DNA of 64,000 bases from a virus. A program made the position numbers and the translations under genes. The stretch spans positions 17,567 to 81,566 of the IMG/VR virus record IMGVR_UViG_3300035185_000025; one strand, given 5' to 3'. Each line of letters opens with the position of its first letter. Position 1 is the first letter of the stretch. Positions 1-64,000 of this stretch are shown here, one piece after another. The notes beneath the pieces were generated by a model, which was not told where the DNA came from, searched no databases, and was given only the letters and a program-made list of their open reading frames with translations.

Positions 1-1846
1 AGTCGCGCACGTCGAGGAAGTTCACGGCCTGGATCGCCGCGTCCCACCCGTCGGTGACGGACCAGGTCCACGTGACGATCCGAGTCCTGAACTCGCGCTG
101 GATGTACTGAGTCGATGCTGCCGCCGCGTACTTTGCCGCGACGTCGATCGGCAGCCCGGCCAGCCGCGCCTGCTCGAGCTTCTCGAACTGCCCGCCCTCG
201 GCGAGGATCAGCGCGGTCGAGATCAGCCCGCTCGCCGGATCATGCGGAGGGATCTCGACGGCGATCGGATCGCGCGGGCGCAGGGCGAACAGGTCTCCGA
301 TCACGCCGGCCTGAAGGTTCTCGGGCAGCGCCGAGAGCACCGGCGTCCGGATCGAGACGACAAGATCCCCGCGCGAGAGTTGCTCGTAGACCGAGGCAGC
401 CGCCCGGGTGAGCGCGGACACGATCGCGTCCGGCGAGCCTCCGGTGATCGAGTCGAGGTTCACGACCTTGATCTCGTCTCGGTCGCCCTGGCCTGTTGGG
501 CTCGGCCTGCCGTTGCGAGCGAGCGGTGGCCACGTACCGGAGTAGCGGATCCCGGTCGCCGTATCGAAGCCGCGGATCTGGATCGTCGGCACCGCCGTGC
601 CCTTGAGCGAGCGCTCGAACGTGATCTCCTCCGCGTTGCCGCCGTGGACGAACACCCGCGTCGAGGTCGGCGGCGGGAAGATGTCTCCGGCGGTCGTCGA
701 TGCGCGGTAGTAGTTGCGCGGGTTCGTGATCACGATCTCCGACGCGGTGAGGAACGGATCCCGCGGCAGCCTGACGTCCACGATGTAGCCGGCGCTGTAT
801 ACGAGCTCGGTGATGAAGTCCCAGTAGCTCACCTTCTGGCGGTTGCCCTTGCTCTTGCGGCGGCCTCGCTTCGCAGCCCCTCGCGAGTCGACCCACTGCT
901 TGGGCCTGATCTCGTCGATCGTCGGCAGCAACTCGGGCACGCCGGGTGCGGACTGGACGTCGTTGAAGACCCGCATGCCGCGGAAGCCGGGGAGGCCGAA
1001 GCGGCGTGACGCCGGCGGTAGCGCGGAGCCAGATTGCTTGAGCCCGTTCGCCTGCTGGCGGAGCGCCTGCGCCTCGGCTCGCGCAGCGATGGCGCCCGCG
1101 TCGTTGCCGTCCGCAGCGAGATCAGCAGCCTCGGCGTCCTTCGCTCGCGCGTCCTTCAGGAGCCGCCTCCTACCGCGTCCAAGCTCGCGCGTCTTCTGCT
1201 CGTTGAAGCGCTTGTCGACGGACTCGGTCTGCGCGAGCGCGTCGCCGGTGAGCAGGAGTTGGATCGCCTCGTCGAGTCGAAGGAAGCCCGGCAGATCCTC
1301 GAGCATGTTCGGCGGGATCTCGGCGTCGAGGAGCTCGCCCGTCAGATCCCGGCCTTCGATCTCGACCACGTGCTCGCCGATCTGGATCCCATGCTTGTCG
1401 GCGAAGCCCCGGATCAGCTCGTTGCTGACGCCGCCGAAGCTCGTGGGGACGCCGGTGAGCGGGGACGGGACGTCCGGCAGGTAGAGCGCGTCGGCGTCGG
1501 GCGCCTGGCCTGCGGCGTACTCGGCAGGCGTGAAGACGCCTCCGAAGATCTGCACCGTCATCGCCCGGATCAGCCGCGGATCGAACGGCAGCCGCGCGAG
1601 CGGGATCGAGACCTTGAATGTGTCCGCCTTGCGGTAGTTGTTCAGCTCGAGCGTGCAGGTCTCGGGCACGATGTCGTCGCCGAGTTGGACGAAGGTCGAC
1701 GCGAGCGCGGCGAGGGTAGGCGCGCCGAAGGACTCGACCCCGCTCCCGGGTGCGGTCGGCGACGGGACCGGTGGCGCGAACGCCTGCGCCTGGTCCTCGA
1801 ACCGGACCTTGATCCTGACCTTGCAGCCGACCCAGTACTGCGTCAT
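1..1846 (-). CDS. Baseplate hub / late control GpD-like tail protein (runs off left edge)
   Basis: Open frame read by hand from ATG 1846 (MTQYWVGCKVRIKVRF...CTLELNNYRKADTF...IEGRDLTGELLD...); not in the ORF track because it is truncated; near the LysM and tape measure genes; class A promoter. Confidence 0.65.
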   Translation of the reverse strand, partial: MTQYWVGCKVRIKVRFEDQAQAFAPPVPSPTAPGSGVESFGAPTLAALASTFVQLGDDIVPETCTLELNNYRKADTFKVSIPLARLPFDPRLIRAMTVQIFGGVFTPAEYAAGQAPDADALYLPDVPSPLTGVPTSFGGVSNELIRGFADKHGIQIGEHVVEIEGRDLTGELLDAEIPPNMLEDLPGFLRLDEAIQLLLTGDALAQTESVDKRFNEQKTRELGRGRRRLLKDARAKDAEAADLAADGNDAGAIAARAEAQALRQQANGLKQSGSALPPASRRFGLPGFRGMRVFNDVQSAPGVPELLPTIDEIRPKQWVDSRGAAKRGRRKSKGNRQKVSYWDFITELVYSAGYIVDVRLPRDPFLTASEIVITNPRNYYRASTTAGDIFPPPTSTRVFVHGGNAEEITFERSLKGTAVPTIQIRGFDTATGIRYSGTWPPLARNGRPSPTGQGDRDEIKVVNLDSITGGSPDAIVSALTRAAASVYEQLSRGDLVVSIRTPVLSALPENLQAGVIGDLFALRPRDPIAVEIPPHDPASGLISTALILAEGGQFEKLEQARLAGLPIDVAAKYAAAASTQYIQREFRTRIVTWTWSVTDGWDAAIQAVNFLDVRD

Positions 1847-1886
1847 GGGCGGAGTGTAGCGCGGCCGGTGGCGCGCACCTCAGATC

Positions 1887-1914
1887 GGGAAGCGATCGTG
1901 TCTCGCGTCGGTAG
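1887..1914 (+). promoter_or_regulatory. Class B ECF-like promoter
   Basis: GGGAAGC-N16-GGTAG, 8 nt before ATG 1923. Confidence 0.8.
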
Positions 1915-1922
1915 GGGTAGAC

Positions 1923-2297
1923 ATGTTCACATCCCTCTACATCAAGCTGACCACCGAGAACGATGACGGGTATGTCGAAGTCTCGCGCTGGGATGGCGTC
2001 GACCCTGTCGAGCCAGGTGACCTCCTCACGATCCACGGTCCAGGTGCCGGTATGGTGACCGATATGGTGACCGCCAAAATCGACGCTCGTCGATGGGGTG
2101 TCCAGCGCGGCGACCGGGTTCGCTCACTCGAACTCTACGCGCATCTCGTTCGCTTCGACGGGACGCCTGGCGACATCCCTGCCGACGAAGCGGTGCAGAT
2201 CGTGCGCCGAGAACTTGCGGCGTCAGGCGACGACGCCGAAACGATCGACGACGTGATGGAGAGCGATTTCTCGAAGATCGTGTTGGACAAGCGGTAA
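1923..2297 (+). CDS. Hypothetical protein
   Basis: 124-aa ORF with typical codon usage and its own promoter. Confidence 0.7.
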   Translation: MFTSLYIKLTTENDDGYVEVSRWDGVDPVEPGDLLTIHGPGAGMVTDMVTAKIDARRWGVQRGDRVRSLELYAHLVRFDGTPGDIPADEAVQIVRRELAASGDDAETIDDVMESDFSKIVLDKR

Positions 2298-2353
2298 CCG
2301 CGGCGCGCACCTCAGAGGTTGCGCCGTCGGCCTGTCCGCGCGAGCCTGGTGCG

Positions 2354-3221
2354 GTGGACAGCGACGCCCCAGCCCTGCACCCGCGCCTGGTCCCGATCGC
2401 GGATCTGAACCTGGATCCGAAGAACGCTCGGCTGCACAGCGAGCGCAACCTGTCCGCGATCGGCTACTCGCTGAGCAAGTTCCGGCAGCGCAAGGCGATC
2501 GTGGTCAACCGGCGCACCATGACGGTCGAGGCCGGCAACGGGACGATCACCGCGGCGCTCGAACTCGGTGCGGATCACATCGTGGCGGTGTTCGTCGACG
2601 ATGAAGACGCGGACGCGGCCGAGTACGCGCACATCGACAACCGAACCGCAGATCTGGCCGAGTGGGACCCCGACCAACTCGCGGCCAACATCGGCGAGTT
2701 CCCGGACCTCGACTGGTCCGCGGGCGGATGGGAGCCCGCGGACTTCGAGGACTTCGAGGTTAATGCGGTGGCTCCTGCGACTCGTCACGCCTCCTGGCGG
2801 GACGGTGCTCGAATCGTTCGGCGGCAGCGGGACCACGCTCGTCGCGGCCGCTGGGCTCGACTGCAAGGTCATCGTGGTCGAGATGGCTCCCGAGTACTGT
2901 GACATCATTCGAGCACGCGGCGAGTGGTCGATCTCCGACAGGTCCGGGTCACCGCAGACCCGCCCCGCGCGAGCGCCTCGGACAGCCGCCCGCGACGGCG
3001 ACAAGCGGCAGGCCCGGCGGCGCATCCAGACCTTGATCCAGAATGGCACGCTGCCCGCCCCAGCAGACGTCACCTGCGTCGACTGCCAGGCCGCTCCGGG
3101 GCGCGAGTACGATCACCACCTCGGGTATGCGGCGGAGCACCACGAGGACGTCGAGGCCCTCTGCGCGAGCTGCCACCACAAGCGCGAGGCTGACCGCGCG
3201 AACGCGAAAGCCCCGGCATGA
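2354..3221 (+). pseudogene. ParB/Srx-like domain, truncated beta-class DNA methyltransferase and HNH-like Zn domain, with a frame break near 2760
   Basis: ParB-like PIADLNLDPKNARLH...AGNG...DNRTADLAEWD in one frame; from 2763 a different frame gives MRWLLRLVTPPGGTVLESFGGSGTT (motif I), then CxxC...YDHH...LCASCH; no DPPY-type motif. Confidence 0.65.
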
Positions 3222-3236
3222 TCCGGGGCTCGATGG

Positions 3237-3530
3237 TCACGCAGCCGAGGCGCGCGCGGATCGGAGAGACGCGATCCCGTCGGCCGTCGCAGTGACCGCC
3301 GAGCGGGCGCTATCGGTGTCGTACCCAGCCTCGTCGAGGTAGAGCAGAGCATCGGAGGCGATGCGGGCGACCTGCTCGGCGATGGCGTCCCAATCGTCCT
3401 CGTCGAGGTCCGCGAAGGCGCGGTCCTGCGGAGACTGGACGGGCGCGTTGCTCGTGGCCTTGGTGGTCAGCGCGCGGAACTTGCGGGCGATGTCGGCGAA
3501 GCGTTCGGGGGCGGTTTTGTAGTTGGTCAT
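3237..3530 (-). CDS. Hypothetical protein
   Basis: MTNYKTAPERF..., SD-like GAGGAAG, class C promoter. Confidence 0.65.
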   Translation of the reverse strand: MTNYKTAPERFADIARKFRALTTKATSNAPVQSPQDRAFADLDEDDWDAIAEQVARIASDALLYLDEAGYDTDSARSAVTATADGIASLRSARASAA

Positions 3531-3555
3531 CGGTCTTCCTCGGGCTCGGTGGGTC

Positions 3556-3610
3556 CAACCGCGACCCTCTGGCGCTATTCCTCGCCATGCGATGTTTTTC
3601 GATCTTTCTC
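3556..3610 (-). promoter_or_regulatory. Class C promoter
   Basis: GGAATA-N15-GGTTG on the minus strand with upstream AAAGATCGAAAAACATC. Confidence 0.55.
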
Positions 3611-3632
3611 GCAAGCCAGCGAGATCACTACG

Positions 3633-3953
3633 TTATTCGCCGTCGAGCCGCCCGCGCATCACCGCGTTGTCCATCGCCTGCTCGGCCGACGCAGCCTCCG
3701 CGCCGCAGATCTCGCAGACCGGAGACGGCAAGCAGTGGTGCGGCTCGGCGGCCCATCGGAGCGCGGCACGGACGAACCTGGCGGTCTCCGTGTCCGCCGT
3801 CGTGTCGACCTCGGCGATCACGATCTCGCCCGGGTGCTCGTCCATGTCGCACGGGCTGATCGCGATCGTTCCGTCGGCGAGCCCGATGCCGATCGCCGGC
3901 AAGCCGTGCTCGTTGAAGCACCAGCAGATCGTGACCTTCACGGCGCCCTGCAC
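3633..3953 (-). CDS. Hypothetical protein with C-terminal CxxC
   Basis: ORF overlapping the upstream gene. Confidence 0.55.
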   Translation of the reverse strand: MQGAVKVTICWCFNEHGLPAIGIGLADGTIAISPCDMDEHPGEIVIAEVDTTADTETARFVRAALRWAAEPHHCLPSPVCEICGAEAASAEQAMDNAVMRGRLDGE

Positions 3954-4351
3954 CCGGAGATGATCCGCGACTTCATCATGTCGAGCGCGCCGAGGATCCG
4001 GAACATGTCGTGCTCACCCGCGACGCCCGTGATCACCTCGCGCCCGGTGAGCTCCCCGGCGATCGCAACCGCGAGAAGTTCGCCGGACTCGGCTCGCTCG
4101 AGCAGGGTGCGGAGGTAGGCGACCACGCGATCGTCGGCTGCCGGCTTGACCTCGGCGAGCGCGGGCGCGTCGTCTGGTTGCTGGCCGGCCTCGTACGGCG
4201 TGCCCTCAAGCTCGGTGTAGACCCAACGCTCGACCTCATTACGGTAGTGAGAGAGGCCGCCGACGTTGCGGCAGACGGTGTCTGCGATGGCCATCGACAA
4301 CTTGATGATCTGTTTCGTGGTCAGCGCGAGCTTGTGCGGGTTGTCGCTCAT
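3938..4351 (-). CDS. Hypothetical protein
   Basis: 137-aa ORF with ATGA overlap. Confidence 0.6.
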   Translation of the reverse strand: MSDNPHKLALTTKQIIKLSMAIADTVCRNVGGLSHYRNEVERWVYTELEGTPYEAGQQPDDAPALAEVKPAADDRVVAYLRTLLERAESGELLAVAIAGELTGREVITGVAGEHDMFRILGALDMMKSRIISGCRAP

Positions 4352-4611
4352 GAAAGCCCCTCAATCATGTCCTCGATGAGCGGCATCCCGGAGTCGACAG
4401 CCTCTCGCTTCATGATGCCTAGTCGCCTCGCCGCCTCCGCGCGGTCTTCTTCTGGGACTAGATCGATGACGCGTGCGAGTGCCCACAGACGACCGTCCCA
4501 GAACCCGTCGGTGAACGCGTCGTCGCGGCCGAGGCTGTACTTGGACGCCTTGACTGCCCATGCTCCGTGCGCCGTTGTCTTTGCGCTCGATAGATCTTTG
4601 TTTTGCAGCAT
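4348..4611 (-). CDS. Hypothetical protein
   Basis: Start at ATG 4611 defined by the class B promoter. Confidence 0.6.
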   Translation of the reverse strand: MLQNKDLSSAKTTAHGAWAVKASKYSLGRDDAFTDGFWDGRLWALARVIDLVPEEDRAEAARRLGIMKREAVDSGMPLIEDMIEGLS

Positions 4612-4618
4612 GGTCGAA

Positions 4619-4673
4619 CTACCGCGCCGGCGGCTGGCCGCTTCCCGGAAGCGTTCGCGCTCGCCGTCGGTAG
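4619..4673. promoter_or_regulatory. Back-to-back divergent class B promoters
   Basis: CTACC-N16-GCTTCCC|GGAAGC-N16-GGTAG, each 7 nt from an ATG (4611-, 4681+). Confidence 0.85.
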
Positions 4674-4680
4674 GGTGGTC

Positions 4681-4968
4681 ATGGCCAGCGCACGCGACCT
4701 CATCATCAGCCTTGGCGCCGAGTTGTCGGACCAGGAGAACGTCGCCCACGACCTCTGGACATGGCTCCCGTCCTACAAGGTCGCCAAGGAGTTGCGAGGG
4801 GACTACGCCTGCGAGTACCGGCCTGGCGTCGCCGACGTGATGCGCGATGCCATGGCGTTGATCTCCACCCTTCAGGATGCGCTCGGGGAGGCGGCTTTCG
4901 ATGATGTGATTGAAGCTCTGGCCGAGACCGTCCGCGAGGAGTGGGCAGCCGACCTCAAAGAGGTCTGA
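4681..4968 (+). CDS. Hypothetical protein
   Basis: MASARDLIISLG..., leaderless class B start. Confidence 0.7.
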   Translation: MASARDLIISLGAELSDQENVAHDLWTWLPSYKVAKELRGDYACEYRPGVADVMRDAMALISTLQDALGEAAFDDVIEALAETVREEWAADLKEV

Positions 4969-4971
4969 TCC

Positions 4972-5382
4972 ATGTCGCTGGCCGACACGCTACGAGCAGA
5001 CGCAGCCGAGGTCCTCGACGCGATCACGTCCGCGCCGGACGGCTTGACGGTCCGCGAGATCACGTACTCGACCACGATCCGCCAAGGCCGCGCACGCGAA
5101 GCGCTGGCCTATCTGCTCGGCGCGTCGGCGGTCACGTGCGCGACGGAGCCAGGCCGTGGCGCCACCGTCAGCGGCACGAAGGGACCGGCGCAGGTCTGGC
5201 GCGTGGCTGAGCCGGGCTCGCTGCCGCCGTTCGACCACGTCTACGCCGCGATCGAGGACGTGCAGGAGACCCTCGGCGAGGTCTGGGCCAGCGCTCCGAG
5301 CGGGCTTCGAAACCGGATGGAGTGCTGCATGGCCTGGCTCGGGCGCGCGATCAAGCGCATCGACGGCGAGCCGGTCGACTAG
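4972..5382 (+). CDS. Winged-HTH-like hypothetical protein
   Basis: GLTVREITYST...AREALAYL pattern. Confidence 0.5.
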   Translation: MSLADTLRADAAEVLDAITSAPDGLTVREITYSTTIRQGRAREALAYLLGASAVTCATEPGRGATVSGTKGPAQVWRVAEPGSLPPFDHVYAAIEDVQETLGEVWASAPSGLRNRMECCMAWLGRAIKRIDGEPVD

Positions 5383-6533
5383 TTGATCGCCGGCACCCGC
5401 ACCAGAGTCCCGCGCGGCACCGTGTCGCTGTAGAAGCCGTTGTAGTTCGAGATCACCGTCCACTGCGTCGGATCCCCGTAGTTCTCCGAGGCCACGTCGC
5501 GCAGGCTCGTCAGCGTGTCAGCGAGGAACGTCGAGAGGATCTCGGTCCCCTCGAACAACTCGAGGAGCCGCTGCTGCTCTGCCGCGAACGCAGCGAGTTC
5601 CTGCAGCCGTTCGCGCAGCAACGACTCGATCAGCGCCGCGTTCGCCGTGGCCGAAGGCGATCCGACGAGCGAGGCGTCTCCTCGGGCTGATCGGATCTCG
5701 GAGATGTCCTGCAGCAGCCCCCGCGCGGCGAGACGGATCAGCGCGAGCTGTCCCTGGATCGTCGAGAGCAGATCCTGAGGCACCGACGCGATCGAGACGA
5801 TCCCGCGCAGCGCTTCGATGATCCCGACGATCAGCGCGCCGATCGTGGTGATCGCTGCGACGAGCCGGCGAACGAATGCGTTCGGCTGTCGCAGGCTCAG
5901 CAGCGCTTCGATCACGGCGAGGATCGTGGCCAGGATCGCAGCGAGGCCGGCCGCGACGCTGAGCGCGTTGAACTCGACGAAGCGGCGCACCGGGCTGAAC
6001 TCGGTGACGCCGCTCCACTCGAACTCGAGCTCGAACTCGACGTCGCTGATCCGCAAGAACCGCGGCGTGAAGCGCTTGATGATCCCGTAGCGGACGTATT
6101 GATCCCACGTCACGCGGACCTTCTGCTGGTCCGTGGTCATCAGCGTGAGCGCGTCGACGACCACGCGCGCAAGCTGGGCGGGCTGCGACGACGGGAACAC
6201 GGCGGTCGTGACGAAGGTGCCGCCGGCAGCGACGCCGGACTGCGGGATCCCGGCGCCGCTGACCTGCGGGAACCCGACCAGGTCGACGCCGTTGCTCGCC
6301 GTGTTGCTGAGCAGGAAGCGGTCCTTCCACATGCCGGTGAGCACGGTGTTGCTCAGCATCGAGCCGAGCACCTGCTGCGTCGCCACGGGGTTCGCGGGGA
6401 GCCAGGTCTGCTTGGTGCGGATCTCGACGCCGAGTTCGATCGGCTGGTAGGGCAGGCCGCGGCCCTTGAAGATCATCAGCCGGCGCGGGCCCGTGACCTG
6501 CTCGATCGTCAGCGGCGAGGCGTTGCTGGGCAT
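5379..6533 (-). CDS. Tail/baseplate-associated protein with C-terminal LysM-like motif (Mu N-like architecture)
   Basis: C-terminal SLRDVASENYGDPTQWTVISNYN...GTLVRVP; lies between tape measure and hub genes. Confidence 0.65.
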   Translation of the reverse strand: MPSNASPLTIEQVTGPRRLMIFKGRGLPYQPIELGVEIRTKQTWLPANPVATQQVLGSMLSNTVLTGMWKDRFLLSNTASNGVDLVGFPQVSGAGIPQSGVAAGGTFVTTAVFPSSQPAQLARVVVDALTLMTTDQQKVRVTWDQYVRYGIIKRFTPRFLRISDVEFELEFEWSGVTEFSPVRRFVEFNALSVAAGLAAILATILAVIEALLSLRQPNAFVRRLVAAITTIGALIVGIIEALRGIVSIASVPQDLLSTIQGQLALIRLAARGLLQDISEIRSARGDASLVGSPSATANAALIESLLRERLQELAAFAAEQQRLLELFEGTEILSTFLADTLTSLRDVASENYGDPTQWTVISNYNGFYSDTVPRGTLVRVPAIN

Positions 6534-6570
6534 GCGGGAAGTCTACGCGACGAGCGGCGGTATGGCGGGC
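6534..6570. promoter_or_regulatory. Overlapping class A (-) and class B (+) promoters
   Basis: TAGACT-N6-ATG 6533 on minus; GGGAAGT-N16-GGTAT-N7-ATG 6571 on plus. Confidence 0.7.
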
Positions 6571-6647
6571 ATGAGCCACAACAATACGCTCGCAGCGGCC
6601 TGCGGCCTGTTCGACCGTGACACGAACGCTGCTCTTGAGGTGGATGC

Positions 6648-6905
6648 GTGAGCTATCGAAGCCTCTCCGTCGTAGAGAAAGCGTATCCAGAAAGCGAGTG
6701 CTGGCGATGCGATCACGGTATCGACGAAGGTATCGCCGTGCGCTGCGCGATCTCACCTCGGTTCAGCATCGATGAGCCGGCGTGGACGGCCTGGTACAGG
6801 CGCGCTGATGCGAAGCGATGTGTCGATTTCGAACCGAACTGGTGGGTTCGCCTGCGCGTGAAGGCGAGGCGATGGCCCATGTTCGTCGTGACGCAGGATC
6901 ACTAG
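6648..6905 (+). CDS. Small Cys-rich hypothetical protein
   Basis: CWRC...C...C. Confidence 0.5.
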   Translation: MSYRSLSVVEKAYPESECWRCDHGIDEGIAVRCAISPRFSIDEPAWTAWYRRADAKRCVDFEPNWWVRLRVKARRWPMFVVTQDH

Positions 6906-7207
6906 ATCTTGACCAGATCGGTTATCCGTCCACAGGTCGGGCACGCGCATGGTGGCTTGACCACCTGGCCAAGATCAATCGCCTCGGCGAAGACGAATCC
7001 AGAAAACGCCAGAACTGGATATTTCTCGGCGTTGGCGCGCTCAGGCTCAGGCTCAGGCGTGCCGCCTTGAGGCGCGGGCATCTTATGGCAGTAGGCGTTG
7101 CCACGCAGGTGACCGTAGGGACCGATGGTCATCTGGATCGGCATCTTGATGACCATGTCATCAAATGGATCCTTGATGGCGCCGAGGCTCTTCGTCTGGA
7201 ACGACAT
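6902..7207 (-). CDS. Hypothetical Zn-ribbon protein
   Basis: C-terminal CPTC; variant class B promoter at 7218-7245. Confidence 0.55.
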   Translation of the reverse strand: MSFQTKSLGAIKDPFDDMVIKMPIQMTIGPYGHLRGNAYCHKMPAPQGGTPEPEPERANAEKYPVLAFSGFVFAEAIDLGQVVKPPCACPTCGRITDLVKI

Positions 7208-7249
7208 CTCGGACAGTATACTGCGCGTGGCCATGGTCGCTTCCTACGG

Positions 7250-9442
7250 CTAGGTGCCCTGCTCGACGGCCTCGTACGGCTGCACGCGCCTGTCTGACTG
7301 CTTCTCGGCGTACTGGATGAATCCGGCCATCAACCTGTCCACGTCCGGGTCCGTCGTGTTGATCACGATCTTCTGGTCGATCTTCGTGGCCTTGCCCTTG
7401 CGGCCTCCGCCCTTGGCGCCTTTGCCGGTGAGCATGTCGGTGAGCGCGCCCTCGAGGCTCTTGGCCTTCTTCTTCGCGGCCTCGAGTTGCATCGGGGAAA
7501 GCTGGGCCTCGGCGATCGCATCGGCGGCCTTCTTGAACTTGTCGGCCTGCTGGAATGTGTTCTGCGCCGAGTCGTGCGTCGCCTGCGACATCTTCTCGAT
7601 CGATCCGATCGCGCCGTCGAGCCCGTCGCCGATCTTCGGGATCTTGGCGAGCACGCGCAGGCCCTCGCCGATCAACTGGAACACTGCGGCGAGACCGAGC
7701 TTGAGCGCGCCCCAGGCTTCGATCCCGAACGCGACCACGCGGATCATCCCGCCAAGGACGGTGCTCGCCATGTCGACCGCTCCGGTGAGCATGTCGAGCC
7801 CTCCGACCATGACGCCGGCCGCAGAGATGTCGCCAAAGATCGCCTCGCCGACCAGCTTGAGGCGCTCCCAGAACGTGTAGAGCGCGGTGATCAACGGGAC
7901 CAGCGTGATGCGTCCGTCCTCGATCGCGGTGACGATCGACGACTTGATCTTGTCCCAGTTGGAGATCATGTAGGCCGCGAGTCCGCCGACGATCAGCGCG
8001 ACGCCGGAGAACGCGAGTAGCAGCCCACCGGCCGCCACGCTCGCGCCCGCGAGCATCGTCGCCATGGTCCCGAAGCGGAGCACCGTCCGGTCGAGGTTGG
8101 GCCCGACCTTCGCGCCAAGCATGCTGGCGAGCGCGCCGAAGCCCTTCTGTACTCGCGACGGTCCCTTATCGCTCATCCTCCGGCCGCGGCGGAGGTGCTC
8201 GGCCTGCATGCGCTTGCGCCCGAAGTCCCTAGCTCGACCGACGCCGGCCCCGACGGCCTTGGCTGCGGCTGCGCCCTTGCCCACCGCGATCATCCCGTAG
8301 CCGGCGACCAGGCGCGCCGTGGCGACGACGCTCGCGGCCTTGAGCGCTGCGCCGGCCAGCACGCCGGCCTGTTGGATCTTGGTGGCGATCATCGCCCAGT
8401 TGTTGGCTACGTACTCGGCCCCCTTGATCAGCTTTCCGAACACGTAGTCGGCCGCTCGAGCGAGCTGCTGGCCGGCGAACGAAGCGACGATCTCGAGTCG
8501 CTTCAGCGGGGAGTCTGGCCCGGCCGCCGTCTCCATCGCGCGCTTCATCGAATCCATGAGCGGCTTGCCGAACGCGCCCGCGAGCGTCTGCCCCATGGAC
8601 TTGATAGTCGAGGCCATGCCGCCGAAGGACTTGCCGAACGCGTCGGAGACTTCTCCGCCCATCGACTCGCCGACCATCTCGACGATCCGCAGCGCTTGGT
8701 CCGGGTCCAGCTTGGCGGCCTTGTTCCACTGCGCGTTGAAGTCGGCGACGGCCTTCTCCCCGGTCACGGTCTCGAACGCCTTCTCGAACGCCGGCCGCAA
8801 CTGTTGGAACGTCAGGTTGTCCATCTCGGCCATGCCCTTGACGATCCGGCCGACGTCCATCCCGAGCTGCTTGTAGTCGCCCGCCGTGGCGAACCCGAGC
8901 AGCGACATGTTCGCCATGAGATCACGCTGGCGCTTCAGATCTCCGGTCACGCCGCTGACCGCAGGTGCCATGGAGCGATACGCGAGCGCGACGTCCTCGA
9001 ACGTGGCCGGCGACTTCTTCGCGATGTCGTACAGCTCTTGCTGCATCGCCTCGGCTTGCTCGACCGACTTCTCGAACAGGCTCATCTTGCCGCTGGCGAC
9101 GTCGGCCGATTTGTTCATCAGGCCGAAGGTCGTGTACATGGTGCCGAGACCGAGCGCGCCCTGCTCCATCACGTTGTTGAAGCGGATCCCCTCGCGCGCC
9201 GCCAAGGCCACGCCGCCCGCGAGCCCTGCCGCGCCGGCGAAGATCGCCCCGCGAGCCATGTCGCGGATCGTCGCGCCCATGGTCCCGCGCACGCGCTCGC
9301 CACCGGCCACGAGCCGGTCGGACATCGACGAGTAGCTGCGCCCGAGCTTGTCGGCCGCGCGCGCCGAGCCGGCCATCTCCTTTTGAAACGAGCCCTGCGT
9401 GCGCAAGAACGCGTTGACGTCGTATGTCACGCCCTGCGGCAT
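7250..9442 (-). CDS. Tape measure protein
   Basis: 730 aa, Ala/Gly-rich and helical, AKKSPATFEDV motif, hydrophobic segments, follows the tail chaperone. Confidence 0.85.
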   Translation of the reverse strand: MPQGVTYDVNAFLRTQGSFQKEMAGSARAADKLGRSYSSMSDRLVAGGERVRGTMGATIRDMARGAIFAGAAGLAGGVALAAREGIRFNNVMEQGALGLGTMYTTFGLMNKSADVASGKMSLFEKSVEQAEAMQQELYDIAKKSPATFEDVALAYRSMAPAVSGVTGDLKRQRDLMANMSLLGFATAGDYKQLGMDVGRIVKGMAEMDNLTFQQLRPAFEKAFETVTGEKAVADFNAQWNKAAKLDPDQALRIVEMVGESMGGEVSDAFGKSFGGMASTIKSMGQTLAGAFGKPLMDSMKRAMETAAGPDSPLKRLEIVASFAGQQLARAADYVFGKLIKGAEYVANNWAMIATKIQQAGVLAGAALKAASVVATARLVAGYGMIAVGKGAAAAKAVGAGVGRARDFGRKRMQAEHLRRGRRMSDKGPSRVQKGFGALASMLGAKVGPNLDRTVLRFGTMATMLAGASVAAGGLLLAFSGVALIVGGLAAYMISNWDKIKSSIVTAIEDGRITLVPLITALYTFWERLKLVGEAIFGDISAAGVMVGGLDMLTGAVDMASTVLGGMIRVVAFGIEAWGALKLGLAAVFQLIGEGLRVLAKIPKIGDGLDGAIGSIEKMSQATHDSAQNTFQQADKFKKAADAIAEAQLSPMQLEAAKKKAKSLEGALTDMLTGKGAKGGGRKGKATKIDQKIVINTTDPDVDRLMAGFIQYAEKQSDRRVQPYEAVEQGT

Positions 9443-9451
9443 GCAGGGAGT

Positions 9452-9678
9452 CTACCCCTTCGAGGACGCATCGTTGCGCCGCGAGCAGGCGTCAGCCCAG
9501 CGGCACAGATCCTTGATCGGGTGACGGTCGCACTCGGTCGGCGACCAGCCGCACTCCTGCCCGAGGTAGCTGTACAGATCCGGCAACTGCCCGTCGAACG
9601 CGGGCCCGAGGTTGCCCGAGCACGCGATGATCCACAGGCACCAGATCCGCTCGGAGAAACGCGCGCGCCTCACCCCCC
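9452..9678 (-). CDS. Tail assembly chaperone, frameshifted (GT-like) extension
   Basis: The -1 frame after GTC GGG GGG TGA reads VRRARFSERIWCLW...GWSPTECDRHPIKDLCRW. Confidence 0.65.
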
Positions 9679-10200
9679 GACCCATTGCCTTGAGGCGCGC
9701 AGCGATTCCCCCTCCTCCTCCGTCGGCATGATCATCTCGACGAACAGGCTCGTCACCATGGTCTGCGCCTTCGGGGTGAGCCTGTGCCACCAGGGGCTCA
9801 CGTCGCTGGTGCTGTCGGCGGGCATCAGCACGGGCTTGCCGTTGGCGTCGCGCGCGAGCTTCCCGGTCTGCTGATCGAGCACGCCGAGCGCGGCGATGAA
9901 GTTCTTGGCGCCGTCGGAGAAGTCGGTGCCGGCCTTGACGAGCTTGCGGACCTCGCCGCCGTTCGGCTCCCACATGCCGAAGGCCCGGTCTGCGTCGGAG
10001 CCGGTCCAGTTCATCGACTGCACGATCGACTCCGGGAGCTCGAGCGACCAGTAGCCGCGCGTGGGCTTCGGCGGCGCGTCGCGGATCATGCGACCGAGAT
10101 CGCCGGGGGCTCCGGTCTGGACTTGTTGCTGTTGCTGGGACGCGGGCGCGGACATGAAGCCGCCCTGGTCCCACATCTGCTTTGGCTGGTGGTCGGACAT
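9670..10200 (-). CDS. Tail assembly chaperone (G-like)
   Basis: Directly upstream of the tape measure gene; ends in G6-TGA; class A promoter TACCCT. Confidence 0.7.
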   Translation of the reverse strand: MSDHQPKQMWDQGGFMSAPASQQQQQVQTGAPGDLGRMIRDAPPKPTRGYWSLELPESIVQSMNWTGSDADRAFGMWEPNGGEVRKLVKAGTDFSDGAKNFIAALGVLDQQTGKLARDANGKPVLMPADSTSDVSPWWHRLTPKAQTMVTSLFVEMIMPTEEEGESLRASRQWVGG

Positions 10201-10245
10201 GGCGCGAGGGTAGCACCCGCACGGGTGCGCGAGTAGAGTGGAGCC

Positions 10246-10614
10246 GTGACCGTCCGAACCCGCATCGCCAGCGACCTCCGCGACTCCGGCGAGATCGAAT
10301 CCGAGGCCGCGATCCTCGTGACCACGGACAAGGTGATCGTCGCCGCCAGCGAGGCCGAGGCGTTCAAGCTGTGGATCGCGCTCACGGCCTACCTCGCGGA
10401 GAGCCTCAAGCCGTCGCGGCAGTGGCAGGCGCTCCACGTCGCGCTCGCGCATGGCCTGGCGGCCGAGAACGCCGACGCGCAAGCGCAGGCCCAGCCGGAC
10501 TACACCAGCGCCTCGACGGTGCTGGAGATGGTCAAGGAGATCGCGGGCGCCGACGTCTACGCGAAGGTGCGCCAGGGGATCGTTGACCGGATGCTCGGGC
10601 GGTCGGGAAGCTGA
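10246..10614 (+). CDS. Hypothetical protein
   Basis: 122-aa ORF. Confidence 0.65.
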   Translation: MTVRTRIASDLRDSGEIESEAAILVTTDKVIVAASEAEAFKLWIALTAYLAESLKPSRQWQALHVALAHGLAAENADAQAQAQPDYTSASTVLEMVKEIAGADVYAKVRQGIVDRMLGRSGS

Positions 10615-10632
10615 CCGGCGCGCAGTCGGTAG
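10605..10632 (+). promoter_or_regulatory. Class B promoter
   Basis: GGGAAGC-N16-GGTAG-N7-ATG 10640. Confidence 0.85.
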
Positions 10633-10639
10633 ACCGACC

Positions 10640-11140
10640 ATGTTCAACCTACCGATCGAGGACGGCGCATCAGCCGAACTGTGTGCAGAAGAAGGCCGCG
10701 GCCGCATCGTGGTCGAGTGCTCGCGCGCGAAAGATTCTCCGCGCTGGTCGCTGCGCTTCGAGGTCGACGAGCGCTACGAGGACGGCGACGGGTCCGAGCT
10801 CGTCGAGTGGATCCCGGGCATCCCGATCAGCATGTGGATCAGTGCGTGGGTGGATCTCTTGCTCCCACTGCGCGACCTCTCCAACGCGACCGTCGCGTCT
10901 CTTGTCAGGGCTGTCACCAGCGGCAGCAAGAAGATGCCCGTCCATAAGAAGGTGCGCGTCGCCAAGTCGCGGGGCTGGTGGGTTGACCTCGAATGCATCG
11001 GCGACCTTCAGAGCGGAGAGCCGATCGTCGTCATCGAGTTCAAGCGTCCGCTGGCGGCTGAGGAGATGGTCGCGTTCCTCGGGCAGATGGCGCTGGCGTT
11101 CGATGCTTGGCGATCTGAGGGATACGACTTCCTCGACTGA
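10640..11140 (+). CDS. Hypothetical protein
   Basis: MFNLPIEDG..., leaderless start. Confidence 0.65.
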   Translation: MFNLPIEDGASAELCAEEGRGRIVVECSRAKDSPRWSLRFEVDERYEDGDGSELVEWIPGIPISMWISAWVDLLLPLRDLSNATVASLVRAVTSGSKKMPVHKKVRVAKSRGWWVDLECIGDLQSGEPIVVIEFKRPLAAEEMVAFLGQMALAFDAWRSEGYDFLD

Positions 11141-11194
11141 GGATCACCGTCTTCGAGCCGGGAAGCTGACGCCGAGGAGGACAGTAGGCTCTGC

Positions 11195-11476
11195 ATGGCC
11201 GATCGACAGACCCAGAAGAACCTAGATCCGATGCGCGCAGGCGCATGTCTGCTCGCCACGGTCACGGCCATGCGCGAGCACGACGACGTCTCGTGTGCCG
11301 AGATGGACCGCCGCATGGGTCGGCCGTCTGGCACCTGGGCTCGGCGAGAGCGCAACGATGCCGGGCTCACGCTGTTCGACTTCTTCTCGGCCTGCGTCGC
11401 CCTGGATCTCCGCGCGTCGGCGGTCGTCGGGTTTGCCGAGAACGCGTTCTGCGATGACGAGCACGCCATCGGGTAG
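11195..11476 (+). CDS. XRE/Cro-like HTH protein
   Basis: VSCAEMDRRMGRPSGTWARRER; promoter GGGAAGC-N16-AGTAG at 11160-11187. Confidence 0.65.
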   Translation: MADRQTQKNLDPMRAGACLLATVTAMREHDDVSCAEMDRRMGRPSGTWARRERNDAGLTLFDFFSACVALDLRASAVVGFAENAFCDDEHAIG

Positions 11477-11485
11477 ACTCGGAGC

Positions 11486-11791
11486 ATGCCCGAGCCGATC
11501 CGCATCAGCACCAAGCCCACCGCTGCCCAGGTCGAGGCGATCAAGTCCGCCGGCACCGGCGCGACCGTCTCGCACCCGAACGTCGCGTTCCCCGGGCGCC
11601 GACGACAGCTCGAGCAGGCTCTTGGGCGCGCTGGCGTCCCGCACAGGCTCGTCCGCACGCTGGGCTGGACCACCAAGGGGCCGGCTCCTGTGGCCGCTCC
11701 TGAGACGGCTGAGGCGCAGGTCGACGAGCACGAGCCTGGCGACACGGTCGTCGACGGCGAGCGGCCGAAGTCCAGCCGGCGCAAGCGCTGA
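11486..11791 (+). CDS. Hypothetical protein (possibly virion-associated)
   Basis: TAGACT-N6-ATG class A start. Confidence 0.55.
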   Translation: MPEPIRISTKPTAAQVEAIKSAGTGATVSHPNVAFPGRRRQLEQALGRAGVPHRLVRTLGWTTKGPAPVAAPETAEAQVDEHEPGDTVVDGERPKSSRRKR

Positions 11792-11832
11792 TCATCGGGA
11801 AGCGTCGCGCGTCGCCGGCGGTAGTGTCCTGC

Positions 11833-12126
11833 ATGGACCGACATGAGATCTACGAGAAGCTCGACGCATCATCTGTCGAGCGCGCTCGACTTCGCATGGA
11901 CTATCTTCTGGCCCTCGAGCGTGAGTGCGAGGCGATTCCATTCCCGTGGAAATGGTTGCGGTCTTCGCCTGCTCTCGTGTGCGCTGCGGTCATGGGAACC
12001 GAGGAACGGGAGACGATTACATTGTGCAGCAACGGTGATTTGGTCGTTCACACCAAGCACATCATTGAGGCCAATGTTCTTGGCGCGCTTCGTAGGCAGC
12101 TCGACATCGAACTGTCGAACACGTGA
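11833..12126 (+). CDS. Hypothetical protein
   Basis: Class B promoter at 11797-11824. Confidence 0.6.
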   Translation: MDRHEIYEKLDASSVERARLRMDYLLALERECEAIPFPWKWLRSSPALVCAAVMGTEERETITLCSNGDLVVHTKHIIEANVLGALRRQLDIELSNT

Positions 12127-12127
12127 T

Positions 12128-12418
12128 CTACTTGAGCTTGCGCGTGCGGATCGGAACGATCGCCGGCACCGTCGGCTGCGTCATCACCGGCAGCGATCCG
12201 GGCGCGACCTCGCTCGACGGGTAGCCCGAGAGCACGGCGCCGCGCGGGGGCGGGAAGTCGGTCCGCGTGTCGCCGATCGGCTCGACGAAGCTGCGCTGCG
12301 GCTGGACGCGACGGGCCTGCGGGATCTCGTCGGTCATGCGGGCAGTCGGCGCGCGTGGGAGCGCTTGCGGGAGCGGGATCGACGTGGATGGATCGTTGGG
12401 TTTGAACGGGCCGGCCAT
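12128..12418 (-). CDS. Pro-rich hypothetical late protein
   Basis: TACACT-N6-ATG. Confidence 0.55.
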   Translation of the reverse strand: MAGPFKPNDPSTSIPLPQALPRAPTARMTDEIPQARRVQPQRSFVEPIGDTRTDFPPPRGAVLSGYPSSEVAPGSLPVMTQPTVPAIVPIRTRKLK

Positions 12419-12495
12419 GCGTCGAGTGTAGCGCACGCAAAGCCAAGGGCGCGGCCGCGACCCTACCCGCCGCGACCGCGCCCCGGGGTCCACCG

Positions 12496-12939
12496 CTACA
12501 GGTTGAGGCTCTGCACGACCGAGCAGCTGCCCTCGAACGACATCGTCACGTACTCGGCGCGCGCGCTGTCGCTGGTCTCGATCGGTCCGAACTGGAAGTC
12601 GACCAGCGTGAACAGCCGCGACTGGCCGTTCGGCGCGGTCAGAACGTAGGCGATGTCGAATCGCGCGGCAGCTCCATCCCGCCGCTGCGCCTTGGCGACG
12701 ATCTCATCGCGCAGATCGAAGCTATCCACCCGTTCGATGTGGATCTCGAAGCTCGCGCTCGTGCCCTTGTAGATCGAGTCGTAGCGCGCCTCGGTCTCGC
12801 CGAGATACTCCTCCTCGAGAACCTCGAGCTCGTCGGTCATCGAGAACGACATGATCGCGTTGATCGCCTGGGTGGGCGCGCCGTTCCGCAGGAGACGGAT
12901 CTCGGTCTCCTGGCCTTTAATTCGAAGTGGTCCTGCCAT
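12496..12939 (-). CDS. Tail tube protein
   Basis: 147 aa, beta-rich, directly after the sheath gene, SD GGAG. Confidence 0.75.
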   Translation of the reverse strand: MAGPLRIKGQETEIRLLRNGAPTQAINAIMSFSMTDELEVLEEEYLGETEARYDSIYKGTSASFEIHIERVDSFDLRDEIVAKAQRRDGAAARFDIAYVLTAPNGQSRLFTLVDFQFGPIETSDSARAEYVTMSFEGSCSVVQSLNL

Positions 12940-12964
12940 GATCTCGGTCTCCTATCAGGGCCGC

Positions 12965-15508
12965 TCAGGCGGCTTCTTGGCTTACGACGACGGTGGGTCC
13001 AACGGTGGTCTCGAACACGATCGCCTCGGCGACGGCGTACATGCGGACCTCGACGACCAAGCGGAGGATGCTCGGCACGGCCGGGTCCGTGGTGTCGGTG
13101 ACGCTGAATGCTTCGAGCCGACTCGCGCTCGGGTTGCCGGGCGAGGCGAACAGTTCGAGCGTCCCCTCGACCTGGCTGATCAGATCCCGGCGAAGCTGCG
13201 GCGTGATGATCTTGTTGCCGAACGGCACCGCGATAATGAACAGCGTGTCGTTGATGAAGTCGGCGAAGGCTCGGCGGTTCGCGGCCGTGCGACCCGGGTT
13301 GGTCACGCGGTCGACCGAGGTCACGTCGTCGACCCAGCCGGCGCCGGCATTCCTGTCGACCTTCGGTGCCGAGATGCCCTCACGCTTGAAGCGCTGATAG
13401 TCCCCGACCTTCAGCTTGATCGAGCCCTCGCTCAACGGGTTGTAGGCGTCTTCGAGCCCGGCCACGTCGAGCTTGCCGAAGTTGGTGCCGCGCTGATCCT
13501 CGGCGGCCGACTGCTCGGGGTTGATGATCGACCGGATCGCCGCGAGCCAACTGTCGGAGTGGACGTTGACCACGCCGTCGTCAGCGAAGCCGATGCCGCC
13601 GACAACCCCGGTCTCGCGGATCTCGGGAACGGCGGTGAGGAAGCCGGGGAACGGCACCTGCACGCGCTCCTCGCGAAGCGCCACCGCCCAGGCGACCGCG
13701 TCGTCGCGGCTCACCCCGATCCGCGGGCTCGAGTAGCCGGTCCGGCCTGCGCTGCCCGACGCGGTCGCCGTTCGGCAGTTGGCCGCGATCTCGTCGCGGA
13801 TCACCGAGGAGCTGCGCGCCGAGAAGATCCGGTTGATCTCGTTGGCTGGAGGCGCGTCGACGACGGTCTCGCGCAGGGCGGTGACGTAGCGGTTGTCGAG
13901 CTGCGCCGCGGTCAGGCGCGTGATCGCGGCCGGGTTGCTGACCGCGAAGCCGCCGGGCAGGTCGGACAAGATCACGGTGACGTCGGTCGCCGAACTCGCC
14001 AGCGCGGTGTCGGTGTCGAGGTAGGGCCGGACCTTCGCGGTGAATGGCCCGCCGCCGGTCCCTGTCGAGACGTCGCTGAGCGTGATCCAGATCGTCGCGG
14101 TCGCGGTCGAGTCCTGCACCCGCGTGCCGGCCGGGATCGTGATGTCGGCCCCCTCGTCGGCGCTGACCACCGTGGTGGTGTCGAAGCCGAGAGCGGTGAG
14201 CCAGGTCCCGGAGCTGCCCTTGATCGAGCCGGTGACCGGCGTGAGCTCGTTGCACACGCGCAAGGTGCCGTCGCTGTTGATCGCCGCTCCGAGGTTGCCG
14301 ACGGCGTCGATGATGTCGACGGCCTCCTGCGTGCTGATCTGCTGGTCATCGCCGACGTTGCCGGTGCCGTAGACCTCGAGCGCGACGCCGGGGACAGTGT
14401 TGAGGATCGTCAACTCCGCGCCGCCTTGCAGGGCCGTGATCGCGGTGAGGATCTGGTTGTCCTCGCCCGTGATCGTGATCGTGTCGATCCCGGTGGCCGC
14501 GAAGCCGAAGCCTGGCACGCTCAGTTGCGCGAGTTGGGGCGGATCCGTGATCGCGTCGCTGAGCAGCTTGTCGCGCTTGAGCGTCACGCTGCCGACGGGC
14601 CCGAGGAACGGCGCGGTGTCGTAGTCCGTGGCCACGCCGTTGACGATCCGGCTGACCCGGACCTCGGTCGTGATCGCCGTGTCCGCGATGACTTGGATCG
14701 TCCACACGTCCTGCACGACGGCCGTGGGCAGGCCGAGGACCGCGAGCGCAGTGCCTCCGACGATCTGGAACCGTGCCCGCGCGCCGGACCGGACCGAGCG
14801 CAGATCCAACTGGCCGCCGTTGTCGGAGGCGATCGTGGTCGCGACCTTCGCGTTGATCCGGTCGATGACGTTGGCGAGCGTGGTGTCCGTGTCCGTGAAC
14901 GTGATCGTCTGCGCGTCGGTGGAGAGCATGTCGTCCCACGCGACGAGCAGCGTCAGGCCGTCGAGCGCTCCTGGGGCGAGCGGGTAGACGACGCCGGACG
15001 CGAGGATGTTGGCCTTGGCCGAGACGACCGTCGCCGTCGCGGTCGTGGGGCCGCCGTTCAGCTCGAAGACCGCCGTGTCGCCGTTGGCTGCCGCGTACGG
15101 GCCAGCGTCGCCGTTGAGGCATGCGAGCCGCGAGAACTCGACCGAGCCCGCGGAGTTGTCGACGCGCATGATCACGAGCCGCCCGAAGGGCTTGTTCACC
15201 AAGGCGATGAACCCGTTCCCGTTCCAGGGCTCGGAGCCGCCGGACTGCTGGGCGACGGGGCCCGCGTGGAGGTTGCCGCCTACCGACCAGCCGAGGCCGC
15301 CGAAAGTGCGCTCCCGATCCGTGGGACCGAAGACCTCGGTGGGCGTCAAGACCGGCCCGCGCTCGAACTCGCCGACGACGCAGACGGTGCCCGCGCCCGC
15401 GCCGAGCACGAGTGCAGGCGGTGCGCGATCGATGACCGCAGTCTGTGAGACCGAGAGAAGCTCGGCCTGGCCAGGATCTTGGAGATAGACTCGGCGGAAG
15501 GCGACCAC
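12965..15508 (-). CDS. Contractile tail sheath protein
   Basis: N-terminal VGEFERGPV motif; C-terminal NRRAFADFI...VEVRMYAVAEAIVF; 847 aa. Confidence 0.88.
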   Translation of the reverse strand: MVAFRRVYLQDPGQAELLSVSQTAVIDRAPPALVLGAGAGTVCVVGEFERGPVLTPTEVFGPTDRERTFGGLGWSVGGNLHAGPVAQQSGGSEPWNGNGFIALVNKPFGRLVIMRVDNSAGSVEFSRLACLNGDAGPYAAANGDTAVFELNGGPTTATATVVSAKANILASGVVYPLAPGALDGLTLLVAWDDMLSTDAQTITFTDTDTTLANVIDRINAKVATTIASDNGGQLDLRSVRSGARARFQIVGGTALAVLGLPTAVVQDVWTIQVIADTAITTEVRVSRIVNGVATDYDTAPFLGPVGSVTLKRDKLLSDAITDPPQLAQLSVPGFGFAATGIDTITITGEDNQILTAITALQGGAELTILNTVPGVALEVYGTGNVGDDQQISTQEAVDIIDAVGNLGAAINSDGTLRVCNELTPVTGSIKGSSGTWLTALGFDTTTVVSADEGADITIPAGTRVQDSTATATIWITLSDVSTGTGGGPFTAKVRPYLDTDTALASSATDVTVILSDLPGGFAVSNPAAITRLTAAQLDNRYVTALRETVVDAPPANEINRIFSARSSSVIRDEIAANCRTATASGSAGRTGYSSPRIGVSRDDAVAWAVALREERVQVPFPGFLTAVPEIRETGVVGGIGFADDGVVNVHSDSWLAAIRSIINPEQSAAEDQRGTNFGKLDVAGLEDAYNPLSEGSIKLKVGDYQRFKREGISAPKVDRNAGAGWVDDVTSVDRVTNPGRTAANRRAFADFINDTLFIIAVPFGNKIITPQLRRDLISQVEGTLELFASPGNPSASRLEAFSVTDTTDPAVPSILRLVVEVRMYAVAEAIVFETTVGPTVVVSQEAA

Positions 15509-15520
15509 GAGCAGAGGGTA

Positions 15521-15733
15521 TCAGCCTCGCTGGCCGCGCGCGAGATCAGGCGTCGGGATCGCCTGGACCTCGGCTCGCATCGCATCCACCTCTGCCACCA
15601 GCGCACAGAACATCCTGTGCATGTCTGGATTGAAGCCCCAGCCAATCCCAGAATTCTGCGCGGACGCGATGGTGCGCGCCTGGTCAAGTTCTGCGGGCGT
15701 CATCCGTACGGGAGGATTGATCAACTGGCTCAC
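15521..15733 (-). CDS. Hypothetical protein
   Basis: Class B promoter at 15741-15768, 7 nt before GTG. Confidence 0.6.
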   Translation of the reverse strand: MSQLINPPVRMTPAELDQARTIASAQNSGIGWGFNPDMHRMFCALVAEVDAMRAEVQAIPTPDLARGQRG

Positions 15734-15740
15734 GCCAGGT

Positions 15741-16616
15741 CTACCCGACCGGGTCCTGCCCGCTTCCCGCGACCGAGACGACCGACGAGATTCCGACCGT
15801 ATCCACGCGCCCTGGCGACCACACGAGCTCGACGTGCGGCACCTCGGCGAGCACCGAGACGTCGAGGACCCACTCGTTCCCGCGCGCGCCTTCTTCTGCG
15901 TCCGGCCTCGACGTGCTCTGGATCGTGTAGCGGATCACGCGCGAGAAGTATTCGGGCAGGATGATCCGCCGGCCGCACTTGTCGTCGTGCCGCTCGGCCG
16001 CGAGCAACTGCGCGACCCTGGCCTCGAGACCGCGGCGCTGATCCTTGTGCGCCGTCCAGAAGATCAGGCGCAGCGGGATGATCTGGTCGTGGCCGAGGTA
16101 GCGCAGGAGCGTCTCCGGGTAGAAGCGATCCGCGGTCTCTTCGAGGATCCGCGCGCCGCGGCCGGATGGCTCGAAGACGGCGTCCTCGACGCTCGTGATC
16201 AGGGCCGTCTGCGCCGGCATCGACTCCTGCTCGGATCGCGGCCAGTCCAAGAACACCCGCGTGAGCGGGTGGACGCTGACCCGGGCCTGCGGTGCGCCGT
16301 CCTTGGCGAGCGCTTCGAGGTCGACGCTGTGCCAGCGCAGGCCCTCGATCAGACGGTACAGCCCGAGCATGGCCGCGTCGCGGGGCGCGAGCGTCAGGAC
16401 CGGCGGCCCGTCGAAGGGGAACGACGCCGACCGGAGCTCGCTCGGGTACCTGCCGATCTGCGTGGCCGAGTTGAGCGTCGCGGTGCCGTCGAGGTTGCGC
16501 AGGATCTCGACCTCGTAGACGTTCTCAGGAAGCGCTCCGCCGGATGGTCGCGGTGGCTGGCCTGCGGTCGGGATGTCGGCGCACAGGCTGTCGGGATCGA
16601 ACTGGCGATCGTTCAT
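15741..16616 (-). CDS. Probable tail terminator/completion protein
   Basis: Between neck and sheath genes; class A start MNDRQF. Confidence 0.5.
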   Translation of the reverse strand: MNDRQFDPDSLCADIPTAGQPPRPSGGALPENVYEVEILRNLDGTATLNSATQIGRYPSELRSASFPFDGPPVLTLAPRDAAMLGLYRLIEGLRWHSVDLEALAKDGAPQARVSVHPLTRVFLDWPRSEQESMPAQTALITSVEDAVFEPSGRGARILEETADRFYPETLLRYLGHDQIIPLRLIFWTAHKDQRRGLEARVAQLLAAERHDDKCGRRIILPEYFSRVIRYTIQSTSRPDAEEGARGNEWVLDVSVLAEVPHVELVWSPGRVDTVGISSVVSVAGSGQDPVG

Positions 16617-16652
16617 GCGGGAAGCGTACACGCGGCCACGCGGTAGAGTCAG
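16617..16652. promoter_or_regulatory. Overlapping class A (-) and class B (+) promoters
   Basis: GGGAAGCGTA is the B -35 on plus and contains the TACGCT -10 on minus. Confidence 0.8.
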
Positions 16653-16907
16653 GTGATGGCCACGAACGAAGACGAGCGCACCGACGTTTTCGACCCCAAG
16701 ACCGGGATGTTCTACGACTCAGCGGACGGACCGCCTGACCCGGAGTCGGCTCAGGCCAAGGCGTCACGCAAGCGGCGCGCGCCAGTTCCCAAGCCGGCGA
16801 TCGCCCCCGTCGACAGCCGCAGCTACAAGTACCCGGACGTCGCCCGCGTCGGCCCCGTGCGCTCGGGCAGCCTGCGCGAGTTCGAGGACGAGGAGCCGAC
16901 GTCGTGA
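16653..16907 (+). CDS. Hypothetical protein
   Basis: 84-aa ORF. Confidence 0.6.
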   Translation: MMATNEDERTDVFDPKTGMFYDSADGPPDPESAQAKASRKRRAPVPKPAIAPVDSRSYKYPDVARVGPVRSGSLREFEDEEPTS

Positions 16908-17173
16908 GCGCATTGATCCGAGCGCGGGCGCGCTTGCCGATCCGTCGAGTTGATGATGCCTGCCGATGTGAGCCCGGAGACGATGTCTACATTGAGGCCG
17001 ACGCTCCGTGCGGGTTGAAGGTCTGGATGCGATCGCCCGGATGCGTCGGCGGAACGCCTGGCCATGGCTGGGGCTTCGCTAGCATGGTCCCGATCGATGC
17101 GATCGCGGCGTACGGTGATCTTCCCGAGCAGACTCCATTCGGGATCCTTCGACCGATGACGGTGCCGGCGTGA
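16904..17173 (+). CDS. Hypothetical protein
   Basis: GTGA overlap. Confidence 0.5.
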   Translation: MSALIRARARLPIRRVDDACRCEPGDDVYIEADAPCGLKVWMRSPGCVGGTPGHGWGFASMVPIDAIAAYGDLPEQTPFGILRPMTVPA

Positions 17174-17198
17174 GCGCCATGGTCTTGTTGTGCGAAGA

Positions 17199-17708
17199 TC
17201 ACCCCTTCGAGCGCCGCGCCGCCCGGTCGATCGAGCGCTGCATCTGCAGGCTGATCTCCAGCGGCAGGCGCTTCGCCACGAGCGGCATCGTCCGGCGCAG
17301 CACGTAGCGGCCCTTGGTGCCCTTGCGCCCGATCTTGCGCTGGATCGCTACCGCCACGCGCACCGCCTTCGAGCCCTTGGCGAGCCGCTTGATCCGCACC
17401 CACTCGATGATCGACTTGAGAGGCGGCCGCTTGCCCGGCCGGCGCCCGACCTCGACGAAGATCGAGTGGCGCGCCGTGTTCGTGAGGACCGCGCCGTCCG
17501 GCACCTTGATCACGGTGAAGCTGCGCTCGTAGGTCCCGGTGGCGCGCGGGCGGTATGGCTTCGACTTCGCCGAGACCTTCACGGCCTGCGTCGCGCCGTA
17601 GCGAGCGGTCTTGCGGAGGGCTCGGATCACGCCGGCGTCGAACTGCCTGGCCAGCGTTCGGACGGCCGGCCCGAGTTGCTTCGGGTTGCGCAGCTTGATC
17701 GTGGTCAC
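17199..17708 (-). CDS. HK97 gp10-like neck/tail completion protein
   Basis: Basic; TGTYERS, FVEVGRRPGK, IGRKGTKGR. Confidence 0.75.
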   Translation of the reverse strand: MTTIKLRNPKQLGPAVRTLARQFDAGVIRALRKTARYGATQAVKVSAKSKPYRPRATGTYERSFTVIKVPDGAVLTNTARHSIFVEVGRRPGKRPPLKSIIEWVRIKRLAKGSKAVRVAVAIQRKIGRKGTKGRYVLRRTMPLVAKRLPLEISLQMQRSIDRAARRSKG

Positions 17709-17746
17709 GCGGGAAGCGTAGCGCGGCTCCGGCGGTAGGGTCCGGC
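17709..17746. promoter_or_regulatory. Overlapping class A (-) and class B (+) promoters
   Basis: GCGGGAAGCGTA-GCGCGGCTCCGGC-GGTAG. Confidence 0.8.
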
Positions 17747-18064
17747 ATGACCAGCAAAGCGAAGTCCAAGAAGATTCTCGTCGCCCGTATCGTCACCGCG
17801 ATAATTTCGTTTCCCTACGCCGCATGGGTCGCATCGCTCATGTGGGGCTGGTTCGTCGTACCATTGGGCGTGAGTCAGATCGGCATGTGGCACGCCGGTG
17901 GCCTCGTGCTGTTCATGACGTGGCCTTCTGCGTCGGCCGCCGTCGCACTGGTCGATCTAGGCCGCAAAGAGGATGAGATCGACGACCTGGCAAAGTCACT
18001 TGGCGCCCTGTTCGTGCCGACGATCATGTTGGCGTTAGGGTACGCATATCGCCTGTTCATGTAG
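17747..18064 (+). CDS. Small membrane protein
   Basis: About 3 hydrophobic segments. Confidence 0.65.
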   Translation: MTSKAKSKKILVARIVTAIISFPYAAWVASLMWGWFVVPLGVSQIGMWHAGGLVLFMTWPSASAAVALVDLGRKEDEIDDLAKSLGALFVPTIMLALGYAYRLFM

Positions 18065-18065
18065 A

Positions 18066-18749
18066 TCAGGCCAGCAGTACCGCGTCCTCGAACACCTCGT
18101 CATCGACGACCACGGTCTGATCGACGAGATCCTCGCGCCGGTAGCCGGACTGCGTGGTCAGCCGCACGCGCCACTCGTTCGAGTCCAAGCGAAGCACCGG
18201 CGCACCGGCGAGTTCGAATCGATACGTCCGCGGCGTTCGATCTGCCGGACACATGCCGATCGCCTGCACCTCGTAGAAGAACTCGCGCGTCGCCGTGTCG
18301 TCGCCCCACGGCTCGCCGTTGCGGTAGCCGCGAAGCGTCCAGTCGTCGACCTGCAACGGGCTCACCTCGCGCAGGTTGACCACGCCGTCCGGCTTGCGAG
18401 CGGCCTGCTCGACGATGAGTTCGACCGCGTCCAGATCTCGAAGCTCGACCGGCATCAACTCGAGCGAGGCGTCCTCGGACCAGGTCCCGGAGATGTCGTC
18501 CTGCACCTGCCACACGAGCCGCACGCGGTACGGGCGTTGCCCGATCTTGTGGATGGCCAGGCGCGCGCGGTCGATCGCCTTCTGGCGGCGCAGCGCTGGC
18601 GTACACGCGAGCAGGTCGATCGCCGGCGGCGTGTTGCTCGGCGCGACGGGGAAGTCAGGCCCGCGACCGGGCGGGCAACTCGACGGGCTCGCCGTGGGGA
18701 CGCAAGAGCAGGGCTTGCGCGAGCATGATCCGCAGACGGCCATGGCCAC
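18066..18749 (-). CDS. Probable head closure protein
   Basis: Position in the neck cluster; Cys-rich N-terminus. Confidence 0.5.
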   Translation of the reverse strand: MAMAVCGSCSRKPCSCVPTASPSSCPPGRGPDFPVAPSNTPPAIDLLACTPALRRQKAIDRARLAIHKIGQRPYRVRLVWQVQDDISGTWSEDASLELMPVELRDLDAVELIVEQAARKPDGVVNLREVSPLQVDDWTLRGYRNGEPWGDDTATREFFYEVQAIGMCPADRTPRTYRFELAGAPVLRLDSNEWRVRLTTQSGYRREDLVDQTVVVDDEVFEDAVLLA

Positions 18750-18752
18750 ATG

Positions 18753-18950
18753 CTAGCCGGCTCGACGGACCCAGCGCTCGCCGTCCTTGCGGTAGGACTT
18801 CTTCACGGCGGCCCAGGCGATCTTCGCGGCCTTCGACTCGCTCCCGCCGTCGGACGCGACCGAGTTCCAGGTCTTGCGGTAGATCGTCTGGCCTCCGGCC
18901 GGGAGCTTGCGGACAGGCGGCGGAAGCTCGGCGTTGCGTCGGTACGGCAT
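18753..18950 (-). CDS. chaB: ChaB family protein
   Basis: MPY...ELPPPVRKLP...IYRKTWNS...AAKIAWAAVKKSY. Confidence 0.88.
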   Translation of the reverse strand: MPYRRNAELPPPVRKLPAGGQTIYRKTWNSVASDGGSESKAAKIAWAAVKKSYRKDGERWVRRAG

Positions 18951-19354
18951 CACCAGTCCCCTTCGACGACGCGGCCGCGCATGGCCTCTTGGTTCGACAC
19001 CGGATTGACGAAGGTCCCGAGTTGATCCGCAAGCCGTAGCTGGTACTTGCGGTAGCGCAGCTCCAGCAACTCGTTCGGCCGCTCGTACTCGAACTTTGTC
19101 GAGCCTGACGCGACCACGCCCGACGACATCGTGTCCATCAACTCGTCGAGCTGCTTCTCGGTGCAGTCCAGCCGATCGATCGTGGCGATGACGTCGGGCT
19201 CGGCGATCGGGTCCAGGTTCGCCGCGTTGCTGTCGAGCAGCAGCTTCGCCTGGGTCACGACCGCCGAGCCCAACGAGAGCGCGGTCGGTGTCGTCAGCTG
19301 GGTGTAGCTGAGGTGATACCGAGCGCGCTGGATCGTCCGCTGGGACAGGGCCAT
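18950..19354 (-). CDS. Probable head-tail adaptor
   Basis: RARYHLSY N-terminus, helical, 134 aa. Confidence 0.5.
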   Translation of the reverse strand: MALSQRTIQRARYHLSYTQLTTPTALSLGSAVVTQAKLLLDSNAANLDPIAEPDVIATIDRLDCTEKQLDELMDTMSSGVVASGSTKFEYERPNELLELRYRKYQLRLADQLGTFVNPVSNQEAMRGRVVEGDW

Positions 19355-19358
19355 GGGA

Positions 19359-19790
19359 TCACGCCGCCCGTGCGACCTGCAGCTTGCGGCCGCGGATCAT
19401 CGACAGCATGGTCGCGGTCGTCGAGAACCGCTGGCGGGGCTCGAACACCTCGCCGGGACCGAGCCCGGACGCCCGGTGATGGCTGAGGCTGACGAGCTTG
19501 GCGAGCGGCTGCTCCTCGAGCAGCTTGGCGACCTCCTCGACGCTGAGCGGGACCTGTGCCCGGGAGCGAAGCGCGGGAACGTCGACGCGCAGTTCCTCGA
19601 GCGCGGTCTCGATCCGGGTCATCTGCGCCGTGAGCTCGAGCATCGCGGCACGCGGATCCAGATCCGCGATCGCGGCCTGAGTCGCGGCGCCGGTAGCCCG
19701 GAGCTCGGTCAGAGAGGTCTCGATCTTGTCGAGCCGAGACTCGACGCTGGTGGGGCTGGACTCGCCCCGGCGATCTTTTTGGCCGGCCAT
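19359..19790 (-). CDS. Coiled-coil hypothetical late protein
   Basis: SD AAGGAGG. Confidence 0.6.
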   Translation of the reverse strand: MAGQKDRRGESSPTSVESRLDKIETSLTELRATGAATQAAIADLDPRAAMLELTAQMTRIETALEELRVDVPALRSRAQVPLSVEEVAKLLEEQPLAKLVSLSHHRASGLGPGEVFEPRQRFSTTATMLSMIRGRKLQVARAA

Positions 19791-19794
19791 CGGA

Positions 19795-20037
19795 TCAGCC
19801 CTCCTTGGGGTCCGAGTGGTACATGAGCGGCGTCATCGCGACCTTCTGGTCGCCGGCCGCCTTCGCGGTGAAGACCGCGCCGTTCTGGTACTCGGCGGAC
19901 TCGGGGCCCGCGGGAAAGCTGACGAGCCCGGGCGGGGTCAGTTGCCCGGCGCCGGTCTTCGACTTGGTGAAGGAGTTGGTGGTGCCGCTGCCCTCGATGC
20001 CCCGGGAGCCGTCGGTCATGTAGCTGGGCTTCTTCAT
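19795..20037 (-). CDS. Hypothetical late protein
   Basis: TACGCT-N6-ATG. Confidence 0.6.
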   Translation of the reverse strand: MKKPSYMTDGSRGIEGSGTTNSFTKSKTGAGQLTPPGLVSFPAGPESAEYQNGAVFTAKAAGDQKVAMTPLMYHSDPKEG

Positions 20038-20179
20038 GCGGACAGCGTACCAGAAAAGTGGGGGCCGGGCGCTTGGCTGTCCGAGCCGCCACGCCCGACC
20101 CCCGTCTGACGATTGCCAGCCGCGCAGACGGTACCACAGCGGGCGGGAAGCGGGCGGGCGCGTGATCGGTAGTGCGGGC

Positions 20180-20497
20180 ATGACCAATCAAGAATTCTGC
20201 TACTGGCTGCAGGGCTTCTTCGAACTGCGCGCCGAAAACGATGCGCTAACTGCGACGCAGGTTGAGTGCATCCGCCGCCACACCGACCTCGTCAAAGAGA
20301 GCCTCGGCAAGCCTGGCCCGGCGGTGCTCGCCATTCGGGCCCTGCTTCCCTACGCAGAGCGGAGCGATGACATCACTCGCGCCGTGCAGTCCATCCTCTC
20401 CGATGTATTCGAGCACGTCATCGACCCGCAAGCTGGCGAAGCGTCCCCGCACCTCAGCCACGTTCACAACCCGGGCGGGCCACTCACCCGCTGCTAG
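20180..20497 (+). CDS. Phage hypothetical protein (FCYWLQGFFE type)
   Basis: Class B promoter at 20145-20172. Confidence 0.7.
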   Translation: MTNQEFCYWLQGFFELRAENDALTATQVECIRRHTDLVKESLGKPGPAVLAIRALLPYAERSDDITRAVQSILSDVFEHVIDPQAGEASPHLSHVHNPGGPLTRC

Positions 20498-20506
20498 GAG
20501 CAAGCC

Positions 20507-20794
20507 GTGACCGCCATCCCCAGCACCTACAAGGACGCGACCAAGCTCAGCGCCAACGCCCGAGCAGCGCTCGCCGCCGCCAGGCTCGTGTGGGACGGGC
20601 TGCCCAAGGGCCCAAGGGCCGCGCTCTCAGAAGCTGTCCGTTATGCGCACGGGAGGTTCCTCGATACCGGTCGCCGCCGAGACATCCAACGACTCCATGA
20701 CGAAGGTATCGCCATCGGCGCAAGGGTGACGCCGCTCGGCGAGTTGGTCCGCGAGGCCGGCACGCGCACCAAGATCGAGGTGTCCGGTGGCTGA
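20507..20794 (+). CDS. Hypothetical protein
   Basis: SD AGGAG. Confidence 0.6.
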   Translation: MTAIPSTYKDATKLSANARAALAAARLVWDGLPKGPRAALSEAVRYAHGRFLDTGRRRDIQRLHDEGIAIGARVTPLGELVREAGTRTKIEVSGG

Positions 20795-21500
20795 GCGCCC
20801 GATCCTGTTCAGCGGCCCGCTCGTGCGGTCGATCCTCGACGGTCGCAAGACCGAGACCCGGCGGCTGGTCACGAAGGGCACGAGCCAGGTCAGCGACGTC
20901 GTCGGCGAGCAGGCTCCCTGGTGCGGTCTCGCCGATGCGTCCCGCGCTGGCACATCGATCTTGTTGGTCGGATCTGGTGTTGACGGTCACTTCATCGACT
21001 GCCGCATCCAGCCAGGCGACGCGCTCTGGGTGCGTGAGTCGTGGCAGCCGATCGGCGGAAACATCTACGGACCAGCGGGTGTGATGGTTCGCTACTCGGC
21101 CGACGGTCATCCGCGCGACTGTACGGGGACGTCCGACGCGTGGCGAGTGGCGCGCATGAAGAAGTACGGCCTGCACTGGACACGCGTCGGCGGTCAGCAC
21201 AAGGGGGAGTGGCCCTCGATCCACATGCCGCGGTGGGCCTCTCGGATCAGCCTGCGGGTGACCGACGTCCGGGCCGAGCGGGTGCAGGAGATCACCGGAG
21301 CGAGCGCTCAAGCAGAAGGCGTCTCGCTGCCTGACCCCGGTCGAACTGTGGTCATGCCGCGTTCCGCCATAGACGATCTATATGTCGGAAAATTTGAGGA
21401 GCTATGGGACCAGATCAACGGCAAGCGCGACGGCGCTGCGTGGGCCGATGATCCCTGGGTCTGGGTGATCAAGTTCGAGGTCGCCGAGGTGAAGCGATGA
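20787..21500 (+). CDS. ASCH/PUA-like phage protein
   Basis: ERPILFSGPLVRSILDGRKTETRR...PSIHMPRWASRI...PWVWVIKF. Confidence 0.8.
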   Translation: MAERPILFSGPLVRSILDGRKTETRRLVTKGTSQVSDVVGEQAPWCGLADASRAGTSILLVGSGVDGHFIDCRIQPGDALWVRESWQPIGGNIYGPAGVMVRYSADGHPRDCTGTSDAWRVARMKKYGLHWTRVGGQHKGEWPSIHMPRWASRISLRVTDVRAERVQEITGASAQAEGVSLPDPGRTVVMPRSAIDDLYVGKFEELWDQINGKRDGAAWADDPWVWVIKFEVAEVKR

Positions 21501-21842
21501 CGCGCCCGCTCGCCGACAGGCTCAACCCGCCGCCACGGCCAGCGGCTCCACGAGCGAACCGCGAACGCAAGGCTCGTGACCGCGGCGAGGCGATCGAGCC
21601 ACGTCCGGCAACGCTCCGAGCGATCGAGGAGATCTCGACATTCAAGACCGTCGCGGACATGCTCGCGTCGGACCACGCGTCGAGCGGACCGCGCTGGTGG
21701 GACTGCAAGGCAGGCGCCGAGTGACCGTCCTGCGAGCGATCATCGGGCTCGTGCTCGGCTGCGCTTCGTTCGGCGTCGTCATGCTGCTCGTTGCGGCGGC
21801 AGTCGTTGTCGGCCGGATCCTCGAGATCGTCTCGGTGATCCC

Positions 21843-23465
21843 GTGAAGCTCCGCGACTACCAGCGCGAGGCCAAGCGCGAGTGCTTGCGCGCGCTCGAGC
21901 ACAACCGCAGCGCGCTCGTCGCGATGCCGACCGGGTCCGGCAAGACCGTCACGTTCGCCGACCTCGTCAGGACAGGAGTCGAGCACGGCAGGCGGATCCT
22001 CGTGCTCGCTCACCGCGAGGAACTGCTCGACCAGGCCGCCGAGAAGATCGCTCTCGTCGCTGGCTGTCCAGTTGTGATCGAGCAGGGCTCGCGCAAGCAG
22101 GCCGGCGCGGATGACCACGTCGTGATCGCCAGCGTTTTCTCGATGATCAAGCGGCTCGACAGGTTCGGCGCCGACCGGTTCGATCTCGTTATCGTGGACG
22201 AATCGCACCGCGCGCTGGCCCAGACCTATCGAGACCTGCTCGACCACTTCGCCGGGGCGAAGGTCCTGGGCTTCACGGCGACTCCGAACCGAGGCGACGA
22301 GAAGGCGCTCGCGCAGGTATTCGACACCGTCGCCTACGACATGACGATCGGCGACGCGATCGGCCTCGGCTGGCTCGTCCCGATCAGGTCGCGGTCGATC
22401 AAGCTGCGGTCTCTCGATCTGTCGAAGGTGCGCAAGCGCCAGGGCGAGCTCGCGGCCGGGGAGCTCGGCACGGTCATGTCCGAGATCGCCGTGCTGCGCG
22501 AGGCGATCGTGCCTGCCGTCGAGATTGCCGGGGAGCTGCAGGCGATCGTGTTCACCGTCACACGGGCGCACATGCACTGCGTGGCGGAGACGATTCGGCG
22601 CGTCTCCGAGGAGCGCGCGCTCGAGTTGCCGATCGCGTGCGTCGACGGGACCACGCCGAAGGACGAGCGCCGCCGGATCATGGCGGACTTCCGGGCCCGC
22701 AAGATCCGCTGGCTGATCAACGTCGAGGTCGCGACCGAGGGATTCGACGCGCCGGCTGTCGAGGCCGTGATCTTTCTGCGGCCGACGCTAAGCCGGGCGC
22801 TGTACCTGCAGATGGGCGGGCGCGGGACTCGTCCGCTGCCTGGCGTCGTGGACGGGCTCGGCTCGCCTGACGAGCGCAGGGCCGCGATCGCGGCGTCGAC
22901 CAAGCCGCATTGCCTGTGGCTCGACTTCACCGACAACACCTCGCGGCACGACCTCGCCTCGCCGATGGACCTGCTCGGCGGTGACTACGATCTGCCCGAG
23001 CAGCGTGAGGCTGAGCGCCTGCTCGCGGCGGGCAAGGCTGACGATCTGCTCACCGCGCTCGAGATGGCGCGCGCCGCCCGAGCCGCGGTGCTCGTCGAAG
23101 CCTGCGCGCGGGCCGGGGATCCGCTCGCGCTGTTCGGGATCACGTGCTCGAAGGACCGCTGGTCCAGGCCGGCGACGCCGAAGCAGCTTGCGGCGCTCGG
23201 GCCCATGCCGCGGCGCCTCGACTTCCGCGAGTCAAACGCCGTGCTCGCAGAGATCGGCAGGCGAAAGCGCGAGGGCCTGGCGCTCTACGAGCAGCTCGCC
23301 GTGCTCGCGCGGCCGAAGATCCGCCACGAGATCGAGCCGCTACGGACGATGTCGCGGCGCGATGCTTCGTCGCTCGTGCGGACGCTGGCGGATCGGTACT
23401 GGCTCGCCGACTGCGGGTGGGAGCGGATCTACGACCTGGCCGGGCTCGTGCCGCCGGGAAGCTGA
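21843..23465 (+). CDS. SF2 DExH-box helicase
   Basis: LRDYQ, PTGSGKT, DESH, TATP, TEGFD, QMGGRGTR. Confidence 0.92.
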   Translation: MKLRDYQREAKRECLRALEHNRSALVAMPTGSGKTVTFADLVRTGVEHGRRILVLAHREELLDQAAEKIALVAGCPVVIEQGSRKQAGADDHVVIASVFSMIKRLDRFGADRFDLVIVDESHRALAQTYRDLLDHFAGAKVLGFTATPNRGDEKALAQVFDTVAYDMTIGDAIGLGWLVPIRSRSIKLRSLDLSKVRKRQGELAAGELGTVMSEIAVLREAIVPAVEIAGELQAIVFTVTRAHMHCVAETIRRVSEERALELPIACVDGTTPKDERRRIMADFRARKIRWLINVEVATEGFDAPAVEAVIFLRPTLSRALYLQMGGRGTRPLPGVVDGLGSPDERRAAIAASTKPHCLWLDFTDNTSRHDLASPMDLLGGDYDLPEQREAERLLAAGKADDLLTALEMARAARAAVLVEACARAGDPLALFGITCSKDRWSRPATPKQLAALGPMPRRLDFRESNAVLAEIGRRKREGLALYEQLAVLARPKIRHEIEPLRTMSRRDASSLVRTLADRYWLADCGWERIYDLAGLVPPGS

Positions 23466-23490
23466 CGGCGGCGCGGGCGGTAGCCATCGC

Positions 23491-24126
23491 ATGGAACACG
23501 ACCTCGAACCGTCGGCCACCGTCACCATCACCCTGACGAGCTTTGGCAGGCATATCGTCGCCAAGCACTACAGCAGCCCCGAGTGGGACGCAGATCCTCG
23601 ACGCGACGGGTTGCGGTCTCAGAAGATCCACATGCCTCTGTGGGAGGCGTTCGCCGTTTTCGGACCGCACATCAAGGGCAGCAACGCGTTGCCAGTGGCC
23701 TACCTGTCGGTCCCGTTGCCGGAGGACCCGCTCGTCGATGGGTTGCGGGTAGAAAACACGTCGCTTGCGCTGGACGCAAAGCGTCGGCTCCGGCTGCTCA
23801 GGATGCTCGGCAAGGACATCGGGCTCGGCGACCTCGACTACTGCTCGCCGGAGGATGTCGAGCGGCGCGTCGAGGGCTACGTCGAAGCGCAGATCCCTCG
23901 CATCCCAACTGCCAGCGGACTCTGGTTCTACGGCGACCGCGTCGTCGAGGTCCTCGACATCGAGCCTGGCTCCGGCGCCGACGGGTTGTTCGTCAAGCTG
24001 CGCAACGGCAGGCGCAAGCGCGTCGACCAGATGAACGCGAACCTCTGGCTCGGGCCGGCGAGGGTCGACCACCGGATCCCGAAGCTCGAAGCGGACGCGG
24101 ACAACGACGAGGACATCCCGTTCTGA
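23491..24126 (+). CDS. Hypothetical protein with acidic DEDIPF tail
   Basis: Class B promoter at 23456-23483. Confidence 0.65.
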   Translation: MEHDLEPSATVTITLTSFGRHIVAKHYSSPEWDADPRRDGLRSQKIHMPLWEAFAVFGPHIKGSNALPVAYLSVPLPEDPLVDGLRVENTSLALDAKRRLRLLRMLGKDIGLGDLDYCSPEDVERRVEGYVEAQIPRIPTASGLWFYGDRVVEVLDIEPGSGADGLFVKLRNGRRKRVDQMNANLWLGPARVDHRIPKLEADADNDEDIPF

Positions 24127-24464
24127 TGAGCCTGCGCGCCGACGAGACGATCGCCGTGCTGGTCTACGACGGCACGGTGATCTCCGCGCACATGCGAGGA
24201 CGGCACCGAGACGGCAAGCCCGTCGTCGCGTTCGGCCGCCGCTGGCGAGTCGTGCAGATCAAGCCGACCGACGGCGCGCGCCTCGTCGAACTGCGGGCTG
24301 AGCCGAGCGAGCGGCCGCTCATGTGCTCGGCGTGCGGGTCCTTCGACGTCGATCAGCCCGACATCGGCGGCGCGTTCGAGTGCTCGGAGTGCCCGCGTCG
24401 TGGGCCCGGCAACGGCGTGCTGCTGTGACGGGAAGCGCCCGGGCTCGGGCGAGGTAGATCCGGC

Positions 24465-24767
24465 ATGAGCACGAAGCCAGACCCGGCCACCGTCAGTGCA
24501 GAGTCACCCAAGGGCCGCGAACGCATCGCGCGGATCCACACAAGGATCGATTTCCTCGGGACGTGCGATGGCTACATCGCCAAGGCCGAGGCGTCGGCAC
24601 TTCGATGGGCGCTCGCTCGGCTCGACTTCCTCGAGAACCGCGCGCCGAAGATCTCGCAGGCCGCCGCCGCTGACATCATCGAGGCTTGGCGCGTCGACTC
24701 GGTCGAGGACCACAACGGCCGGCCGGTGCTCGACGGGCTCGACCTCGACGCGCTGGGGATCGGCTGA
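24465..24767 (+). CDS. Hypothetical protein
   Basis: Class B promoter at 24430-24457. Confidence 0.65.
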   Translation: MSTKPDPATVSAESPKGRERIARIHTRIDFLGTCDGYIAKAEASALRWALARLDFLENRAPKISQAAAADIIEAWRVDSVEDHNGRPVLDGLDLDALGIG

Positions 24768-25395
24768 TGGACGCGCAGGCCCGCGCGCGGATCGAACTAG
24801 CGCTGGAAACCGACCGCGACCATGCGGTAAAAGTGGAGAGCCCCAGCAGTGTCAGCTGCCGAGGCTCGGACCGGCACGCGGCCGGATCGACAACCCGAGG
24901 AAGGAAGGGCCGCCGTGCCCGAAGAACATAGCCCCGCGCAGGCTCACCGCGCAACACCAACCGGCGATCTGGAGCCGGTGAATCCTCTGCTTCCTTGCGG
25001 GCACCGCAAGCTTGCAGGATGCTCTGGATGCGAACCGTCGCCTCACGACCCGGCGACAGCAGAGGCGCTGCTTGAGGCGGGATTCTCCAACGACGCCGAC
25101 CTCGGGCTCGCCGTTCGCCTGTTGGTCACCGAGATCGGGATGACCGATTTCTATATCGGATGGGTCTGGGAGATCGTGTTTGGCCATCGAGCGATGCCGA
25201 CGAAGGCCGAGAGCTTCTCGGTTGGCCCGCGCCGGACAGCGCTCAAGCGCATCGCCGCCATGTGCTCGCGCGTCGAGTGGCCCTGGCAGAAAGATCTCCC
25301 AGAAGGCGTGGAGGTCGCCGTGAGTGACAGGTCAAACCGACGCTGTCCTCACCTTGTGTTCCACAACCTGCTCGGGTGGCGAGGCGGTGGGGTTC

Positions 25396-26451
25396 ATGAC
25401 TAGGCCAGATTGGTGCCCGACGATGCCGCCGTGGGTCCGCCGGATCCCAGTCGGACGCGGGCGAGATCTCAACGTGACCGCCAGGACCGTGATCGAAGGG
25501 CTGTGGTTTTGCGCGCCCGTCTCACGTAGCGGCGCGATGTTCTCCGGCCCTGTCGATCTCGGCCGGTGGACACCATCTGCGTCCGAGCTTGCGGAGGCAA
25601 ACGGGCTCAGCCAGGTCAGCGCAAAGAAGGGTTTGGCGCTTGCGATCTCTGTGGGCTGGGTTACGCGACGAGGCCGATCGCTCGTGCTCGCGTGGGAGTC
25701 GCCAGGCAACTTCGGTGATCTTGCGAGGATCCTCGAGGATCCTCTCAAGGATCCTCTGGGATCCGACGGATCCTCGAGGATCCGGATCCTCGAGGATCCG
25801 TCGGAGGATCCTCGGGTAACCGGCCTCGGATCCTCGGGTAACCGGCCTCGGATCCTCGAGGATCCTTCCATTTTAACTACCCCGCTACCCCAAGCTACCC
25901 CACTACCCCAAACGCGCGAGACGTCGATCTCTGGTGAGCAGTTCGCGCTGATCCCACAGGTGCCCGATCCGGAGCGTGACGCGATCACCGACGCGAAGCT
26001 CCGCGCCTGGTGGGCGGAGATCTTCGTGCCGCTCCGGGCCTCGACCCTCGACGCCTACCGGCCGGGAACCGCGCAACCGATCGCCTGCTCGCCCTCGCGG
26101 CTCAAGGCGATCCGTGCGAGGCTCGTCGAGACATGCCCCGACGAGACCTGGACCGAGCAGCGCGCGCGCCTGACCCACGTGGTTCGAAACGCAGCCGCAC
26201 GAGTCCACGAGCACGCGGGGGCCGAGACCTCGTGGGGCTGGAGTTCGCTCGACGCGATCCAGCCGAAGCACTGGACCGCCGAGAAGAACTTCACGCGGTA
26301 CTACGAGGCTCCGCCGTCTGACCAAGCCGCCGGGAAGCAAGCGCCAGACGTCGAAGTCATCGGTGGCGTGGTCCAATACCCACGAGCAGACGGCACCGAC
26401 TGGGGCACCGCGACGGCCTACGGGGATCCGGCCCGGAGGCGTCCTCGATGA
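25396..26451 (+). CDS. Replication initiator (lambda O-like architecture)
   Basis: N-terminal wHTH (PSASELAEANGLS...VGWV), repetitive linker, directly upstream of DnaB. Confidence 0.7.
   Translation: MTRPDWCPTMPPWVRRIPVGRGRDLNVTARTVIEGLWFCAPVSRSGAMFSGPVDLGRWTPSASELAEANGLSQVSAKKGLALAISVGWVTRRGRSLVLAWESPGNFGDLARILEDPLKDPLGSDGSSRIRILEDPSEDPRVTGLGSSGNRPRILEDPSILTTPLPQATPLPQTRETSISGEQFALIPQVPDPERDAITDAKLRAWWAEIFVPLRASTLDAYRPGTAQPIACSPSRLKAIRARLVETCPDETWTEQRARLTHVVRNAAARVHEHAGAETSWGWSSLDAIQPKHWTAEKNFTRYYEAPPSDQAAGKQAPDVEVIGGVVQYPRADGTDWGTATAYGDPARRRPR
25725..25912. repeat. Iteron-like GGATCC/CTCGAG cluster, probable replication origin
   Basis: 12 GGATCC in 25727-25865; 44-bp palindrome 25762-25805; 22-bp tandem repeat 25806-25849; then ATTTTAA and CTACCCC repeats. 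Confidence 0.75.
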
Positions 26452-27971
26452 GCGACCAAGGTCTCCCCAACAACCCTGCGGCCGAGCTCGCCTGCATCGC
26501 GGCGATCTACGCTCGAGGGATCCCAGGTCTCGACACGGTGGTCGCCGAGGTGCGCGACGCCGAGGCGTTCTTCGTGCCCCGCAACCGGGCGCTGTTCGCC
26601 GCCATGCTGGCCTGCGCAGACGCGGCCGAGCCGATCGCCGACCAACAGATCTTGAGCGAGCTTCGGCGCCTCGGTGAGTTCGATCGAGTTGGCGGCGAGT
26701 CGGCGATCGCCTACATGCGATCGGGGATCACGACGAGGACCGAGGACGCGGCGAGGGCCGTGCGTCGCGACTACCTCCGGCGGCAGTTGTTCACGCAGCT
26801 TCGCGAGGTCTCGGAGCTGCCGCTGCGGAGCGACAACGTCGGCGAGTCGATCGCCGCCGTGCGTCAGGTGCTCGACAGGCTCGAGCGCGACCAGGCGCAG
26901 CTCCGGGTGTCGATCCGAGAGGCCGTCGCGGAGACGCGCACGGAGCTCTACGCGGACCCATCGGAGGCGACTGGGCATGTACCCATCGGCTTCGACTCCG
27001 TCGACTCCTACGCCGGCGTGAGCGAGCCTGGGGACCTCGTGATCCTGGCCGGCGAGTCGGGCACCGGGAAGACGGCGGCGCTGCTGTCGTGGATCCGAAA
27101 CGGCGTGCTCTCGTGGAACCGCGAGTCGGAGCGGTACCGACCTCGACAGATCCAGATCCCGGCGCTCATGTTCTCGGGCGAGATGCTTCTCCCGAAGCTC
27201 GTGCGGCGATGGTTGTCCGACATGGCGCAGATCGACGGCCGCGATCTGCGAGGTCGTCTCGACGCTGGCTGGCTCGAGTCTCGACGCGACGGCAAGACGC
27301 ACCGGCAGATCGTGGAGCGCGAGCTCGACCTGCTCGCCGCCTGCGAGATCGAACTGACCAGGCCGGAGGCTTCGACCGAGATCGACGGGATCGCTGCGAT
27401 CTCCAGGGCGTGGCGCGCGACGAAGGTGGCGAAGTACGGCGCGAGCTCACCGGGTTTGATCGGCGTCGACTTCTTGCAGCTCGTAGAGCCGCCGTCCGGC
27501 CTGCCGCGCAACGCTCGGAGCGACGAGCGCGAGGAGGCGAAGGCGAAGTCGCTCAAGCGGCTTGCGATGTCGACGGGCACGGTGGTCACGGCGCTCTCGC
27601 AGCTCACGGTTCCGACTGGCCGAGAAGGCGAGCGCCCGAAGGTATCGTGGCTGCGCGGGAGCAAGGGGATCCGCAACGCCGCGGACAGGATCTACCTGCT
27701 CCACAGGCCGTGGATCCACGACAACAACGTCGACGACCGCGAGGCCGAATACCAGCGCCTTCGTGGGCTGTACAACGAGGGCCGACTCGGCGATCAGGCC
27801 AAGCGCTTCCACGGGCTCGAGCGCGCGCGGCACTACGCCGAGTTGGGGATCGCCAAGGGTCGAGACGGCGCGGCGTTCCGCTGGCTGCCGCTGGACTTCG
27901 CGCCCGAGTACACGCGCTTCCTGGACCGGCGCGGAAGCGACGACTACGCCGGAGGGTACGACGGCCGATGA
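26448..27971 (+). CDS. dnaB: Replicative DNA helicase, DnaB-like
   Basis: GESGTGKT, FSGEM, DFLQL, ALSQL, LRGS, AKGRDG. Confidence 0.9.
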   Translation: MSDQGLPNNPAAELACIAAIYARGIPGLDTVVAEVRDAEAFFVPRNRALFAAMLACADAAEPIADQQILSELRRLGEFDRVGGESAIAYMRSGITTRTEDAARAVRRDYLRRQLFTQLREVSELPLRSDNVGESIAAVRQVLDRLERDQAQLRVSIREAVAETRTELYADPSEATGHVPIGFDSVDSYAGVSEPGDLVILAGESGTGKTAALLSWIRNGVLSWNRESERYRPRQIQIPALMFSGEMLLPKLVRRWLSDMAQIDGRDLRGRLDAGWLESRRDGKTHRQIVERELDLLAACEIELTRPEASTEIDGIAAISRAWRATKVAKYGASSPGLIGVDFLQLVEPPSGLPRNARSDEREEAKAKSLKRLAMSTGTVVTALSQLTVPTGREGERPKVSWLRGSKGIRNAADRIYLLHRPWIHDNNVDDREAEYQRLRGLYNEGRLGDQAKRFHGLERARHYAELGIAKGRDGAAFRWLPLDFAPEYTRFLDRRGSDDYAGGYDGR

Positions 27972-28369
27972 CCACCGCGACCGCGCCGCCGGCCGAGCTT
28001 CGGGCGCGTGCCCTGATGGAGCTGTGCGCCGACTTCATCGAGCGGGCCGAGGCCAAGGCGAGGTCCGGCGACGGCGACGATGATCGGCGGCTGAGCTTCC
28101 TCGTGGCCCTCGACGAGCTTCGGCGCGTCGCGGAGCGTCGCCCGCTACGACAGGCACCTCCAGGCGCCAACCACCGACACGCTGCCGTGGACAAGTTCGC
28201 CCGGATGGCCAGGGCGTCGCTCGACTCCGTCGCCGAGCGCACCCGAGAGCTCGAATGGAGGCACGCGGCGCTCGAGCTGGATCTCGCCAGGACATCGTCT
28301 GTGCTCGAACGCCGCATCCGGGACCACCGTCGGGCTCGACGCCTGCTGAGGGCAGGATCCACGTCTTGA
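27968..28369 (+). CDS. Hypothetical protein
   Basis: ATGA overlap with dnaB. Confidence 0.55.
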   Translation: MTTATAPPAELRARALMELCADFIERAEAKARSGDGDDDRRLSFLVALDELRRVAERRPLRQAPPGANHRHAAVDKFARMARASLDSVAERTRELEWRHAALELDLARTSSVLERRIRDHRRARRLLRAGSTS

Positions 28370-28405
28370 AATCTTCTACGACTCGCGCAACCCTACGGGT
28401 GCGCC

Positions 28406-28678
28406 ATGCCGACCCGCCTCACCAGCACCAAGCTTGCGACCGTCGGACGACGGTGGTCGACGGCCGTCCGAACGGAACTCGGTCGGCAGAGCAAGACGCT
28501 CACCGATGTCGCCAAGTCTGCCGGAGTCACGCGCCAATACCTGGGCCGCGTGCTCGACGGTCGGACACCCACCCTACCCGTCGAGACCTACCTCGCTGTC
28601 TGCAAGGCGCTCTCGATCGACCCTAACCGCTACGCCAAGATCGACAGGAGTACACCGCCATGGGAGTCATCCAAATGA
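28406..28678 (+). CDS. Cro/XRE HTH regulator
   Basis: TLTDVAKSAGVTRQYLGRVLDG. Confidence 0.8.
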   Translation: MPTRLTSTKLATVGRRWSTAVRTELGRQSKTLTDVAKSAGVTRQYLGRVLDGRTPTLPVETYLAVCKALSIDPNRYAKIDRSTPPWESSK

Positions 28679-29334
28679 GCCGCCAGAATTCCAACCCCGA
28701 CCCAGACGACCCGCAGTTCGTGAAGGCCCGCGCCTTCGATGTGATCTCCGCCCTCGCCTCCGCGCGCGCGCGCCTCGAGAAGCAGAAGGCCGACGCGCTC
28801 GCCAAGTGGACGAAGCTCCTCAGCGACAAGACCAAGCAGTACCGAGAGATCCTGCGCGACCCTGACCACCACAAGGCCGGGCAGAAGGCGAAGGCCGGGT
28901 ACTTCGACAGCGTCGTTGGACTCGTCCAGGAGCGCGACGGGCTCAACGAGGACAAGAAGTCCGACATGGCGGCGCGTAAGGCCAAGATCGCCAAGATCGA
29001 CGAGGCCGACGCCGAAGCCAAGAGCGCGAGCAAGTCAGGCGACGGCGCCCAGATGGCGCTCCTGCAGGACGCGAGCAAGGTCGCCGGCATGCCGTGGGCG
29101 ACCGACGGCACGCTCGGTGTCGTCTACGCGGCGCTGCTGCACCTCGACGAGGCCGGCGCGGATCTCGACGACGACCAGCGCGCGCTGCTTCAGGAGCTCG
29201 CGGAAGTCGACATCGAAGGCGCGGACCTCGGGCTCTCCGCCGAGGAGGCGATCGAGGACGACAGCGAGGTCGAGGCGTTCGAGTCCGAGGACGACGAGGA
29301 GGTCGACCTCGACGACGAGACGTTGCCGTTCTGA
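28675..29334 (+). CDS. Hypothetical protein with acidic tail ending LPF
   Basis: ORF with SD; D/E-rich C-terminus. Confidence 0.7.
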   Translation: MSRQNSNPDPDDPQFVKARAFDVISALASARARLEKQKADALAKWTKLLSDKTKQYREILRDPDHHKAGQKAKAGYFDSVVGLVQERDGLNEDKKSDMAARKAKIAKIDEADAEAKSASKSGDGAQMALLQDASKVAGMPWATDGTLGVVYAALLHLDEAGADLDDDQRALLQELAEVDIEGADLGLSAEEAIEDDSEVEAFESEDDEEVDLDDETLPF

Positions 29335-29373
29335 TCTCGGGAAGCTGACGGCGAGCCCGTTGGTAGAGCGAGC

Positions 29374-29988
29374 ATGAGCACCGAGATCGAGCACCCATTC
29401 TCCGACAACCACGCGCCGCTCTGGTCGCAAGCGGCCCCGAGCGACGCGCAACTCGGGGCCGCTCTGCGCAAGATCGCCGAGGCCAACGGCCAGACCACGA
29501 ACGGGTTCGCCTACTACGCGAAGCGGTTTGTCGAGTGGGCGAGCGATGACGAGTGGCTGTGCCGGATGTCGAAGCGCAAGATCCACCGCGTCAAGATCTT
29601 CGTGCAGCCTGCCGGCCAAATCGACGGCGTACTCGAACGCGCCGTCGAGATGCTCGCGGGTCACAACGTTCCGGGGACGGTGTCCGCAGCGTTTGGTGAA
29701 GACGAGACCTTCGAGCAACTTCGGCGCGAAACGATCAAGCTCCGCGCGCTCCTGGACGCCGAGACGGCGCGACGAAAATCAGCCGAGGAGAGGGTCAATG
29801 TTCTGTCCGAGGCACTCGATAAGGCCCACGGAGAGCAACGCCAGGCAGAGATCGACTATGCCTCGATGAATGCCAGCCTCGAACGGATCGTTGGCGAGCG
29901 GCGCCAGGCAGAGATCGACTCCGCTATGCTGAAGGCCAAACTCGACCGGCTCGTCGCCGTGCTGAGCGAGGTCGCCGGTGACGCCTGA
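29374..29988 (+). CDS. Coiled-coil protein with internal 21-aa duplication
   Basis: Class B promoter at 29339-29366; RQAEID occurs twice. Confidence 0.65.
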   Translation: MSTEIEHPFSDNHAPLWSQAAPSDAQLGAALRKIAEANGQTTNGFAYYAKRFVEWASDDEWLCRMSKRKIHRVKIFVQPAGQIDGVLERAVEMLAGHNVPGTVSAAFGEDETFEQLRRETIKLRALLDAETARRKSAEERVNVLSEALDKAHGEQRQAEIDYASMNASLERIVGERRQAEIDSAMLKAKLDRLVAVLSEVAGDA

Positions 29989-30901
29989 GATCCAGGACCT
30001 CGAACCTGGCCAGGCGATCACCGTCGACTGGACCGCGGCCGAGTACCACGCCGACCGCGAGTGCGTGAGCCGATCGATGCTCGTGGATCTCCCGGAGAAT
30101 CCGGCGATCTTCATCGCCAAGCAGCGCGGCGAGATCGAGCCGGCATCGTCGAAGGCGCTGGACTTCGGGACGCACGTGCACCTGGCCCTGCTCGAGCCCT
30201 CGGAGTGGAGCCGTCGCCTGTTCGCTCCGGCGCCCGCGAAGCCGGAAGACGCCGACGGACGCCGAAAGGCCGGGAGCCCGGAGCGCAAACTCTACGACGC
30301 CTGGAAGCTTGAACTGGCCGAGTGGAACGCCGCGCTCGAACTCCGGCCCGACGCGATCGTGCTGAGCGAGGATGCTCGATCCGCAGTCGAGCGCTGCGCC
30401 GGCTCCATGCGCGCTCACCCGATCGTCGCGGCTCTGTTCGACGCCCCCGGGTCCAACGAGCAGACCGTGATCTGGCGATGCCCCGATCCAGATGTGCTCG
30501 TGCGCGTCCGCTGCGATCGCATCGCGTTCCCCGACGCCGACACCGTGGTGGTGTTCGACGCGAAGACGACAGTGAACCCGAGCCCGGAAGCGTTCGGCAA
30601 GTCGATGGCGGTCTACGGCTACGACGTCCAGGGCGCACTCTACAGCGACGCCGTGCGGGCGCTCCACCCAGGCAAGGCCGTCCACTTCATCTTCGGCGCG
30701 GCGAGGTCTCGCGCGCCATGGGAGGCCGCCTGCTACTCGCTCGAAGCCGAGGAGTACGAGGCCGGACACCGCAAGTACATGGCTGCGCTTCACGATCTCG
30801 TGCGGCGCCGAGAAACGAACGACTGGATCGCGCAGTGGCAGCGCGGACTCAACCAAGCCCGGATGCCACGATGGGCACTCACACAGGACCACGACCAATG
30901 A
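29978..30901 (+). CDS. RecE/exonuclease VIII-like PD-(D/E)XK nuclease
   Basis: EYHAD, FGTHVH, RCDRI, DAKTT, YDVQGALY. Confidence 0.85.
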   Translation: MTPEIQDLEPGQAITVDWTAAEYHADRECVSRSMLVDLPENPAIFIAKQRGEIEPASSKALDFGTHVHLALLEPSEWSRRLFAPAPAKPEDADGRRKAGSPERKLYDAWKLELAEWNAALELRPDAIVLSEDARSAVERCAGSMRAHPIVAALFDAPGSNEQTVIWRCPDPDVLVRVRCDRIAFPDADTVVVFDAKTTVNPSPEAFGKSMAVYGYDVQGALYSDAVRALHPGKAVHFIFGAARSRAPWEAACYSLEAEEYEAGHRKYMAALHDLVRRRETNDWIAQWQRGLNQARMPRWALTQDHDQ

Positions 30902-31668
30902 CCAACGCAGCGCTAGCTACCACCACCAAAGACGACCGCAGCCTCAACGCGTTCAGCTCCGCTGACGCGTTCGAGACCGCCCAACGAATGGCGAGGGCAC
31001 TCGGCGCGAGTTCGCTCGTTCCGGCCGAGTACCGCGGGAACATCTCGAACGTGATGATCGCCATGGAGCTCGCGGCGCGGATCGGCGCGTCCCCGTTCGC
31101 GGTGATGCAGAACCTCGACATCATCCACGGCCGGCCGAGCTTCCGATCAACCTTCCTGATCGCGACCGTCAACGCGTGCGGCCGCTTCACCCCGCTTCGC
31201 TTCCGCTTCGAGGGCGAGCCCGGCACGCAGGCGTGGGGGTGCCGCGCCTACGCCAAGGACACGAAGTCCGAAGATGAGTGCGTTGGGACGCTGATCACCA
31301 TGGGCCTCGCCAAGGCCGAGGGATGGACCAACAAGAAGGGCTCGAAGTGGCTGACGATGCCGGAGCAGATGCTCATGTACAGGGCCGCCGCGTTCTGGAC
31401 ACGCGTCTACGCGCCGGAGTTGAGCCTCGGCATGCACACCCGCGAGGAGCAGGAGGACGTCCATTTCGCGGGGCAGGTCGAGCGCGCGCCGAGCATGCTC
31501 GAGCAGAAGCTCATGCAGATCAACACGCCGGCGCAGGCCGACGAGGAGCCGCAGCTTGTCGACGTCGAGCGCGTCGAAGAGCCGGCCGAAGCCGATGCGC
31601 AGCCGGAGCACGTCGAACACGACCCGGACACGGGCGAGGTCTACGGTGTCGAGGACGACGGGAAGTGA
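30898..31668 (+). CDS. RecT/Redbeta-like single-strand annealing protein
   Basis: SSLVPAEYRGN, VMQNLDIIHGRPS, PEQMLMYRA; follows the RecE-like gene. Confidence 0.82.
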   Translation: MTNAALATTTKDDRSLNAFSSADAFETAQRMARALGASSLVPAEYRGNISNVMIAMELAARIGASPFAVMQNLDIIHGRPSFRSTFLIATVNACGRFTPLRFRFEGEPGTQAWGCRAYAKDTKSEDECVGTLITMGLAKAEGWTNKKGSKWLTMPEQMLMYRAAAFWTRVYAPELSLGMHTREEQEDVHFAGQVERAPSMLEQKLMQINTPAQADEEPQLVDVERVEEPAEADAQPEHVEHDPDTGEVYGVEDDGK

Positions 31669-31855
31669 TCGGCGCGGTCGACGGTAGGCCGGACATGAGC
31701 GCACGTGAGAAACTCGGACCATACGTCTGGGACATGGTCGTCAACCGACCGGACGAGCCGATCTGGTGGGGCGCGGACATACCATCGCTGAAGCCGTCCG
31801 ACGTCCGCGAAATCTGGGACGCGCGACGGGACGCTCATGCCAAGAGGTCGAAGTC

Positions 31856-32290
31856 ATGAATCGTGAGGCGGCACTAGCCCACGGGCGCGAGTGGATGGCG
31901 GCCGGATGGGAGCTGAAGCCGGGCCAGGTCCTTCGGCATGGCGAAGACACCGGGGCCATCGTCCTGGTTGTCGGTGTCCATCTCGCCGAGCGCGGAGCCG
32001 AGGGCTACTGGCTCGATCTTGTGCGCCTCGGAACGGGCGAGAAGATTCACCGACGAGCGCGGCACTATGTTCCCGACCCGCGAGACGACGGGTTCCTCGG
32101 TCACGCGCTCGCGCAGGTCCGTCGTGCGTGGGGTTGGATCGTCGAGGTAGACGTGCTCGCCGATGCCGACGGGTTCGAGGTCGTCTGCCCCGACCTGCGA
32201 GGCGATGACCGTGAGTTGGTTGGCGAGCTTCGGTTCGGAGGCAACACCGAGTCCGAGGCCCTGCTCGCCGCTCGGAAGGCCGCACCGTGA
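31856..32290 (+). CDS. Hypothetical protein (paralog of 46925-47350)
   Basis: PDPRDDGFLGHALAQVRRAWG...EALLAA. Confidence 0.65.
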   Translation: MNREAALAHGREWMAAGWELKPGQVLRHGEDTGAIVLVVGVHLAERGAEGYWLDLVRLGTGEKIHRRARHYVPDPRDDGFLGHALAQVRRAWGWIVEVDVLADADGFEVVCPDLRGDDRELVGELRFGGNTESEALLAARKAAP

Positions 32291-32808
32291 CCGTCGTCAT
32301 CGACCCCGGCCGCAAGACCGGCGTGGCGATCTACGAGGGCACCACGCCGATCGTCGCGGCCTTCACCGACGCGACACCGGCCGAGGCCCACGACCTGCTC
32401 AGCTGGTCGAAGGCGCGCGGGCACACGCACCTCGTGGTCGAGGATCAGCATGCGCCGCGGGATCCGAAGCGCTTCTCGTGGCCGCGGCTCATGACCCTCG
32501 TCCGCAGCGCTCACCGGTGGGTGGTGATCGGCGAGTTGCTCGGGTTCGTGATCGAGCGTCCGAAGTCGAGCGAGTGGCAGAGCGTCATGTTCCGGCCGAT
32601 CCCGACGCACGACGTGGACACCGGGAAGAAGCTCACGACCAAGCATCGCAGCAAGCTCGTCGTCGCGGCGACCTTCGATTGGCTTCCACGGTTCAAGCAG
32701 GGCGAGTCCCCCGAGGACGCGAGGCTCGTGCCCGCCGCGAAGCTGCCGCACGACATCTGCGACGCGGTCGTGATGGGCCGCTGGCACCGCCTGCACAGGA
32801 GCAGCTGA
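32287..32808 (+). CDS. RuvC-like Holliday junction resolvase
   Basis: IDPGRKTGVA, VVEDQ, HDICDAV. Confidence 0.75.
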   Translation: MTVVIDPGRKTGVAIYEGTTPIVAAFTDATPAEAHDLLSWSKARGHTHLVVEDQHAPRDPKRFSWPRLMTLVRSAHRWVVIGELLGFVIERPKSSEWQSVMFRPIPTHDVDTGKKLTTKHRSKLVVAATFDWLPRFKQGESPEDARLVPAAKLPHDICDAVVMGRWHRLHRSS

Positions 32809-33492
32809 TGGAGAAGGTCACAGAGGTACTGGAGAGCCACGCATTCAGGCGAGACCATGGTCCGGCCGCGATGTGGGCAGTAATAGTCCTCGTGATGCCG
32901 GCATGGGCACTGCTCGCCGTCGCCGCTTGCGCAGCAGGGCTCGTCCTCGCGCTGCCCGGCATCATGGTCGCGCTCGTCCTGGCGATCCCGCACTGGATCC
33001 GGGCCCGATCCGACGGACACACGGAGGACACGGAACGATGATCGAACTCAAGAAATTCACCGAGACTCGTGACGGCCTGACCGCTCGCGCGTACACGCCG
33101 ACCGACGCGCTGCAGGAACGCATCCCGATCAAAGTCGAGCGCGACGGCACGGTGGTCTACGAGATCGAGTTCATAGTCTCCAAGCGATCTCTGGCCCTCG
33201 ACCTGGAGGTCGCGATCCAGAGGGCTATCCGGGCAGCGCTCGAACGGTCGGTGAACTGATGGCGCTCAAGCTCAAGCCCGGAACGGAACTCGTCCTCGCC
33301 GTGCGCCAGGACGCCCACGGCTTCGTGCTCGAGCAGCGTGTCCGCGTCGGCAGGACCGAGGCTCGCGTCAAGGGCAGCAAGGCCCGCCGCTGTCGGACCG
33401 AGGAACAACTCTGGATCGAGATCGAGATCCTCGCGCAGAAGAAGCTGGCGAAGGTCGGCCTGGAGAAGACGTCGTGACCGAGGCCTGGAAGA

Positions 33493-34207
33493 TCATGACG
33501 CTGGCTGATCTGCCGACCGCCCGAGCCACGATGCGAGCCACGTCCTCGCCCGACCAAGAGCCCACTCCCGGCGCTCGTCCTGCCGGAGCCGACGACCGAG
33601 ATCCGCCGTACTGATCGGCGCCGAGCAGTCGAAGCCGTAGCCGCTCAGGCGTGCGCAAAACCCACGTCGCCGGCGCGCGGACAGCGTGAAGCGGCAGCGG
33701 CCCTCACGGCACTCCACAGCGCCCGCGTAGACGCTCTGGACCTCGACGAGGTTTCGCGCCTCGTAACGCGTCACAGCCCGCCACACGAGCTCGTGGGCCA
33801 CGACAGCGCTGACCTCCGGCGAGCAGAAGGCCGGATCGGCGTCGGCGCCCCACTTCCCGGCCTGCCAGCGGAGCGAGAGGCCGTAGGCGCCGAGCCCATC
33901 CTCGCGCCCGAGCACGTCCTCCCCGCGCACATGGCGGACGCTGGCCTCGCCGCAGAACGCCTCGCGGCAGACCACGAGCGCGTGGAAGGCGGCGATGATC
34001 GGCGAGACGCCGAGGGCTTCGGTGGTCGCGGTGACGCGTGCGGTCCTTGGCCTCGCGCGACCAGGGAACACGGGGCTCGTCACGGGCGTCGCAGTAGTCG
34101 CCTGGCACGACGCCAGGTGCCGGCGCCGCGCAGGCGTTGCAGGCGTAGAGCAGCACGAGGCAGGCGATGATCGCGAGGGCTACTCGCAGGCCGAGTCGAT
34201 CGTCCAT
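33493..34207 (-). pseudogene. Secreted lysozyme/transglycosylase-like protein with a frameshift near 34035
   Basis: Signal peptide MDDRLGLRVALAIIACLVLLYAC in one frame; VVCRE...GAYGL domain in another; class A promoter. Confidence 0.45.
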
Positions 34208-34261
34208 GGCCGGGCAGGGTAGCACCAGGAAGCGCACGCCGGCCGCGGCGGTAGGGCGAGC

Positions 34262-34609
34262 ATGGATCCTGAGCACACGATGATTCTGTTCGACCTTCGG
34301 CCGTTCAAGGCGGCCTGCCACCATGCGATCAGCGAGTGCGAGGCCGGCAGGCTGTCGCCGGATGACGCGGCCGATCAGATCGAGCGGCTCGCGGCTTCGG
34401 TGCCCGACCTCGACGAGGTCAAGTACCGCGGATACCAGAGCAAGCTCCTGCGTTGCCGGTCGCACGATCGAGCGCGGCGCCTCGTCGACTGTCTCGATGA
34501 CCACACGGTCCGGCCGTGGGTGCACCTGGCAGCGCGTGGCCTGGGCCTGGTGGCGAAGCTTGGCGCGCTCGCTCTGTTCGTGTGGTTCATCGTGTGGCTC
34601 GTCCGATGA
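34262..34609 (+). CDS. Hypothetical protein with C-terminal TM segment
   Basis: Class B promoter at 34227-34254. Confidence 0.6.
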   Translation: MDPEHTMILFDLRPFKAACHHAISECEAGRLSPDDAADQIERLAASVPDLDEVKYRGYQSKLLRCRSHDRARRLVDCLDDHTVRPWVHLAARGLGLVAKLGALALFVWFIVWLVR

Positions 34610-34798
34610 ACATCAACCGGATTCGTCCGCCCGCATCGCGCTGTGGCTGTCCGGCGTCATCAACGACGCGATCCGAGACGCGCGCGATGCTGGACTCGAT
34701 CAGCGCTCGATCCATCTGCTGCTTCTGAACTACGCGAATGGCGAGGATCCGAGCGGCCGCGCTCGCACCTCCGCGGGTGCGCAGGTAGACTCGAAGGC

Positions 34799-35356
34799 GT
34801 GAAGGCCGACCTCGCCACGTTCCCAGTCGGATCCGCCGATGGCCTTCCGGTGCTGCACCTCGACTGCGACGGCGCACCGTGGTCCACCGAAGATGCCGAC
34901 GCCGCGGTCCAGCGCATGGCCGGCGCGCGCGGGATCTGGGGCGTGTGGATCGACAACCCTGAGACGTGGGAGAGCCAAGACCTCGACGTTTGGATCGCCG
35001 AGCAGCCGTGCGTGATCGCGCTGCGAGAACTCGGCGCCACGGACTGGCCGGCTGCGGAACTGAACACGGTGCTCGACGTCAGCGCAGCGCTCGAGCACGC
35101 GACCGACGTGGATCGGCTCGCCGACTTCGTGGCTGGATGCGCCGCCGGATCGATCCCGATCATCGCGGACGCGATCGCGCGCGTCGGACCGCTGCAGCGC
35201 GCTCCTGTCCCGGCGGCGCTCGACCTGCTCGCCGACTTCACCGGCATGCACGGCGAGGGCTACCTGTACACGCCGGCCGACCATCCGCACTGGCCGCTGA
35301 TGCTTCGTGCGATCTCGAAGTGCGGATCGCAGTGGTCGCTGAGGAGGTCAGCGTGA
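34799..35356 (+). CDS. Hypothetical protein
   Basis: GTGA overlap, good codon pattern. Confidence 0.6.
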   Translation: MKADLATFPVGSADGLPVLHLDCDGAPWSTEDADAAVQRMAGARGIWGVWIDNPETWESQDLDVWIAEQPCVIALRELGATDWPAAELNTVLDVSAALEHATDVDRLADFVAGCAAGSIPIIADAIARVGPLQRAPVPAALDLLADFTGMHGEGYLYTPADHPHWPLMLRAISKCGSQWSLRRSA

Positions 35357-35516
35357 GGCGATTTCAGTGGTGGAGGCGCCTCCGTGGAGGACGGTGGGAG
35401 TTGCAGCGGGCTGGCGGTGATGCGTTCGCTTGTTGGTGGCGTCGTGTTGAGTTGTTCGATCACGATTGCTTCAAGAGCGGAGGATCCTGCGTGATCGCCC
35501 GCGAGGACTGGCGACG

Positions 35517-36176
35517 GTGACGACCAGGCCCAAGCGCCCGTCCGACGAGGACTACGCGCGCGCGCTCGCGCTGTACCGCGGCAACGCTCCGCCCGAGCAA
35601 ATCGCCGAGCGCGTGGGGCTGTCGCTCGACCAGGTCGAGCACGCGATGCTCGAGGGCTGGCCGCCGACACGCGGCCGGCATCCGCGTCCAGCGCTTCGAG
35701 CATGGGAGCACGAGATCGACGACCGGATGCACCGGGCTCGGCTCGCCACGCTCGACTGGGCGCAGGCCGTCGCCGAGAGCTCGGCCGTCAGCGCAAAGGA
35801 CTGGGCAGCGACGCTGAAGAAGTGCTCGGCGATCAAGCAGTCGATGCTGAATGCGTGGGGCCTGCGCGTGAAGAAGGCGATCGAGGACGCCGACGGCAAA
35901 GCCCCGGACCTCGACGGACTCTCCATCGACCTCAACTTCGCCCGATCTCTGCGCACGCTGCACCTGATGATGGACCCCGGTCAGCAGGGCAAGATCGCCG
36001 ACGTCCACCGCGCGCTCGCCGGCGACGAGGACGACGCAGATGTCGGCGCCGACGACCGGCTCGCGGCTTCGCTCGCAGGCATGACAGAGGAGCAGATCGA
36101 TCACTGGGTCGAGACCAACAAACGGCCCGACCCAGATCAGAAGGTGCTGCCGTTCCCGCAGCAAGACGCGGGCTAG
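35517..36176 (+). CDS. Probable terminase small subunit
   Basis: N-terminal HTH (EQIAERVGLS), helical, upstream of terL. Confidence 0.55.
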   Translation: MTTRPKRPSDEDYARALALYRGNAPPEQIAERVGLSLDQVEHAMLEGWPPTRGRHPRPALRAWEHEIDDRMHRARLATLDWAQAVAESSAVSAKDWAATLKKCSAIKQSMLNAWGLRVKKAIEDADGKAPDLDGLSIDLNFARSLRTLHLMMDPGQQGKIADVHRALAGDEDDADVGADDRLAASLAGMTEEQIDHWVETNKRPDPDQKVLPFPQQDAG

Positions 36177-36484
36177 GTCGCCTTCAACATCCGTTCTGCG
36201 GACTTGTCGAACATGTGGATCTTCGTCTCGTCGATCATCCCGATCGGACGCTGTCCATGCTTGGCCACGAGTAACAGGTTACGCAGCCGACCGATGTCGT
36301 CGTTGTCTTCGTGCTCGATATGCGTCGAGCACATGTGCTGGTCTGGCTCGCCGTCTTCGCCCTCGAAGCGGTCGAGGAAAAACGTCGCGTGCATGCCGAT
36401 GTTCTCGCGCTTCGAGATCTCGATGATCTTCGTCATGAGCGGCGCGATCTCGTTGTCATAGACGGTTTCTTTTGGTCCTGGCAT
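36173..36484 (-). CDS. Hypothetical protein
   Basis: Class B promoter at 36492-36519. Confidence 0.65.
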   Translation of the reverse strand: MPGPKETVYDNEIAPLMTKIIEISKRENIGMHATFFLDRFEGEDGEPDQHMCSTHIEHEDNDDIGRLRNLLLVAKHGQRPIGMIDETKIHMFDKSAERMLKAT

Positions 36485-36529
36485 GCAGCGACTACCAGCG
36501 CACCATACCGAAGCTTCCCGACGCGCGGG

Positions 36530-36859
36530 CTAGAACACGAGCGCAATGGCGGCGAGGACGATCGTCGCAGCCTGTACAGCGATCATGACCTTGAGCTTGG
36601 TCGCCTGGCCCTCGTGCACTGCCGTCGCACAAATCACGGCGACCTCGATCATGCTCCTGGCCTTGGCCTTCCTGTGCTTCATGACGGGCTCGATCTCCAG
36701 GCAGAGCATGTCGACGATCTCCAGCAGATCGTCGGACGTGTGAAGTACTCCTGCAATCTTCATCGACGCGGTCCTCGTCACAGGATCGAAGACCTCCGTC
36801 ATCTCTTGTCGGATCTCTACTCGCGCAAGCGCGCGCGCCACGGCGTGTTCTGTCGTCAT
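36530..36859 (-). CDS. Hypothetical protein with C-terminal TM segment
   Basis: 109-aa ORF. Confidence 0.55.
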   Translation of the reverse strand: MTTEHAVARALARVEIRQEMTEVFDPVTRTASMKIAGVLHTSDDLLEIVDMLCLEIEPVMKHRKAKARSMIEVAVICATAVHEGQATKLKVMIAVQAATIVLAAIALVF

Positions 36860-36948
36860 GTACCGTCTACAAGATCCGTCGGTGCATGCTTCCTGACGCA
36901 GGCGCTAGGCCGGAAGCGTTGCTATGCGGAGAAGGTAGTCCGCGAGCC

Positions 36949-37359
36949 ATGAAGACCAAAGACATCCTCGCCAAAATCAAAGCCGACCCCGCCGCCGAGT
37001 TCGCCTTGCGCCCCGGCCCTCACGCCTGGGACTTCGCCAAAGTCCGGCGGCTTCGATCGCTCGGTAACGGCCGTTGGGCGTACGGCGAGCACAAGCCCCG
37101 AGGTCGAGCCGAATGGCTCCGCGGACCCTCCGACAGCAGCGTGCGATCGCGTAACCTTGTGGACGTCGCCACGGTCGAAGCCGAGTTCGAAGAGCGAGCG
37201 AAACACCGTGCCGGCTTGCAGGCCGAATATCGGCGGGCGAACAGGGTCGTCGATCGGCTGCGGGCGATCGGTGTGCCTGCGACGAGCACTGGCAAGCGCA
37301 TCACGATCTTCGACCTGGCCGATTGGGAACGCATCCTCGCCCTCGCTGAGCGGTCCTGA
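36949..37359 (+). CDS. Hypothetical protein
   Basis: Class B promoter at 36911-36938. Confidence 0.6.
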   Translation: MKTKDILAKIKADPAAEFALRPGPHAWDFAKVRRLRSLGNGRWAYGEHKPRGRAEWLRGPSDSSVRSRNLVDVATVEAEFEERAKHRAGLQAEYRRANRVVDRLRAIGVPATSTGKRITIFDLADWERILALAERS

Positions 37360-37401
37360 AGATCGGAGCACGCACCCGCGCAGGTGCGCTAGGATCCGAG
37401 C

Positions 37402-38955
37402 GTGGTAGCGCCACCCAAGCGCAGCAAGGCGAAGCGCCGCGTGTACCCGCACCGGGTCCGCCGCGCGTGGATGCGCGAGTTGGAGATGTGCCGGCGCGAT
37501 CCCGTCCGGTTCATCGAATACGTCTTCCAGATCAAGCTCGACCCGATCCAGGTCGTGTGGATCCGGTTCTGGCAGCAGAACCGCAAGACCGTGCTCCACG
37601 GCTCGATCGGCCTCGGCAAGTCGATGCTGATGCGCGGGATGATCCTGTGGCTGATCGGCAACGACCCGAACGCTCAGGTGATCTGGCTCAGCGCGACGCA
37701 GCGGCAGCCGAAGAAGCACCTCAGCCTGCTCGCCGCGATGATCGAAGACGACCGCGCGCGCTCGAGGCTCCACCACGTGTTCCCCCGCATGCGCCCGGGC
37801 AAGATCTGGCGCAGCACGGAGATCACCGTCGAGCGCGAGGTGAGCCCGGTCGAAGCCGACTACACGATCAGCACCTACGGTGCCTACGCCGACTCGCTGC
37901 TTGGCTCGCGCGCGACGATCCTCGTGATCGACGATCTGTGCAACTTCTCGAACACGCTGACGGAGGACGGCCGCACGAAGATGATCGAGTGGCTGGCGAC
38001 GGTGCTGTCGCGCCTCACGGGGCCCGACTACCGGATGATGGTCTTGGGCAACTTCTGGCACTCCATGGACGCGCTCATGGACCTCGTGAACAACAAAGAG
38101 TTCGCGTACTTGAAGACGCCGGCCTACACGCTCGCCGAGGACGGCAGCAAGATCCCGACGGCTCCGCGCGCGCTACCGGTCGCGGTCATCGACGAGAAGA
38201 TCAAGGAACTCGGTCCCCGCAAGGCGCAGCAGATGCTGCAGTGCGAGAAGCCTGATCTGAACCTCGGCCGGTTCAAGGAGTTGTGGTTTGAGGCCGCGCT
38301 AACGGCCGGGCTCGGGATGCCGTTCTCGCCGGCGCGGATCTTCTACCCAGCCTTCACCGGCGTGGATCTGGGTCACCGCGGCGCGCCCGGGGCAGACCGG
38401 ACCGCGATGGTCACGGCGATCCTCCGGCCCGACGGGCGCAAGCAGATCATCGACGTCCGCAGCGGGTGCTGGAAGTCCGACGAGATCAAGGCGAACTTGC
38501 TCGAGGTCCGGCTCCGCTACGGCTCCACGATCGGCGTCGAGAACAACGGCGCGCAGAAGATGGTCATGGATCTGATCACCGACAGCACGGCGATCCCGTT
38601 GCTCGACCACAACACGAATCAGTTCAACAAGCGCGACATCGCCAACGGCGTCGAGGGTCTCGCCACCGGGCTGAGCCAGGGCGAGTGGGTGTTCCCGTGC
38701 CCGCCGAAGCCGACGGCGACCGGCCGCGGGCTCGACGAAGGCGACGGCCAGCGCGGTCAGCCCGAGCCTGAGATCGAGCACCTCATGAGCGAGGCGCTCG
38801 TGTTCGATCCGAGCAAGCCCAGGGAGCACACCGGGGATCGGCTCATGGCCTGGTGGATCCTCAGCGAGACGATCCGCAAGAGCGCGCTCCGGGAGTACGA
38901 CGACGCGATGCTGCCCGCGGTGGACGTGCCGGATCTGGACCTGTTCAGCCGGTGA
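37402..38955 (+). CDS. terL: Terminase large subunit
   Basis: Walker A GLGKS, Walker B LVIDD, nuclease GVDLG...GDRLMA; TAGGAT-N6-GTG. Confidence 0.88.
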   Translation: MVAPPKRSKAKRRVYPHRVRRAWMRELEMCRRDPVRFIEYVFQIKLDPIQVVWIRFWQQNRKTVLHGSIGLGKSMLMRGMILWLIGNDPNAQVIWLSATQRQPKKHLSLLAAMIEDDRARSRLHHVFPRMRPGKIWRSTEITVEREVSPVEADYTISTYGAYADSLLGSRATILVIDDLCNFSNTLTEDGRTKMIEWLATVLSRLTGPDYRMMVLGNFWHSMDALMDLVNNKEFAYLKTPAYTLAEDGSKIPTAPRALPVAVIDEKIKELGPRKAQQMLQCEKPDLNLGRFKELWFEAALTAGLGMPFSPARIFYPAFTGVDLGHRGAPGADRTAMVTAILRPDGRKQIIDVRSGCWKSDEIKANLLEVRLRYGSTIGVENNGAQKMVMDLITDSTAIPLLDHNTNQFNKRDIANGVEGLATGLSQGEWVFPCPPKPTATGRGLDEGDGQRGQPEPEIEHLMSEALVFDPSKPREHTGDRLMAWWILSETIRKSALREYDDAMLPAVDVPDLDLFSR

Positions 38956-38978
38956 TGCCGCCGTGGTAGCCTGCGCGG

Positions 38979-40988
38979 GTGCCCGTAAACCCGCGCCTGA
39001 GCAAGCTCCGCGTCCTGGGGCTCGAAGAGACCCCGCGCGCGCGGCTCCTGACGATGCGCTGGCTCTACTACGAGCAGCGCCAGGACGACGGGTGCTCGGT
39101 CGACTGGGAGGGCTATCAGCGCACGTCTGGAGAGCAGTTCTTGGAGTGGCGAATGCGCGGCTACGTCCGCGCGGATCAGGGCTCGATCCCGTGGGGCCAG
39201 AAGCGACCTACCTGCCACTCGATGATCGTCGGCGAGACCGTCGACACCTACACGTCGCTCCTGCTCGGCGACGGCCGCCAGCCCGCGATCAGGATCGCTG
39301 GCGACGACGCGAGCTCCGAGGCGATCGAGGCGCTGTTCAAGCACGCTGGGATCTGGCCCGTGCTCGCCGAGGGTCGCAAGCACGGCGGCGCGCAGGGAGC
39401 CTTCGGCATGCTCGTCGAGGTCCGCAAAGGGAAGCTCTCGACGCGAGTCCTTCGGCCCGAACATCTCCACATTGAGTGGTCCGACGAGTGCGACTGGATC
39501 CCTGAACTCGTGATCGAGCAGAAGCGCGTCACGATTTATCGGATCGGATCGAGCGGCAAGGTCGAGTGCGGCGAGGTCTGGCGGACGCGGGCGTGGGATC
39601 AGACCCACAGCTACGCCTACCACGACCAGCCGATCGGGACTTACACGCCGGTCGACGACGACGGCACGAAGACCGAGTTGCCCGAGGACATCGAGTTGAG
39701 CGAGGCGCCGGTCGAGCACAAGGCCGGCCGCTGCCCGGTGGTGTGGGTCCAGAACACGCTGTGCTCCGACGAGCCGCTCGGAGTCCCCGACTGCGAAGCG
39801 GTCTACGAGCAGGTCGACCAGCTCGACAAGTCGATGTCGATGGTCATGCGCGGATCGAGGGCCAACAACGATCCAACGCTGGTGGTGAAGGACACGCAGT
39901 CCGGCCTCAACCAGTGGACCCGCAGGCGCAAGGGCTACGGCGCCGAGATCACGGTCTCGGAGAAGGGCGCCGTCGAACTGCTCGAGACGTCGGGCGCCGC
40001 GATCGACCAGTCGTGGAAGTCGATCAACGCGCTCGAGTCCAGGATCGAGCGGCGCACCGGTGTCGTCGCGATCACGCCCGAAAAGGCGAGCTCAAACTGG
40101 TCCGGCGTCGCGCTCAAGATCCTGCACCGCACGCAGATGAGCCGCGCCGGCGAGCGCCGCAACCCGATCGGAGTCGGGATCAAGCAACTCGTGCGGATCG
40201 TGCACACGCTCCTGCGCGAGCTCGGAATGCGCAACGTCGGCAGCACGGGCAAGGGGATCGAGATCCCGCAGGCCGAGCGCAAGATCACCGCGGACGACGG
40301 CACGATCGAGACCGTCCGCGATCCCCACCAGATCGGGCCTGGCGGCGCTGTCCGGCTCAACTGGCCAGCGCTTCATGAGCCGATCCCGGACGAGCTTCGA
40401 ACCGTGGCCGACGCGCTCACGAAGATGAACGGCGGCCGCCCCGTGCTCTCGCAGGAGACGGCAGTCGCGTACGCGGTCAACCTCGCGCAGACCGACACGG
40501 ATCCAGCGATGGAGCTCGAGCGGATCCGCGAGGAGACGGCGGAGAAGGTCGCGGCCTTCGACGAGACGATGATGCCGGATGTCGAGGACGGCGGCGAAGG
40601 CGAGCCGGACATGCCGGACACCGGCGACGGAACGCAGACGGGAGATCAGCAAGTGCAGCACGAAGCGATGAACGGCATCCAGGTCAAGACGCTCGGAGAC
40701 ACGCTCGCTCGGACCGGCCGCGACCTCACCCCGGAGGCGGCGAAGTTCACGATCAACGAGGGCTTCCCGAACACGACCATGCCCGATGCGCAGCGCAGGC
40801 TGAACGAAGCGATCCAGGCGCAGCTCGAGCAGGTTGCTCAGGACAAGAAGGACGGCGTCGAGCCCGAGGCTGGAAAGCAGTTCGACACGCTCGGCCGAGC
40901 GATCACTCGGCGCGCCAAGGCCACAGCGGAGCCGAAGGCCGAGGAGTCCGAAGACGAGCCTGAGTCCGAAGACGAGGAGACCGAGTGA
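38979..40988 (+). CDS. Portal protein (SPP1-like) with acidic C-terminal extension
   Basis: Follows terL; CPVVW, SGVALK, LSQETA; TAGCCT-N6-GTG. Confidence 0.85.
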   Translation: MPVNPRLSKLRVLGLEETPRARLLTMRWLYYEQRQDDGCSVDWEGYQRTSGEQFLEWRMRGYVRADQGSIPWGQKRPTCHSMIVGETVDTYTSLLLGDGRQPAIRIAGDDASSEAIEALFKHAGIWPVLAEGRKHGGAQGAFGMLVEVRKGKLSTRVLRPEHLHIEWSDECDWIPELVIEQKRVTIYRIGSSGKVECGEVWRTRAWDQTHSYAYHDQPIGTYTPVDDDGTKTELPEDIELSEAPVEHKAGRCPVVWVQNTLCSDEPLGVPDCEAVYEQVDQLDKSMSMVMRGSRANNDPTLVVKDTQSGLNQWTRRRKGYGAEITVSEKGAVELLETSGAAIDQSWKSINALESRIERRTGVVAITPEKASSNWSGVALKILHRTQMSRAGERRNPIGVGIKQLVRIVHTLLRELGMRNVGSTGKGIEIPQAERKITADDGTIETVRDPHQIGPGGAVRLNWPALHEPIPDELRTVADALTKMNGGRPVLSQETAVAYAVNLAQTDTDPAMELERIREETAEKVAAFDETMMPDVEDGGEGEPDMPDTGDGTQTGDQQVQHEAMNGIQVKTLGDTLARTGRDLTPEAAKFTINEGFPNTTMPDAQRRLNEAIQAQLEQVAQDKKDGVEPEAGKQFDTLGRAITRRAKATAEPKAEESEDEPESEDEETE

Positions 40989-41704
40989 TCGTCGAAGGCG
41001 TCGACGTCAGCCACAGCCAGCGGCCTGACGCATGCGACTGGATCGAGGCGTCGGCGGCCGGCCTGACCTTCGCGTGGGTCAAGGGGTCCGAGGGCCGTGG
41101 TGGCGATGGTGCGTACGTCGACCCGGCTGCGGCAGATCACGCGGATCGGATCCGTCGATCGCCTGTGGTGCCGGGCATGTACCACTTCGCGCGTCCGGAC
41201 AACCGCTTCGGCGAGTCGCAAGACGGCTACGCGAACGGAGTCGCAGAAGGCGAGCACGCGGCGCGGACAGCCTTCGACCTCGGACTCGTCGAGCGCGCGC
41301 TCCCGATCGCGATCGACCTCGAGAAGTACTCGGGCAAGGACTCCGGCGGTAGGCCGATCGCAAACGTCGAGCAGCGCGACGACATGGTCCGCGGCATGGT
41401 CGACACGATCGTCCGGCTCACGGGTCGACGGCCTGTGGTCTACACCGGGGCCGGGTTCTGGGACTACCAGCACTCGACGGAGCTTGCGCTCGAGCTACGC
41501 GAGCGAGGCGTGCCCCTGTGGCTCGTCAGCTACTCGCGCGCCGCCGACCCGCCGAAGTCGATCGCTGGTTGGCCGTGGTCGATCTGGCAGTGGTCCGGAG
41601 GTGGCGAGTTCGAGTTCTCGGATGCGTGGCCGGGACTGCCTTCGCCGATCGATCGCAACCGCTACCGCGGATCGGCTGCCGAGTTCTCGGGGCTGGTCGG
41701 GTAG
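40985..41704 (+). CDS. GH25 lysozyme (endolysin)
   Basis: GVDVS, VKGSEG, YHFARP, DLE, WQWS, DRN. Confidence 0.9.
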   Translation: MIVEGVDVSHSQRPDACDWIEASAAGLTFAWVKGSEGRGGDGAYVDPAAADHADRIRRSPVVPGMYHFARPDNRFGESQDGYANGVAEGEHAARTAFDLGLVERALPIAIDLEKYSGKDSGGRPIANVEQRDDMVRGMVDTIVRLTGRRPVVYTGAGFWDYQHSTELALELRERGVPLWLVSYSRAADPPKSIAGWPWSIWQWSGGGEFEFSDAWPGLPSPIDRNRYRGSAAEFSGLVG

Positions 41705-42197
41705 CGACAGGCGCTCCTGGGGCGGGCGTACTTCTGCGGCTTGCACCCGCACGAGACGTGGTCGATGGCCGTCCGTGAACAGCCCTTGCACTCCAGGCTC
41801 CCGTAGTAGGCCCAGCGCGGACCCCATGCCGCTTCACGACCGCAGTCGGAACATGTCCACTTGCGCACCGCCGCGCCTGCGCTCACGGGGTTTTCGCCGC
41901 ACGCTGGCTCGTTAGAGGCCACCACGCGGCTGTGGTCGTCGATGGTCTTGTGCGCGCATCCTCGGGAAGTCACTCAGATCCCGCATGGTCGGGTAGCGAC
42001 ATCGTCCTCGCCACACGGTGATGGTGACACCGAGGCGCGTCCTGATGCGGATCATCTCGTCGGTGCGCTCCACGAGTTCGGCGAGCCCGCGCGCGATCCA
42101 GTCCTCGGCAGTGGACCAACTCACGGTGCGTCGCTCCGCGCTGTCTTGTCCTGCGGATAGGCCGGGTTGTTCTCGACGGCGGCGTCGGTGCGGAGGG

Positions 42198-43010
42198 TCA
42201 TGGCGTGGGCTCCGTATCGGGCTCCTGCGGCGGGACAAGCCGAGGGCCCCAGGCCAGCCCGTCGATGCTGTAGCCGTTCGTCATCAACTGGCCGTCGGGT
42301 CCACGATAGACCTCGGCGGGCGCCCAACTCCACGCGCGGTCGTCGAGGCCACGGATGCGGCGCCAGTAGAGCCCGGGAACTGTCGGGGTAGTCTCCACCT
42401 CCTCGCAGGGCCGCTTCGCTTCGGCTACGCGGGCGAGCAGGGCGTCACGCTCACGGGTGAGCCGATCGACGACGTCGCGCAGGCTGGTGAAAGCGGCGTG
42501 AGCGTCCGCCACCGCTGCGCCCATGTCGAACGGCGTGCCGTCGCCGTACTCCCACTCGGATGGGTCTGGCCGCCCGGACCACAGGGCCAGGCACCACAGC
42601 GCGATCTCGCCGGTCGCCGTGCGGCCGGGCGTCAGGCGACCGCGGACCCGGCTGGGCCGCTCGGCGAGGCGGGCCTCGGCGTCCTCGACGTAGCCCTCGA
42701 AGTTGGCTGCGGTCATCGCGTGGGCGCCCTCCTCGTCGGCGAGGGCTGCGGTGAGCCGCTTGACCTCGGCTCGCAGCCTGGTCACGACCTCGCCTCCGTG
42801 CTCGTAGACAAATGCGTTGGCGGACCAGTCCTCCTCGTCGACAGGCCCATTGTCGATGTTGACCACGACGCGTGCCCCGCAGCCCGGGCAGTAGTCCTCC
42901 TCGCCGTCTGAATAGCGATCGGCGTCGCGCCTGAAAACGCTCTCACCGCAGGCGTCGCACTCCAAGCCAAACGGTCCGGAGACATCGGGTTGAACTGGTG
43001 AATCGGCCAT
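42198..43010 (-). CDS. Zn-ribbon/coiled-coil hypothetical protein
   Basis: CDAC...CPGC; class B promoter at 43019-43046. Confidence 0.65.
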   Translation of the reverse strand: MADSPVQPDVSGPFGLECDACGESVFRRDADRYSDGEEDYCPGCGARVVVNIDNGPVDEEDWSANAFVYEHGGEVVTRLRAEVKRLTAALADEEGAHAMTAANFEGYVEDAEARLAERPSRVRGRLTPGRTATGEIALWCLALWSGRPDPSEWEYGDGTPFDMGAAVADAHAAFTSLRDVVDRLTRERDALLARVAEAKRPCEEVETTPTVPGLYWRRIRGLDDRAWSWAPAEVYRGPDGQLMTNGYSIDGLAWGPRLVPPQEPDTEPTP

Positions 43011-43018
43011 CGTCGGGC

Positions 43019-43048
43019 CTACTCGCGCCGCCGGTGTACGCTTCCCGC
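43019..43048. promoter_or_regulatory. Overlapping class B (-) and class A (+) promoters
   Basis: CTACT-N16-GCTTCCC, with TACGCT-N6-GTG 43049 on plus. Confidence 0.78.
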
Positions 43049-43213
43049 GTGCCATACCGCGACGACCGCCCGCGCTGCCCGACCTGCGCCGAGCCGGCCG
43101 AAGGCTACGACGCGATGTGGGACTACCACCGCTGCCCGAACGGTCATCGATGGGACGGGCCGGTCAACGGTGGCCCGCCCGTCAGCCGCTCACAGGACGG
43201 CAGCAGGCGGTGA
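43049..43213 (+). CDS. Small Zn-ribbon protein
   Basis: CPTC...CPNGH; GTGA overlap with MuF. Confidence 0.55.
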   Translation: MPYRDDRPRCPTCAEPAEGYDAMWDYHRCPNGHRWDGPVNGGPPVSRSQDGSRR

Positions 43214-45126
43214 GCACCGAACTCGCGGCCGAGCTCGCCGACATCCAGCGCGGCCGTTTTGACGGGCTCTGGGAGACGCTCAGCGTGCGGCAGCGCCGGA
43301 TCGTCGAGCGGAAGCTCGCTCAGCTGGAGAAGGACCTCGCCAAGACGCGCCGCGGATCCTGGTCGGCCGCGAACTCGGCCGCGACGATGATCCAACTCGC
43401 GCAGGCGGTGAAGGGCCTCAGCGCATCGCAACTCGCGTCACTCCGGCGTGCGCTCCCCGGCATCGCCGCTCGCGCGCAGGACTCCTCGGCGAAGTGGCTG
43501 CGGCTGCTGGACCAGAGCTTCACGGGCTCGACGGTGCCGCTGCGGTGGGACTCGCTCGAGTGGCTCGAGGACTACCGCGAGCCGCTGCTGCGCTCGCGCC
43601 TTCGGATCTACCGCAAGAGCTTCGCCCGCTACGGGTCCGAGGCCGTCAGCGCGATCGAGGATGCGCTCGCGCAGCGCGTGCTCGTCGGCACGCCGTGGAC
43701 CGACGCGCGCGACGAGGTGATGTCGATCGTTCGCGAGCATGTCAACGACAAGCAGTGGATGGTCGACCGGATCGTGAGGACGGAGACGGCGACGATCTAC
43801 AACGCGACGACGATGGCGGCGCTGCACGCCGAGGACGAGCCGGACGATCCGATGCTGAAGAAGCTGGTCGCGACATTCGACGCGGCGACCGGGCAGGACT
43901 CGCGGCTGCTGCATGGCCAGACGCGGAGGCTCAGCGAGCCGTTCGTCGACGTCACGACCGGCCGCGAGTACATGGCGCCGCCGAACCGGCCGAACGACCG
44001 CGAGATCGTCGTTGGGTGGCGAAAGTCGTGGGGCGATGATCGGGAGTTCGATCAGGAGACGGCCGAGCCGTTACCTGATCAAGACATCATGACGCAGGAC
44101 GACCTTGACAAAGCTGTCGCTGAGGCGGTCTCAACTGCCGCACCAAATGAACCGGAGAAGTCAGAGATCGAACGCCGGTGGGACGCACGGGTCATGACAG
44201 ATGACGAGCGACGTTATAATGATCTACTCGCTCGGCGTCCGGTCATGGATAAATACTCCAATGCAGAATACCGAGCGCTCGACAAATGGACCGAGACGAT
44301 TACGCCGTATCAGACTCGTGTTCAAGCCGAATACCGAGCTATTCGTGATGAAATCATCGCTGAGCATGCAACTCGAGCTGGTGAAAGCGGTATCTTCGAC
44401 ACCGACGCGGATGCGATCGATGCCATGGCAGAGAGAGGAATAAAATGGAATGCCGACAAGATGCCAGCAGGGTTTGCTCGTATGATCGAAAGCGAGCTTA
44501 GGATGCTTGAGTCGACGCCGTTTGCGCCTGAGGTGACGGAGATCGTTATCGATGATCTTCGTGGAGGCACTGCGTTGGCCCAGAAAGTTATCCGTAATCC
44601 TCCGTACCCTCAGGGAATCAGACTATCATTCGACCCGGACGGGATCCCGACTGCATCGGCTGCGCTACGCGACGACATGCGCGACATCGCTGACGGCAAG
44701 CAGCCATATCTTTCCGCTGCCAGGATCAGCACAAAACAACGTCATGATCTAGCACAACGGTACGGTCACCTGACAGATGATCCGGTAATCCTATCTCACC
44801 TGATACGGCACGAGTTTAGTCATGGAATCGACTTCAATCTTCGAGATCTTTCAAACCATCGAAATGACGGCTATGCGCTCATGCGCAAGGCGTGGATCCA
44901 ATGGGGCGAGTCTTCGTTCAAGTCTGGAGGGTTCTCTTCTGTAAGTCGCTACAGTTCGACGGATAAGTACGAGTTTTTTGCAGAGGCGGTCGCGCTTGCG
45001 CTGTCCGATGGCAACACAAACGCGCTCCCGCAAGGTCTGCGTTCTGCTGTCTCCGCGATCCTTGGATGGGAGGACATGCCAGACGTATACGTCAAGATGC
45101 TACGGGAACGCGGACCCGAGTTGTGA
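43210..45126 (+). CDS. MuF/gp7 minor head protein with C-terminal zincin metallopeptidase-like domain
   Basis: RIVRTET, LHGQ, PPNRPNDR; C-terminal HEFSH and SRYS...EFFAEA. Confidence 0.85.
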   Translation: MSTELAAELADIQRGRFDGLWETLSVRQRRIVERKLAQLEKDLAKTRRGSWSAANSAATMIQLAQAVKGLSASQLASLRRALPGIAARAQDSSAKWLRLLDQSFTGSTVPLRWDSLEWLEDYREPLLRSRLRIYRKSFARYGSEAVSAIEDALAQRVLVGTPWTDARDEVMSIVREHVNDKQWMVDRIVRTETATIYNATTMAALHAEDEPDDPMLKKLVATFDAATGQDSRLLHGQTRRLSEPFVDVTTGREYMAPPNRPNDREIVVGWRKSWGDDREFDQETAEPLPDQDIMTQDDLDKAVAEAVSTAAPNEPEKSEIERRWDARVMTDDERRYNDLLARRPVMDKYSNAEYRALDKWTETITPYQTRVQAEYRAIRDEIIAEHATRAGESGIFDTDADAIDAMAERGIKWNADKMPAGFARMIESELRMLESTPFAPEVTEIVIDDLRGGTALAQKVIRNPPYPQGIRLSFDPDGIPTASAALRDDMRDIADGKQPYLSAARISTKQRHDLAQRYGHLTDDPVILSHLIRHEFSHGIDFNLRDLSNHRNDGYALMRKAWIQWGESSFKSGGFSSVSRYSSTDKYEFFAEAVALALSDGNTNALPQGLRSAVSAILGWEDMPDVYVKMLRERGPEL

Positions 45127-45340
45127 GCCCTGCAAGTCGCAGCGCATCGACGTCGGAGTCCTTGCCGATAACGAGCGTGTCTTTACCGATTTGCCGTTTC
45201 TGTACGCTTAGATGCAGTGACTCGCCGAGCCAGAAGCGGTCGGGAATCCTGGTCGTATACGCTGTGCAAGTCCGACCAGTTCCAGTTAGGTGGACGCAGT
45301 ACCGACAGCCAGAGACAGGGATCATTGGCTGAGTATACAA
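45092..45340 (-). CDS. Small Cys/His-rich protein (MuF-neighbour type)
   Basis: CRYCVH...CTAY...IP...G...H. Confidence 0.55.
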   Translation of the reverse strand: MYTQPMIPVSGCRYCVHLTGTGRTCTAYTTRIPDRFWLGESLHLSVQKRQIGKDTLVIGKDSDVDALRLAGLTTRVRVPVAS

Positions 45341-45545
45341 AACGCCTGCACGAGCCCGGCCTTCGAGATGAACTCGACGGCGTCTTGCTCCTCAAATCCC
45401 ACGAGCGCCATGGAGCGCTGGTCGTACCACCCGGACGGGCCCCACGACCCTGCGTCCATCTTCGAGACGCGGGCAACAGCGGCTCCTGTGCTGTCGTTCA
45501 CGCGGTATGTCGCGCCGGGTCGACCAGTGATCGAGTTCGGACTGT

Positions 45546-46352
45546 TCATGCCGCACCCCGCGGATACACGCCGCGCCGGTCACCCGTGCGCACGTAGAGC
45601 GTCCCGAGCGAGGCGAAGTAGCGCGCGAACTCCTTGACGTCGATCGGGTGCTCGGCGCCCTCGTCTCGCAGCCCGTAGCGCCCGACGCGGTCCGCCCAGA
45701 ACCCGACGAGAGACGGGAACGGCGCTGCCTGTGGGATCGCCGGCTTGCCTGGCTTGCCCGAGACCTCTGGCCCCACGGCGAGCCCAGGCCCGACGATCCT
45801 GAACGGCGCGGGCAGCTTCTTCTTCTTCGACGCCCACGGCCACCACTTCTGGAGGTAGTAGTCCGGGTCCGCCGACTCCGCGGCGACCTTGCGCGTGATC
45901 GGGATCGGCCGCCAGAACGTGAGCCGGCCCTTGACCTCGACCCAGGCGTCGCACGAGCGATGGATCCCGGCCACGATCTTGACGCTGTTGCCGGACTTCT
46001 TGGTCCCGCCCTGCATCCAGCGCGTGTCGGTCCGCGCCGGCAGCAGGATGACGCCCGGCATGCCTACCTCGACGTGCCAGTGGTGCGAGGTCTCGATGCA
46101 GTCCTCGATCTCGGATCCGTACGGCGGGTTCTCATAGCTGCAGTCCGCGTCGGTCCAGCGGATGTCGTGGCCCGAGACCCGGATCCCGTCGGCGATCAGA
46201 TCCGCGCCGACTTGGCTCGCGTCGTTCGTCCACGGATCGATCAGCGTCCGGCCCGCGCCCGGTGGCACGAGCAGGCTTCGCATGCGCGTGATGATCTTGG
46301 GCGGTGAGCAGTAGTGCATGGACTTCGAAGTGAGGCACGCCGCGATCTTCAT
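45546..46352 (-). CDS. Phage N6-adenine DNA methyltransferase (Dam-like family)
   Basis: IDP, NPPYG, LLPARTDTRW, GRLTF, APFPS. Confidence 0.85.
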   Translation of the reverse strand: MKIAACLTSKSMHYCSPPKIITRMRSLLVPPGAGRTLIDPWTNDASQVGADLIADGIRVSGHDIRWTDADCSYENPPYGSEIEDCIETSHHWHVEVGMPGVILLPARTDTRWMQGGTKKSGNSVKIVAGIHRSCDAWVEVKGRLTFWRPIPITRKVAAESADPDYYLQKWWPWASKKKKLPAPFRIVGPGLAVGPEVSGKPGKPAIPQAAPFPSLVGFWADRVGRYGLRDEGAEHPIDVKEFARYFASLGTLYVRTGDRRGVYPRGAA

Positions 46353-46359
46353 GGCTGAC

Positions 46360-46415
46360 CTACCGCGCACCCGTGCGGGTGCTTCCCGGGAAGCACCCGG
46401 GGCCCGCCGAGGTAG
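46360..46415. promoter_or_regulatory. Divergent class B promoters inside a 24-bp palindrome
   Basis: CGGGTGCTTCCCGGGAAGCACCCG at 46376-46399; GGTAG 16 nt from each -35. Confidence 0.85.
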
Positions 46416-46422
46416 TCCATGC

Positions 46423-46659
46423 ATGGCCAAGAAGACGACCCGACGCAGCATCTCGATCAAGGGCATCCACTACCAGCGGCTCAAGGACCACTGCGAAGCG
46501 GTCGGCGTGCCGATCAGCGCCTACATCGAGCAGATCGTCACCGAGAAGCTCGACGAGGCCGGCGCGCCGATCCCCAAGCGCGTCGTGCCTCACGCGGACC
46601 GGACGACGTTCGCTGCCCCGGATGCGGGCCCGGCTCACTCGGGACACTGGACCTTCTGA
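46423..46659 (+). CDS. Ribbon-helix-helix protein
   Basis: RRSISIKGIHYQRLKDHCEAVGVPISAYIE. Confidence 0.7.
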   Translation: MAKKTTRRSISIKGIHYQRLKDHCEAVGVPISAYIEQIVTEKLDEAGAPIPKRVVPHADRTTFAAPDAGPAHSGHWTF

Positions 46660-46924
46660 TGGCGCGCCAAACGAAACGAGCCGCGGCCAAGGAGCGCCGC
46701 CGTGATCGTCTGGCCCAGGCGAAGGCCGACGCGGAGGTCCGGGCGGAGTGGCTCGAGGCCCTGCATGGGGATCGCGCCACGCTCGTGCTCATCGCCGGCG
46801 ACGGGCCCGAGAGCAAGCGGGCGCGTGAGGCTGTGCTCCGGGCTGACGAGGTGCCGGATGGAGTCACACACGCGATGCTGCGCAAGGCGGCCGCGCGGGC
46901 GCTTGGCGATGACGAAGGTGCATC

Positions 46925-47350
46925 ATGAGCGCGTCGCTTGGGGCGCGGGCGGTGGCCTGCAAAAGGTTCCGGTGGATGCCGGGAATGGACACGGGCGACG
47001 CGCTCGTGGTCTCGGTCGATGAGCAGGGTGTGCCGACCGAAGTTGTGTTCGGCGGCGCCCTCTGTCACGCGGATCGCACCGGTAACGATTCCGACGGCTA
47101 CGGCTACGACATCGACGGCGTGACACCCGACCTCGACGACCCTGCCACGCTCGGGTGCCTGCTCGCGCTCGTTCGGGAGGCGTGGGGGCCAACGTGTTCC
47201 GTGATCCATGTCCTCGACGGGAATGGCTGGGCGCTATGCACAAGCGGAGGATGCCTTGGGCTCCCAGACCTCAGGGCCGGCACAGGCACGAGGTTCCACC
47301 CCGACTACGCCGAGGCCCTCGTCGCTGCGCTGGAGGCTGCGCCGTCATGA
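46925..47350 (+). CDS. Hypothetical protein (paralog of 31856-32290)
   Basis: PDLDDPATLGCLLALVREAWG...EALVAALEAAP. Confidence 0.65.
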   Translation: MSASLGARAVACKRFRWMPGMDTGDALVVSVDEQGVPTEVVFGGALCHADRTGNDSDGYGYDIDGVTPDLDDPATLGCLLALVREAWGPTCSVIHVLDGNGWALCTSGGCLGLPDLRAGTGTRFHPDYAEALVAALEAAPS

Positions 47351-47963
47351 GCACCGAGCCCAAGCCGATGGACCCGGGGCGCCTCGACGACCTACGACGG
47401 ACGGTCGACCCTGTCCGGTTCCCGAGCTTCGACGAGCTTCTCGCCGCCCACGACTACTGGCGGGCACGATGTCCTGTGGGCGCCGGAGAAATCGAGCGCG
47501 CCGGCCTGACATGGGCCCACGCACAGGCGCACGCGGCGAAGTACGGCGCACCGACGTCGCACGATATGACCACGCCGGGCTGGGCCGAGTACGACGCACG
47601 GGAGCGCGGCGGCCGTCATATGGTCGCGCTGATCCAGGCGCACATCCAGTTGGTGGCGATGCTGTCGAAGTACAGCCGCGATCGCGCAACGTGGAAGTGC
47701 GAGCACGACGTCTTCGAAGAGGAGTCCGCACCGTCATGACCGATCGCAAAATCGACCTGCGCCCATGCGAGCCCGGCTCGTCCTGCGTCGACTGTGGCCA
47801 GCCAGCAGACGGCGTCCGGCCGAACATGGACGCCGAGCCTTCGTGCCGTCAATGCGAGGCCGATCGGCTCGCCCTGATCGAGATCATCCTGAGCGGCGAC
47901 GACGAGCCGGCCCAGGGCTCGCTGTTCGACGGCTGACGAGCGCCCGCAGTGGTAGCCTGAGCC

Positions 47964-49874
47964 GTGCCCTCGCCCAAACAACCGCCCTCGCGCGACGACT
48001 TCGTGCGGACGATCGAGGTCACGACTGACGCGTTCTACTTCGATCGGATCTTCGACAACGAGACCGCGCCGGTCAACGAGACCGCCCAGATCTACCGCGG
48101 CAACGCGCGGCACCTCGCCGAGCTGGCGAATGTCATGAGCCGCGGCGCGACCCGGCAGTTTTTCCACGTGCCGCCGGGCTTCGAGCCGGCCGGGCCTGCG
48201 GTGCGCGCCACGATGGTGATGACGCTCGAGCGCACGCAGGACCTCGACGAGCACCTGATCCTCGTCTCCGGAAGGATCACCGCCGAAGGCCCGCGCGGTC
48301 GCGTCTATCGGAGCATGGCCGACGAGGAGTGGTTCGGCGACGACCCGGACGAAGCACCTCGCGCCGTCGAACTCACCTGCGAGCTGATCGGCGAGGCCGG
48401 CAACCTCGACTACCTCGCGGACGCCGACGGCAACCTAACGATCCCCGGCGTAGATCCAACCGAGCCCGACACCGCGATCGTTGATCTCCAGGATCTCAGC
48501 CAGATGCGATCCGGGATCCGAGGCGTGCTCACCGTCGCCGCAGGCGAGGTCTCCACGCTCACCGACGACGGCGCTGCTCCGACCTTCTCGCCGTCCGACG
48601 TCGGTCTCTACCTGCGGATCAACTTCGCCGGAAACGCCAACAACATCGGACGCGTTCTGAGGATCATCGACTACGAGCAGTCGACCGTCGCGGATCCGAT
48701 GTCCACGAACATGTTCCCGCGCACCGTCACGCTCGAGGACGGCGCGGTCCCGCAGCTGATCGGCGCGGCGCAACTCGACGATGGTGGCCTGTTCACCGTG
48801 CTCACGACCGAGGCCAGGAGCGAGACGGCGGACGACGTGCCGCTGCTCCCGGCCGTCCCGGCCGTTGGCGACGCCTTCTACTTCGGCGCCTCCGAGCGCT
48901 TCGACTTCCTCGACGTCGTCGTCACGACCGCGCTCGCGGGCACGCTCGAGCTCACGTGGGAGTACTGGGACGGCGCGACCTGGCAGACGATGCCGGATCT
49001 GATCGACGACACGAACAGCTTCCAGAAGGTCGGGCGACGGAGCGTCTCGTGGTCAACCCCGGGTGCGTGGGCGTCCGTCGTGGTCAACGGGCTCGACTTC
49101 TTCTGGCTGCGGTCGCGCGTGTCGAGCTTCACCTCGCAGGCCCAGCAGCCGCTTGCCGGCCGGTGCATCGTCGGGATCGCAGATCCGCTGCTCCCGGATC
49201 CGCTGGACCCGCAGGGCAACGGGCAGGTGTCGTGGACGATCCTCGACGCGACGGATCTCGGCCTGTCGATCACGGAGATGACGGCGCCGGCCGGCGGTCG
49301 AGACGATGATCTCGGGCTCAAGATCGCGGAGCGAGGCGTGGTCCGCCGCGTCGGCGAGAGCGACGAAGCCTTGCGGATCCGCGCGAGCCGGTTCGCCAAC
49401 GTGGTCAGCCCGACGCTGCTCGAGCGCGAGGTCAACCAGATCCTCCAGCCGTTCGGCTTGGCCGGGCAGATCGTGGATCCAGGCGACGGCTTCCTCGGGT
49501 TGTTCTGGGACACGCCGATCAGCTTCGCGCCCGACCTCGTCGGAGCGTGGGATCTCTACGGGCCCGGCGATCTGTTCCCCACGGATCTGACGATGCTCCC
49601 GCTGAGCGACCTCGAAGCGAAGTGGAACTTCTTCGTGTGCGTGCCTCCGCCGACGCTCGGCGAGTTCGGCACCGCGTGGGACGAAGGGCCGCCGTCTGTC
49701 TACGTGGACACCTACGCCGAGTTCCTCGGGCAGGCGTGGGACTACGCGTTCCTCGACGGCTACCCGTGGCTGAGCGCCGCGCTCTACAAGAGCGTGTACG
49801 AGCGCGTGAAGGCGGCCAAGGGCGGCGGGATCCGCTTCACGCTGATCCAGTGCGACGTGCCGACCTGCCCTTAG
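47964..49874 (+). CDS. Probable baseplate wedge/tail protein
   Basis: RRVGESDEALRIRA, C-terminal KAAKGGGI, beta-rich inserts; TAGCCT-N5-GTG. Confidence 0.6.
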   Translation: MPSPKQPPSRDDFVRTIEVTTDAFYFDRIFDNETAPVNETAQIYRGNARHLAELANVMSRGATRQFFHVPPGFEPAGPAVRATMVMTLERTQDLDEHLILVSGRITAEGPRGRVYRSMADEEWFGDDPDEAPRAVELTCELIGEAGNLDYLADADGNLTIPGVDPTEPDTAIVDLQDLSQMRSGIRGVLTVAAGEVSTLTDDGAAPTFSPSDVGLYLRINFAGNANNIGRVLRIIDYEQSTVADPMSTNMFPRTVTLEDGAVPQLIGAAQLDDGGLFTVLTTEARSETADDVPLLPAVPAVGDAFYFGASERFDFLDVVVTTALAGTLELTWEYWDGATWQTMPDLIDDTNSFQKVGRRSVSWSTPGAWASVVVNGLDFFWLRSRVSSFTSQAQQPLAGRCIVGIADPLLPDPLDPQGNGQVSWTILDATDLGLSITEMTAPAGGRDDDLGLKIAERGVVRRVGESDEALRIRASRFANVVSPTLLEREVNQILQPFGLAGQIVDPGDGFLGLFWDTPISFAPDLVGAWDLYGPGDLFPTDLTMLPLSDLEAKWNFFVCVPPPTLGEFGTAWDEGPPSVYVDTYAEFLGQAWDYAFLDGYPWLSAALYKSVYERVKAAKGGGIRFTLIQCDVPTCP

Positions 49875-50305
49875 CCCGACGATGGGCGCGTGAGCGTTTC
49901 CAGCACAATCAACACCGTATGAAGCGCTGACCTGAGATCCTGAACGTCGTCTATGAGATGGTAGCTGTGTTCCATATCTTGCGATGACGCAAATATGACC
50001 TGTTTGTCGATCGTTTCGCCGTACATTAATTGGACAGCGAGCCGAGCCCTGGCCGCTTCGAACTCTGCCTCGACAAGTTGACGCCTGGAGATAATCTTGG
50101 CTGTGCGAGCGACTTCATTTTTTACGGCGTCGACGATTCCTTCATGAAGATGCTGATGCTTGTTCGATTCAGGATGGCAGTTGATGAGTTCAAACCTCAA
50201 TCCGGACCCGCACCGAAAGCTCCACGCTAGGTCGGATCCTTCCTGTTTGACGACTATCGTGTCACCTAAAATGTCGGTGTGCGCGTGAAACGTTGGCTGT
50301 TGCAT
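49871..50305 (-). CDS. Lower-GC hypothetical protein
   Basis: Variant class B promoter CGGAAGC-N16-AGTAT-N7-ATG. Confidence 0.55.
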   Translation of the reverse strand: MQQPTFHAHTDILGDTIVVKQEGSDLAWSFRCGSGLRFELINCHPESNKHQHLHEGIVDAVKNEVARTAKIISRRQLVEAEFEAARARLAVQLMYGETIDKQVIFASSQDMEHSYHLIDDVQDLRSALHTVLIVLETLTRPSSG

Positions 50306-50342
50306 ACAGTGGATACTCAAATTGTCATTGGTCGCTTCCGAG

Positions 50343-51173
50343 TCAGAACAGAGCGAGCGTCCCGGTCTTGTCCGGACGTGTAGGCGCGCCGAGGTACTCC
50401 AGCGCTTCGAGATATGCGACCTCGTCGACCTCGGCTCCTACAGCGTTGCAGCCTTCGAGATCTGCAGCGCGCATCGTCGTGCCCAGACCGGCAAATGGAT
50501 CCGCGACCACCGGCCGCTCCGGCCAGTCAGGCAAGCGCTTCGATCCGTCGTCGCGCAGCTTCGGGATCGCGTAGTCGCGGACGATCTCCCGCATCACTCC
50601 AAGCGGCTTCCCGCCCATCCTCGGCGATCGAGGATCTCCATGCTTGCGCATGTAGTGCCCCGGGAGCGTCCCCCAGCGCTGCAGCTCGCTCGAGCGCGGA
50701 CGAGCGACCACGAGCCAAGCGTTGTCGATCCACTCCTCCGGCGCCGCGACCACCAACTGGTAGCTGTAGCAGCTCGGCCCGTCGCCACACAGGCGCGCCC
50801 TCGATCCAACGTCGATGATCGGGATCGGCGGGAAGGCCAAGCGCCCGACTCGGGTCAGTTCAACTGCCCAGATCGGCGCGAGGTTGTGGTCGGTGATCGA
50901 TGCGATCCAGCCACGCGTCCGCGGGTGCCAATGCTCCACGAACTCGCGGATGTCGGCCGGTGTCAGGAACCCGTAGTCGATCTCTGGCGAGTAGTTCGGC
51001 CGGTGCCTGTAGCGAGGGTCCTGCGGCTTCGCTCCCGTGCTCCTCAACTCCCGGCCGTCATTGCCATAGCGAGAGTGCGTGTCCTCCCCGAACGGTGCGT
51101 CGAAGATGCAGGCGTCGCACTCGATGTCGGAGGCCACGTCCTGCCACCTGCCGTGGCGGAGATCCGGCATCAC
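50343..51173 (-). CDS. Beta-class N4C/N6A DNA methyltransferase
   Basis: Motif IV DAPF, KPLGVM, motif I DPFAGLGTT. Confidence 0.75.
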   Translation of the reverse strand: MMPDLRHGRWQDVASDIECDACIFDAPFGEDTHSRYGNDGRELRSTGAKPQDPRYRHRPNYSPEIDYGFLTPADIREFVEHWHPRTRGWIASITDHNLAPIWAVELTRVGRLAFPPIPIIDVGSRARLCGDGPSCYSYQLVVAAPEEWIDNAWLVVARPRSSELQRWGTLPGHYMRKHGDPRSPRMGGKPLGVMREIVRDYAIPKLRDDGSKRLPDWPERPVVADPFAGLGTTMRAADLEGCNAVGAEVDEVAYLEALEYLGAPTRPDKTGTLALF

Positions 51174-51682
51174 GCCGCCACGAGCTCGCGGATGCGGATG
51201 CGCGAGCGCGAGGTCCTACCGTCGATCGTGTTCGCCGTCGTCCTCTGCACGGAAGCGATCTCCTGGTGTGTCTGCCCGCTGATCACCCGCCGTGTCGCGT
51301 CGGCCCAAAGCGGAGGCAGCTTGCGGATCGCCGCGTAGAGCTTCGCGCGCTGCTCCGCGAGTTCGCGCCGCTCGTCGATGTCGGCCTCGATCTCGACGAC
51401 GACCGCGCCCTGCCGATCCATGTCGACGGGGTCGACGGAGATCAGCCGGCGGTGGTGCGAGGACGCGCTCGAGCATGCTTGCCGGCGCATGATCGTGGTC
51501 AGCCACGCGTCGAGGTTCGCGCCTTCCTGGAACGTGTGCGCGTAGGTCAGCGCCCGCACGCAGGTGTCTTGGATCAGGTCCTCGGCGTCGGCGGCGGAGC
51601 GTGTGAAGTGGCGCGCGAGACCTCGCAGGTTTTCGAGGCTGGCGTAGACGTCGGTGGCGAAGGTGTTGGCTGGCTCGGACAT
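51170..51682 (-). CDS. ECF-type RNA polymerase sigma factor
   Basis: DAEDLIQDT, AWLTTIMR, AIRKLP, HQEIA...TIDGRTSRSR. Confidence 0.88.
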   Translation of the reverse strand: MSEPANTFATDVYASLENLRGLARHFTRSAADAEDLIQDTCVRALTYAHTFQEGANLDAWLTTIMRRQACSSASSHHRRLISVDPVDMDRQGAVVVEIEADIDERRELAEQRAKLYAAIRKLPPLWADATRRVISGQTHQEIASVQRTTANTIDGRTSRSRIRIRELVAA

Positions 51683-51752
51683 GGCTGGGATCCTACTCTT
51701 GAATGGGCGCGAGATCTCGCGCAACTGTGGGGTTTCGTGATGTTTCTTGGAA

Positions 51753-53873
51753 CTACTTCGTGAGCATGGCTACGCGCTGCTGGACGCGGTCCACGATGTC
51801 CGCGATCTTGCCGACGCGGTTGACCCGGCGGGCCTTGCCGACGCCGCGGCCGTCGCGGACCAGCGCGACCTTGATCGAGTCCTGCCCGACGCCGCGGACC
51901 TGGTCGCCGACGATCGTCGAGTAGACCTTGCAGATGACGCCGGCGCTGTCGCGGGCGTAGACGACCTCTCCGTGTGGCGAGGCGACCGGGCGGAAGCCAA
52001 GGCCACGGAGCCCCGCGTCGAGTCGGCGCGCGAGCGCTACGCGGGCAGCGCGGTCGATCGGGTCGTAGGTATCGGGCGCGTCGTCGGCGACCGGAGGCAG
52101 CGGCGCGGGCCCTGTCGGATCGTCGGAGATCGTGAAGCGTCCGCCGACAGGACCAGCGGAGAGTGCCTGGCTGCAATCTCGGTCGCACCAATGACAGTGC
52201 CCGTCGCTCTCCGGGTAGCAGCGGCCGTCCTCGCTGTACGGGCACGTGCCGCCGTCACCGTCGCCGTCGCCGTCACCGTCACCGTCACTCGTGGACGGCA
52301 CGCCGTCGAGGAACACCAGTTCCTCCTGCGCGCGGGTGTAGGCCACGTATTCGAGGTTCTGCTCCTGCTCGATCATCCACGGCCGCGAGTTCGGCCATGC
52401 GGCACCGAGCCGCTCGGGCTTGGCGATGAAGACCCGCGGCGCCTCCAGGCCCTTGGCGCGGTGCACCGAGCTGAGCACGACCTCCGGATCCCCGTCGGCG
52501 AACAGCCTGTCGATCGCGTCCTTGAGCGCCGCGGCAGACTTCGCGCCGGAACTGCTCAGGATCACGCGGATGCACTCGGCCTGGTCCTCGATCGCTTCGA
52601 TCCGGGCCGCGAGCGCGTCCTCACTGCGCTTGCCGAAGCGCTTGCGCGTCTGGTCCTTCTCGCGGTCCTCCCACGCTTCGAGCGCGAGCCCGAAGCCGTC
52701 GAAGCTGCAGCGCTTCGCGCAGTCGTCGATCACCCGTGCGAGGCCCTTGCCGATGTCGCGCCCGCGGACCGCAGCACTCACGCCCGCGCCGATCAGCTTG
52801 AACGCGAGCGAGAGCAGCGGAGCGTTGAGCCGGCAGAGCACCATGTCGCCGCGCTTCGCGTCGTCGAGGAACGCATCCGTCGTCGAGCTGCGCACGGTGC
52901 CAGCAGCCGCGCCGGCGCGGGCTTCGATCTGCGGGACGATCTCGCGGGCCAGGTCGAGCACCGAAGTCGGGCAGCGGTAGCAGACCGAGAGCGGCAGGAC
53001 GGCGCACTCGAACTCGCTGATGATCGCGCCGAAGCTCGCCGCGTCAGCCCCCGCGAAACCGTAGATCGCCTGCTTAGGATCTCCGACGAACAGCGCCCGG
53101 CCGTCGCGTCGCATCGAGCGGTGGATCAGCTCGCGGTGCGCGGCCGAGATGTCCTGGCACTCGTCGACGAAGATCCAGGCGAAGGTCTGCGGCTGCAGTC
53201 CGAGCACGCACGGAAGCCAGACCATGTCCGTGAAGTCGACCAGCCGCGGGTTGTCGGCGCCCCACCGCATGGCAAGCCTCACAACGTCGACCACAAGCTG
53301 CGTGACCTCGGACTCGAAGTCGACGTTGTGGTGCAGGGCGATGCCGGAGACCGCGTCTGCGAACGCGTCGGCGAACTCGTCGGCGAACTCTGGCGCGATC
53401 AGGCTGAGCCGCGCGAGGTCGATCAGCTTGAGCGTCGCGCTACGGGGGAAGCCGTCGTCGAGCACCGACTTGATCTCCTCGGGCGTGAGCGCGTCTCCGC
53501 GGAGAGTCTGCGCCGCGTCGATCTCCGCGATGCAGTCGTCGACGAAGTCGCGGTACTTGTTCGCGTCTACCTTCACGCGTCCGAAGGCGCGCCGGATAGC
53601 GCCGAAGCCGTGCGAGTGGACGGTGGATGCCGACATGCCGGTGCCCGCAAGACGCTCGCCGAGCATGGTGGCGATCACCTTGTTGAAGGCCAGGAACAGG
53701 CCGCCGCTGACGAGCTTCGCGGCGCTGACGATCGTCAGCGTCTTGCCAGATCCGGCGACGGCCCTGACGACTCCGTTGCCCTCGCCGTTCTCGACGAAGT
53801 CGAAGATCGCGGCCTGGTAGGAGCTTGGTGCGTAGGTGAGCGCGAGGCGCGTCTGCCAGTCGTGGGTGGTCAT
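51753..53873 (-). CDS. SF1 UvrD-like helicase with C-terminal extension
   Basis: AVAGSGKT, VDECQD, VGDPKQAIYGFAGA, HRAKGLE, YVAYTRA. Confidence 0.92.
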   Translation of the reverse strand: MTTHDWQTRLALTYAPSSYQAAIFDFVENGEGNGVVRAVAGSGKTLTIVSAAKLVSGGLFLAFNKVIATMLGERLAGTGMSASTVHSHGFGAIRRAFGRVKVDANKYRDFVDDCIAEIDAAQTLRGDALTPEEIKSVLDDGFPRSATLKLIDLARLSLIAPEFADEFADAFADAVSGIALHHNVDFESEVTQLVVDVVRLAMRWGADNPRLVDFTDMVWLPCVLGLQPQTFAWIFVDECQDISAAHRELIHRSMRRDGRALFVGDPKQAIYGFAGADAASFGAIISEFECAVLPLSVCYRCPTSVLDLAREIVPQIEARAGAAAGTVRSSTTDAFLDDAKRGDMVLCRLNAPLLSLAFKLIGAGVSAAVRGRDIGKGLARVIDDCAKRCSFDGFGLALEAWEDREKDQTRKRFGKRSEDALAARIEAIEDQAECIRVILSSSGAKSAAALKDAIDRLFADGDPEVVLSSVHRAKGLEAPRVFIAKPERLGAAWPNSRPWMIEQEQNLEYVAYTRAQEELVFLDGVPSTSDGDGDGDGDGDGGTCPYSEDGRCYPESDGHCHWCDRDCSQALSAGPVGGRFTISDDPTGPAPLPPVADDAPDTYDPIDRAARVALARRLDAGLRGLGFRPVASPHGEVVYARDSAGVICKVYSTIVGDQVRGVGQDSIKVALVRDGRGVGKARRVNRVGKIADIVDRVQQRVAMLTK

Positions 53874-53882
53874 CGCGGGCAG

Positions 53883-53932
53883 CAACCGGGCGCTCGCGGC
53901 CTTATTCCGCCGATCTGCATCTTTTTTCAGCG
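53883..53932 (-). promoter_or_regulatory. Class C promoter
   Basis: GGAATA-N15-GGTTG-N9-ATG with upstream GAAAAAAGATG. Confidence 0.55.
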
Positions 53933-53989
53933 GACCTCGCGCGAGGCCCGTCCCGGGAAGCGGAGCCCTGTCCTGGCGGTAGGTGCGGC

Positions 53990-54550
53990 ATGAGCGACTC
54001 GAACAACCGCGCCGACGGGCGCGAGCCCCTGCTCCTGACCCCGCGACAGAAGCGCGCACTCCTCGACGTGCTCGAGCAGCAGATCGCGATCGACGAGTCG
54101 CGCATGTTCGCGGCCGGCCCGACCACCGAGGAGCGCGACGAGACCATGCACGGCGTCCGCCACCCGATCCAGGACGGCGACGCGGTCCTCTATCCGATCG
54201 CCTGCCGCCGCAACGTGCTCGCGCAGCGGCGTGGCGAGGAACTCGGTTGGTGCCGGTGGGTGGCCGACGACAGCGGGATCGCTGGCTCTGTCAGCTGCAC
54301 GACCTGCGGCAAGACCGAGGCCCCTGGCATGGCGCGGCAGCCGGAGCTTCGCGCGATGGTCGACGGCACGTGGTCGCCGCGGTCGCGACGAGCCACCGCC
54401 GAGAACGTCGGGCAGCTCGGGCAGCTCGTGTACGGTCCGCCGAAGCACGACCAGGCGGCGATCAAGAAGGGGATGTTCCCGACGCACTCCGACGGAAGCG
54501 TGCTTCGGCCGGATGGCTCGATCCTGCGCAAAGGCGAGGCCACGAAGTGA
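53990..54550 (+). CDS. Hypothetical protein
   Basis: Class B promoter at 53955-53982. Confidence 0.65.
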   Translation: MSDSNNRADGREPLLLTPRQKRALLDVLEQQIAIDESRMFAAGPTTEERDETMHGVRHPIQDGDAVLYPIACRRNVLAQRRGEELGWCRWVADDSGIAGSVSCTTCGKTEAPGMARQPELRAMVDGTWSPRSRRATAENVGQLGQLVYGPPKHDQAAIKKGMFPTHSDGSVLRPDGSILRKGEATK

Positions 54551-55236
54551 GCCGTTCGCCGCTGGATGCGAAGACCGAATCCGTGAGCACCGCGCCAGCG
54601 ATCTTGCGCGACGCGGTCGCTGTCCGATTCGGAGATCGCTACTCCATCGACTTCTGCGATATCCCAGCGTGGATCTATGAATACAGCGTCACGCTGACGA
54701 GCGATCACGGTGAGCGCACCTGCGCCGTGATCGCTCGGAGCAAGGCCGAGGATCCGGAAGCCATTGCGCGTCTCACCGAATACCTCGGGCAGAAACTCTC
54801 CGCCAATGAATCGGCGCAGGCACGGATACCGAGAGCAGGAGGGGTGTCCGTCCGCGAGCATGACCGCCGGGGTGATCCCGAGGATGACTCGGCGAGACTT
54901 GGAGGACCCGACATGAGCACCCTGGAGACCCTCGCACCAGGGGAACTGATCGAGGCCATCAAGCAGGCTGGCGCGCATGTGTACCGCCAGCAGCACGACG
55001 GCTCGCACGAGCAGGACCGGTGGGACGCGATGGTCTGGCGCGAGCGCTACGCGAAGCACGGCCGGTGCAAGTGTGCGAAGTGCGAGTCGGCGTGGAAGCG
55101 CGGGGACCCAAGCGCGTGACCACCCTGGGAACCCTCGAAGCGTGGGCCCGGAGCGAGGGTCGCATCGCGACCGAGCAGACGCAGAAACGCCCGGATCCGC
55201 AACCGCGAACCCGGGCGTCGTAGGCTCGACGTCGGC

Positions 55237-55653
55237 CTAGCTGGCGATCGCCTCGAGCGACTCGAGCCACCCGGTGGGCAGCACGTCCTTGTCGATCTGG
55301 TAGCCGGTGTTCGCCCCGTCGCCGAAGACGAGCGTGGGCACGCCGACGGGCTCGACGGTCGAGTAGGTGACGAGCACCTCGCCGGCACCAGCGGCCCCGG
55401 CGTAGACGATCGTCAGGTTGACCGCTCCGGCCTCGTCGACGACCGCGTGCACGCGGCCAGGCAGATCCTCGACGTGCGTGGCCGAGGAGGCCAGACCGGT
55501 GCGGAGCGCGAGCCCCGGGGACATGCCCTTGAGCACGGAGCCGAGGCCGTAGACGGTGCCATCGGCGGCTTCGAAGCGGAGGCCGGCGACGGCGACGGCG
55601 AACTGCGCCGAGGCGCTGCCGTCGTTGAGGTGTTCTTCACGTGTGCGACTCAT
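55237..55653 (-). CDS. Probable capsid decoration protein
   Basis: Follows the major capsid gene, SD AAAGGA. Confidence 0.5.
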   Translation of the reverse strand: MSRTREEHLNDGSASAQFAVAVAGLRFEAADGTVYGLGSVLKGMSPGLALRTGLASSATHVEDLPGRVHAVVDEAGAVNLTIVYAGAAGAGEVLVTYSTVEPVGVPTLVFGDGANTGYQIDKDVLPTGWLESLEAIAS

Positions 55654-55683
55654 GATCTTGGTCCTTTCTTGGCCTGGCGTGGC

Positions 55684-57069
55684 CTACACGAAGGCGGTCT
55701 CGATGACCCGCGCGCGCTTGTACCGGGCCGCCGTGCGACCGCTGAGGAGGTTGGTGGGGCAGACCCAGTCGGCGGTGATCGACCACGCGAGCTCGACGAG
55801 CTCGTTGTAGACGTCCGACGGCGCCTTGGTGATGAACCGGATCCCGTCGACGGGGATCTCGACGCGACCGTTCTCAAGCATCATTCCGCCGATCCGACCG
55901 GCGACGCCGGCCTCGCTCATGAACGCGGTCTCGTTCGCGTACTTCTCGATCAGCGCGTCTCCTCCGATGACGATCGTCTTCATGATCGGGACGCCGGAGG
56001 CGTTGACCAACTCGCTGCCGACCTCGCCGGAGCCCATCGCCAGGGCGGCGCCGGTCGGGCGGGACTGGACGAAGTGGCTGACGGTTCCCTCGGTCGGGGT
56101 CTCGTTGTTCGAGAAAAACGTCGAGCCGCGAGCGCGGCCGATCGAGTACGAGAGGTAGGGATCGTTGTCGAGTCCGAGCGATTCGATCTGCCGCTGCAAG
56201 CGGTTGTCCTCGAACGCCGAGTTCTCGCCGTCCGGGTCGAAGTGGATGTGGTAGTAGCCGTCGCCGCAGCCTCGGATCGAGTCCTTGCGCAGCGAGGTGA
56301 TCGCCTGGCCGATCAGGCCCATGTCGAGCACATCGCCGGCGTTGATCCCGTCCACGCTCGGGACGTTGTTGGGCCGGATGATGATCGACGCGTCTGCGGT
56401 GTCGAGCCGGTCGTTGGGCGCGAGGCCACCGATCGCGACGTCGAGGGTCAGCGTGCCGGGTCCGTCCGGCCAGGTCGCGTCATCGGGCACGGCAGCGATC
56501 ACGACGCTCGCCGTGGGGACGCCGTTGAACAGCAGCGAGATCGGGTTGACGTTGCTGACCGGGATCGGAGATCCGGTTGCGGGGTCGAACGCCTCGCGGA
56601 AGCCGTTGAGCGACGAGACCCGAACGGTCACGCCGGCCACGGTGTCGACCAGGCAGTGCCCCTGCGAGTAGCGCCGGTAGAGCTCGTTGCGCGGGAGCCG
56701 GTTGAGTGTGCGCGCGGCCTGGAGGCCGAGCGCGTGCATCTTCGCCAGGTACAACGACGTCGCAGTGACGTAGTTGTTCGGCATGTTGACTTGCGTCGGG
56801 TTTCCGTAGGGGCGCAGCGTCGCCCGATAGCGCTCGTAGTCCTGGGTCAGGTAGGGCTTGGTGACGCCCGGCGTGCGAGGAGTCGGATCCGGCGCCATCA
56901 GGCCAGGGACCAGGAAGTCCATGGTCTGGCCTGCGGCCGCCTCCCACAGTTCTCGGTGCGCGGCGGCCCGGAACAGCAGTCCCGGAAACAGCGCCTCACC
57001 GATCTCTCGCGCGACGGTATTGGTCTGGATCAGCTTGGTGACGTTGGCGTTTCCAATGACGATGTTCAT
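55684..57069 (-). CDS. Major capsid protein
   Basis: 461 aa after the scaffold gene; YGNP, LGLQAARTLN, YYHIHFDP; SD AGGAG. Confidence 0.8.
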   Translation of the reverse strand: MNIVIGNANVTKLIQTNTVAREIGEALFPGLLFRAAAHRELWEAAAGQTMDFLVPGLMAPDPTPRTPGVTKPYLTQDYERYRATLRPYGNPTQVNMPNNYVTATSLYLAKMHALGLQAARTLNRLPRNELYRRYSQGHCLVDTVAGVTVRVSSLNGFREAFDPATGSPIPVSNVNPISLLFNGVPTASVVIAAVPDDATWPDGPGTLTLDVAIGGLAPNDRLDTADASIIIRPNNVPSVDGINAGDVLDMGLIGQAITSLRKDSIRGCGDGYYHIHFDPDGENSAFEDNRLQRQIESLGLDNDPYLSYSIGRARGSTFFSNNETPTEGTVSHFVQSRPTGAALAMGSGEVGSELVNASGVPIMKTIVIGGDALIEKYANETAFMSEAGVAGRIGGMMLENGRVEIPVDGIRFITKAPSDVYNELVELAWSITADWVCPTNLLSGRTAARYKRARVIETAFV

Positions 57070-57122
57070 GATCTTCTCCTGGTGTTCCGTGGCTGGCGGT
57101 CGTCAGGAGAGTGGAATTCGGA

Positions 57123-57932
57123 TTAGTGTAGACGCACCTCGGTGACGTGGTCGAGATAGCCGTTGCCGGCTTTCCAGCGTTCGTAGTCGGACTTGGACAG
57201 CTTGAGCGCGTTGAACTCGGCTCCGGCCGAAGGCGCGCGCGCGGTGGACACGGATCCGCGAGCTTGGCCTTGCCCGGCGCTGGTGGAGGTCAACTCGGGC
57301 GCGACGGCAGGCGGCGCGGCGAACAGCGCCGGGTCGGTCTTGTGGAGCTCCGAGACAGCCTCCGCGATCGGGACGCCGGCTGCGATCTTCTCGGCGACGC
57401 GCTCGAAGGCGACGCGGCGAAGGGCCTCGTCGGGCGTTCCGTCAGCGCGGCTCGCCAGGCGCAGACCCGCGTCGCTCAGCGCTTGGGTGACGGCGAGCCG
57501 GCTGTTCGCCTCGGCCGCATTGGCCTCCGCGGCTTTGATCTTCTCGTCGCGCTCGGCGTTGGCGGCCTTCTGCTTTTCGAGCTCGTGCTCGAGCCGCTCC
57601 TGCGCGCCCATCTCGGCGACGCGCTTGGCCTCGGCGGCCTCGTTGCGCATGCGCTCCTCGGCGGCCTGGGTGGCCTCGGCTCGGATCTGCTCCTCGCGCG
57701 CGGCGAGGCGTGCCCGCTCGGCTTCGGCGGCTTCGACCTTCGCGCGCTCGATCGCGGCACGGTAGACCGGGTCGGACTCGACGGGAGGCTGGCTCTCCGC
57801 CGTCTCAGGCTCGAGCTCAAGCTGCTGCGATGCGGCTGGAGTCGGCGCGGCTGCGGCGGGCGCGGGAGCTTGTTCTGGAGCCTGACTCGGCTCGACCTCT
57901 GGCGTGGCTGACGTGTCGGTGTTCTCGGACAT
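57123..57932 (-). CDS. Scaffolding protein
   Basis: Ala/Glu coiled coil, P-LF motif; TAGGAT-N6-ATG. Confidence 0.75.
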   Translation of the reverse strand: MSENTDTSATPEVEPSQAPEQAPAPAAAAPTPAASQQLELEPETAESQPPVESDPVYRAAIERAKVEAAEAERARLAAREEQIRAEATQAAEERMRNEAAEAKRVAEMGAQERLEHELEKQKAANAERDEKIKAAEANAAEANSRLAVTQALSDAGLRLASRADGTPDEALRRVAFERVAEKIAAGVPIAEAVSELHKTDPALFAAPPAVAPELTSTSAGQGQARGSVSTARAPSAGAEFNALKLSKSDYERWKAGNGYLDHVTEVRLH

Positions 57933-57941
57933 GGCCAGATC

Positions 57942-58361
57942 CTACACGATCCCGCCGGCTGCGTACCATTCGAGGTCGCCCTGGCCCTGCACGCGCACGA
58001 GGGAGATCCGATCATCGGACGCGGGGGTCTCCAAGATCAGGCCGCCGCTGCCGGCCACCGTGCGGACGACGACGCCCGTGGTCTCGTAGGTCATCTCGAC
58101 GGTGAACGGCGAGAGCGTCTGCACGGACAGATAGAAGACGGTCGCGCGGAGGTTCGGCGGAAGCCCGAGATCCTCGAATGCGACGGCGCTATCGACCGTG
58201 CGCGACGTCGTCGACTCGTCGTTGGTGGCTGCAGCGGCGCTCGCAGGCAGGCTCAGACGGAAGCTCGGACCCGAGGATCCAGCCGTGCCGACGCCGTTGC
58301 ACGTCGCTGGCGAGCTGCTGAGCGAGCCCTTGAGGGTAACGGAGATCGCACCGACGGCCAC
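57942..58361 (-). CDS. Probable structural protein
   Basis: Beta-rich; TAGCAT-N6-GTG. Confidence 0.5.
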   Translation of the reverse strand: MAVGAISVTLKGSLSSSPATCNGVGTAGSSGPSFRLSLPASAAAATNDESTTSRTVDSAVAFEDLGLPPNLRATVFYLSVQTLSPFTVEMTYETTGVVVRTVAGSGGLILETPASDDRISLVRVQGQGDLEWYAAGGIV

Positions 58362-58757
58362 GACCGGATGCTACGCGTGATCCGGGCCGTGGTCCAGCGC
58401 GCCGCGCGTCACAGCTCGAGCAGCCACGAGATCGTCACGAGCAAGCCGAACCTGCGCAGCTTCAGGATGAGCCCGATCAGCCAGAACATGAGTCGCCTCG
58501 CAGCACCCGCTCGACGAGCGACATCGCCATGATCAGCGTCGACTGCTCCGTGTCGGCGAGATCGCTGTGGTGGTAGGCCGCCCGGGCGAGAGACCTCGCG
58601 CGTGGCAGCGCGTAGTGCATGGCGAGACCTCCGATCGTCCCCATGCCTTTGAGCACGGCGCTGGCCTGGGCGAGCAGATCGTGCAGTTCTCGTCGGTGCG
58701 GCGCCGGGACGAACCTGCGCACGAGGGCCTGCGCGTGGCCGATGTCGGTCGTGGAGA

Positions 58758-59720
58758 TCACGACGCCTCCGGCATCTCGCGTACGCGCAGATCCTCGGGC
58801 CACTCGCTCGCGTCACCGCCGTGGGAGTGGCGGAGGTCGAGACGCTCGAGGCCGTGCCGAGGATCCGAGCCGAGCTGCTTCACGAAGACGGTGACGCCGG
58901 CGCTCTTGCACTGCTCGACGATCGAGCGGATCCACGCGACGTCGCACGGCCTGCCGTTGCTCTCGCCGCCGACGATCACCCAGTCGATCCCGCGGTCGCC
59001 GAGCCTCTTCAGCCCGAGGTCGATCGGTCCGAGCAGCGGCTCGCAGCTCAAAAACCGCAGCGCGGCCGGCACCTGCAGCAGCTTCGGGATCCGATCGTCT
59101 GCGCGCGGCTGGTCCTCGACGCTCGTTCCGATCCACACGTTGGGCAGCGGCCAAGGCCAGTCACCAGATCGCCTGACTTGGCCTATCTGGTCATCGTCCA
59201 GGTGCTGCTCAAGCGCAGGCTGCATGACGTCGCCCCATCCAGGACGGAGCCACGCGAACCACTTGCACGCCTCGCCCGGCCACTTGGTGAGCACCTGGAA
59301 CGTGTGTCGCTTGCACACGGCCATCACCCCGAAGACCGCCGCGATCTGCCGCCGTCCTTGCTCGGTCGCGACCCGCGACGGCAGGAACAGGTCCGAGTTC
59401 GCGCTCACGAAGATCCGCCGAGGCTTGCGCCACCGCAGCGGGATCGCCAAGCGCTCCGGCAGGAAGCGCGTGAGACCGGTGAACTTGAGCACGCCAGGAT
59501 CGCGCCGGCGCCGGTGATCTTCACCGGCGAGGATCTCGGTCCCGTCCGCGAGGACCTTCTTCACGATCCCCTGGTATGGCGCCGAGACCTTCGGGTTAGG
59601 GTTGTAGCTCAGTCGCCACGCGTCCCGGCGGGCGTAGCAGTTGGCGCACCCAGGCGACGCGGGCACGCACCCGGGCCACATGAGCCACGTCTCGTCGGTC
59701 CACTGGATCCCGGTACTCAT
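58758..59720 (-). CDS. DUF5131 (Gp37/Gp68) radical-SAM-like protein
   Basis: IQWTDETW, GC...SPGCANCYA, FLSCEPLLG, WVIVGGES, FVKQLG. Confidence 0.9.
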   Translation of the reverse strand: MSTGIQWTDETWLMWPGCVPASPGCANCYARRDAWRLSYNPNPKVSAPYQGIVKKVLADGTEILAGEDHRRRRDPGVLKFTGLTRFLPERLAIPLRWRKPRRIFVSANSDLFLPSRVATEQGRRQIAAVFGVMAVCKRHTFQVLTKWPGEACKWFAWLRPGWGDVMQPALEQHLDDDQIGQVRRSGDWPWPLPNVWIGTSVEDQPRADDRIPKLLQVPAALRFLSCEPLLGPIDLGLKRLGDRGIDWVIVGGESNGRPCDVAWIRSIVEQCKSAGVTVFVKQLGSDPRHGLERLDLRHSHGGDASEWPEDLRVREMPEAS

Positions 59721-60142
59721 GATCGATCCTCCTCCGCGTCCGCGGCTGCTTCTTTGACCTCGCGCACGAGCGCCGCGAGCGTCACGTGCTGGTCGATCGC
59801 GCCGCATTCGAGCGCAGCCGCGATCTCGAACATGGCGTCGAGCACGTCGCACGGCGTCTCGCCTGGCACCACGAGCGTGATCCCGTTGCGCTGGATCGGG
59901 ATCGCGTCGAGGTCGTCGCCGCGGTACTCCACCGCGCCATCTGGCAGGGCGAGCAGAAGCGCGTCTCGGCGATGCTCGCGGGCCTGCTCGTCGATCTTCA
60001 TCAACTCCGCAGCGATGCGCCGCGACGTCGGCGTCGCCACGGCCTGAAGCTCGAGCGCCATCCGCTCGTGCTCGTCGCCGAGATCTCCGAGCCACTTGGC
60101 AAAGGCCAACAGGTTCTCGCGCCTGCGATACCCGATCAGCAT
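59717..60142 (-). CDS. Hypothetical protein
   Basis: 141-aa ORF overlapping its neighbours. Confidence 0.6.
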   Translation of the reverse strand: MLIGYRRRENLLAFAKWLGDLGDEHERMALELQAVATPTSRRIAAELMKIDEQAREHRRDALLLALPDGAVEYRGDDLDAIPIQRNGITLVVPGETPCDVLDAMFEIAAALECGAIDQHVTLAALVREVKEAAADAEEDRS

Positions 60143-60399
60143 GGCGCACCCGTGAGGCCCTCGAGCGCCGCCGGGGAGACGTAGTTGAGCGTCTCGACGA
60201 GCGCATCGGTCCTCGCGTCGACGGTCGCGTTGCTGCCATTCTCTCGCGCGACTTCGTCGGTTAGGAGTTCGAATCCTCCGACGAGCGAGCAGACCCGCGT
60301 TACGATCCGCTGCTGCTCGTCGCCGAGCTTGGCGAAGTCGTCGAGCGGGATCGGGTTCTTGCGCAAGGCTGCGTCCAGTGATGCGATGGAGCTGTCCAT
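60136..60399 (-). CDS. Hypothetical protein
   Basis: Class B promoter at 60407-60434. Confidence 0.6.
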   Translation of the reverse strand: MDSSIASLDAALRKNPIPLDDFAKLGDEQQRIVTRVCSLVGGFELLTDEVARENGSNATVDARTDALVETLNYVSPAALEGLTGAPC

Positions 60400-60422
60400 G
60401 GTCGACCTACCGCGCTCGCTGG

Positions 60423-61064
60423 TCATCGCTTCCCGAGCCGCGACTCAACCTCGTTCCGCCAGCACTCGCCTGGGCGCGGGGCGATCAGCGGCAGGAATGC
60501 GTCGGTGTCCATCTCGACCGCGTCCGGCCACACAGAAGGCGCCCAGTCACCGCCGCCTGGGAGCCACAGCATCGCCTCGAAGTAGAGCGCGATCGCGTCG
60601 GCGGTTTTGACGATCTCGAGGTCTCCACCAACCGTTCCGAAATTGCAGACCTGTACCGCCTCGTATCCATCCACGTCCGAGGTCTCGACGATCGCTGCGT
60701 GCTCGTACACGAAAGGCGCATAGTCGAGGCCGAGCGCGTGGATGATCGCCGCGTCGACTGCGGACTCGACATCTCGCATCTCCTGCGTCTTACCAGGCCG
60801 CAAGCAGTCGCCCCACGGGACCAGCGCCTCGTGGGCATCGTGCAGCAGCGGCCACGGCCCGGTAGCACCGAGGACTCGCGCGATCCTGTCGACCCGCAGC
60901 GAGTGCTCGCGCACCGTGATCGGGCGCGTCGTCTGGTTGTTGAACCTCGGCACGTCGAGCCCGCGCGCGATCACGTCGAGCGTGATCACGGACGGATCCG
61001 GGTTGAGGTAGTCGAAGTACTCGCGCGTGTAGAGTTGGACGGAGGTCGCGGTCGGAGGTGCCAT
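60423..61064 (-). CDS. HD-domain phosphohydrolase (YfbR-like)
   Basis: RFN, TVREHS, LLHDAHEA, GD, KTAD; class B promoter at 61073-61100. Confidence 0.85.
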   Translation of the reverse strand: MAPPTATSVQLYTREYFDYLNPDPSVITLDVIARGLDVPRFNNQTTRPITVREHSLRVDRIARVLGATGPWPLLHDAHEALVPWGDCLRPGKTQEMRDVESAVDAAIIHALGLDYAPFVYEHAAIVETSDVDGYEAVQVCNFGTVGGDLEIVKTADAIALYFEAMLWLPGGGDWAPSVWPDAVEMDTDAFLPLIAPRPGECWRNEVESRLGKR

Positions 61065-61072
61065 CGACGGGC

Positions 61073-61831
61073 CTACCAGCGGGCGGGCGCTCCGCTTCCC
61101 TGCTGCGTGCGACTGGTCAGCGATCGGATGAGCGCGCCGAGGACCCTGGCGGCGTCGGCTGCGGTGCGCTGGTCAACGCCGAGGCCGACCGCGCGAGCCA
61201 ACTCGACGGGAGACCCATGAGCCAGGCGGCCATGCGCGCGGGGAGGAACCCACCCGTCCCACAGATCCGCTGGAGCCGCGCGTAGGCTGGCCAGCGCTGC
61301 ATGTACGGCGCGAGGTGGTTGCCCTTCGCCGTCGCGGTCGGCAGCCTCCTGCCACGAAACGACGAACGCTCGATCGCGGTCATGTGGGGCTCCGCGCGGA
61401 GCGGTTCGCAGTCGAAACGGCACGCTGGCATGCCCGAGATCCCACAGGTCGCGCCGCACGAAGGGCACCCACCGTCGCCAGGATCGGTCCTTCGCGCTCG
61501 ACTCCCAGAGGGTCCACCGTGGTCGAAGATCTCGCGTGAGTCGTTTTGCATGTTCCCACTCTGGCGCCAGGCCGCGATCGCCTGCTGTGTTGCTGGTGCT
61601 GTGCGTGTTGCACGGGACTCCGCCGATCAGACCGTCGATCTGCGGGATGTCGGACGCGCGGACAGACTCGATGTCGCCGAGCAGCCTGGCGTCTGGAAAG
61701 TGCGCGCCGAAGATCGCCCGGCGGGCGTCGTTGACCTCGACCGCGAACGCGCAGTCGAGGGACGGGATCGCCCGGTGCAGGCCGTAGTCGAGCAGGCCGG
61801 CACCGGCGAAGAGGCTGCCGTAGCGGATCAT
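61073..61831 (-). CDS. C5-cytosine DNA methyltransferase (divergent)
   Basis: SLFAGAG, GDI, GGVPC, motif VI as WESS, GAPHDRDRAF. Confidence 0.8.
   Translation of the reverse strand: MIRYGSLFAGAGLLDYGLHRAIPSLDCAFAVEVNDARRAIFGAHFPDARLLGDIESVRASDIPQIDGLIGGVPCNTHSTSNTAGDRGLAPEWEHAKRLTRDLRPRWTLWESSAKDRSWRRWVPFVRRDLWDLGHASVPFRLRTAPRGAPHDRDRAFVVSWQEAADRDGEGQPPRAVHAALASLRAAPADLWDGWVPPRAHGRLAHGSPVELARAVGLGVDQRTAADAARVLGALIRSLTSRTQQGSGAPARW
61117..61551 (-). CDS. Alternative-frame ORF within the C5 MTase (motif IX-like)
   Basis: LPTATA...PARMAAWLMGLPSSW. Confidence 0.45.
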   Translation of the reverse strand: MQNDSREIFDHGGPSGSRARRTDPGDGGCPSCGATCGISGMPACRFDCEPLRAEPHMTAIERSSFRGRRLPTATAKGNHLAPYMQRWPAYARLQRICGTGGFLPARMAAWLMGLPSSWLARSASALTSAPQPTPPGSSARSSDR

Positions 61832-61844
61832 GCGTCCTCGCCCG

Positions 61845-61928
61845 CGAGCCTCTCGAAGATCGTGCGGGAGCCAAGCCGCGCGGGTGTCCGTCACCAGGTG
61901 AGCCCGAGCCTCTCGAAGATCGTGCGGG
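61845..61928 (+). repeat. 24-bp direct repeat, 60 bp apart
   Basis: CGAGCCTCTCGAAGATCGTGCGGG at 61845 and 61905. Confidence 0.85.
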
Positions 61929-62388
61929 CGTTGGAGAGCCCCGCCGCGCGGTAGTAGTCGGCGATCGTCGGCTCGTGATCGGTAGCGATATTGTGCTCGC
62001 GGGCGAAGATTCGTCCGGCGATGACGTCGACGTCGCCAGCAAGGCTTTGGTCATCACAGCGCGAGCGCTTAGGGTCGATGATCGAGTAGCCGTCATAGAG
62101 TTCCTGCCACGACGGCACGTGCTCGCCTGCGTGGGCGTCGCGGATCCCGTCCTTGAAGCACTTGAACGCGTGCTCCGCGTCGCTCACACGACCCTTGCGC
62201 ATGTACTTCGTACCCTTGGCGGTGCGACGTGCGCGTGTCCCGTCGAACTCGGCGAGGCCGGCGTCGCGCAGCTTACGCACGGTGATGCTGATTCCGCACG
62301 GATCGGAGAGATCTGCGTCATCTGCGAAGGTGGTCCATTCGCTGGTCAGAGAGTGAAGGAGGGGTAGATCGTTGGTGGTGATTGCCAT
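61891..62388 (-). CDS. Hypothetical wHTH-like protein
   Basis: Class C promoter at 62400-62425 (GGAATA-N15-GGTAT). Confidence 0.6.
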   Translation of the reverse strand: MAITTNDLPLLHSLTSEWTTFADDADLSDPCGISITVRKLRDAGLAEFDGTRARRTAKGTKYMRKGRVSDAEHAFKCFKDGIRDAHAGEHVPSWQELYDGYSIIDPKRSRCDDQSLAGDVDVIAGRIFAREHNIATDHEPTIADYYRAAGLSNARTIFERLGLTW

Positions 62389-62470
62389 GTCGCGTGGAGA
62401 TACCGTCCCGATCGGGTCGTATTCCGCAACTTCCGATCTTTTCCGATCTTTGTTTCAGCGCAGTTGGCGC

Positions 62471-63277
62471 TCATGCGCAGTCCAGCACGAGTTCCCAGCC
62501 GCCGGGCGCGTACTCGTCAGGCGGCGGCCCGGTCCATGGCTCCGGCGGGTGCTCGGCGGCGCACCTGCGCATCCTCGCCGCCGGCAGGATCTCCCGCGCG
62601 ACCGCGACGGCCTTCGCCAGCGTCGCCCGGACCCAGTGGCCGAACACCGTGATCCCGTGGCGCCAGTGCTCGCCGGCGCGCGCGATGATCTCGAGCTGCT
62701 CGAGCGCGGCGAGGCGGCGGTAGAAGGTCTCGCCGCCGGATGCCCCGACGAGCCCGCGCAGCCGCACGAGCTTCGGCTCGACCGTCCGCCGGTGCCCTAC
62801 GCGGCCCTGGTGCTGCGCAGCCGCGAGCGCGAACGCTGCGACCGCGAGCGCGACGACGGTGGCCGGCCGCTCCCGCTCGGCCCGAGCTCGACGCCACAGC
62901 GCGGCCATGTTCTCCGGGCTCGGGATCGAGACCTTCGGGCTCTTACCTTCGCCGAGCAGGTGAAGCTCGATGACACGGCCGAAGCCGCAGCGGCCTCGCT
63001 TGGCGTAGGTAATCGAGATCTTCCCCGCGCCGCGCAGCATCGCGATCCCGTACTCGACCGCGCGGATCGGGGCGCCTGTGAGATCGGCCAGCCTGGCGTT
63101 GGTCGGCCAGACCTTCGTCCCCTCGGATCCCCATCGCAGGTGCGAGGCCAGCGCGAGCCAGATCAGCGGGGCGATCGCTCGGCCTCGGCCGTGGGGGAGA
63201 TCCGGCAGTTCGAGCCGGCGCATGGCCTCGGGGCCGGGGACCTTGCGGCGGCGCAGTCGGGCCGGAAGCGGGATCAC
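62471..63277 (-). CDS. HTH replication-protein-like
   Basis: WPTNARLADLTG...LRGAGKI plus a second wHTH-like repeat. Confidence 0.55.
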   Translation of the reverse strand: MIPLPARLRRRKVPGPEAMRRLELPDLPHGRGRAIAPLIWLALASHLRWGSEGTKVWPTNARLADLTGAPIRAVEYGIAMLRGAGKISITYAKRGRCGFGRVIELHLLGEGKSPKVSIPSPENMAALWRRARAERERPATVVALAVAAFALAAAQHQGRVGHRRTVEPKLVRLRGLVGASGGETFYRRLAALEQLEIIARAGEHWRHGITVFGHWVRATLAKAVAVAREILPAARMRRCAAEHPPEPWTGPPPDEYAPGGWELVLDCA

Positions 63278-63479
63278 TTCGGGCCGCCGAACTCTGCGAC
63301 CCATGCCGCGGCGAAGCGATCTGTCTCGTCCGCAGGGGTTGCGTCTGCTCCGACGCGGTGTGATTCTTTCATCGTTGCTCCGGTGGGCCGTGAAGCCCGG
63401 TGCAGCTCGGGTCGGGTAGGTGATGCTCCCGGCCTTTGCCTTTGGTTGTGCTGGCACCGTATCACAGGCGCCGGACGAA

Positions 63480-63887
63480 CTAGATGCGATCGAGCCTGCA
63501 CACGTGCTCGCCCTCGTGGATCTCGATGCTGTCGAGCCTCACGTGCGCCGGCAGCCGCCTCTCGATCCGAGGCCAGACCCAGCGGCAGAGGTTCTCCGTC
63601 GTCGGGTGCTCGAGCGTGTCGTTCAGGTGGCGGTGGCAGAGCACGTCCTTGATCTCGGTCTTGCACGCCTCCAACAGCTCGCCGTAGTCCATCACCCACT
63701 GCACGGGCTCGTCGAGACCCTCGGAGCGACATTCGGCCGGGTCGAAGCAGCGCGCGTCGCAGCTCACCCACGCGCGGACCTTGTAGCTGTGGCCGTGCAG
63801 GCGCCCGCACTTGTGGCCGTCGGGCACGAAGTTGAGCTGGTGCGAGCACGACATGTCGGTGGCCTTCGGGCCGATGCGCATCCTCAT
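63480..63887 (-). CDS. queD: 6-carboxy-5,6,7,8-tetrahydropterin synthase
   Basis: CGRLHGHSY, VMDY, HRHLND, PTTENL. Confidence 0.9.
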   Translation of the reverse strand: MRMRIGPKATDMSCSHQLNFVPDGHKCGRLHGHSYKVRAWVSCDARCFDPAECRSEGLDEPVQWVMDYGELLEACKTEIKDVLCHRHLNDTLEHPTTENLCRWVWPRIERRLPAHVRLDSIEIHEGEHVCRLDRI

Positions 63888-64000
63888 GGTTCAAACAGCC
63901 TTTCCTGACGGATCGCTCCGTCGAGTTTCCTCAATGTTTTCCCGTAGATAGAGACGCTCGTGCCGTCGAAGCTGTGCGCCCCGGCATCGCCGCAGATCCA
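63884..64000 (-). CDS. C-terminus of a probable DpdA/TGT-like transglycosylase (truncated by window)
   Basis: Hand translation WICGDAGAHSFDGTSVSIYGK...QERLFEP*; ATGA overlap with queD. Confidence 0.45.
   Translation of the reverse strand, partial: WICGDAGAHSFDGTSVSIYGKTLRKLDGAIRQERLFEP

Follow-up and report, generated by a model that had tools for sequence, protein, structure and literature searches.

Gene pairs and motifs at the divergent junctions

At several loci in the genome of an uncultured high-GC wetland phage (G000; 81,566-bp IMG/VR record, 68% GC), a virion gene and a small exchangeable gene face each other across an intergenic gap of only ~39 bases. A 64,000-nt stretch of this record (the window) was analyzed. 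It contains four such divergent junctions, J1 to J4, at the positions that an earlier sequence-only reading had given; a fifth, J5, lies 0.5 kb before the window (genome 17011-17054).

The left genes at J1 (5379..6533, minus strand, 384 aa) and J2 (15741..16616, minus strand, 291 aa) have orthologues with 49% and 52% identity, respectively, in G001, a relative with 65% TerL identity. The J1 left gene is directly downstream of a weak tape-measure match (7250-9442), and the J2 left gene (GC3 of 0.91) belongs to the tail module by position. For the latter, no family match was obtained and a single-protein IMG/VR query returned no relative; neither gene had a relative among PDB sequences. Facing the J2 left gene is an accessory unit (16656..17173, plus strand) with an 83-aa ORF (16656-16907) and an 89-aa ORF (16904-17173). 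The J3 left gene (17199..17708, minus strand, 169 aa) encodes an HK97 gp10-like tail completion/Neck1 protein (phrog_5, 2.6e-9; PF04883, 8e-4, just below the curated cut-off), the N-terminus of which is conserved in 23 aligned homologues; its closest homologues, P0002 and P0007, have 90% and 75% identity and are encoded on contigs of 82 kb and 83.5 kb, respectively. The J3 right gene (17747..18064, plus strand), an accessory cassette, encodes a 105-aa membrane protein (phrog_2169, 1e-5). At J4, which is inverted, the left unit (43049..45126, plus strand) comprises two ORFs, one of 54 aa that is zinc-ribbon-like (43049-43213) and one for a Mu F-like head protein of 638 aa (43210-45126; PF04233, 6.7e-5, below cut-off; phrog_859, 3.7e-8), while the right gene (42198..43010, minus strand, 270 aa) has no assigned function.

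Two types of promoter were predicted in these gaps: class A, a TAnnnT-type, -10-only leaderless promoter, and class B, an ECF-type -35/-10 promoter. One strand reads TAnnCT, 6 nt, ATG/GTG, and the other CGGGAAGC-N16-GGTAG-N7/8-ATG. At J1 (6531..6573), CAT (6531-6533) is followed by GGGAAGT (6536-6542, plus strand), TAGACT (6540-6545, minus strand), GGTAT (6559-6563) and ATG (6571-6573). At J2 (16614..16658), the left-gene start in reverse complement, CAT (16614-16616), and then GC precede GGGAAGC (16619-16625, plus strand); the class A -10 TACGCT (16623-16628, minus strand) and the 13-nt remainder of the spacer lead to GGTAG (16642-16646) and a start codon, GTG at 16653 or ATG at 16656. At J3 (17706..17749), CAC (17706-17708), where the tail-completion gene starts with GTG on the opposite strand, is followed by GGGAAGC (17711-17717, plus strand), TACGCT (17715-17720, minus strand), GGTAG (17734-17738) and ATG (17747-17749). 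In the inverted J4 (43008..43051), GTG (43049-43051) and TACGCT (43037-43042) are on the plus strand, and GGGAAGC (43040-43046), AGTAG (43019-43023) and ATG (43008-43010) on the minus strand. J5 reads CAT GC GGGAAGCTTA, N13, GGTAG, N7, ATG. The variant boxes are thus GGGAAGT/GGTAT at J1 and AGTAG at J4.

All five junctions of the phage have the spacing that the sequence-only reading had described, with 6 nt from TAnnCT to the virion-gene start codon and 16 nt from GGGAAG[CT] to [GA]GTA[GT]. The latter box is 6-8 nt from the opposite start codon, so that both starts are at leaderless distance, and the start codons are 37-39 bp apart. Furthermore, -35 positions 5-7 and the three bases after them, read in reverse complement, give the hexamer. 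Six bases are therefore common to both predicted promoters, and, as in a bidirectional promoter, the core elements of two opposed promoters overlap in sequence. This overlapping, promoter-like pattern was confirmed at each of the junctions that had been named.

The junction pattern is far beyond chance. The full layout, CAY-GC-GGGAAGY-NTA-N13-RGTAK (CAYGCGGGAAGYNTA-N13-RGTAK), was found four times in the window and in 0/100 shuffles. With at most one mismatch, TANNCTTCCCGCRTG matched four times (mean in shuffles, 0.06). The exact 10-mer GGGAAGCGTA occurs three times in the window (16619, plus strand; 17711, plus strand; 43037-43046, minus strand). At up to one mismatch, it had 6 matches against 2.26 expected, a loose count that is not significant alone because 6 of 100 shuffles also reach 6.

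Two predicted promoter classes and their overlap

Class B is a genuine class. The pattern CGGGAAGC-N16-GGTAG was detected 27 times in G000, in each case with a 16-nt spacer, and 26 times in G001. When spacers of 15 to 17 nt were searched in G001, 20/20 exact class B matches had 16 nt (reversed control, 0). As in ECF-type promoters, a GGAA(C)-like -35 core and a short GT-containing -10 are held at fixed spacing, and we take the boxes to resemble published ECF consensus sequences. In IMG/VR, several matches to the class B pattern were present in the G001 record only; eight other contigs had one match each, which was taken as chance.

Both phages encode an ECF sigma factor, a candidate reader of class B. 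The gene in G000 (51170..51682, minus strand, 170 aa) has a Sigma70_r2 domain (56 bits versus a cut-off of 24), a weak r4_2 match and a match to phrog_1740 (1.6e-19), and its nearest neighbours in the Atlas are ECF clusters. Its G001 orthologue is only 38% identical, but the promoter motif is the same. Judged from these sequences, the ECF sigma factor of the phage itself is the most likely reader of class B. The sigma gene itself is preceded by TAGGAT, 7 nt and ATG, an arrangement of the class A type.

Class A is a genuine class, too. TAnnnT was found 5-8 nt before the start of 29 of the 125 predicted genes of G000, and exactly 6 nt before it in 24 of them, compared to 0.5% of random positions. 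At all five junctions, TA(C/G/A)(G/A)CT precedes the start codon by 6 nt, in keeping with the spacing of about 6-7 nt between a TANNNT element and the transcript start. None of the five left genes has GGAG, GAGG or AGGA at -17 to -5; of the 29 class A genes that lack an overlapping class B site, counted with these five, none has a Shine-Dalgarno motif except four with TAGGAT, whereas 22 of 48 internal genes have such a motif. The G000 orthologue of the left gene at G001-24084 has TAGCAT, 6 nt and ATG but neither a cassette nor a -35, and class A is therefore independent of the module. A search for sigma-70 consensus promoters in 15500-18900 found none. That the host primary sigma factor reads class A is our assumption from the TAnnnT and leaderless pattern. 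In mycobacteria, TANNNT elements are documented 6-13 nt upstream of transcription starts, and ATG or GTG suffices for leaderless translation (PMC6448022). The leaderless promoters of M. smegmatis and M. tuberculosis described there likewise have TAnnnT a short fixed distance before ATG/GTG and no Shine-Dalgarno sequence; there, the ATG/GTG is also the transcript start (PMC6448022), whereas the transcript starts of the phage are predicted ones.

It had been claimed that one sequence acts as a class B -35 and, in reverse complement, as a class A -10, and the distribution of two bases agrees with this. The TA that completes the -10 was present at 12/12 abutting junctions and at 0/44 other class B sites of G000, G001 and the metagenome fragments L029 and L030 (pooled Fisher test, 4e-11), where four of the G000 and G001 junctions are not independent because these phages are of common ancestry. 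In G000 alone, TA follows the -35 at 5/5 junctions and at 0/22 other sites (Fisher, 1.2e-5). The -35 ends in AGC/AGT, and the same three bases, read on the other strand, end the hexamer (GCT/ACT); therefore, only TA had to be added. In addition, position 7 of the -35 is T (giving TAnACT) at 4/10 dual sites but at 2/44 others (p = 0.008), an excess that two overlapping constraints would produce. Five ORFs that seemed to abut were discarded because their GC3 of at most 0.72 marked them as non-coding frames. Also rejected were start codons in the CAC-GC before the class B sites at genome positions 8998, 10441 and 13446, where CAC-GC is part of a TGGTAGCCT extended -10 in a wider, 54-55 bp module.

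These data bear on two alternatives. If class B were the sole promoter, TAnnCT would be unused and the virion genes would be translated from longer read-through transcripts. Read-through is possible, since a simple scan of 15500-18900 for terminator-like sites found none, and -10-only promoters are weak predictions in DNA with 68% GC. Such transcripts, however, would have to cross the antisense of the cassette, and TA occurs exclusively where a gene abuts. Together with the absence of a Shine-Dalgarno sequence at working distance from the five left genes, in contrast to many internal genes, and with the class A hexamers at 24 gene starts, this makes the explanation very unlikely. The second alternative, that a DNA-binding protein of the phage uses the 12-mer GCGGGAAGCGTA as its operator and that the 12-mer does not represent two promoter elements, draws on its three identical copies in the 81,566-bp record (reversed control, 0). 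But the class B -35 consensus, which has 44 other copies, together with TA accounts for all conserved bases; dyad symmetry is absent, and the variants TAGACT, TAAGCT and TACACT retain the TAnnnT positions only. We consider an operator extremely improbable.

Each junction is, in our judgment, probably a back-to-back pair of leaderless promoters with ~39 bp between the starts and six common bases. On the virion strand, TA(n)(G/A)CT would be a primary-sigma-type, -10-only hexamer; given its position 6 nt before ATG/GTG, the start codon would also be the 5' end of the message. The opposite strand would carry an ECF-type promoter, CGGGAAG(C/T)-N16-GGTAG-N7/8-ATG, that drives the exchangeable accessory cassette. 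We infer from sequence both the sigma factor assigned to each element and transcription start at the start codons.

Conservation of the layout and turnover of cassettes

The suggestion that related phages could be examined for conservation of the layout was followed, and the layout is kept. The J1-J4 left genes are orthologous in G000 and G001 (49-66% amino acid identity); the spacers have diverged between the two phages, and the positions of T, A, C, T, GGGAAG and GGTAG were retained. The J3-orthologous junctions are retained in L029, L030 and G001. In a more distant lineage, the geometry is kept with a different -35, CGGAATC-N16-GGTCG: the J3 orthologue in L038 reads CAC-AG-CGGAATCGTA, with TACGAT-tccgct-GTG on the other strand, and L041 has CATGAT-tccgac-ATG. 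Seven single matches to this second pattern, on contigs of 37-64% GC, were taken as chance.

The overlap of the two promoters is not obligatory. At 10 of the 18 A/B junctions of G000 and G001, one exact register was found, and 8/18 are wider (49-77 bp; registers of 49, 52, 54-55, 69 and 77 bp were seen). In the J5 orthologue of G001, TAGACT adjoins the -35 without overlap, with 49 bp from start to start. The overlap could be a by-product of packing: both promoters would work, the overlap would have no regulatory use, cassettes would sit as close as the sequence allows, and timing would depend on sigma availability only. In line with this, 37-39 bp is the tightest register that leaves the -35 outside the left coding sequence, and the J5 orthologue switched register between relatives. 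Moreover, bidirectional promoters of E. coli are reported to show negligible basal competition, which matters only with one side strongly activated (PMC12825309). Against packing, more than half of the junctions share one exact register, which was kept at four orthologous junctions over ~35-50% protein divergence and again after the change in -35 specificity. We regard packing alone as a tentative, somewhat unlikely explanation.

The virion genes on the left have orthologues among the relatives; their right-hand neighbours, in other strains, are missing or replaced by unrelated genes, and the module therefore marks slots for accessory cassettes. Between G000 and G001, the right genes have no homology to each other at J1, J3 and J4, and at J2 only a 25-aa patch is common; the J3 right gene is unrelated to the same-slot genes of G001, L029 and L030. 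Furthermore, joints from a second wetland sample revealed strain-level changes: the J1 cassette is removed (6559->7250), the second J2 right ORF is replaced by 7 nt (16898->17197), and the J3 right gene is absent or replaced (17749->18066). Presence/absence or replacement with the flanking virion genes kept is what is expected of accessory cassettes, and each has a predicted promoter, class B. The turnover fits the earlier idea that accessory genes insert head-to-head with late genes by reusing an existing promoter.

Tailed phages carry morons, small accessory genes that have their own promoter, are located between virion genes and differ in presence from one relative to another. The cassettes resemble them in size, in having their own predicted promoter, in their location between virion genes and in their variability among relatives. 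Unlike morons, they run opposite to the virion genes, and their predicted promoter interlocks with that of the neighbour; the scan of 15500-18900 found no terminator. The module may be a route for inserting an inverted moron into a virion operon without silencing the downstream gene, in which case each virion gene's own -10-only promoter would cost two bases.

Possible use of the overlap and related systems

In the probable promoter pair, the class B -35 would occupy class A positions -3 to -9, within the stretch melted by the open complex. With the -35 inside that stretch, one polymerase at a time should occupy the module; from this geometry, the two holoenzymes should exclude each other. The sequence-only reading had extended such exclusion to a middle/late switch. 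This part was not supported, because class A also heads the sigma gene and the terminase (and, in addition, the scaffold gene) and because one orthologous junction lacks the overlap (49 bp).

A broader reading is that selection has made the 39-bp module a portable toggle between two sigma factors and, at the same time, a docking site. The holoenzymes with the phage sigma and with the host sigma would be each other's repressor, because the ECF -35 would lie inside the melted region of the virion promoter, and cassettes would be timed against virion genes without a DNA-binding regulator. The module could further offer short homology for cassette swapping by the phage RecE/RecT system, and would have been retained through the change in sigma specificity from GGGAAGC to CGGAATC. 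Taken as a whole, with timing and swapping included, this reading is doubtful.

The opposite outcome, positive coupling, was also considered. According to the twin-domain model, on which this idea is based, divergent transcription would supercoil the 39-bp core negatively and help the -10-only partner to open, leading to co-activation. The back-to-back geometry, the GC-rich discriminators and the -10-only promoters are the features expected of supercoiling sensitivity. However, with the -35 duplex inside the partner's melted region, both promoters cannot be occupied at once, and we hold co-activation to be highly improbable.

Mutual exclusion in the promoter pair has a parallel in Salmonella sdh, where a DNA-bound alternative holoenzyme (sigma-S versus sigma-70) represses the other holoenzyme without a classical repressor (PMC4330354). 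The likeness is in repression of one holoenzyme by another, which for the phage we infer from sequence; the sdh promoters point in the same direction and are chromosomal, whereas those of the phage are divergent. In the E. coli bidirectional promoters, symmetry of the sequence lets two -10 elements overlap, both for the same sigma-70 holoenzyme (PMC12825309). The phage module differs in that the common bases belong to an ECF-type -35 in one direction and to the hexamer of a -10-only promoter in the other, both sides are predicted to be leaderless, and the module recurs five times per genome, at cassette boundaries. Phages phiEco32 (gp36) and Salmonella phage 7-11 likewise combine their own sigma-like protein with a repeated motif before a gene class; they are coliphage-type podoviruses with leadered transcripts, and the sections available mention no embedding of the motif in a second promoter class (PMC8948821).

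If both promoters fire, two sigma classes are written into the same six bases, and a virion gene paired with an accessory gene in inverted orientation needs neither intergenic space nor a repressor. At ~45 bp, the module is testable with synthetic DNA, which simplifies measurements of sigma competition at common DNA. For bidirectional expression in high-GC bacteria, the module is a candidate part of small size.

Three public sequencing runs are listed for the phage, all of wetland DNA and none of RNA. A megablast search with window positions 12000-20000 against 50,697 phage records returned 0 matches. In tblastn searches of the phage records, TerL had remote matches only (at most 29% identity) and the best match of the sigma factor was at most 32% identical; because the matches were remote, this route led to no cultured relative and no host. 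A search for a WhiB gene found none, nor did a tRNA search of the window. The sole hint at a host is a 40%-identical match on a 3.8-kb contig of an Actinomycetes MAG.

Predicted promoter classes and the phage sigma factor

The window corresponds to bases 17567-81566 of an IMG/VR virus record of 81,566 bp (rated 97% complete; GC content ~68%). No close cultured phage was found by megablast (no match) or by tblastn with TerL and the sigma factor (≤32% identity); the DNA occurs in public wetland metagenome runs. Using codon usage, we mapped 125 genes on the whole record (G000) and then read their upstream regions.

In class A, a putative -10-only leaderless type, TAnnnT lies 5-8 nt ahead of the start codon. 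This was observed for 29 of the 125 genes, with a distance of exactly 6 nt in 24 of them, and at 0.5% of random positions. A Shine-Dalgarno sequence was present at 22 of 48 internal genes and at only four class A genes, all with the hexamer TAGGAT. Class A precedes virion genes, TerL, portal, scaffold and the sigma gene itself. It fits the TANNNT/leaderless pattern documented in mycobacteria, where, according to PMC6448022, ATG or GTG is enough for leaderless translation. A third fixed arrangement, the extended -10-like GTGGTAGCCTG, was seen 5-6 nt ahead of the GTG or ATG of large genes, portal included (genome 8985-9004, 10428-10447 and 13433-13452, before the window; window 38960-38980 and 47945-47965). 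Three of these cases adjoin a divergent class B -35, at 54-55 bp start to start.

Class B consists of CGGGAAGC-N16-GGTAG followed by ATG, mostly 7 nt on. With the spacer of the search pattern fixed at 16 nt, 27 sites were detected in G000. A DNA-pattern scan also identified a relative, G001 (IMGVR_UViG_3300017971_000026; 84,078 bp, terminal repeats; TerL 65% identical). In G001, N16 was found in 20/20 exact class B matches when N15-17 was allowed, and the reversed control gave 0. Class B precedes replication and recombination genes (helicases, DnaB, RecE/RecT, resolvase) and many small genes. The phage encodes one ECF-type sigma factor (window 51170-51682; Sigma70_r2 at 56 bits vs a cut-off of 24, a weak r4_2 match, phrog_1740 at 1.6e-19), and its nearest Atlas clusters are ECF. 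Class B resembles published ECF promoter consensus sequences, and we read it as the putative regulon of this factor. The G001 sigma factor (57671-58144) is only 38% identical, yet GGGAAGC-N16-GGTAG is common to both genomes. Furthermore, back-to-back class B pairs with the common palindromic -35 GCTTCCC(G/C)GGGAAGC were observed (window 46352-46425 and 4611-4675; genome 2126-2140), in which N16-GGTAG-N7-ATG continues on both sides.

Divergent junctions and their shared bases

The sequence-only reading had claimed four divergent junctions at which a class B -35 doubles as a class A -10 on the other strand, and all four were present. In each, a virion gene (left gene) would be read from class A and an accessory gene (right gene) from class B. 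J1 (6531-6573) reads CAT GC GGGAAGTCTA, 13 nt, GGTAT, 7 nt, ATG; J2 (16614-16658) reads CAT GC GGGAAGCGTA, 13 nt, GGTAG, agtcag GTG ATG; J3 (17706-17749) reads CAC GC GGGAAGCGTA, 13 nt, GGTAG, 8 nt, ATG; and J4 (43008-43051), on the opposite strand, reads CAC GC GGGAAGCGTA, 13 nt, AGTAG, 8 nt, ATG. A fifth junction, J5, is located 0.5 kb ahead of the window (genome 17011-17054) and carries GGGAAGCTTA. The whole pattern matched four times in the window vs 0 in 100 dinucleotide-preserving shuffles, and TANNCTTCCCGCRTG four times vs a shuffle mean of 0.06. The bare 10-mer with one mismatch allowed was not significant (6 vs 2.26 expected; 6/100 shuffles attained 6).

Reverse-complemented, positions 5-7 of the -35 (AGC) read GCT, which supplies the hexamer's T at -7; only a T and an A are extra. 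In G000, T and A follow the -35 at 5/27 class B sites, exactly the five with a real gene adjoining 2 nt away (Fisher p = 1.2e-5; GC3 of these genes, 0.87-0.96). Five further apparent adjoining ORFs were rejected as non-coding frames (GC3 ≤0.72). When G000, G001 and two metagenome fragments were pooled, TA was present at 12/12 junctions vs 0/44 other class B sites. T stood at -35 position 7 in 4/10 junctions vs 2/44 other sites (p = 0.008), which makes the hexamer the more AT-rich TAnACT.

A tally of every junction that pairs class A and class B on opposite strands gave start-to-start distances of 37-39 bp (five junctions), 54-55 bp (three) and 77 bp (one) in G000, and of 38-39 bp (five), 49, 52, 69 and 69 bp in G001. 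In the J5 orthologue of G001, TAGACT adjoins the -35 and is not superposed on it. The left gene of G001-24084, a junction in G001, has a G000 orthologue with TAGCAT, 6 nt, ATG and with neither cassette nor -35. These comparisons show that class A and class B are separable and each kept alone, which backs the two-promoter reading. Shared bases are thus the most frequent solution without being required.

Conservation and accessory-gene turnover

Conservation in related phages, proposed earlier as a check, was confirmed in G001 and in metagenome loci. G001 contains five same-register junctions (TACACT, TACGCT, TAGACT, TACGCT with 7 nt, TACACT). The left genes of J1-J4 are orthologous in both genomes (49-66% identity), and motif positions are kept while spacers differ. 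With the J3 left gene as protein query, 35 homologues were obtained; 23 of these were aligned, and the alignment was used to fetch 51 metagenome and 22 viral loci. The junction was kept in L029 (83% identity) and L030 (79%); neither motif was found at homologues of ≤65% identity that lie downstream of a co-directional gene (L032-L037, L039, L044). The more distant lineage L034-L041 (49-53% identity) has CGGAATC-N16-GGTCG-N7-ATG in place of class B. At its J3 orthologue, L038 reads CAC-AG-CGGAATCGTA, which is TACGAT tccgct GTG on the opposite strand, and L041 has CATGAT tccgac ATG, which retains both the -11 A and the -7 T. Thus, the -35 letters changed but the geometry was kept. At the other 11 distinct CGGAATC-type sites of this lineage, nTA was found at 0. 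This two-box leaderless promoter also occurs in palindromic -35 pairs (GATTCCGCGGAATC).

By BLASTP, G000 and G001 showed no similarity in their right genes at J1, J3 and J4, and the J3-slot genes of G000, G001, L029 and L030 showed none to one another; a 25-residue patch on the right side of J2 was the sole G000/G001 similarity among right-hand genes. Contigs from a second wetland sample, aligned to the window, skip three junction-side stretches: the cassette right of J1 (joint 6559 to 7250, breaking on base 1 of the class B -10), the second of the J2 unit's ORFs (16898 to 17197), and the J3 right gene (17749 to 18066, breaking directly after its ATG). The latter gene matches a PHROG membrane protein catalogued under morons. 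Together, the non-homology, the joints and the moron match argue that the predicted modules mark slots for accessory-gene gain and loss.

Additional strain-level joints in the wetland contigs (window 10603-11159, 11140-11457 and 11824-12122) each drop single small plus-strand genes within the tail module. Window 29978-31668 encodes a RecE-like exonuclease together with a RecT-like annealing protein; the pair makes up a short-homology recombination system, by which cassettes could be exchanged at the conserved promoter modules. Convergent accessory and virion genes have stop codons 1-25 nt apart (window 17173-17199 and 18064-18066). No terminator-like site was found in a simple scan of window 15500-18900, and the transcripts may collide or overlap.

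Predicted exclusion between the two promoters

With the class A start codon as +1 and textbook bubble and footprint sizes, the class B -35 would lie at -3 to -9, within the DNA that open-complex formation melts, with the class B start at about -39. This predicted geometry makes simultaneous occupancy of both promoters implausible. The weight of exclusion would depend on occupancy: for five bidirectional promoters of E. coli, PMC12825309 describes basal activity too low for competition, and competition once one side was strongly activated. A DNA-bound holoenzyme is known to repress a different one (PMC4330354). The labels "middle" and "late" proposed for the two sides were unsupported, because the sigma gene also carries the class A type. 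We conclude from the sequence comparisons that this is a real, conserved, double-coded predicted promoter module at the accessory-gene slots of an uncultured phage, and it would be a new variety of overlapping divergent promoters, for which a switch function is plausible.

In addition, a GC-rich hairpin, GCGCACCCGC..GGGTGCGC, recurs in the gaps between promoter elements or immediately upstream of them (window ~10200-10246, 37370-37400, 46395-46415 and 34760-34795) and may serve as operator or terminator.
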